NCBI GenBank assembly: GCA_964397315.1
Contig: CAYNHV010000005.1
Coordinates: 49,466-69,465, forward strand
Direction of reading: 5' to 3'
Length of the DNA: 20,000 bases
DNA from: an uncultured Methanosarcinales archaeon
GTDB taxonomy: Archaea > Nanobdellota > Nanobdellia > Woesearchaeales > UBA12501
The notes below the pieces were generated by a model. That model had not been told where the DNA came from. It was given only the letters and a program-made list of their open reading frames with translations, and did no database searches. How positions within the stretch are numbered: the first letter of the stretch is position 1; every line of letters starts with the position of its first letter. Below, piece by piece: positions 1-20,000 of this stretch. A program made the translations under genes and the position numbers.

Positions 1-3000
1 AGCTGCCTCTCATTGAACATTGTGTTGTAGAGGCCTGTATCACCATACCTTCCTGTTATGTCCTCCTGTATGCCCCTTCCTGACTCTGCAATTGCCTTTG
101 CAAACCCTCCGGGCCCGCTGTAGTCAGTATCCCTTGACTCTCCCACCCCGTATGCCTGGACAAAGCACCTTATTGCCTTGTATATGAGGTCGCAGACATA
201 CTGGGCCAGCACTGCCCTGCACACTCCGGGGCTTCCGTCTCCTGTCAGGAGTATTGTCTCAAAGCACTGCTTTACCTGCACAAGTATGTTCCTCCAGAGC
301 TGGAGGTGGCCGTTTATTGCAGGAAGGCAGGCGCACTTAACTGAGTTAACCAGCCCTTTTGTCGGGTTGACAACATACTCCCTCTGGCTCTCGTGATAAT
401 CATCCTGCATTGATGACGGAGTCTGGTTGCCCCTGCCCGCGCAGCTGGCATAAACAGGAGTCCCTCTTACTCTTCCCTCAGCGCCAACCTCGCTTCCGAG
501 CTGGTATATTATGCCTGAGCTCTGGTCTATTGCGCAGCTGCTTATTGTTTTTCTCCCAATATCGCCTCCTCCTGAGAAGCACTGGCTGTCGCTTCTCTTG
601 TACAGCATAAGCGGCCTGTCTCCGGGCTCAACAATCGCCATGACCTCTTGAGTATAAGCTCTCCTGTTTCCCCCTGATACAACGTAAACATTCCTGTTGT
701 TGACTGTTCCCAGATAGCCTGGGCAATCAGGGTTTGGCCTTGACCTCTCATGCTGCCTATCAATCCCTGCCTCTGTCTCGGTTCCTGCCTCCTCAACCTT
801 GCAGTAATACCAGTTTCCTGAGTTGTCCTTGCACACAGCAGTCCTGTCATACTGGACAATGTTGACATTGCTGTCCTCCCCGCCTGCCTTGCTGCAGAGG
901 TTGGACATGCTCATTGACCTCATGAAGTTCTTGACATCATTCTCGCATGAGGGCAGCGAGGAGAGTCCCTCATGGCCTGACTCCATTGCAAGGAGGCATT
1001 TTGACTCTGTGAGCTCATTCCTTATGCCCACGCATGCAGAGTCCCAGTCATTCATGTACTGCTGGCCGCAGCACTGCTCTGAAGATCCTTCTCCTTCCTC
1101 GCAGTTGATTGCTGTTGTGACTGCCTGCTGGAAGTTCTGGGATGTGGGGTTTCCCTCAAGAGCCTCTATGTAATCAAGGGAGTTGGCCCTGCTGCTGTCG
1201 CACACAACAGAATCCCCCTTGTCTCCTCCTGGGTAGCCGGTGTCCCTTATGTACTTGTTTATCATCGGCACGCTGGGGCAGAACACCCTGTCGCAGATCC
1301 AGTGCATGGCAAGCTTTGTCTGCTCAAGCTTTTTCTTTGCTGAACTGCACCTGCTGCTTGAGCTGTCCCTTCCGCAGAATATCTTCTCCTGCACCATCAT
1401 CACGAAATACACAACCCAGGAGAGCAGGCAGGTTATGAATATAGTGAGTGTTATCTCCTGCAGGGGCTCAAGTATATCATCTATTGTGTCAATGGTCTTC
1501 TGCAGGAATTCTATGGAGTCCTTAAGCAGCCAGTCAGGGATAACCTTGTCAGGGGGCACCTGTATGTCAACTATTGTCCTGGCATCAACGCACTGCCTCT
1601 GTATTCTCCTGACAGTCTCTCCCTGATTATCCTGGTATGAGTATTCAATCTCAATCTCTATAGGGACCATGAGCTCAACCTCGTCCCTGTCAATGCCCTC
1701 TCTAAGATCCTCCCACTCAGCCTGGGTGTAGTCAATCTGGTTAAGGGGAATTGTGGAATAGAATGTCCTTCTTGACGCCTGGTCAAGGAATCCTGTTGGA
1801 GTGCCTGAAAGCTCGTCAGGGTCAATGACAAAGTCCTTTCTTACCTCCTCATTGAGAGAGTATTTCCTTACAGCAAAGTTCTCAACCCTGGGCCTGCTCC
1901 CCTCCCCTGTAATGCCTCCCTCATCCTCGCCAGGCCCCTGCCACTCAAGGGTTCCCCAGAAGTTCAGCTCTGCAATGCCCTGCCTGAGGTGCTCTGGAGT
2001 CACGACAGATGGTGTCATCTCCCTGATGTTGATGTTCCAGTCACCCCCAACCCCGCATTTGGCAAAGCTCACAACATCCTCAACCTCGTCAGACCTTCCA
2101 AAGTCATCAACAGCAACAATTCTTATCACATTGTCCCACACGCTTGGGATGCCGTAGGCCTCTCCTGTGGTGTCGCCTCCTGTCACAGTCTGCTGGTCAG
2201 GCTGCTCTGTTGGCTGCTGGCCTCCTGTGCCCTGCTCCTGAGTGAGTCCTGTCTCTGTAAGGTCAGAGACTATGTCCTGGGTCAGGAAAACATCAAGCTT
2301 AAACCTTCCGTTCTCGTCTGTTGTGGTGACGTAATCCTCCTCATACTGGCCTGTGGCAAGGCCTCCGTAATGCACCACCATGTCCCTCAGGCTTGTGCTC
2401 CACGCATCTGACGATCTTGTCAGGTTGTTGACAAACACTATGACCTTCACGTTGGGCTTTGACGCATTGCCTCTTACCTCTATATTCTGCACATATGAGG
2501 GGTCAAGCTGGGGAAGGTTGTGGTCAACTATCTGGGGACCCTGCTCGTCCACTGTTATGGTGTTGCTGAAAGAGACTGTGTTGCCCCCCCTGTCCCTGAA
2601 TGAGAGCAGCACATTGTTGCTCCTGCCTGAGTCAAGGCTTAGGGAGAGTTCAAACTCATTGTCTGCTGACTCTGTTCTTGTATCATTGTTGACTCTTATT
2701 GTTATGTTGACAGGCTCTGTGGTTGTTCCCTTGACATTAAGGGATGAGGATGGTGCTGTTGAGGGAAGGCCGCTGAGTGAGAACTGGATTTCAGAGTCAG
2801 GGCTTGTGACCTCAAGTGTTATGTTTGGGGGTGTTGTGTCAATCCTTACTGTATGGCTTTCCTGGTTGGTGTTGCCTGCAGAGTCTCTCACCCACACAAC
2901 AATCTCATTGCTGTCCTGAGGGAGGTTCACTCTTGGAAAGACGAATATGCCTGTGGCGTCAGAAGACGCTATGTAATCATAGTTTGACGTGCCCACTGCA

Positions 3001-3509
3001 GAGTCCGGCCTGTTCACATACACCCTCACTATTGAGTCAGGGTCTGTCACCCCAGTAAACCCTATCCACGGCGCATTATGGTAAGCAGGGAGTGAGGCAT
3101 TGATTCTTGGAGGGGTGGTGTCAGCCGGTGTTGTGAAAGAGTAGTAGTTGCCGCTGTTGTCGTCAGTGATTGTCTCGCCTGTCTGGTTCGTGGATATGAG
3201 GCTGTAATAGTATGTTGTTCCGGGGAGGAGTCCTTCCAGCCTTACACTGTGGCTGCTCCCTATTGTGCTGTTCTCCTCTGAGCTGCCGAGGCTTGCTGTC
3301 TCGCCATACTCCACCTCTGCGTCAGCATTGTCATCTGTTGTCCATCTTATCTCCGCGCTTCTCTCTCCGGCAGTAACCTCTGTGTTGGGGTTGTGGCTTA
3401 TGGAGAACGCGCTGACAAGAGAGAAGTTCATGATTAGGTAGATGCAGAATACAGCTATTATGTGAAGCCAGCCCTTTTTCATGCTCTGTTCCCTCTCCTT
3501 TTCTTGCAT
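1..3509 (-). CDS. Large surface protein (>=1160 aa, runs off the left edge): N-terminal signal/TM segment, FN3-like and Ig-like repeats, internal TM segment, Cys-rich helical domain
   Basis: Absent from the ORF track because no stop lies in the window. Manual translation is open from ATG 3509 (or 3482, MKKGWLHIIAVFCIYLIMNFSLVSA) to base 3. FN3-like segment AEIRWTTDDNADAEVEYG...HSVRLEGLLPGTTYYY; Ig-repeat linkers DTTPP and DSAGN/DRGGN; hydrophobic ITLTIFITCLLSWVVYFVMMV; Cys motifs WICDRVFCP and NPTKGLVNSVKCACLPAI. Confidence 0.88.
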   Translation of the reverse strand, partial: MQEKEREQSMKKGWLHIIAVFCIYLIMNFSLVSAFSISHNPNTEVTAGERSAEIRWTTDDNADAEVEYGETASLGSSEENSTIGSSHSVRLEGLLPGTTYYYSLISTNQTGETITDDNSGNYYSFTTPADTTPPRINASLPAYHNAPWIGFTGVTDPDSIVRVYVNRPDSAVGTSNYDYIASSDATGIFVFPRVNLPQDSNEIVVWVRDSAGNTNQESHTVRIDTTPPNITLEVTSPDSEIQFSLSGLPSTAPSSSLNVKGTTTEPVNITIRVNNDTRTESADNEFELSLSLDSGRSNNVLLSFRDRGGNTVSFSNTITVDEQGPQIVDHNLPQLDPSYVQNIEVRGNASKPNVKVIVFVNNLTRSSDAWSTSLRDMVVHYGGLATGQYEEDYVTTTDENGRFKLDVFLTQDIVSDLTETGLTQEQGTGGQQPTEQPDQQTVTGGDTTGEAYGIPSVWDNVIRIVAVDDFGRSDEVEDVVSFAKCGVGGDWNINIREMTPSVVTPEHLRQGIAELNFWGTLEWQGPGEDEGGITGEGSRPRVENFAVRKYSLNEEVRKDFVIDPDELSGTPTGFLDQASRRTFYSTIPLNQIDYTQAEWEDLREGIDRDEVELMVPIEIEIEYSYQDNQGETVRRIQRQCVDARTIVDIQVPPDKVIPDWLLKDSIEFLQKTIDTIDDILEPLQEITLTIFITCLLSWVVYFVMMVQEKIFCGRDSSSSRCSSAKKKLEQTKLAMHWICDRVFCPSVPMINKYIRDTGYPGGDKGDSVVCDSSRANSLDYIEALEGNPTSQNFQQAVTTAINCEEGEGSSEQCCGQQYMNDWDSACVGIRNELTESKCLLAMESGHEGLSSLPSCENDVKNFMRSMSMSNLCSKAGGEDSNVNIVQYDRTAVCKDNSGNWYYCKVEEAGTETEAGIDRQHERSRPNPDCPGYLGTVNNRNVYVVSGGNRRAYTQEVMAIVEPGDRPLMLYKRSDSQCFSGGGDIGRKTISSCAIDQSSGIIYQLGSEVGAEGRVRGTPVYASCAGRGNQTPSSMQDDYHESQREYVVNPTKGLVNSVKCACLPAINGHLQLWRNILVQVKQCFETILLTGDGSPGVCRAVLAQYVCDLIYKAIRCFVQAYGVGESRDTDYSGPGGFAKAIAESGRGIQEDITGRYGDTGLYNTMFNERQ

Positions 3510-3538
3510 TCCTCCTTCATCATTCCTGGCTTAAGCCT

Positions 3539-3601
3539 TTATTTATCCCTTATTTATCCATTATTTATAATTTTAACGTGGATTTTATAATTTTAACGCG
3601 G
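3539..3601 (-). repeat. Tandem AT-rich repeats upstream of the large surface-protein gene, probably duplicated promoter elements
   Basis: TTTATAATTTTAACGYGG at 3564-3581 and 3584-3601 (20-bp period); TTATTTATCC at 3539-3548 and 3550-3559 (11-bp period). Confidence 0.65.
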
Positions 3602-3623
3602 CTTTGGCAGGATTGGCCTGTGT

Positions 3624-5588
3624 TCAGCTGAATGATGGCATGAGCCTAGTGTTGTAAGCTCCCTCCTCAAGCATTGTTATCATCCCAGCCATCTCTTTTG
3701 TGCTGCGGGGGTGGGGTATCTTCTCCAAGGCGGTGAAGGTTATGCTGCTCTTGCCCTTGAGCTGGCTGTCATCAACTGTCCAGTTGCCCCTGAAACCGCC
3801 TATTATCTTTCCTTTCCTGCTCAGGAGGGTTATGTCCAGCCTGTACTTTATGTCATCATCAGGCAGCTTTATGCTCCTGAACTTCTCAGGATCATCGCTC
3901 TCAGGAGGGTATCTCCTGAATATGCTGAAGTCCTCAAGCTGGTCTGTCTGCAGGTGGATGATGGCTGTCTCGTTGGGCTCAAGCTGCTGGGGCTGCTGGA
4001 GGTCAGGGCCTGTAAGCCTTCTCTTGACAACCTCAAAGTTCATCTCCTTCAGGGGTGTCATCAGTATGTCAGTGTAAGTGGCTTCAGGGCTTACTGTCTT
4101 TGTTGTCTTTGCATAATTCCTGTGGTCTGCCTCAAGCCTGGCAGGAGAGCAGAAGCTCGGCAGCCTGGTGCTGAGCCTGTTGACTCCGAGCTCAAATCCT
4201 GTCTTCCCAAGCCCGCAGTAGTACACGTTCATGCAGTTGAATGTGATGTTGACGCCGGGTATGTCCTCCATTGTCTTCTTGTCCTTTGCGTAGACTGCAA
4301 TCTCCCTGTCCAGCCTCTCATCGCAGAACTCACCGCCTATGCCCTCTGGATACTCATAGAGCTCTATGGGAAAGTCGCTCCTGTCCGGCTTGTTGTGGTT
4401 TATCAGCACAGGCGTGGCGTAGCGGAATGTGTAGCCCTCTCCGCCGAAGGCAGAGGGGTCTGTGACTCTTATCTCAACAGGGTATATGACATCATAGGTG
4501 AAGTGGTAGGCGTTGATGCACAAAAAGCTGAGGTAATACTGGGGGCTTCCCTTGCCCCAGCTTGACTCCAGCACATCTCCCCTGCCGGGCCTGGCGTGAA
4601 TCTCAAAGCTCCAGCCCTTCTGGTAATTGACATTGGCCCTTAAGTCCTTGTAATCTCTGGTTGCGGCATCCCAGAAGAAGTGGAAGTACTCATACGCATC
4701 CTCTGGAGTGTCCTCAGGTGTTATTCCCTTTCCTATGTCCTGCGGGGTGTACGCCCTCAAAAGCTCGTACTTGGAAGAGTGCTCCTGGAACGGAACATGG
4801 TCAGTGCCCTTGATGCGAATCTTGGGAATGTTGTAATAGAGCAAATTCTTGATGTCCTCCTCAATGTCAGGAAGATACCACTGCTTCTGGCCGCACTCAA
4901 AGAGTATGTCGGTGAAGGGTATATCCTTGCCTGCTGTCATAAGGTCTATGGTCATTTTCTCAAGAAATGCCTGGTTGTTCTCTGAGACCATTATCTCCTT
5001 TGCAAGATTGTAAACCCTTTTCATGCTGATGCTGAGCTCTGACGTGAACCTGCTCATGGTGCTGGCTCCCTCACTCCCCCTTAGCCTTACTCTCAGAGGA
5101 AATTCCATGTCAGCGACCACCTTGTTGTCGCTTATTGAAGAGTCAACAGTGATGTTTCCTGTCCTGGTTATGTTGAAGCTGTCTGACAATGCTGAGAAAT
5201 CAGCTATACACCCCATGATGTTCTCCTCAACATACTGGTCTATCTCCTGCTCCATGCCTGGAATTGTCGGAACCCTGGACCTGCCCCTGTAGAACCAGTA
5301 GGGAACCTTTGCCCCTCCCATGCTTATGTAGCTTGTGGGGTCATGCCTTATCCTGTCAGGCAGGTAGATGTAGCCGCCCTGCATGCCGAGTATGGCAACA
5401 CCATCCTTTACAGTGGAGTGGAGGCAGTCCTCAATGTACAGCTTGACAGGCATAAGCTCCTCAGGGACAACCTCCTCAGGCTCCTCAATGGCAATCTCAT
5501 GCCTGAAGTAGAGAATCACCCCTAGGAAAGCGAGAATAAAGATACCTATGATTATGAATACAGTAATCTGGCCTCTTTTTTTGAGCAT
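3624..5588 (-). CDS. 654-aa protein with class III (type IV prepilin-like) signal peptide; paralog of 11933..14131
   Basis: MLKKRG|QITVFIIIGIFILAFLGVILYF fits the archaeal PibD/FlaK cleavage pattern. Motifs PVKLYIEDCL, GMQGGYI, VPYW and DPSAFGGEGY are shared with the paralog. Confidence 0.85.
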   Translation of the reverse strand: MLKKRGQITVFIIIGIFILAFLGVILYFRHEIAIEEPEEVVPEELMPVKLYIEDCLHSTVKDGVAILGMQGGYIYLPDRIRHDPTSYISMGGAKVPYWFYRGRSRVPTIPGMEQEIDQYVEENIMGCIADFSALSDSFNITRTGNITVDSSISDNKVVADMEFPLRVRLRGSEGASTMSRFTSELSISMKRVYNLAKEIMVSENNQAFLEKMTIDLMTAGKDIPFTDILFECGQKQWYLPDIEEDIKNLLYYNIPKIRIKGTDHVPFQEHSSKYELLRAYTPQDIGKGITPEDTPEDAYEYFHFFWDAATRDYKDLRANVNYQKGWSFEIHARPGRGDVLESSWGKGSPQYYLSFLCINAYHFTYDVIYPVEIRVTDPSAFGGEGYTFRYATPVLINHNKPDRSDFPIELYEYPEGIGGEFCDERLDREIAVYAKDKKTMEDIPGVNITFNCMNVYYCGLGKTGFELGVNRLSTRLPSFCSPARLEADHRNYAKTTKTVSPEATYTDILMTPLKEMNFEVVKRRLTGPDLQQPQQLEPNETAIIHLQTDQLEDFSIFRRYPPESDDPEKFRSIKLPDDDIKYRLDITLLSRKGKIIGGFRGNWTVDDSQLKGKSSITFTALEKIPHPRSTKEMAGMITMLEEGAYNTRLMPSFS

Positions 5589-5612
5589 CTCAGCATGAAT
5601 TTGGAGATTACA

Positions 5613-5627
5613 TTTATAAATGTTTTT
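5613..5627 (-). promoter_or_regulatory. Archaeal TATA box with A-rich BRE-like flank for the 654-aa gene (leaderless)
   Basis: Minus strand AAAAACA-TTTATAAA; TATA at 5613-5620, 25 nt from ATG 5588. Confidence 0.7.
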
Positions 5628-5663
5628 GTTGGTAAACAGAGGGTAAACAGGGGGATGCAGAGG

Positions 5664-5907
5664 TTAACAAATCCTGATGATTCCTGGAGATGATATGGGC
5701 TTATGATTGTTATTCATGGTGATTCCTGCCATTTGGGAGGTTATGTTCTTATGCTTATAACTCATGGTACTTCCTTTTGGAGAAATGTGTTCCTGCTGAT
5801 TTTTCCTGATACTCCCTTTTGGGAAAGTGTGTTTTTGCTGATTCTTCATAGTGCCTCCCGCCCTCTAGGATATGATATTTTTATGATTATAATTCCTGGT
5901 ACTTCCC
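5664..5907 (-). repeat. Degenerate tandem repeat, about 5 units of 42-48 bp; includes a 61-aa repeat ORF (5664..5849)
   Basis: Minus-strand units begin GG(A/G)AGTA(C/T)C or GGAATCA(C/T)C, followed by AGGA or ATGA. In frame they read KNQQKHTFPKGS, KNQQEHISPKGS, SYKHKNITSQMAGIT, NNNHKPISSPGII. Confidence 0.6.
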
Positions 5908-6153
5908 ACCCTTACTGCACAACCACCTCACAAGTTCGCACCTTCTGAGTCCACACAACTCCCCGCTTCTGCCTCCAATAAGCCCTCCCAATGATATGCT
6001 TAAAGCGCTCTCGGGCTGGTGTTTGTGTGATTAGCATGTGTGAGGGGATGGGGGGCGGGAAAAATCAGGGTGTAAAGCAAACAGGGAGGAGGAGAAATCA
6101 GGAAGATTCATTGTTACTTCCTAATGAAATCCCGAAGGTTTACTATTTTTATA

Positions 6154-6316
6154 TGTCAGAAATATACCACTGATTTATTTAACCAGTGGACAAAGTCCAC
6201 AAAGGCATATCCGCAGAGGGTATATTTCTGAGCATGCTCAAAAACCACAGGTCAATAAAGAATGAGAATGAAGCTTTCGCTTCATGCCACCGGTCTCTGA
6301 CCGGTGGTTTTTGACA
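6154..6316. mobile_element. Non-coding bipartite palindromic element (MITE/REPIN-like or structured RNA)
   Basis: Ends TGTCA...TGACA; arm 6156-6168 pairs with 6219-6231 (13 bp); central palindrome TGAGCATGCTCA 6229-6240; arm 6238-6254 pairs with 6298-6314 (16/17); internal hairpins 6186-6200, 6268-6285, 6287-6307. The structure is seen directly; mobility is inferred. Confidence 0.5.
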
Positions 6317-6408
6317 AAACAATCAGGGCTGTGGAAAACTCTGGAAAACTTACAATCTCCGCAAGTTTCATATAAACTCAGCGCGGAGATGTCCTGCCCA
6401 GCACCTTC

Positions 6409-7272
6409 TCATGCCTTGACGTGCTTTTTGAAGACAGAGGCTGCGTAGAGCTTCGCCCAGGTGAGGAGGGCTATGAGCAGCACTGAGTTCAGCACGCTGC
6501 TGATGATTGTGGGCAGGAGAAAGGACAGCAGCGAGACCGCCCAGGCAACCATGAAAACTGCCGCAACAAGCAGGAGGGGGAGCCATAAGACATTAAGCTT
6601 CTTCACCCCCTCAACAAAGGCATTCTTTATTGATGAAAAGACCCTCTCTTTTTTCATGAAAGAGTAATATATCAGGTAGGTGAAGTAGAACAGGGCGATG
6701 ACATACAATAATATCATTATAACAGAGTATGCCATGACCAGCTGCGGAATTTTAAGCACGCCTGAGGACACAAAGATAAGGGCTCCTACTGCTATCACTG
6801 GAATTGCCCACACAATGTTAAGGAGGAAGAACCTCAGGAAATCCTTTACAGCCATGCCTTTCTCAACAAGCGTAGTCCATATCATGTATTTTGAGAGCGC
6901 AAAGCCGGCAATAAGAAGTATCACATAGATTACAGCTGCTGCAATCACCAGGTTGATTGCCCTTGAGATTCCGGCATTCATTGCAGATGCCTGCGCAACC
7001 GCGCCTGTGGTCAGAGCAGAGGGGTCCATGTACCTGAGAGGGTCAATTATCTTCTCCAGTGTAAAGCTCATTATAAAGGAGAGCGCAATAGCCAGGATGT
7101 AGAACATGATGTCAAAGGAAGCCACAAGCAGTGCCTTGAGGCTCTTCAACCGGCTGAAGCTATGCAGGAACCTGCTGAACTCTGCTGACGCGTAGGATTT
7201 CTTCTTTCCTGCGCTGCTTCTCTTGCTGCTGCTCTTGCTCTTCTTTGCTGTCTTGCGCTTTTTTGCCGCCAT
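6409..7272 (-). CDS. 287-aa polytopic membrane protein with Lys/Ser-rich basic N-terminal tail
   Basis: About 6-7 hydrophobic segments; N-terminus MAAKKRKTAKKSKSSSKRSS; Shine-Dalgarno AAGGAGGT just upstream (7280-7287). Confidence 0.85.
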   Translation of the reverse strand: MAAKKRKTAKKSKSSSKRSSAGKKKSYASAEFSRFLHSFSRLKSLKALLVASFDIMFYILAIALSFIMSFTLEKIIDPLRYMDPSALTTGAVAQASAMNAGISRAINLVIAAAVIYVILLIAGFALSKYMIWTTLVEKGMAVKDFLRFFLLNIVWAIPVIAVGALIFVSSGVLKIPQLVMAYSVIMILLYVIALFYFTYLIYYSFMKKERVFSSIKNAFVEGVKKLNVLWLPLLLVAAVFMVAWAVSLLSFLLPTIISSVLNSVLLIALLTWAKLYAASVFKKHVKA

Positions 7273-7310
7273 TTAAGATACCTCCTTCTGTTCATCAGAC
7301 ATCCGATTTA

Positions 7311-8585
7311 TCATGCCATGCCTGCATTGCCGCCCTCAGGCATGTCATCCCCAGCAGGGGGCTGGGGCCTGTTCTCTGGCTCAGGCTCACTATCGTCATC
7401 TCCGCCTCCAAGGCCAAGGTTCAGGTCAAAGCCTAAATCAAGGCCGCCGAATCCGCCAGAGCCGGGGCAGTATGAGCATGAGCCCATGTCAGGCGGAGCC
7501 CCTGCAACCTTAACAGACCTGCACGACCTGTCTCCACCAAGCACCAGCTCAGCCTCATTGTTGAAATTAGTCCCGTGGAACTCAAGGCAGACCCTGCTCA
7601 GGGGCTCGTTCATTGGTATGACAAGGGCTGAGCTTCCTGTAAGAGTGTAGGGGGCTGTGTCACATGCTATGTCCACCAGGTCTGGCTCGCCATCCAAGTT
7701 TATATCAGCCCTTTTCTTAGCCCCGGAATGCCTAAGGATGCCCACGATGTAAAATTTTATATGGTCATTGCAGTCGCTTTCTCCTGAATGCTCTGTAAGG
7801 CCTGAAGAGCTTACAAACACCTCAATCCTGTGCCAGTACTCCTCAACCATCTGGCTTGGATTATCCTCTGATGGGTGCACTATTCTCTGCACTTCCCCAG
7901 TTATCCACGCTGAGGGAGCCATCTGGCCCGGAAGAACCACCACACCCTCCTCAGCTGCCATGCTATCATAATCGGTGGAGTACCTGCATATGCTCTGCTC
8001 CCAGTTCCCTGACACGACCTGCCCGAACTCTGTGGATATGAAATCGCTCACCCCAAGGAAGTCTCCCATAACGCTGTCATCACTCCACCATTCATTCTCA
8101 ATTCCAAGCTGTACAAATCCCCCTGCTATTATCATGGCATCCCTGAATGACATATCAACAGGCTGAGTGAATCGCTGAAGGAAACCGCGGTTCTGGTTCA
8201 GCGCATACTCCACTTCATCATTATATAGGCCAGCGTCTTCTATATCGTCTGTTGTCATGGGTTCACGTCCATCTTCATCACAACCATGACCACTACATCT
8301 ATACATGTTATCATCATCATCAACATAATAGAAATTATAATCGGCGGGATCATTACTACCCTCTGGTCCGATTTCAATCATTTGTCCTCCTTCATCATCA
8401 GGCGTGGTAATAACATTTAATGTTTCCCCCTCAGTTTCTCCCTCCTGTGGCTTACCCTTCATCTGTTCCATTCCAGGTTCAACTCCATCATCCCCAACAG
8501 CAGCATATGCCATGCTCAAGAGCATCACCACTACTGCAATCAACGCAAGGCTTCTCTTAATGGTTTTGCTGTTTCCTTTTCTCAT
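7311..8585 (-). CDS. 424-aa secreted/surface acidic, Cys-containing hypothetical protein
   Basis: Sec-type signal MRKGNSKTIKRSLALIAVVVMLLSMAYA; Asp/Glu-rich; Gly/Pro-rich C-terminal tail; starts 12 nt after the stop of the 1092-aa gene. Confidence 0.82.
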   Translation of the reverse strand: MRKGNSKTIKRSLALIAVVVMLLSMAYAAVGDDGVEPGMEQMKGKPQEGETEGETLNVITTPDDEGGQMIEIGPEGSNDPADYNFYYVDDDDNMYRCSGHGCDEDGREPMTTDDIEDAGLYNDEVEYALNQNRGFLQRFTQPVDMSFRDAMIIAGGFVQLGIENEWWSDDSVMGDFLGVSDFISTEFGQVVSGNWEQSICRYSTDYDSMAAEEGVVVLPGQMAPSAWITGEVQRIVHPSEDNPSQMVEEYWHRIEVFVSSSGLTEHSGESDCNDHIKFYIVGILRHSGAKKRADINLDGEPDLVDIACDTAPYTLTGSSALVIPMNEPLSRVCLEFHGTNFNNEAELVLGGDRSCRSVKVAGAPPDMGSCSYCPGSGGFGGLDLGFDLNLGLGGGDDDSEPEPENRPQPPAGDDMPEGGNAGMA

Positions 8586-8597
8586 TTTGCTGCCTTT

Positions 8598-11500
8598 CTA
8601 CTCGTCACACTCAGGAGTCTCCATGTCCAGCGCCTGCGTGCACACTCCGCTCTGCAAGTCAAGAAGATCCTCATTCTCGCTTATCTGCTCAAAAGTGGCC
8701 ACAAGCGACATCACCTTGGGTGCAATCTTCAGGACTCTACATGTAGCATCTATATAAGGATGCGTCACTGCGCAGAACCACACCAGCCCCATAGCCAGAA
8801 GAAAAGCCATGGGATTCATCAGGATCTGAATGATTGCCTGTAATGCCTGCCTCACAAGATTTGCAAAAGGAATGAGCTGGAATATCTCTCCCCAGATGAA
8901 TATGCACCACTGGTAATCCCTGAGAGTGGTGCACATTGAAGGGGGAACTCCTGCAGGAACATACGCTTTCAGGCAGAGCAGGTACTGGCACTCTATCTCC
9001 ATCATCTTGTTCATGTTTATTATTATGCCAGGAATGCATACATACAGGATGCTTAATACTATGCTGTCCCTGGGATTGCCCCATAAGGGGCCTGTTGCGC
9101 TGTCCATGCTTGTTTCTGAAAGGCCTGCTGCCTCACCCAGGCCGGGGTGGCTTGCACTAAACTCCCCCAGTCCTGCTTCTGTGCTGCTGAACACACCGTC
9201 ACTGAGCCTGTCGAATGTATTGCCCACGCCCACTCCGCACCATGCGTCCACTGCTGCATTACCATCACCACCACTATCACCATCACCACCATCGCATAAC
9301 ACGGTCTTGCACGCTATGAAGTCGCAGAATGTGTTGAATGCTGTGAATGTTGAAGTGTCAGTAGCTTCTCCTGATGCTGCAAGAATGCTGAAGAACCAGG
9401 CTATCGGAGCCAGAAGGGTGCCTGCAAGCCATGATGTTGCTGCATTAAGCCCTGTGAGGAGCGTGTAAATCTCAAACATTGTCTTCACTGTCTGGCAAAG
9501 CAGCTGCGAAAGCTCCACCAGGTTGTTCAGCACAGTCCACCACTCACTCATCTCAACAAGCCAGCCTTCCTCCACATCCTCAATCTTCTCGCAAATGATG
9601 CTGTGCACCTCGTCATAGGCAAGAGTGCCTATGCTCATGGTGATGTTCTCCCTTTCAGGGTTTGACAGCATGCCATTGTACAGTGTTGTCAAAGTGAGAG
9701 AGCAGTTGAAATTAAGGGGGTCAACATCAATGGCTCCTGTGTAAAGCCCTACCTTGATCCACCTTTCTGTGGAGTTGGGCATGAAGTTCAGCATGTACGT
9801 GTTGCTGATGTCAGCATAATCATCAAAGTGCCAGCCGCAGGTTCTTGGGTCAAAGGACGCCCTGGCAAGCTCAACTCCGGGAACTTTAGGGGCAAGCTCT
9901 ATCTTGAACCAGATGTCATGGCCCACAATCATTGTTGTTGAGGAGTCCACAAAGCTTGGCTGGGAGCCTACAACCGCAGCATCCCAGTAGTCAGGGGTCT
10001 GGTTTCCCCCTCCGGGGTAGATGCGCACTCCAGTGAGGGGAAGCATGAACCACTCGCCAGAGCCCACATTGTATGTCTCTATGAAGAACTCGTCAACCTT
10101 CCTTGTGGGGGCTTTGGTGTTTCCCATTATGTCAGAGATGTTAAGCCACACCTTGAAGTCGCCCTCCTGGACGTTCATGAGCTCCCATGTGCAGTTCCAC
10201 AGCCTGTTGCCTGCGCCGCTTCTCGCGCCTGAATGCCAGCAGTCAGTTGCAGGAAGCCACATTCCGCTTGAGGTCCTGAATTTCGCAAAGACATTAAAGT
10301 CTCCGTCATCGTTCTTCAGCGCAGTGTTATCCTCTATCATCGCCCTCATAAGCATGTCATCCCCGCCCACAAAGAACGGCGCACCTTCCCTTGCTATGTT
10401 TCTTATGCTGACATTAAGAAGAGAGGGCTTTGAGTCATCATAAATCAGGGTTTCTGAGTAGGGGCTGAGCCGGTTTCCTGAATCATCAGAGCCTGTTATG
10501 GACACGCCAGCGTCTCCTGCAAGGCTCACATTGAACACTGTGCAGCGCCACTCCTCGCCCCCCATGCTGGTGCAGTTTGCGCTGTTGTTATAATCATTCT
10601 GCGCCCCTGACACTGATATTATAATGTTGCTTCCTGCAAGGCCGGCACCTGTGTCGTTTATCACTGCGGTGATATTGTTGAAGCCCGGAGCCACGTATCC
10701 TGTGTTGTTGTAGCTGTAATCAGTGAGCACGGCCTCAACCTCAGGAGCTGCTGAATCCTCTCCAAGGGATATCTGCTTTGTTGTTGACACCTTGTTTCCG
10801 CCGTCATCAGTGACAGTCACTTTTACAGAGCCTTCAACCTCTGACCTCATAACCGGAAGGTCTTTCACGCACTTGTATTCTGTTGTTGTCCTGCTTGTGC
10901 AGTCAAGCAGGGAGTCCTGGGAAAGCCCGAACATGGAGAGGTCTGCAACCGCGCTCTTTATGCCGAAGTACTCTGACGCTGTGGCCTCAACAACAAACTT
11001 TGCCCTTGTGCCTGCAGGGCTTATGTAGCTTATGGGCGCTGTTCCGCTCTCGTCATAAACGCCTGCAGCATCAATAACAGGCTGGGTGTCATCCTTTCTT
11101 ATCTCAACACACTTTGAGCCTGCACTTTCCTGGTCCAGCAGGTCATACGCCTTGAGGCATATTGTATGCACGCCGTTGCTCAGGGATGAGAGTGAGAAAT
11201 CATCTATTGTCCCGCTTTTTGAGCAGTCCTCTGAGTTTATGTCATCTGAGTGGAGGGATGTGCCGTCAAGCTTTGTTATCTCAATCCTGCTTATTCCTGA
11301 GCAGTAGTCTGAGGCTGTTGCGCCGAGCCTGTCCTTCACGCTGTATGAGGCAGATAGGCCTGTGCCTGTAGTGTTTCTGGGGCTTATGTCAAAGCTCTCA
11401 AGCAGGGGCCCGAATCCGTCAACAAGAATGTAAGAGCTTGCCCTGCAGTTCTGGTCGCTGCAGGATGAGCAGTCATTGGAGCAGCAGTTTCCTCCTCCTC

Positions 11501-11876
11501 CGAGGCAGACATCAAGATTGCGCTTTCCAGGAAATGGTGATGCTGTGAGGGAGTAAGAGCATGTGTAAGGAGGCCCGCCTCCTGGCTGGCCTGTGCAGCT
11601 GGTGAAGCTCCAGAACTCATAACTGCCGGGGTATGAGAGATGGAGCGCGTCTGCCAAAGCTGATGCCTCAACATGCTCGCCCGGAGTTACCTGCGCCTCA
11701 ACCTGAACTGTGTCGCCTGCCTTTGCAACATTCTCTATGCCGTCACTCCCTTTTATGCTCTCTATATTGACATTGCCTGAGACAGCGTAAACATTTGAGA
11801 CATAGAAGGGTATGGTTATGACTAGGAAGCTCATGAAGATTGCAAGTGTCTTCAGTATCTCCGGCTTGATTTTCAT
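8598..11876 (-). CDS. 1092-aa surface protein: signal/TM segment, Ig-like repeats, Cys-rich helical C-terminal domain with hydrophobic segments; paralog of <1..3509
   Basis: Hydrophobic N-terminus; Ig-type linkers DGFGP, DDTQP, DSAAP, DDSKP and DDGGN, DDSGN, DIMGN; C-terminal FCDFIAC and NPRDSIVLSILYVCIPGI; hydrophobic AIIQILMNPMAFLLAMGLVWFC. Confidence 0.88.
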   Translation of the reverse strand: MKIKPEILKTLAIFMSFLVITIPFYVSNVYAVSGNVNIESIKGSDGIENVAKAGDTVQVEAQVTPGEHVEASALADALHLSYPGSYEFWSFTSCTGQPGGGPPYTCSYSLTASPFPGKRNLDVCLGGGGNCCSNDCSSCSDQNCRASSYILVDGFGPLLESFDISPRNTTGTGLSASYSVKDRLGATASDYCSGISRIEITKLDGTSLHSDDINSEDCSKSGTIDDFSLSSLSNGVHTICLKAYDLLDQESAGSKCVEIRKDDTQPVIDAAGVYDESGTAPISYISPAGTRAKFVVEATASEYFGIKSAVADLSMFGLSQDSLLDCTSRTTTEYKCVKDLPVMRSEVEGSVKVTVTDDGGNKVSTTKQISLGEDSAAPEVEAVLTDYSYNNTGYVAPGFNNITAVINDTGAGLAGSNIIISVSGAQNDYNNSANCTSMGGEEWRCTVFNVSLAGDAGVSITGSDDSGNRLSPYSETLIYDDSKPSLLNVSIRNIAREGAPFFVGGDDMLMRAMIEDNTALKNDDGDFNVFAKFRTSSGMWLPATDCWHSGARSGAGNRLWNCTWELMNVQEGDFKVWLNISDIMGNTKAPTRKVDEFFIETYNVGSGEWFMLPLTGVRIYPGGGNQTPDYWDAAVVGSQPSFVDSSTTMIVGHDIWFKIELAPKVPGVELARASFDPRTCGWHFDDYADISNTYMLNFMPNSTERWIKVGLYTGAIDVDPLNFNCSLTLTTLYNGMLSNPERENITMSIGTLAYDEVHSIICEKIEDVEEGWLVEMSEWWTVLNNLVELSQLLCQTVKTMFEIYTLLTGLNAATSWLAGTLLAPIAWFFSILAASGEATDTSTFTAFNTFCDFIACKTVLCDGGDGDSGGDGNAAVDAWCGVGVGNTFDRLSDGVFSSTEAGLGEFSASHPGLGEAAGLSETSMDSATGPLWGNPRDSIVLSILYVCIPGIIINMNKMMEIECQYLLCLKAYVPAGVPPSMCTTLRDYQWCIFIWGEIFQLIPFANLVRQALQAIIQILMNPMAFLLAMGLVWFCAVTHPYIDATCRVLKIAPKVMSLVATFEQISENEDLLDLQSGVCTQALDMETPECDE

Positions 11877-11932
11877 TGTTCTTCCCTGCTTTTTCCTTAA
11901 TGAATTAACATGAATCTTTAAATTTTATTGGT

Positions 11933-14131
11933 TCATCCTGAGCTGACAAACCTGGGCTGGAGCAGCTCCGCGTTTGCAGGGGCTATTTTTGAGTTAATCT
12001 GCGTCAGCCCCTGAAGGTCGCTGTGCTTCCTGTCCCCCTGGGGAACACCCCTGATGTTGAAGTTGAGGGCTGTGAGCTCAAGGTCAGTGTCATTAACATT
12101 CACGTACAGCTCATTGCCTATCACAACATTCAGCTTGTATTCTCCCTCAAAAAGGGGGCTGTTGTATGAGAGGTTTATTGGATCTATTGTCTCGCACTCC
12201 TCATCATCAGGAGGGCACACAGTTGTGCACTTGCATATCTCATCCTCTGGTATTATCACTGTGGTGTTATCCCTCAGGAGAATGACCTGCAGGGAATAGT
12301 TGCCTGGTATGAGCCTCATCCTTCCCTTGTGCGTCCTGTTTATGTCTCCCCCTCCCATGACCTCGTCATCAAACTGGCTTTCCTTCTTTCTCTGCATCAC
12401 CACGCCCGCGTGCTCCTTGCTGTCAGGCCTTCTTCTTCCAGGAGTGAGCACCCACTCATACTGTGGAATATAGTTTTCATATGTCAGCTCTTTATCAATG
12501 TCCATGATCTTGATGGTCACGTTCTTGACAACATACCTGGGCATTCTTATTATCCCAATGTCTTTTGGCTCTTCTGATGCCATGAAATATGGCTTGTGGC
12601 CTGTTGCATAATCCATGTGCTTCAGCACAACCGAGCCTAGAGCTCCTGTAGGGAACTTGCCTTCAAAGTTGCCCTCCTCGTCTGTCTCTCCTATGACGCA
12701 GGAGGTGGTTCCAGAGCTGAACATCACAACAGCGTCCTTGACAGGCTGGCCGAGACTGTCTCTCGCCTTTAAGCTGACAGGCGCGCTGTCCCTGTACTTC
12801 TCAAGGCAGAGCTGCTGAGAGGGCTCCCCCCTTGCCACGCTCTTCAGCTGGACAGACTTTGCGGTAAATGGCTGGTTGTTTCTTATGTTGCTTTCTAATG
12901 CAAAGAAGAAGTCATAACCCTCTCCCATGAACGCGCTGGGGTCATGAAGGTTTACCATCACCGGAAATGAAAGGTCATAAGGGGTATCATACTTTTTGAC
13001 AGGGAATATAAGGGACACAAAAGGCACTGTGATGCCGTCCCTTGGCCCGACCATGGCGCTGTCTGTAAGGTAAAGGTATATCGGCCATCCAAAGTAGTTG
13101 AAGTTCACGTCAATGTGGCCTACAAACTCTTCCTGGTCCTGCAGGGGAATCACCATTCCGCTGTAAAGGCCTGTCTTGATGTCCTCTCCCTCAAAGTAGG
13201 GAAGCTCAAACCCTCTTGTCCTTGTGGCCTGAAGGGCATTAACGTATATTGAGAGGATCTCCTTCAGCTTCTTCTCAACATCAGACATAAGCCATCTCTC
13301 TGCTGTGAAGCTGAAGTCAGTTCCTGTGACAGGAGGCAGATCCCTGTCAAGCCCTGAATAGATTGATATGAGGTTGAGGGCGTGAGTCTCAAGCGCGTTG
13401 CCGTCGCTCTCTGTTCTTCTTATCTCGTCTGCAAGGCGGTATATCCTGTCAAGGTCAATTGCGTAATCAGCAGAGAAGAGCGAGATTGTTGATGTTCCTC
13501 CCTCCCATGATGCTTCCAGGGGATATTCAACCTTTATGGACACGTCATTCCTTGCTATTGTTGTCTCTGCCTTTACGCCACTTGTATTCCTTATATTGAT
13601 CCCTTTCTCCCTGAATGATCTCAGGCCTGCTGCCATGCACTTGGGAAGATTAACCTGCACATACCTGTCAATCTGCTCCTCTATTGAGTTCTCGCCGTCA
13701 TCTCTTCTGAGGGGCGGCTGCTGAAGGTCAAAGCTGCACTTGCCCCTGCAGTCATTGGACGAGCTCATGTGCCACCAGTAGGGGATGTGCCATCCTTCTG
13801 ACATCCTCAATGCATCATGCTCTGTGGGGTTTCTTCCTGAATGGTCTATGCTGAATGTGGTATGGGTGTATTTCGTGGATGCTTCAGGGGACAATCCAAT
13901 GTAGCCGCCATGCCTGCCTGCCATCCTTATTGCCTGCTTTCCTGTCTCTTTAAGACATTCCTGAACATAGCTCTTGACAGGCTGAAGCTCAAGAGGAACT
14001 TCCTCGGTGAGTCTCTCAGTCTCATCCTCTTTTGCCTCCCTTAACTGGAGAAAGAGCATGATAACAACAGAGAAGAGGATTATAATGCCTATTATGATAA
14101 AGATTGTGGTCTGTCCCTTTTTTGACTGCAT
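11933..14131 (-). CDS. About 732-aa protein with class III (prepilin-like) signal peptide and C-terminal beta-sandwich region; paralog of 3624..5588
   Basis: Preferred start ATG 14131: MQSKKG|QTTIFIIIGIIILFSVVIMLFL. Motifs PVKSYVQECL, GRHGGYI, IPYW, DPSAFMGEGY; segment VSLKARDSLGQPVKDAVV...TDEEGNF resembles carboxypeptidase-regulatory-like domains. Confidence 0.85.
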   Translation of the reverse strand: MQSKKGQTTIFIIIGIIILFSVVIMLFLQLREAKEDETERLTEEVPLELQPVKSYVQECLKETGKQAIRMAGRHGGYIGLSPEASTKYTHTTFSIDHSGRNPTEHDALRMSEGWHIPYWWHMSSSNDCRGKCSFDLQQPPLRRDDGENSIEEQIDRYVQVNLPKCMAAGLRSFREKGINIRNTSGVKAETTIARNDVSIKVEYPLEASWEGGTSTISLFSADYAIDLDRIYRLADEIRRTESDGNALETHALNLISIYSGLDRDLPPVTGTDFSFTAERWLMSDVEKKLKEILSIYVNALQATRTRGFELPYFEGEDIKTGLYSGMVIPLQDQEEFVGHIDVNFNYFGWPIYLYLTDSAMVGPRDGITVPFVSLIFPVKKYDTPYDLSFPVMVNLHDPSAFMGEGYDFFFALESNIRNNQPFTAKSVQLKSVARGEPSQQLCLEKYRDSAPVSLKARDSLGQPVKDAVVMFSSGTTSCVIGETDEEGNFEGKFPTGALGSVVLKHMDYATGHKPYFMASEEPKDIGIIRMPRYVVKNVTIKIMDIDKELTYENYIPQYEWVLTPGRRRPDSKEHAGVVMQRKKESQFDDEVMGGGDINRTHKGRMRLIPGNYSLQVILLRDNTTVIIPEDEICKCTTVCPPDDEECETIDPINLSYNSPLFEGEYKLNVVIGNELYVNVNDTDLELTALNFNIRGVPQGDRKHSDLQGLTQINSKIAPANAELLQPRFVSSG

Positions 14132-14219
14132 CTTAACCCCTTTTGTGAACAAAACAGGCGTGAAACAAGCGAACCCGCGCGCCTCTGCAACCCTTGTGGG
14201 GCTGATTATTCTATATTTT

Positions 14220-14227
14220 TATATAAA
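14220..14227 (-). promoter_or_regulatory. Candidate TATA box for the 14131 to 6409 surface-protein operon
   Basis: Minus strand GCAAAC-TTTATATA, about 90 nt upstream of ATG 14131; downstream intergenic gaps are only 56, 12 and 38 nt. Confidence 0.5.
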
Positions 14228-14335
14228 GTTTGCGGTAGAAATGCATGGGAATGAGAGGAAAAGGGAGATAGTGTGGGTTAATGCTGATAGCTCCAGGTAC
14301 TTCCCTCCCTAAAGAAACCGATATTTTAATTTTTA

Positions 14336-14550
14336 TTGAAAATGGTGCAAAACCATTTTCAAAAGGGTTTAATACCCCGCGCACTTTAGTGCATCTGCAC
14401 CATTTTCAAGACTAAAAATTTGACCATCTAAAATGCAAGTCCGTAAATACTTTGAGCTTTGCTCAAAGGGGAAGACATCCTTTGGATGTCGACACTCCAA
14501 CCTTTAGGTTGGGGATAGGACTTGCTTATAAGATAATGGTCAAATTTTTA
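14336..14550. repeat. Two adjacent nested inverted-repeat elements (multi-stem structure)
   Basis: 14336-14349 pairs with 14396-14409 (14 bp); 14413-14427 with 14536-14550 (15 bp); 14435-14442 with 14518-14525; three enclosed hairpins at 14450-14468, 14474-14490, 14497-14512. Confidence 0.75.
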
Positions 14551-14973
14551 TTATAACTCCAGATTCTTCCCTCCCTTTTTCCACAAATACCTCACAGGTT
14601 TTTTCCTTCTGAAACTTCATAACTCCCAGCTCCTGCTTCCAATAAGCCCGCCCAGCAATATGCTAAAAACCCGGGGATGGGTTTGTGCTCTGAAGTTGTG
14701 TATTGGAGCGGCTTGGAGGGCGAATCAGTTGTAGAGCTGGACAGGGAGGCGGCAATATTTGGAGGATTAATTAACACAATATCAGAAATCAGGAGGATTT
14801 GCCCGCTTCAAGCAGGAGCAGGTATATTCTGGAGGAATTACTAAAATTAACACATTTCTTTGAGGCGGCAACTACTGGAAAAATTACCAGATTTACATCA
14901 AGCCTATAGCGCATTTAGCATAACTCAATAGAAAACTCAACAGAAAGAATCATAACAGCTTAGCCAGTAAAAG

Positions 14974-15381
14974 TCAATAATGCATTTCATCATTGTCATA
15001 TATGTCCGTGCATTCAGGATCCTCTGGATAATCAACTCTCCCGTCTCCGTCATTGTCAATTCCGTCATTGCACTGGTGGTTTGTCTCAGTGGAAACTTCA
15101 GAGCCACAGCCATACTGCATTGCCGCCATTGGCGCTGTGGAGCCGAAGAAAAATGCTGCATAAGCAAGCCTTCTTACATCAGGCTTTTTTAGTGATCTTC
15201 CTATTGGCGTGAGCTCTGCATCATAGAACATATGAGACCCCACAACTGCTTCATTAAGCTTTTTCTTGATGCTGTCAACAGCCCTTGTATAAGTATGCCT
15301 GACTTTTGAGCCAAGGTCCCCAGGCCTTTCCAGGCCTTCAGAATCCTGCTGTGCCATGCTGTCCAGATTATAGTCTTCCAT
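14974..15381 (-). CDS. 135-aa single-TM protein with C-terminal acidic Cys-containing, probably Ca-binding, motif
   Basis: Hydrophobic LAYAAFFFGSTAPMAAM; C-terminal QCNDGIDNDGDGRVDYPEDPEC; TATA box TTTATATA at 15404-15411, 23 nt from the ATG. Confidence 0.75.
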   Translation of the reverse strand: MEDYNLDSMAQQDSEGLERPGDLGSKVRHTYTRAVDSIKKKLNEAVVGSHMFYDAELTPIGRSLKKPDVRRLAYAAFFFGSTAPMAAMQYGCGSEVSTETNHQCNDGIDNDGDGRVDYPEDPECTDIYDNDEMHY

Positions 15382-15444
15382 AGGGGGCGTAAAACAGAAC
15401 TAATATATAAATGTTTCTATTTTTATTCACTATATAGTAATAAA

Positions 15445-17550
15445 TCAGCTGACCTTTCCCTTCTCCAGATCAACCCTCACCTCTGACTTGCCTGCCCTGA
15501 GAGGCTCTCCCTTGTAATACACCCTGCCGTGGCTTATGGTGAGCTTCACCTTGTTGAAGTCGTCAATTCCCACCTCCTTGTCAGGCTGGGGCTCAATTCC
15601 ATTCACAAAAACGCTTGCGCCGGGCTCCTCATCAGACTCAAGAATCCTGACATTCCTTCTGTCATCCCCTGCAAGAAGCATTCCTGCAGAGGTCTCTCCC
15701 TTGAGCTTTGCAGGCCTGAGGTTCTTCACAATGACAATATTTTTCCCCTCAATCTCCTCAGGAGAGTAATGGCCTGCAAGCCCTGCCACAATCTGCCGCT
15801 TCTCAGAGCCAATGTCAACCTGCATTATGAGCAGCTTGTCTGCATCAGGATGCTTCCTGGCCTCAACAACCCTTGCTGTCCTGAGGTCAAGCAGGGCAAG
15901 AGGGTCTTTTACTGCTATGCTCTCAAGCTCATCCCCTATCTTGCTGATCAGTATTTCCGCTTTCCCGAGCTTCCGGCTCTCCAGCTTCTTTCCCAGGCAG
16001 TCCCAGCTCTGCTCTTCCAGGTTAAGCTGCTTTTCAATGCCTGCTGAAAATCTTGGAAGCACCGGCTTTATGAGTATTGAGATTTCCTTCACAAGGTTGA
16101 CGCAGAATGAAACAACCTCTTTCATTCTCTTCCATTCATCGCTGTCTTTTTCTTTTTTTGCAAGCTCCCACGGCTTGTTGTCCTGGAAGTACTTGTTGCC
16201 TACTGAGCCTGCCTCAAGGATAAGGCTCACTGCCCTCCTGAAATTGTATGACCTGTACGCTTCTTTTATCTCATCATACTTCTGCCTGAGCTTCTCCTCC
16301 AGCTCAGGCTCGCTGAATGCTTCTGTCTCTGAGCCGAGATTTTTCTCTGCAAAGCTCACCACCCTGTAGGTGAAGTTTCCCAGGTCAGCCACAAGCTTGT
16401 TGTTAATGCTGCTCCTGAAATCCTCAAAGTCAAGGTCAATGTCGCCCTCTGACTTTGTGAGGTTTGACGCGTAATAGAACCTCAGGTATTCGGGATCAAG
16501 AGCCTTCAGGTAATCCCTTGCAGTGAAGAAAGTTCCCCTTGACTTGGACATCTTCTCCTTGTTTACGGTGAGGAAACCGTGCACCACAATGTCCTCAGGA
16601 AGAGAGAAGCCTGAGTTCATGAGCATGGCCGGCCAGAAAAGAAAGTGGAAGTAGATTATGTCCTTGCCTATGAAATGGATTATCCTGCCGTGCTTCCAGT
16701 AATCCTCAACCTTCTCCTTTCCCTTCATTATGTTCCTGCAGTAATTCTCTGTTGAGGAGATATACCCTACAGGCGCGTCAAGCCACACGTAATAATAGAG
16801 GTCCTTCTCTCCAGGGATGTTGAAGCCGAAGTAAGGGCCGTCCCTTGTTATGTCCCAGTCCCGCAAACCTTCTTTTATCCAGCCCAGCACGTAGTTCCTC
16901 ACCTCAGGCTGGAGGTTCCTGTTGCTGTTAAGCCATTCCCTGAGGTCATCAGCGCATGAGCTGAGCCTGAAGAAGTAATGCTCTGAGGATCTTGTTGTCG
17001 GGGGCGAGCCGCATATGGCGCAGTAAGGCTCTGCAAGGTCTGTTGTGGAGTATGTTGCATTGCACTTCTCGCACACGTCTCCATACTGGTCGTCAGCCCC
17101 GCACTTTGGGCATTTTCCCTTCACATACCTGTCAGGAAGGAACCTGTTGCATTTGGGACAGTAGATGAGCTCAACCTTTTTCTTGTATATGAGCCCGTTC
17201 TCCCTGAGCCTTGTGAAGATGAGGTCGCTGAATCTCTTGTTCTCCTCTGAGTTTGTTGAGTGGTAGCTGTCAAAGCTTATGAGAAACTCATTGAAGTCCT
17301 TAAGATGCTCCTCATGCATCTGGTTTATGAGATAAGTGGGGGGGATGCCCTTTTTCATGGCAGCAATCTCAATAGGAGTTCCGTGGGTGTCGTCAGCGCA
17401 GCAGTAGATGGCCTTCTCTCTGGTGAGCCTGAGGAACCTCACAAAGATGTCTGTCTGGATGTACTCCACCATGTGGCCTATGTGGAGCGGGCCGTTGGCG
17501 TAAGGCAGAGCTGATGTCACAACAGTCTTCTTTTGTGTTTTCTTCTGCAT
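15445..17550 (-). CDS. metG: Methionyl-tRNA synthetase with C-terminal tRNA-binding OB (Trbp111/EMAP-like) domain
   Basis: TSALPYANGPLHIGH, zinc knuckles CPKC/CPKC/CEKC/CAIC, YYVWLDAPVGY, KMSKS, and HPDADKL...RQIVAGL...NLRPAKLKG. Start 17550 preferred because TTTATATA lies at 17574-17581. Confidence 0.97.
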   Translation of the reverse strand: MQKKTQKKTVVTSALPYANGPLHIGHMVEYIQTDIFVRFLRLTREKAIYCCADDTHGTPIEIAAMKKGIPPTYLINQMHEEHLKDFNEFLISFDSYHSTNSEENKRFSDLIFTRLRENGLIYKKKVELIYCPKCNRFLPDRYVKGKCPKCGADDQYGDVCEKCNATYSTTDLAEPYCAICGSPPTTRSSEHYFFRLSSCADDLREWLNSNRNLQPEVRNYVLGWIKEGLRDWDITRDGPYFGFNIPGEKDLYYYVWLDAPVGYISSTENYCRNIMKGKEKVEDYWKHGRIIHFIGKDIIYFHFLFWPAMLMNSGFSLPEDIVVHGFLTVNKEKMSKSRGTFFTARDYLKALDPEYLRFYYASNLTKSEGDIDLDFEDFRSSINNKLVADLGNFTYRVVSFAEKNLGSETEAFSEPELEEKLRQKYDEIKEAYRSYNFRRAVSLILEAGSVGNKYFQDNKPWELAKKEKDSDEWKRMKEVVSFCVNLVKEISILIKPVLPRFSAGIEKQLNLEEQSWDCLGKKLESRKLGKAEILISKIGDELESIAVKDPLALLDLRTARVVEARKHPDADKLLIMQVDIGSEKRQIVAGLAGHYSPEEIEGKNIVIVKNLRPAKLKGETSAGMLLAGDDRRNVRILESDEEPGASVFVNGIEPQPDKEVGIDDFNKVKLTISHGRVYYKGEPLRAGKSEVRVDLEKGKVS

Positions 17551-17573
17551 AAGGCCCTCAGAGAGGGGTTTTA

Positions 17574-17581
17574 TATATAAA
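17574..17581 (-). promoter_or_regulatory. TATA box of metG (leaderless)
   Basis: TTTATATA on the minus strand, 24 nt from ATG 17550. Confidence 0.7.
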
Positions 17582-17717
17582 GGTTGCCTTATAAATCCTG
17601 CAGGGGTCATAAGGGCTTAGAATGCCTTAGTGTGTGGCAGTGAACGCCTTTCTTCCTCAATCCCGGGAAACAGGCCAACCCCAAAATTTATATAATCAAT
17701 CATACAAGTTTATGATA

Positions 17718-18053
17718 ATGAGACACGGAGAACACCATCAACACCAAAGAAAAAGGATTCATGTTAAGCATGAAAAATATCCACATCCAGATAAAAGGAT
17801 CAAATTGTTGGATCGCGTTTGCATGGTTTTCTCTGTTGTCATGCCCGCAACAACAATTCCTCAAATCTATAAGACCTATGTCTTTCAAGATGCAACAGGT
17901 GTTTCGTTATGGATGTGGGCATTATATTGTTTTGCAGTAGTCCCATGGTTAATTTATGGAATCGTCCATAAGGCAAAACCCATAATAGTTCTTAATATTC
18001 TTTGGTTGATTGTCCAAGTGATTATGATTGTTGGTGTTCTCCTTTATGGTTGA
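17718..18053 (+). CDS. SemiSWEET/PQ-loop family 3-TM transporter with His-rich N-terminus (111 aa)
   Basis: TTIPQIYKTY...DATGVSLWMW...WLIYGIVHKAKPIIVLN; TTTATATA at 17687-17694 supports ATG 17718 (alternative 17712). Confidence 0.85.
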   Translation: MRHGEHHQHQRKRIHVKHEKYPHPDKRIKLLDRVCMVFSVVMPATTIPQIYKTYVFQDATGVSLWMWALYCFAVVPWLIYGIVHKAKPIIVLNILWLIVQVIMIVGVLLYG

Positions 18054-18069
18054 ATGGGTTTTGGCTCAA

Positions 18070-18141
18070 CTCTGAAATCTTCCTTCGGAATGTCGCACTA
18101 AATTTCCGCCCTTCGGGAAATATAACCTCGTTATGCACAAT
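18070..18141 (+). other. Putative cassette recombination site 1 (hairpin spacer plus core)
   Basis: Hairpins TTCC-TTC-GGAA and CCC-TTC-GGG, then core TATAAC-CTC-GTTATGCACAAT at 18121-18141. Confidence 0.65.
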
Positions 18142-18156
18142 TGAGTTTTTGGCGCT

Positions 18157-18675
18157 TTAGTTCTTTTCAACTATCTTGATAGCCTTACAGTTATACTTAT
18201 CAAAAAGAATTCTTGTTTTAGATGTTCTTTCAGCACATAAAGCAGTTATCCCAATAACTTTTCCACCTTGCTTTTCAATTAACTTAATAGCAGCTTTAAT
18301 TTGTGATCCTGTCTCAATCCACTCATCTACAATTAAAACTTTATCTCCTTTCTTAATTGAATCTTTATTCATCTCAAAGGTTTTCTTTTTATTAGTATAA
18401 TCTACAACTGCTGTCCTAATAACCGTTCCTCTCACGCCCGGAAGTTTATCTCCTTTCCTTATAGGAACAAAACCTTTTTTTAATTTATGAGCCATAGCCC
18501 CGCCAATTATAAATCCTAAAGCATCAATTCCTACAATTACATTGAAATTCTTGAAAGGTTTAATTAAATCATTTATAAGATTAGAGAAAACTTTTGGATT
18601 CTGAAATATAGGTGTAACGTCACATCTCAGCTTTGTTCTCTTATTAACATGTTTATCATAATATTCATACTTCAT
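18157..18675 (-). CDS. apt: Adenine phosphoribosyltransferase-like type I PRTase
   Basis: DVTPIFQNP, IVGIDALGFIIG, FVPIRKGDKLPG and PRPP-binding loop VLIVDEWIETG; TATA box at 18698-18705. Confidence 0.85.
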   Translation of the reverse strand: MKYEYYDKHVNKRTKLRCDVTPIFQNPKVFSNLINDLIKPFKNFNVIVGIDALGFIIGGAMAHKLKKGFVPIRKGDKLPGVRGTVIRTAVVDYTNKKKTFEMNKDSIKKGDKVLIVDEWIETGSQIKAAIKLIEKQGGKVIGITALCAERTSKTRILFDKYNCKAIKIVEKN

Positions 18676-18732
18676 AGAGCAAACAAGAATTCTTTACTAT
18701 ATAAATGTTCTTAGAACACGCCAAAAACTCAA

Positions 18733-18798
18733 CTCATTCGAGCCTTCGGCTCTCGGCCTTCGCTATCGCTCAGGGTATATAACATCGTTAAGTTCAAT
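18733..18798 (+). other. Putative cassette recombination site 2 (hairpin spacer plus core)
   Basis: CTCATTCGA start, hairpin GAGCC-TTC-GGCTC at 18740-18752, core TATAAC-ATC-GTTAAGTTCAAT at 18778-18798. Confidence 0.65.
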
Positions 18799-18830
18799 AA
18801 TTTTTTGAGCTCTCTAATAGAACTCCCGCC

Positions 18831-19337
18831 CTATTTTTTGGGCGCTTTCTCACCAAGATTTTTCAAATCAAGGATATCAACATCTCTCATCAATTTCCGT
18901 TTGTATGCAATGAGTTCTTTTTTTGGAATTATTGGTAGTTCTAAACCGAAGACTTTCTTAATTGTTGGCTTTGATAAACCATCATCAAGCTTCTGCCACT
19001 TTTTTGTTTTTGAATCAAGAAATTTGCATCCTTTATCGCCACCAATTTCAATTGTAATCCCATCTTTTTCTATTTCCATATAGTAGCATTCCCAATTTTC
19101 TGATTTTGAGAAATGTGGTGGCTCTACAATATAATCCTTTACATCAGGCAGAAGCTTTTGAAAGTCTTCGTTTTTCATAGCTAAATCTATATCTACCAAC
19201 ATTCTTTTTGAACCATATGCATACGCCGCTAATCCTCCGAGAATATTGAATCTTATCTTTTTTCGCTTCAATATTTCAACAATCCATTTTAATGTTTTCT
19301 CGTAGGATTTTTGGTCAATCTCTTTAAATTCTTCCAT
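18831..19337 (-). CDS. Pol-beta superfamily nucleotidyltransferase-like protein (168 aa)
   Basis: ILGGLAAYAYGSKRMLVDIDLA (GG...DxD motif), third acidic strand ITIEIG, C-terminal LIAYKRKLMRDVDILDL; TATA-like TTTAATAA at 19363-19370. Confidence 0.75.
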   Translation of the reverse strand: MEEFKEIDQKSYEKTLKWIVEILKRKKIRFNILGGLAAYAYGSKRMLVDIDLAMKNEDFQKLLPDVKDYIVEPPHFSKSENWECYYMEIEKDGITIEIGGDKGCKFLDSKTKKWQKLDDGLSKPTIKKVFGLELPIIPKKELIAYKRKLMRDVDILDLKNLGEKAPKK

Positions 19338-19427
19338 ATGGTTATTAGATTGAAATTGATGTTTATTAAATTAACGAAAGTGCCCTTTTAATTTCCCACC
19401 CTTAAAAATGGCGAGCTCAAAAAATTA

Positions 19428-19515
19428 CTCCTTCGAAAAATCAAAGATTTTTCTCGGGCACGTTGCACTCTCCTCACTTCGTTCGTCGGCGGATTTAACA
19501 GGGGTTATGCACAAT
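19428..19515 (+). other. Putative cassette recombination site 3 (hairpin spacer plus core)
   Basis: CTCCTTCGA start, hairpin GAAAAATC-AAA-GATTTTTC at 19435-19453, core TTTAAC-AGGG-GTTATGCACAAT at 19494-19515. Confidence 0.65.
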
Positions 19516-19551
19516 TTTCAAAAATCCGTCTAAGAATTAAGGGAAGGGTGC

Positions 19552-19929
19552 TTACTTATCTGCTTTGATCTTCATTTTTTTGAATAATTTAATCAAATCA
19601 CTTCCAGTATAGTTCTTGCTGCTTTCTAACTCATTTAATGCTGGTATATTTTCTATAGCTTTTTCATCTGCTTTGTTTGCAAAACCATAATACTCGTGCT
19701 TTGGGTCAACACACTTACTTTTATGTTCACAGCCATGACAAACTGAATCCAAGTCTTTAACATACTTAAATTCCAAAGATGGATCCTCATGAATTTTCCT
19801 AAAAATATCTCTAGTGTGAAGAATGGCTTTGTCAGAATAAAAATCTTCCGGATGACCAGAATCCTTAAAAGCCTTCTTCCTAGCTGCAATATACTCCTTA
19901 TCAGGCAAATTATAAGATTCGGGCGACAT
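19552..19929 (-). CDS. 125-aa hypothetical protein with DxxCxxC...C motif (resembles DUF1284 putative metal-binding proteins)
   Basis: DSVCHGCEHKSKC followed by ADEKAI; AT-rich codon usage like its neighbours. The family call is tentative. Confidence 0.6.
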   Translation of the reverse strand: MSPESYNLPDKEYIAARKKAFKDSGHPEDFYSDKAILHTRDIFRKIHEDPSLEFKYVKDLDSVCHGCEHKSKCVDPKHEYYGFANKADEKAIENIPALNELESSKNYTGSDLIKLFKKMKIKADK

Positions 19930-20000
19930 CTCATGGTAATAGAATATTTGTATTTGTTTAGCTCTTTAGCACAGGTTTGTGCTTAGCATCCTGTGGAGTT

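Follow-up and report, generated by a model that had tools for sequence, protein, structure and literature searches.

What kind of element places three similar non-coding repeats, all on one strand, between small genes at the end of a contig from a presumed DPANN archaeon? The DPANN archaea considered here are genome-reduced and dependent on gene exchange. The stretch of DNA analysed (the window, 20,000 nt) terminates at a contig end, and within 18069-19515 it holds three non-coding modules of 67-89 nt lying between one-gene units. Judged from the sequence, the three repeats have the character of recombination-type sites between small foreign genes and together appear to make up an integron-like gene-cassette array.

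Modules, cores and cassettes of the window array

Three direct-repeat cores had been marked in an initial annotation of this DNA, and their coordinates (18121-18141, 18778-18798 and 19494-19515) and spacing (657 and 716 bp) were reproduced. Read on the minus strand, all three modules follow the pattern ATTGNNCNTAAC-N3-4-GTTA ... RAGT. Exactly one ORF lies between successive cores, as had been claimed: a phosphoribosyltransferase (PRTase) gene in the first interval and a weakly nucleotidyltransferase-like ORF in the second, with a DUF1284 protein after the third core. Two features were absent from that annotation. Each complete unit is framed by its own inverted repeat (private repeat), perfect over 14-15 nt, which is flush with the module ends and starts from the final T of CAAT (18141-18154 with 18719-18732; 18798-18812 with 19413-19427). 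Furthermore, the GC content falls from ~0.50 to ~0.34 near 17650, and the units are low in GC. The features, with window coordinates and strand, are as follows:

17634..18053, plus strand: gene for a PQ-loop/MtN3-type small membrane protein (Pfam PF04193, PF03083), low GC
18054..18068, no strand: orphan stem half after module 1, ATGGGTTTTGGCTCA on the plus strand; its position equals the private-repeat start elsewhere
18069..18141, minus strand: module 1, 73 nt, ATTGTGCATAAC GAG GTTA ... two GAA-loop hairpins ... CAGAGT
18141..18154, no strand: cassette 1 private repeat, arm at module 1, TTGAGTTTTTGGCG, 14 nt, 100% complementary to 18719-18732
18157..18675, minus strand: cassette 1 cargo, phosphoribosyltransferase of 172 aa (PF00156, E 1e-17)
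18719..18732, no strand: cassette 1 private repeat, arm at module 2, CGCCAAAAACTCAA, pairing with 18141-18154
18732..18798, minus strand: module 2, 67 nt, ATTGAACTTAAC GAT GTTA ... GAGCC-GAA-GGCTC ... ATGAGT
18798..18812, no strand: cassette 2 private repeat, arm at module 2, TAATTTTTTGAGCTC, 15 nt, 100% complementary to 19413-19427
18831..19337, minus strand: cassette 2 cargo, protein of 168 aa, weakly nucleotidyltransferase-like
19413..19427, no strand: cassette 2 private repeat, arm at module 3, pairing with 18798-18812
19427..19515, minus strand: module 3, 89 nt, ATTGTGCATAAC CCCT GTTA ... GAGTGCAACG box ... GAAAAATC-TTT-GATTTTTC ... AGGAGT
19515..19527, no strand: first arm of the expected cassette 3 private repeat, TTTTCAAAAATCC
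19552..19929, minus strand: cassette 3 cargo, DUF1284 protein of 125 aa, the CxxC protein of the initial annotation (PF06935, 25.2 bits, cut-off 25)
19950..20000, no strand: start of a multi-copy repeat and contig break, outside the cassette system

The cargo of cassette 2 matched PF09970 (DUF2204; E 0.0021) and PF10706 (Aminoglyc_resit; E 0.0058), both below the cut-offs. On the metG side, the gene at 17634..18053 has a GC content of 0.39 compared with 0.50 in metG, and may represent the cargo of a final, degenerate cassette lying between metG and module 1. The stem half adjoining it (18054..18068) has no perfect partner in the window, its only counterpart being a 13-nt match of 92% within that same ORF. 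A candidate decayed terminal site at ~17645-17660 was discarded, its signal being too weak to claim.

At the other end, the partner of the cassette 3 repeat is not in the window, the best anchored repeat within the 485 nt available being 4 nt long. The last 50 nt of the window also terminate contig C27, and in run X1 their depth was 36 compared with 7.2, with loose ends at 19950. The contig breaks at this multi-copy repeat, by which the distal end of cassette 3 is hidden. Module 3 is itself multi-copy in the metagenome (contig depth of 34.7-44.6 compared with 7.2 in run X1).

In an independent assembly of run X1, one contig spans 17461-19381 without a difference. Since this contig bridges the GC jump, a chimeric origin of the jump is ruled out. 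At 18798, 19425 and 19461-19463, all of them module borders or positions inside module 3, further contigs enter or depart from the window sequence. Comparison of the window with contigs of three runs from one study revealed no joints and no skipped cassettes; since rare circles cannot show up in contigs, this result has no bearing on excision.

Recurrence of the sites and their private inverted repeats

The initial annotation had considered that its motif might be scattered among core genes and that relatives might carry the same genes beside metG. Neither was found: its regular expression matched three times in the genome of 1,471,575 bases, always within the window array, and similarity to 17611-20000 beside metG was detected in none of five relatives. 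A slightly degenerate motif gave matches in 4 of 41 related genomes and the reversed pattern in 0 of 41, and single matches of a loose motif across the order were near chance level. More than one site per replicon was present in the window (3), on contigs C41 and C53 (at least 2 each) and in locus L008 (6). Within an array, all sites are directly repeated on a single strand, with module lengths of 63-158 nt across loci.

Locus L008 (genome G013) is a complete array, located in a low-GC island that has L7Ae/S28e genes on one side and IleRS on the other. Its cargo comprises MjaI restriction-modification, RHH+ParE and EcoRV restriction-modification cassettes as well as empty cassettes, and it terminates at a gene for a tyrosine recombinase of 275 aa. 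The 3' half of window module 1 is similar to module 7446 of L008, and relatives of module 3 are present in G025 and G016. Comparison of two genomes of one genus (G188 and G092) showed flanks that are 88% identical up to the first module, with no cargo in common, an indirect sign of cassette turnover. Near-identical module bodies with differing left arms were detected in L009 and L018.

The central region of the sites measures 3 or 4 nt (5-6 nt when counted as C-N3-4-G); it reads GAT in 12 of 29 modules, and the remaining modules show 14 other sequences. Both the inner TAA and the inner TTA of the core are fixed, partly through how the sites were found. Beyond TAAC/GTTA, the core arms are complementary at 2.89 of 8 positions compared with 2.54 for shuffled partners (a value at least as high was obtained in 103 of 2000 shuffles), and a strong palindrome was ruled out, the outer arms pairing near chance. 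The TTC-loop hairpin spacers described in the initial annotation are real, but they are not universal: taking all loci together, a perfect stem of at least 4 bp (stem-GAA-stem on the other strand) was found in 10 of 29 modules. A GAA-loop hairpin was accordingly dropped as a universal module feature.

The private inverted repeats were analysed in 40 cores from 18 sequences, counting perfect inverted repeats of at least 10 nt that start at the A of ATTG. Such a repeat was found at 21 of the 40 cores, compared with 0-3 of 40 for anchors displaced by +1 to +25 or -10 to -40. The bases preceding these 21 repeats are GAG (13), AAG (7) or GAA (1). The perfect anchored repeat is absent from the other 19 cores, some of which have an imperfect one, and for others none was found. 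Private repeats are 10-17 nt long, specific to their cassette and without consensus. A literature search found no described counterpart of these stems.

It is highly improbable that the modules belong to an intergenic repeat family (REP/BOX/MITE-like or terminator-insulator) that sits among accessory genes and is unrelated to site-specific recombination. Their mosaic and hairpin-rich build would suit such a family, as would the result of the Rfam search, which returned no family at gathering score or at E up to 1. Yet the copies in an array are co-oriented and stand at unit borders, the strict motif is absent from the remaining genome, and the cargo is foreign in base composition and not the same in congeners. 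In addition, a promoter and terminator scan of the region revealed no excess over shuffles, and arrays finish at a recombinase gene in eight genomes.

An XerA-type recombinase gene and its proximal site

The initial annotation had placed a tyrosine recombinase outside the window. A recombinase gene was indeed found in this genome (G000) on another contig (C53:1481-2341), next to a cassette and a site that belongs to the family of the window sites, but it is XerA-type and not IntI-type; it is the sole XerA-type gene found in G000. The site beside it, ATTGTAACTAAC-ACCT-ATTA, is accompanied by a cassette of 2292 bp with a 14-nt repeat at its borders. C53 and the contig of the window (C5) are separate contigs of one metagenome bin, and nothing links them. 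A search for contig-end overlaps left C5 unjoined to C53 or C41, the ends being common to other contigs via multi-copy repeats. The metG-side end of the window array carries neither a recombinase gene nor a hairpin site, and the array is possibly either an orphan cluster or a rearranged fragment.

In eight genomes (those of loci L008, L014 and L016, and G000 with C53, G011, G018, G021 and G034) the array terminates in a short dif-like site that has a covarying hairpin and lies just upstream of an XerA-type gene. The recombinase gene of L008, L014 and L016 lies directly downstream of the array on the same strand, and in these loci and on C53 this is the strand that reads the modules from ATTG to RAGT. 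Of 30 recombinase loci, 13 had a proximal site upstream of the gene. Alignment of 12 of these sites, from 12 genomes, showed covariation in the flanking hairpin: paired cells make up 88%, compared with 32-44% when the partners are slid, two-sided changes occur in 4 of 9 pairs, and the observed score was reached in 1 of 500 shuffles. At xerA the covarying hairpin is constant, and the adjacent left arm and private repeat are variable. A private repeat of 14-15 nt, preceded by RAG, abuts 5 of the 13 proximal sites; 6 of the other 8 have less than 750 nt upstream. In this count the L008 row is void (site start 10635), and the repeat at the L008 proximal site (CAAATTTTCTC / GAGAAAATTTG) was read by eye.

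The four array-linked recombinases (273-286 aa) share invariant R, K, HxxR, H and Y catalytic residues. NF040815 (XerA) was the best family for all four, with 234.3 and 233.3 bits for two proteins (cut-off 220) and 216.7 and 203.5 bits, just below it, for the others. The closest solved structure is XerA of P. abyssi (4A8E, E 8.7e-42), whereas the best stretch against IntI4 (2A3V) covers residues 212-284 only. The integron integrase profile TIGR02249 scored 175.8-207.8 bits (cut-off 265) and matched all four proteins in two stretches (profile 3-180 in one protein, 239-314 in another). The gap between the two pieces would correspond to the IntI insert, which these recombinases thus appear to lack. 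Some relatives carry two XerA-type genes, and the array enzyme may therefore not be the housekeeping XerA.

An ordinary integron remnant (CALIN), in which canonical attC modules are used by an IntI encoded elsewhere, is a very unlikely explanation of these arrays. It would account for the integron-like layout, an array with one site per cassette and, in G013, toxin-antitoxin and restriction-modification cargo. The module lengths of 63-158 nt are near the attC range of 57-141 nt, and in 8 of 29 modules GTTRRRY is matched by the reverse-complemented left arm, most others being one base off. Moreover, attC clusters in Nanoarchaeota are reported by Ghaly et al. (PMC9668308). However, of 31 far module borders one conforms to GTTRRRY, and the boxes resembling the inverse core (RYYYAAC-like) and the core (GTTRRRY-like) are 3-4 nt apart instead of at opposite site ends, in agreement with the initial annotation, which had called the geometry unlike canonical attC. 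The paired ends are private and non-consensus, with a length of 10-17 nt. The adjacent recombinases fall below the integron-integrase cut-off and match that profile in two pieces, and a search of G000 with a recombinase query found no IntI-type gene, the other matches being three distant, longer integrases.

A passive pile-up of independent Xer-exploiting (IMEX-like) elements at the chromosomal dif, with no dedicated platform and with repeats irrelevant to recombination, is also unlikely. Arrays begin at a dif-like site beside xerA, and G000 encodes the single XerA-type recombinase noted above. A contig search with the alignment of the four recombinases retained 80 loci, mostly bacterial Xer/IntI relatives, none of which (0/80) had motif and repeat. 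A looser look at the 15 archaeal loci among them revealed a dif-like site beside xerA in 2-3 and no arrays of this motif; one Thermoplasmatota and one Methanomicrobia locus carry such an array-free site, as a pile-up would allow. Against it, the units lack replication or transfer genes, several being empty or single-gene, the window array is not at xerA, and a pile-up does not predict the base-exact placement of private repeats at module ends in many genomes. This explanation overlaps with the one that we prefer, the sole difference being whether the design is selected for.

Proposed mechanism and comparison with known systems

We consider it probable that the array belongs to a cassette platform of integron-like kind in which XerA acts on dif-like sites and crosses over at G|TT in the core, and that it is neither a canonical integron nor a CALIN. 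What was observed is the anatomy of the arrays, their recurrence, their link to XerA, their foreign base composition and the differences in content between relatives; XerA as the enzyme, the crossover position, a single-strand exchange and the role of the private stem are inferred. The platform would work like an integron and be built on the archaeal Xer/dif system. On the minus strand, its dif-like core would consist of a left arm ATTGNNCNTAA, a central C-N3-4-G of 5-6 nt and a right arm of TTA with a C-rich stretch, followed by a variable hairpin-forming spacer of 35-120 nt that ends in RAGT. XerA would exchange strands at the border between left arm and central region (G|TT on the plus strand), predicting crossovers between 18130 and 18131 in module 1, 18787 and 18788 in module 2, and 19504 and 19505 in module 3. 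In favour of exchange within the core are the differing left arms on near-identical module bodies (L009, L018) and the constancy of the hairpin at xerA next to a variable left arm and private repeat. With exchange at G|TT, mobile units would run from core centre to core centre, in the window from 18131 to 18787 and from 18788 to 19504. The variable central region of 3-4 nt is awkward for classical double-strand Xer exchange. The short dif-like hairpin site upstream of xerA would serve as entry point of new units, in the role of attI. The cargo of each unit would sit between the arms of its private repeat of 10-17 nt, which may form a stem flanking the whole module in a circular cassette and a clamp on the cargo in the array. 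A crossover at RAG|T (attC-like, at the inner end of the private stem) was ruled out, because each insertion would split the covarying hairpin on the xerA side and because arrays would fall on the wrong side of the first site.

More tentatively, and with some doubt on our side, the housekeeping XerA might double as cassette integrase, with the dif beside xerA as attI. The private stem might then confine recombination to folded or cruciform sites, giving direction and control without the extra domain of IntI-type enzymes, and the platform could have arrived at the integron principle independently or represent a living transition from Xer to integron. If XerA were shown to move the units, the definition of cassette platforms would become wider, low-GC accessory islands that standard integron finders may miss would be explained, and a testable model for the origin of integron integrases from Xer recombinases would be at hand. 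A literature search found no description of this XerA-linked cassette array.

IMEX (CTX, TLC and VGJ of Vibrio, the gonococcal island) are DNA with dif-like sites moved by the host Xer, CTX as a folded single strand with one strand exchange. In Acinetobacter plasmids, pdif modules are small units of genes flanked by Xer sites of alternating orientation. In contrast to the array units, IMEX are phages or islands and not one-gene cassettes; pdif sites alternate, whereas the array sites are direct repeats on one strand, and neither system is known to have private inverted repeats abutting the site.

According to Cortez et al. 2010 (PMC2958812), archaeal dif consists of two imperfect inverted arms of 11 bp with a 6-bp spacer between them, XerA acts in vitro as a single recombinase for which a partner protein is unnecessary, and dif is a single site, which in Thermococcales is not adjacent to xerA. 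The arrays share with archaeal XerA/dif, the system of chromosome-dimer resolution (structures 4A8E, 5HXY), the recombinase family, the inner TAA/TTA and a central region of ~6 nt; they differ in their many tandem sites with long structured extensions, private stems and genes in between.

Archaeal integrons and CALINs are the subject of Ghaly et al. 2022 (PMC9668308). In the DPANN archaea analysed here, integron logic is seemingly run by a plain chromosome-resolution recombinase with dif-like sites. Integrons are the textbook case of gene capture one cassette at a time, and are defined by a special integrase and folded attC sites, in which R'' (RYYYAAC) and R' (GTTRRRY) stand at opposite ends of an imperfect palindrome of 57-141 nt. 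Like integrons, the arrays consist of tandem small accessory units with one recombination site each in a single orientation, have a terminal tyrosine recombinase gene behind a special first site (not at the window array itself) and a G|TT-type core that resembles GTTRRRY and points away from the recombinase gene. Their site ends are likewise conserved in pairing and not in sequence, and their cargo is low-GC and foreign, with toxin-antitoxin and restriction-modification genes in a relative. Unlike in integrons, the array recombinase is XerA-type, apparently without the IntI-specific insert, and its gene lies on the strand reading the modules from ATTG to RAGT (L008, L014, L016, C53). The inverse core and core of the array site are 3-4 nt apart, as in a double-strand simple site; its paired base of 10-17 nt is private to each cassette and without consensus, and its conserved part is the inner one (core and RAGT end). 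Finally, the array cargo is found in either orientation, seemingly with its own promoter.

The cassette array at the contig end

The three-module array is confirmed. Inspection of the sequence bore out the cores at 18121-18141, 18778-18798 and 19494-19515, the intervals between them being 657 and 716 bp, and the regular expression proposed for them in the initial annotation matched three times in the 1.47-Mb source genome (G000), always within this array. Of 41 related genomes, G000 among them, four contained a slightly degenerate form of the motif and none its backward pattern. The claim of a single gene between successive cores also held, with a PRTase gene followed by a weakly nucleotidyltransferase-like ORF and a DUF1284 gene beyond the third core. 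The modules, i.e. the non-coding sites separating the cassettes, are easier to follow on the minus strand, which is the sense strand of these three genes: ATTGNNCNTAAC, 3-4 nt, GTTA, a hairpin-rich spacer and RAGT. Each complete unit is bracketed by a perfect inverted repeat (private repeat), the sequence of which is common to no other unit.

Features of the window array
17634-18053, plus strand, PQ-loop protein gene (PF04193, PF03083)
18069-18141, module 1, 73 nt
18141-18154 with 18719-18732, private repeat of cassette 1, 14 nt, perfect
18157-18675, minus strand, PRTase gene (PF00156, E 1e-17)
18732-18798, module 2, 67 nt
18798-18812 with 19413-19427, private repeat of cassette 2, 15 nt, perfect
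18831-19337, minus strand, weakly nucleotidyltransferase-like gene (below Pfam cut-offs)
19427-19515, module 3, 89 nt
19552-19929, minus strand, DUF1284 gene (PF06935, 25.2 bits)

The GC content is 0.47-0.52 over 15501-17500 (within metG, 15445-17610) and 0.33-0.35 over 18001-20000. This jump is no assembly chimera, since a contig of metagenome run X1, a separate assembly of reads probably from the source study, spans 17461-19381 with zero differences. Shortly before GC falls, an imperfect palindrome, CCTTATAAATCCTGCAGGGGTCATAAGG (17587-17614), overlaps the start codon of metG (17608-17610). Further upstream, the minus strand of 3-14152 carries very large ORFs in a row (1169, 654, 424, 1092 and 739 aa) with Ig-like/fn3 domains or without Pfam match, which have the appearance of surface proteins.

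One arm of each private repeat ends exactly at the A of ATTG and the other starts exactly at the T of RAGT. Only the first arm is present for the third unit in the sequence up to the contig end; its partner would fall past 19950, where a multi-copy repeat starts and the contig breaks, the last base of the window (C5:49466-69465) being the last base of contig C5. The last 50 nt (19950-20000) also end contig C27, and multi-copy repeats occupy ends of C27, C12, C22 and C41; one end of C41 is common to three, the other to six further contigs. The depth at 19903-20000 is 36 versus 7.2 (run X1).

Anchoring the search at the A of ATTG revealed a perfect inverted repeat of at least 10 nt in 21 of 40 cores (at most one mismatch, at least 300 nt of upstream sequence; from 15 loci of 15 published genomes and from the window and the G000 contigs C41 and C53), compared with 0-3 of 40 for anchors shifted by +1 to +25 and 2-3 of 40 for shifts of -10 to -40. 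These 21 repeats are preceded by GAG (13), AAG (7) or GAA (1). Some of the 19 remaining cores have an imperfect repeat (at locus L018 the 13 outer nt are perfect, the inner 7-8 not); others represent an array's first site or border the end of a contig. Composition along the private stems shifts from AT-rich beside the module to GC-rich distally, and genes occur in both orientations relative to the modules. In a circular cassette the stems would flank the whole module and yield a folded or cruciform site; within the array they would clamp the cargo. A second perfect 15-nt inverted repeat is nested in cassette 1 (18204-18218 / 18681-18695; AAAGAATTCTTGTTT / AAACAAGAATTCTTT), with the first arm inside the 3' end of the PRTase ORF and the second immediately before the ORF's start codon; both arms contain the palindrome AAGAATTCTT.

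Recurrence and signs of turnover in related genomes

A loose core pattern matched in 60 of 401 genomes of the same order; single matches mean little, since a backward control pattern also gave many across these genomes (not totalled). Clusters on one contig and strand stand out in G000 (three), G013 (four) and G163, G177 and G188 (two each). The unpublished genomes G147 and G222 were also clustered (four each); they, and single matches in G221, G328, G348 and G386, were counted solely in this tally. Modules measure 63-158 nt (n=29 delimited modules, two probably wrongly delimited), and their central region is GAT in 12 of the 29 and one of 14 other 3- or 4-nt sequences in the remainder. Contig C41 carries at least two further modules (C41:7422, 8037) and an IS66-family transposase gene (5652-6977) directly adjoining them. 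In G016 (contig C16, locus L009), one array carries two copies, 2.3 kb apart, of a block made up of a module, a 21-nt empty hairpin cassette and the left arm that follows (minus strand, 44-204 and 2319-2480).

G188 and G092, of one genus, have a common flank (2059 nt, 88% identity) extending to a point just short of the first G188 module; beyond it similarity is at module level only. Comparison of the metG neighbourhood found metG in five of five relatives, four of which belong to the same genus as the source genome, and tblastx detected no similarity to 17611-20000 beside it in any of the five. In one genome (G004, contig C203), the place of the cassettes, about 100-330 nt past the start of metG, is taken by GC-rich sequence in which many segments are complementary and which resembles a structured RNA gene. 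The depth of module 3 in metagenome contigs is five to six times that of its neighbours. Points at which other contigs depart from the window sequence, or meet it, fall at 18798, 19425 and 19461-19463, positions at module borders or inside module 3, and one variant links cassette 2 to other DNA at 18793. Recombination joints did not appear among these contigs, a kind of data in which they could not have shown up.

The XerA-type recombinase and the first site

A tyrosine recombinase gene lies outside the window, as the initial annotation had proposed, on contig C53 of G000 beside a site and a cassette; its type is corrected to XerA, and the integron-like reading of the array is otherwise supported. 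In G013 (locus L008) a complete array lies within a low-GC island that is flanked by the ribosomal protein genes L7Ae and S28e on one side and by IleRS on the other.

Order of elements in the G013 array
1, truncated module
2, MjaI restriction-modification cassette
3, RHH+ParE cassette
4, EcoRV restriction-modification cassette with HTH gene
5-6, two empty cassettes, 70 and 127 bp
7, 75-bp unit
8, short site
last, tyrosine recombinase gene (275-aa product), same strand as the array

The G163 and G188 arrays (L014, L016) have the same ending. The best homologue in G000 is C53:1481-2341 (286 aa, 37-41% identity to the G013 protein depending on the aligner), in a 50%-GC context. Next to it come the site ATTGTAACTAAC-ACCT-ATTA and, further on, low-GC DNA. 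Directly adjoining this site is a cassette of 2292 bp whose private repeat measures 14 nt, and C53 ends within the next module. With G011, G018, G021 and G034, an array ends at a XerA-type gene in eight genomes (G000, G013, G163 and G188 included). In the window, the array stops at module 1, with the PQ-loop gene and metG adjoining the end that carries xerA in relatives. It may be an orphan cluster, may derive from the C53 array by rearrangement, or may have a last site that has decayed.

NF040815 (XerA) was the best model for all four array-linked recombinases, at 203.5-234.3 bits: two exceeded the cut-off of 220 and two fell slightly short of it. TIGR02249 (integron-integrase) gave 175.8-207.8 bits (cut-off 265) in two stretches (profile 3-180 listed for one protein, 239-314 for another), and the gap between the stretches probably corresponds to a missing IntI insert. 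The closest solved structure was Pyrococcus abyssi XerA (4A8E; E 8.7e-42, one stretch), while the best stretch against IntI4 covered residues 212-284 only. Catalytic residues are invariant. Of 41 relatives, 32 yielded a XerA-type gene, as did 25 of the 27 genomes of good quality; the gene often lies at most 1-2 kb from a contig end, and two copies occur in some genomes. In G000 a single one was found (C53), besides three distant, longer integrases. We read the locus as a site-specific gene-cassette platform with a XerA-type recombinase.

A first site, ATT-N5-TAAC-N4-ATTA, lies upstream of the recombinase gene in 13 of 30 loci, and behind it comes a hairpin, ATTAAGCG ... CGCTTAAT, whose loop contains YAGT. 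In the 12 aligned sites (12 genomes), 88% of cells are paired compared with 32-44% when the partners were slid; 4 of 9 pairs show changes on both sides, and the observed score was reached by 1 of 500 shuffles. A private repeat of 14-15 nt preceded by RAG adjoins 5 of the 13 first sites (G000, G011, G018, G021, G034). Six of the other eight have less than 750 nt of upstream sequence; no such repeat was found at the remaining two despite enough sequence. Dif-like sites adjoin xerA elsewhere. A Thermoplasmatota MAG (L056, 220-290) has a similar site with a hairpin just upstream of the gene, and a Methanomicrobia MAG (L095, 3522-3548) has a near-perfect palindrome of dif type, ATTATATATAAT AAAG TTATATAAAAT, a short way downstream of its XerA-type gene. 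These cases fit a reading of the first site as dif.

Probable exchange site and comparison with known systems

L009 and L018 each hold a pair of modules that, from TAAC on, show 94-99% identity, yet have different private repeats and left arms (ATTAAGCT vs ATTTCGTT; ATTGAGTA vs ATTTCGCC). The xerA-side hairpin covaries as one piece, the preceding left arm and repeat vary between genomes, and arrays extend from the first site on the side of its left arm. Together, these patterns suggest a crossover at the border of left arm and central region, G|TT on the plus strand, which is the exchange position in integrons. The mobile units in the window would be 18131-18787 and 18788-19504 (657 and 717 bp), near the core spacings of 657 and 716 bp because units run from crossover to crossover. 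Since neither the length nor the sequence of the central region is constant, single-strand exchange resolved by replication, as in integrons and CTX phage, appears more likely than full Xer-type exchange. Overall, we regard the outlined mechanism, a cassette platform run by a XerA-type recombinase, as probable.

According to Cortez et al. 2010 (PMC2958812), dif has 11-bp arms around a 6-bp spacer and does not adjoin xerA in Thermococcales; judged from the L095 and L056 sites, adjoining may be common outside them. The portions of full-text literature covered, including PMC8138268 and PMC8371274, contained neither a XerA-linked cassette array nor private-repeat cassettes, and either could exist beyond the searched library. 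Archaeal integrons have canonical attC sites and IntI proteins bearing an extra domain, according to Ghaly et al. 2022 (PMC9668308). The present sites differ from canonical attC, in line with the unlike geometry initially proposed, and the recombinase probably lacks the IntI extra domain; the present system nevertheless appears to work on the integron plan.

Follow-up and report, generated by a model that had tools for sequence, protein, structure and literature searches.

A probable integron-type cassette array with attC-like sites and a linked XerA-like recombinase in a Woesearchaeota-like archaeon

The window, a 20,000-nucleotide stretch of DNA, appears to contain, at 17.6-20 kb, the beginning of an array of integron-type cassettes in a Woesearchaeota-like archaeon. 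The best explanation overall, to which we assign a probability of roughly 0.7, is an array whose chimeric attC-like sites fold through the arms of their own cassettes and are acted upon by a XerA-like recombinase. The composition profile showed a drop in G+C from about 0.50 to about 0.34 directly past metG. The features of the region are listed in Table 1. The leftmost unit has a right arm and its matching left arm is absent from the window, which makes the start of the array irregular. The arm of the third cassette, whose partner lies beyond the window, occurs paired in another genome (L036, 7044/8164).

Table 1. Features at the start of the cassette array (window coordinates; crossover positions are putative).
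Feature	Position	Strand	Basis or remark
metG, methionyl-tRNA synthetase	15445..17610	-	Pfam tRNA-synt_1g, E 1e-148; last ordinary chromosomal gene ahead of the array
PQ-loop/SemiSWEET-like ORF, cargo of the leftmost unit	17634..18053	+	Pfam PQ-loop 24.3 bits, MtN3_slv 23.3 bits
Right arm of the leftmost unit (P1, 5' strand), GGGTTTTGGCTCAA, then CTCTGAAAT	18056..18069	+	Placement and following motif as in other right arms
Site 1	18070..18130	+	5' module (TTC-loop hairpins, GTCGCAC), R''-like AAATATAAC (18118-18126), 3-nt loop, G of GTTA; read via the family anatomy of 42 sites
Core GTTATGCACAA (R'-like GTTATGCAC + AA)	18130..18140	+	Putative crossover within or before GTTA, e.g. between 18130 and 18131
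Left arm of the phosphoribosyltransferase cassette (P1, 3' strand), TTGAGTTTTTGGCG	18141..18154	+	14/14 with 18719-18732
Phosphoribosyltransferase (apt-like) cargo gene	18157..18675	-	Pfam Pribosyltran, E 1e-17
Inner nested repeat, left copy, AAAGAATTCTTGTTT	18204..18218	+	15/15 with 18681-18695
Inner nested repeat, right copy	18681..18695	+	Pairs with 18204-18218
Right arm of the phosphoribosyltransferase cassette, CGCCAAAAACTCAA	18719..18732	+	Repeat search
Site 2	18733..18787	+	CTCATTCGA, GAGCC-TTC-GGCTC hairpin, R''-like GTATATAAC (18775-18783), ATC loop, G of GTTA; sequence and fold
Core GTTAAGTTCAA	18787..18797	+	Putative crossover about 18787/18788
Left arm of the nucleotidyltransferase-like cassette, TAATTTTTTGAGCTC	18798..18812	+	15/15 with 19413-19427
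Nucleotidyltransferase-like cargo ORF	18831..19337	-	Weak, below cut-off: Pfam DUF2204 18.2 bits (cut-off 20.3), Aminoglyc_resit 17.2 (cut-off 21)
Right arm of the nucleotidyltransferase-like cassette, GAGCTCAAAAAATTA	19413..19427	+	Repeat search
Site 3	19428..19504	+	CTCCTTCGA, GAAAAATC-AAA-GATTTTTC hairpin, CGTTGCAC, R''-like GGATTTAAC (19491-19499), G of GTTA
Third core, GTTATGCACAA	19504..19514	+	Putative crossover about 19504/19505
Left arm of the third cassette, TTTTCAAAAATCC	19515..19527	+	Partner beyond the window; window end is contig end
DUF1284 cargo ORF, third cassette	19552..19929	-	Pfam DUF1284 25.2 bits

The original prediction had placed a perfect inverted repeat around each of the two complete cassettes, and the sequence and a repeat search returned both pairs at exactly those coordinates. 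Both left arms start at the T of CAAT in their cores (GTTATGCACAAT, 18130-18141; GTTAAGTTCAAT, 18787-18798), and both right arms run straight into the motifs that open the following sites, again as described. The arms on the two sides of one chromosomal site were said not to match each other; this is borne out in the window (7/13 and 3/13, versus 13/13 for own arms) and over 63 sites, where the mean complementarity was 5.00/13 across one chromosomal site versus 12.81/13 within the cassette. A third perfect 15-nt inverted repeat, unlisted in the earlier account, was found in the same 2.5 kb inside the apt-like cassette. The geometry of this inner repeat is atypical, although second nested repeats are general.

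The arm inverted repeats are not a product of chance. A genome-wide scan for a 13-mer following [CT]AA|T, with its reverse complement at most 9 kb away and then CT, gave 210 matches at up to two mismatches, and all of the perfect ones (7/7) lay at GTTAnnnnCAA|T cores. The register was then examined at 239 loose cores in 35 stretches from the source genome and its relatives. The true register yielded 39 perfect 13-nt partners and 19 with one mismatch, versus 0 and 7 when the register was shifted by +20, 1 and 5 at +40, and 1 and 7 at -30. Arms at up to one mismatch followed by CT were present at 34 of 76 strict cores, four more had two mismatches, and six were array termini; the 31 strict cores that had no ungapped arm partner include some cut by locus ends or resembling chance matches in genes. 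In one intact array, arms were found in 21/21 consecutive cassettes. The outer arm helix had a median length of 14 bp (range 11-24, 70 cassettes), and a second nested repeat was present in about half of the cassettes. Further units thus do carry a complement at the far end, and the data support the arms as a general, register-locked feature of cassettes in the source genome and its relatives. The idea that each cargo gene has arms of its own did not hold, as identical arms and flanking modules enclose unrelated cargo in other genomes. Cassettes with identical arms in two genomes have their ends in common and different cargo. Conserved ends around unrelated cargo point to a reusable cassette chassis, with a bearing on cassette formation.

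In integrons, the attC site consists of imperfect inverted repeats R''/R' (RYYYAAC / GTTRRRY) around L''/L'. The sites of the window type likewise have an R''/R' box with an inner stem: each comprises an attC-like hairpin (R'' NNNNMTAAC / R' GTTAKNNNN) and a 5' two-hairpin module, and the arms add an outer helix beyond that hairpin. What the original reading described as a hairpin spacer plus core is a canonical-like attC hairpin with an extra module. The R' 7-mers match the integron consensus GTTRRRY loosely, for example GTTAGTT and GTTATGC. An inner stem of at least 8 nt was found in 24 of 27 long sites versus 98 of 500 mismatched controls, and in the 27 short sites the inner stem is reduced to palindromes or to a 3-nt loop.

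The variable bases of R' agree with the R'' downstream in their own cassette at a mean of 4.33 of 5 positions (n = 42); the corresponding means were 2.40 with the adjacent core and 2.46 with random ones. The agreement was complete in 26/42 cassettes; the own partner scored above the adjacent one in 35, equal in 3 and lower in 4. An array outside the discovery set (n = 21) replicated the pattern, with a mean of 4.76 versus 2.10, complete agreement in 18/21, and the own partner higher in 19, equal in 2 and lower in none. In the window, however, both complete cassettes match at only 3 of the 5 variable bases. As R' pairs with the downstream R'' of its own cassette in both samples, and not with the adjacent one, the chromosomal sites are chimeras of neighbouring cassettes, as had been proposed.

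The same covariation speaks against exchange at the CAA|T boundary, where the earlier proposal had put it, as the five variable core bases that precede CAA change together with the R'' of the cassette downstream. The crossover would accordingly lie in or before the constant GTTA, probably about 10 nt to the left of CAA|T, as in the integron G|TT; the covariation places the exchange to the left of base 5 of GTTAK, a resolution coarser than a single phosphodiester bond. In a contig from runs X2 and X3, foreign sequence adjoins the nucleotidyltransferase cassette from 18793 on, and this break, inside the core and to the right of the putative crossover, does not fit that placement. We also considered that the conserved GTTAKNNNCAAT might be one arm of a dif-like duplex site, with exchange at CAA|T, and dropped this idea once the R''/R' covariation emerged.

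On the plus strand, an integrated cassette reads TTA-KNNNN-AA, the larger part of the R' box, then the P1 left arm and in many cases another left arm some 12-16 nt inward, and then the cargo, which has a promoter of its own and lies in either orientation. Past the cargo lie the second right arm with a ~45-nt hairpin module, the P1 right arm, and the conserved two-hairpin module (CTCTKCGG..., CGTTGCAC), followed by the attC-like hairpin, with R'' (NNNNM-TAAC), an L-like inner stem of 0 to ~110 nt, and GAT-G. In the proposed mechanism, recombination in or just before GTTA would give chromosomal sites with the R'' half and module from cassette n and the R' half and left arm from cassette n+1. In a cassette that is circular or folded on itself as a single strand, the R''/R' box and the arms belonging to that cassette would pair, forming one long interrupted helix that shuts the site. 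The circle of the apt-like cassette would carry the junction ...GAT-G joined to TTATGCACAA and TTGAGTTTTTGGCG. Passage through such single-stranded circles is our inference.

Folding in silico was consistent with this proposal. As predicted, the circles closed the site with the arm stem, and with DNA parameters their fold energy was lower than that of the chromosomal version in 42/42 cases (mean -34.1 versus -21.1 kcal/mol), in a set of sites chosen for arm pairing, so that the pairing itself is by selection. The bottom-strand fold was lower than that of the top strand in 40/42. The top strand of the 42 sites contains CTTCG 63 times and CGAAG 0 times, and the triloop hairpins comprise 35 with TTC and one with GAA, with no TTCG tetraloops. 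In integrons the folded bottom strand, with extrahelical bases, serves as substrate. For the sites described here the bottom strand is the likely recombination substrate, as its hairpin loops read GAA. The arm mismatches (3 top-strand G.T, 4 bottom-strand G.T and 11 others) were uninformative on the folding strand. Within an array, all sites share one orientation.

A recombinase gene was identified on contig C53 (1484-2284, minus strand), about 95 nt from the core GGTGTTAGTTACAA|T. The order is recombinase, core, and then a first cassette of 2.3 kb with 13/13 arms, so that the array is headed by an attI-type site, which lies next to the recombinase gene and diverges from it. Homologues of the recombinase have a core divergently upstream at 9/15, 2/4 and 4/4 loci, the last with the loose core; altogether, the Xer-like gene adjoins a core at 15 of 23 loci, in some of which cassettes begin there, and at 8 of 23 there is none. 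Empty sites and array termini have the common flank TATTACTC, and the empty site at G011:C42 consists of the core and TATTACTCGG. The best match among solved structures was Pyrococcus abyssi XerA, with a full-length alignment. The alignment to Vibrio cholerae IntI (2a3v) splits, with residues 191-212 of the query opposite IntI 179-245 (21 versus 66 amino acids), and TIGR02249 scored 175.8 bits (cut-off 265) with positions 177-238 unmatched; the recombinase thus lacks the IntI-specific domain around patch III. The best 120 homologues measure 242-291 amino acids. NF040815 (XerA_Arch) gave 203.5 bits, under its cut-off of 220. The XerA-like tyrosine recombinase, divergent from the attI-like core copy, is the presumed acting enzyme.

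For the resolution of chromosome dimers, XerA acts on one 11-6-11 bp dif, which is located close to the replication terminus and away from xerA. The core described here is multi-copy and adjoins the recombinase gene. In Thermococcales, dif does not adjoin xerA, according to PMC2958812. Several genomes have no Xer-like gene other than the one beside the site (single-copy in 4/5 relatives searched), and this gene could simply be the housekeeping XerA. The recombinases of these genomes fall into identity classes of 60-71% and 35-44%, and G011 has both. We considered a conventional integron whose true IntI lies elsewhere, unassembled or too divergent, with the XerA-like gene engaged in dimer resolution at its own site and inactive on cassettes. 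The source genome is 93% complete and arrays break contigs, and Ghaly et al. 2022 (PMC9668308) report archaeal IntIs that bear the IntI domain, and a linked integrase missing from most archaeal arrays. Against this, nothing exceeded the TIGR02249 cut-off in the source genome, a search of 101 genomes from the order that are at least 90% complete, run without a positive control, gave no match above an IntI profile cut-off, and the linkage of Xer-like genes to cores and cassette starts is hard to place in such a scheme. We consider a hidden IntI unlikely, though the strongest of the alternatives.

Somewhat less probable still are double-stranded modules of the Xer/dif type, resembling IMEX or pdif modules, in which XerA would act on duplex cores and the repeats would be incidental or otherwise used. 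The recombinase is XerA-like, and the core with its left neighbour (CTTAAT-N4-6-GTTA...) may loosely resemble a two-armed Xer site. However, the outer arms, second arms, R box and inner stem all stay complementary while their sequences change, and four helices that keep complementarity in this way are relevant for folded single strands alone; the loop polarity is also strongly one-stranded (63 versus 0). The pdif modules of Acinetobacter plasmids are small cargo modules with duplex 28-bp Xer-type sites that alternate in orientation. The units of the window are likewise small cargo units bounded by Xer-type sites, but the sites in an array are co-directional and have conserved hairpin structure.

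It is very improbable that the arms and hairpins act at the RNA level and not in DNA recombination, whether in transcript processing, in termination or in circular RNAs. In favour are the compact form and intergenic position of the hairpins, and CTTCGG resembles an RNA tetraloop motif, but there was no Rfam match at E ≤ 1 in 17000-20000 and the stems cap TTC triloops, not TTCG tetraloops. Of 49 cassettes, 25 have their longest ORF on the top strand, 23 have it on the bottom strand, and one has no ORF; with cargo orientation unbiased, a single-strand transcript would bear the motif in half of the cassettes. Inside its own cassette, the apt-like gene has a TATA-like TTTATATA between its start and the right arm, and R'/R'' chimerism requires DNA exchange. 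Integron cassettes are for the most part promoterless and co-oriented, with one promoter for the series, a pattern that the cassettes described here do not follow.

Y1 (HUH) transposases rely on hairpins in DNA and on short motifs for cleavage, and single-stranded transposition of the IS200/IS605 or REP/RAYT kind is the least likely reading of all: the source genome has a Y1_Tnp gene (C20:6959-7306, 83 bits), but on a separate contig that has no array site and whose sole loose-core match is inside the transposase gene, Y1_Tnp was not found in 3/5 array-rich genomes of 95-99% completeness, a distribution at odds with a Y1 transposase partnered with the hairpins, and tandem, directly oriented sites beside a tyrosine recombinase suit site-specific recombination.

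Gene capture through folded single-stranded DNA is the textbook property of integrons, and in classical cassettes the complementarity ends at the 7-bp core sites. The array with chimeric attC-like sites has much in common with integrons, including archaeal arrays (PMC9668308): tandem cassettes between directly oriented sites, an R''(..TAAC) / R'(GTTA..) box with an inner stem, a variable R' part that moves with the downstream cassette so that array sites are chimeric, and a tyrosine recombinase gene divergent beside an attI-like site. The loop polarity (TTC, top strand) equals that of the aadA7 attC in Data S10 of that paper, and the L'-spacer-R' layout resembles the Nanoarchaeota attC of its Data S9. 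Unlike in integrons, the recombinase has no IntI-specific domain, the R box is 9 bp and is extended by a cassette-borne outer helix of 11-24 bp and often a second, a conserved two-hairpin module branches between the helices, and the cargo orientation is unbiased. Outer helices of this kind are unmentioned in the sections and data sheets of PMC9668308 that were covered. The mostly open-access literature that was searched yielded no account of cassette arrays of the Xer type or of outer helices on attC sites.

In IMEX of the CTX-phage type, XerCD integrates folded single-stranded DNA at dif, inverted segments build the site, and the integrated hybrid cannot refold. A Xer-family enzyme, folded single-stranded DNA and a hybrid integrated form would be common to both systems, whereas the window has single-gene cassettes, long arrays, an attC-like R/L architecture and no phage functions.

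The system is widespread: the core was found in 165/251 sampled genomes of the order, a tally that takes in seven unpublished genomes, and also in other orders of the class. Array-type sites were not present in the low-G+C contig ends C47 and C50 that were inspected. An all-against-all comparison of 70 cassette interiors for shared cargo gave one trivial overlap and one 88-nt match; with no cargo common to different array contexts, movement of the same cassette is undocumented. Circles, excision junctions, empty-versus-filled alleles, and cassette-skipping or circularising joints were all absent from the assembled Logan contigs of three runs from one microbial mat metagenome study. The points at which metagenome contigs part from the window (17683, 18793, 18798 and 19425) lie close to the boundaries of sites; the likeness is 90%, and these contigs may stem from relatives.

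The findings touch on two questions of integron biology, namely the origin of integrons from Xer-type recombinases and how cassettes get built. The attC logic is kept here, yet with a recombinase that lacks the hallmark domain of IntI, with one or two cassette-borne helices, and with a conserved branched module. Should the XerA-like enzyme prove to be the integrase, attC-type recombination would not depend on the IntI domain, and the enzyme would be a candidate for the integrase-less archaeal arrays. We tentatively go further, at less than even odds, and suggest that a XerA-type recombinase without the IntI insertion takes up and releases cassettes at folded single-stranded attC-like sites whose outer helices are self-addressing. 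If this is true, the outer helices pair the ends of the same cassette, so that own ends alone would synapse and chimeric chromosomal sites would remain unfolded and inert. Such a system would be a living analogue of the transition from Xer to IntI, or a case in which the integron principle arose a second time independently, and would account for archaeal arrays seeming mostly integrase-less.

Directly after metG, the G+C content of the window drops from ~0.50 to ~0.34, and four ORFs lie in the low-G+C tail (see the table). The two perfect inverted repeats of the original prediction were found exactly as claimed. In the window, the first base of both left arms is the T of the conserved GTTAnnnnCAAT, and the right arms are followed directly 3' by CTCATTCGA or CTCCTTCGA. 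The left edge of the array (17683-17700) reads AAAATTTATATAATCAAT without GTTA, and the first unit has no left arm matching its right arm (18056-18069), which suggests that this unit arose by fusion or by insertion at a secondary site. Upstream, positions 3-14152 hold consecutive very large minus-strand ORFs (1169, 654, 424, 1092 and 739 aa), probably for surface proteins, in which the domain matches were at most Ig-like or fibronectin-like.

Features of the window
Feature	Position	Strand	Remark
metG	15445-17610	minus	
PQ-loop/SemiSWEET-like ORF	low-G+C tail		
Phosphoribosyltransferase ORF	low-G+C tail		
Nucleotidyltransferase-like ORF	low-G+C tail		weak assignment
DUF1284 ORF	low-G+C tail		
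Left arm, phosphoribosyltransferase cassette, TTGAGTTTTTGGCG	18141-18154		14/14 with right arm
Right arm, phosphoribosyltransferase cassette, CGCCAAAAACTCAA	18719-18732		14/14 with left arm
Left arm, nucleotidyltransferase-like cassette, TAATTTTTTGAGCTC	18798-18812		15/15 with right arm
Right arm, nucleotidyltransferase-like cassette, GAGCTCAAAAAATTA	19413-19427		15/15 with left arm
Third core	19504-19515		starts a cassette that continues past the window end, which is the contig end

The source genome (1.47 Mb, 61 contigs, 93% completeness) is archaeal, with a score of 1412 bits against the SSU model for Archaea. Its 16S rRNA match (contig C8:868-2515) spans 1648 nt compared to 1478 model positions, which suggests an insertion or intron in the gene.

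The source genome was scanned for a 13-mer following [CT]AA|T with a reverse complement at most 9 kb away, followed by CT. This gave 210 cases at up to two mismatches; the perfect cases were all (7/7) at GTTAnnnnCAA|T cores, on contigs C5, C23 and C53. Across 35 stretches of this genome and its relatives, 239 loose cores had, in the true register, 39 partners without mismatch and 19 with one, compared to 0 and 7, 1 and 5, and 1 and 7 in registers shifted by +20, +40 and -30, respectively. Among 76 strict cores, arms followed by CT were present with at most one mismatch in 34 and with two in four; the remainder comprised six array termini, one core without room and 31 without an ungapped partner, some of these truncated by locus ends and others inside ordinary genes. 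An intact ~25-kb array (G313:C3) had arms on 21/21 consecutive cassettes. The arm helix measured 11-24 bp (median 14; 70 cassettes). As the arms were general and non-random across these scans, the expectation that the sequence after the core T has a complement at the far end of the same unit held in register for the source genome and its relatives. The two arms flanking one chromosomal site were mismatched, as predicted (mean 5.00/13 versus 12.81/13 for arms of the same cassette).

The arms had also been read as each cargo gene's own. Cassettes of different genomes with identical arms had only their ends in common (core, left arm and ~7 nt on the left; ~45 nt, right arm and site on the right) and carried unlike cargo; this makes the arms variants of a site family and not gene-private tags. 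A second nested repeat with an exact run of at least 11 nt was present in 23/46 cassettes versus 4/400 mismatched controls. It is typically set in from the outer repeat by 12-16 nt on the left and by 36-48 nt on the right, and a GTTC...GAAC hairpin module separates it from the outer repeat. The window repeat 18204-18218/18681-18695 may be of this kind, with atypical spacing. In the source genome (C23:814-848 and 4628-4672) and in relative G238 (L059), the second right arm is separated from the first by a ~45-nt module, GTTC-TTGATAG-TCGCTATTCGCTC-...GATAGAAC, which is kept between genomes despite differing cargo. The cargo showed no orientation bias (25 versus 23, with one cassette lacking an ORF), and none was common to separate contexts among 70 cassettes.

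Four tyrosine recombinases were identified in the source genome, of which only the one on contig C53 is Xer-like. It is divergent to, and ~95 nt from, a core GCGCTTAATAGGTGTTAGTTACAA|T, after which comes a 2.3-kb cassette whose arms match at 13/13, and this linkage of recombinase and site recurs, with a core divergently upstream of homologues at 9/15, 2/4 and 4/4 loci. The best homologues carry source names of Woesearchaeota or Nanoarchaeota. The closest solved relative is P. abyssi XerA, with a full-length alignment, whereas the alignment to V. cholerae IntI is split, with 21 residues opposite 66, and TIGR02249 positions 177-238 have no match. A hidden conventional IntI is an unlikely explanation of the arrays: the TIGR02249 cut-off was exceeded by nothing in the source genome, nor, in a search without a positive control, in 101 genomes of the order with at least 90% completeness. 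The family includes two classes, with 60-71% and 35-44% identity to the C53 recombinase, and relative G011 holds both; the Xer-like gene was single-copy in 4/5 other genomes searched. The C53-type recombinase may be a dedicated paralogue or the housekeeping XerA. Two long tyrosine recombinases, encoded in or close to low-G+C DNA (C36:9432-10748 and C2:75018-76421), carry CxxC...CxxC motifs at the C-terminus and probably serve as integrases for other integrated elements.

An empty site, core plus TATTACTCGG, was present at the recombinase homologue on G011:C42, and array ends in other genomes bear the same TATTACTC flank, as predicted for insertion at attI. In several families (L050 6911-6945, L060, L054, L055, L061 and G011:C42), the core of empty sites and of array termini is followed by the conserved TATTACTC(R) flank, probably the native attI's right half. 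In relative G114, one empty site has no adjoining recombinase gene; in G313, a recombinase with an attI-like site is at the end of contig C5. The G313:C3 run (526000-559389, reverse strand; L090+L091; ~25 kb) of at least 21 cassettes has a terminal-type TATTACTCGG flank mid-run (position 17855 of the reversed stretch), and therefore represents two arrays back to back. One terminus in the source genome (C23:6622-6712) reads ...CCGATGTTA|CTCCTCAAAGG without the usual KNNNCAATATTACTC flank, and the stop codon of an opposite-strand GNAT-like gene overlaps GTTA, as if the second TTACTC had been used by insertion or a deletion.

Forty-two sites, each taken from the right arm to the next core, were 63-269 nt long and modular. 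The 5' part is a conserved module (a CTCTKCGG-type start, a hairpin, CGTTGCAC and a second hairpin). The 3' part is an attC-like hairpin (NNNNM-TAAC, one base, an inner stem, GAT and GTTA-KNNNN), followed by AA and the left arm. The inner stem is plain in long sites (e.g., GCGATTAAGAG/CTCTTAATCGC), with a run of at least 8 nt in 24/27 versus 98/500 mismatched controls, and shrinks to a palindrome (GGAATTCC, GGGCCC, AGGATCC) or a 3-nt loop in 27 short ones. The proposal that the arms would close the site in a circle was supported by folding: at in-silico circle junctions, the arms close a multiloop in which the hairpins of the module and of the R box are enclosed. The circle form was stabler than the chromosomal chimera in 42/42 (mean -34.1 versus -21.1 kcal/mol, DNA parameters), the arm pairing itself being a consequence of how the set was selected. 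The bottom-strand fold was below the top-strand fold in 40/42. The top strands contained CTTCG 63 times and CGAAG never, with 35 TTC triloops versus one GAA and no TTCG tetraloops; read on the bottom strand, the loops are GAA closed by C-G, a very stable DNA mini-hairpin.

Covariation was present between the five variable bases of a cassette's upstream core and an R''-like 9-mer in the same cassette's downstream site. Complementarity in the first set (n = 42) was 5/5 in 26, with a mean of 4.33 versus 2.40 for the adjacent core and 2.46 for random cores (own core higher in 35, equal in three, lower in four). In an array outside the discovery set (n = 21), it was 5/5 in 18, with means of 4.76 versus 2.10 (19, two and zero). 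The match was weaker, 3/5 each, in the window's two complete cassettes. Classical core-site complementarity is limited to 7 bp. On this own-cassette complementarity, TTA-KNNNN-AA and the left arm are part of the cassette to their right, and chromosomal sites are chimeras, as the original prediction held. Its spirit, cassette chimerism and closing arms, thus stands, but its register does not: the boundary had been placed at CAA|T, and the covariation puts the exchange point ~10 nt further left, apparently in or before the constant GTTA, like the G|TT of integrons.

Recombination of duplex Xer/dif modules is an improbable account, which fits poorly with helices that keep compensatory pairing and with loops of one strand polarity. 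That the repeats are RNA elements is very doubtful, given the lack of an Rfam match, triloops in place of tetraloops and the unbiased cargo orientation. Mobilization by a Y1 transposase has the slightest chance: the source genome does have a single Y1 (IS200/IS605-type) gene (C20:6959-7306), but on another contig, and none was found in 3/5 array-rich genomes.

The anatomy of the sites, the covariation and the linkage to a recombinase are observed; the mechanism is drawn by analogy with integrons. In it, the recombinase would act on a single strand at G|TTA, with a folded bottom-strand site as one partner and either attI or a further site as the other. The full helix of second arms, outer arms and R box is open only to the two ends of the same cassette. 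We therefore propose, speculatively, that the helices draw a cassette's two crossover points to each other in single-stranded DNA; they may also stabilize the site in an excised circle, the chimeric chromosomal sites folding poorly. The evidence for cassette mobility is thin. It comes from the assembled contigs of three runs of one microbial mat metagenome study that cover the window, in which no joint omitted or circularized a cassette. Some contigs depart from the window at 17683, 18793, 18798 and 19425, of which the break at 18793 is at odds with exchange at G|TTA. A contig of run X2 joins 16200 to 17368, omitting 1167 nt within metG, and may represent another organism or an assembly artefact.

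Archaeal integrons are already known; Ghaly et al. 2022 (PMC9668308) describe canonical R''...R' attC hairpins and IntIs that have the IntI domain, the integrase being absent from most arrays, Woesearchaeales included. The inner hairpin of the present sites is of the same kind as those attCs, and the aadA7 attC has the same loop polarity (Data S10, PMC9668308). In the literature covered, mostly outside subscription journals, no description was found of outer cassette-borne helices, of a branched module, of cassette ends conserved despite unrelated cargo, or of an Xer-type recombinase without an IntI domain at attI. The core GATGTTAKNNNCAAT was present in 165/251 sampled genomes of the order (346 matches; seven unpublished genomes included; a reversed-pattern control was mostly zero), and also in other orders of the class. 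The system belongs to the integron kind, as a new form.
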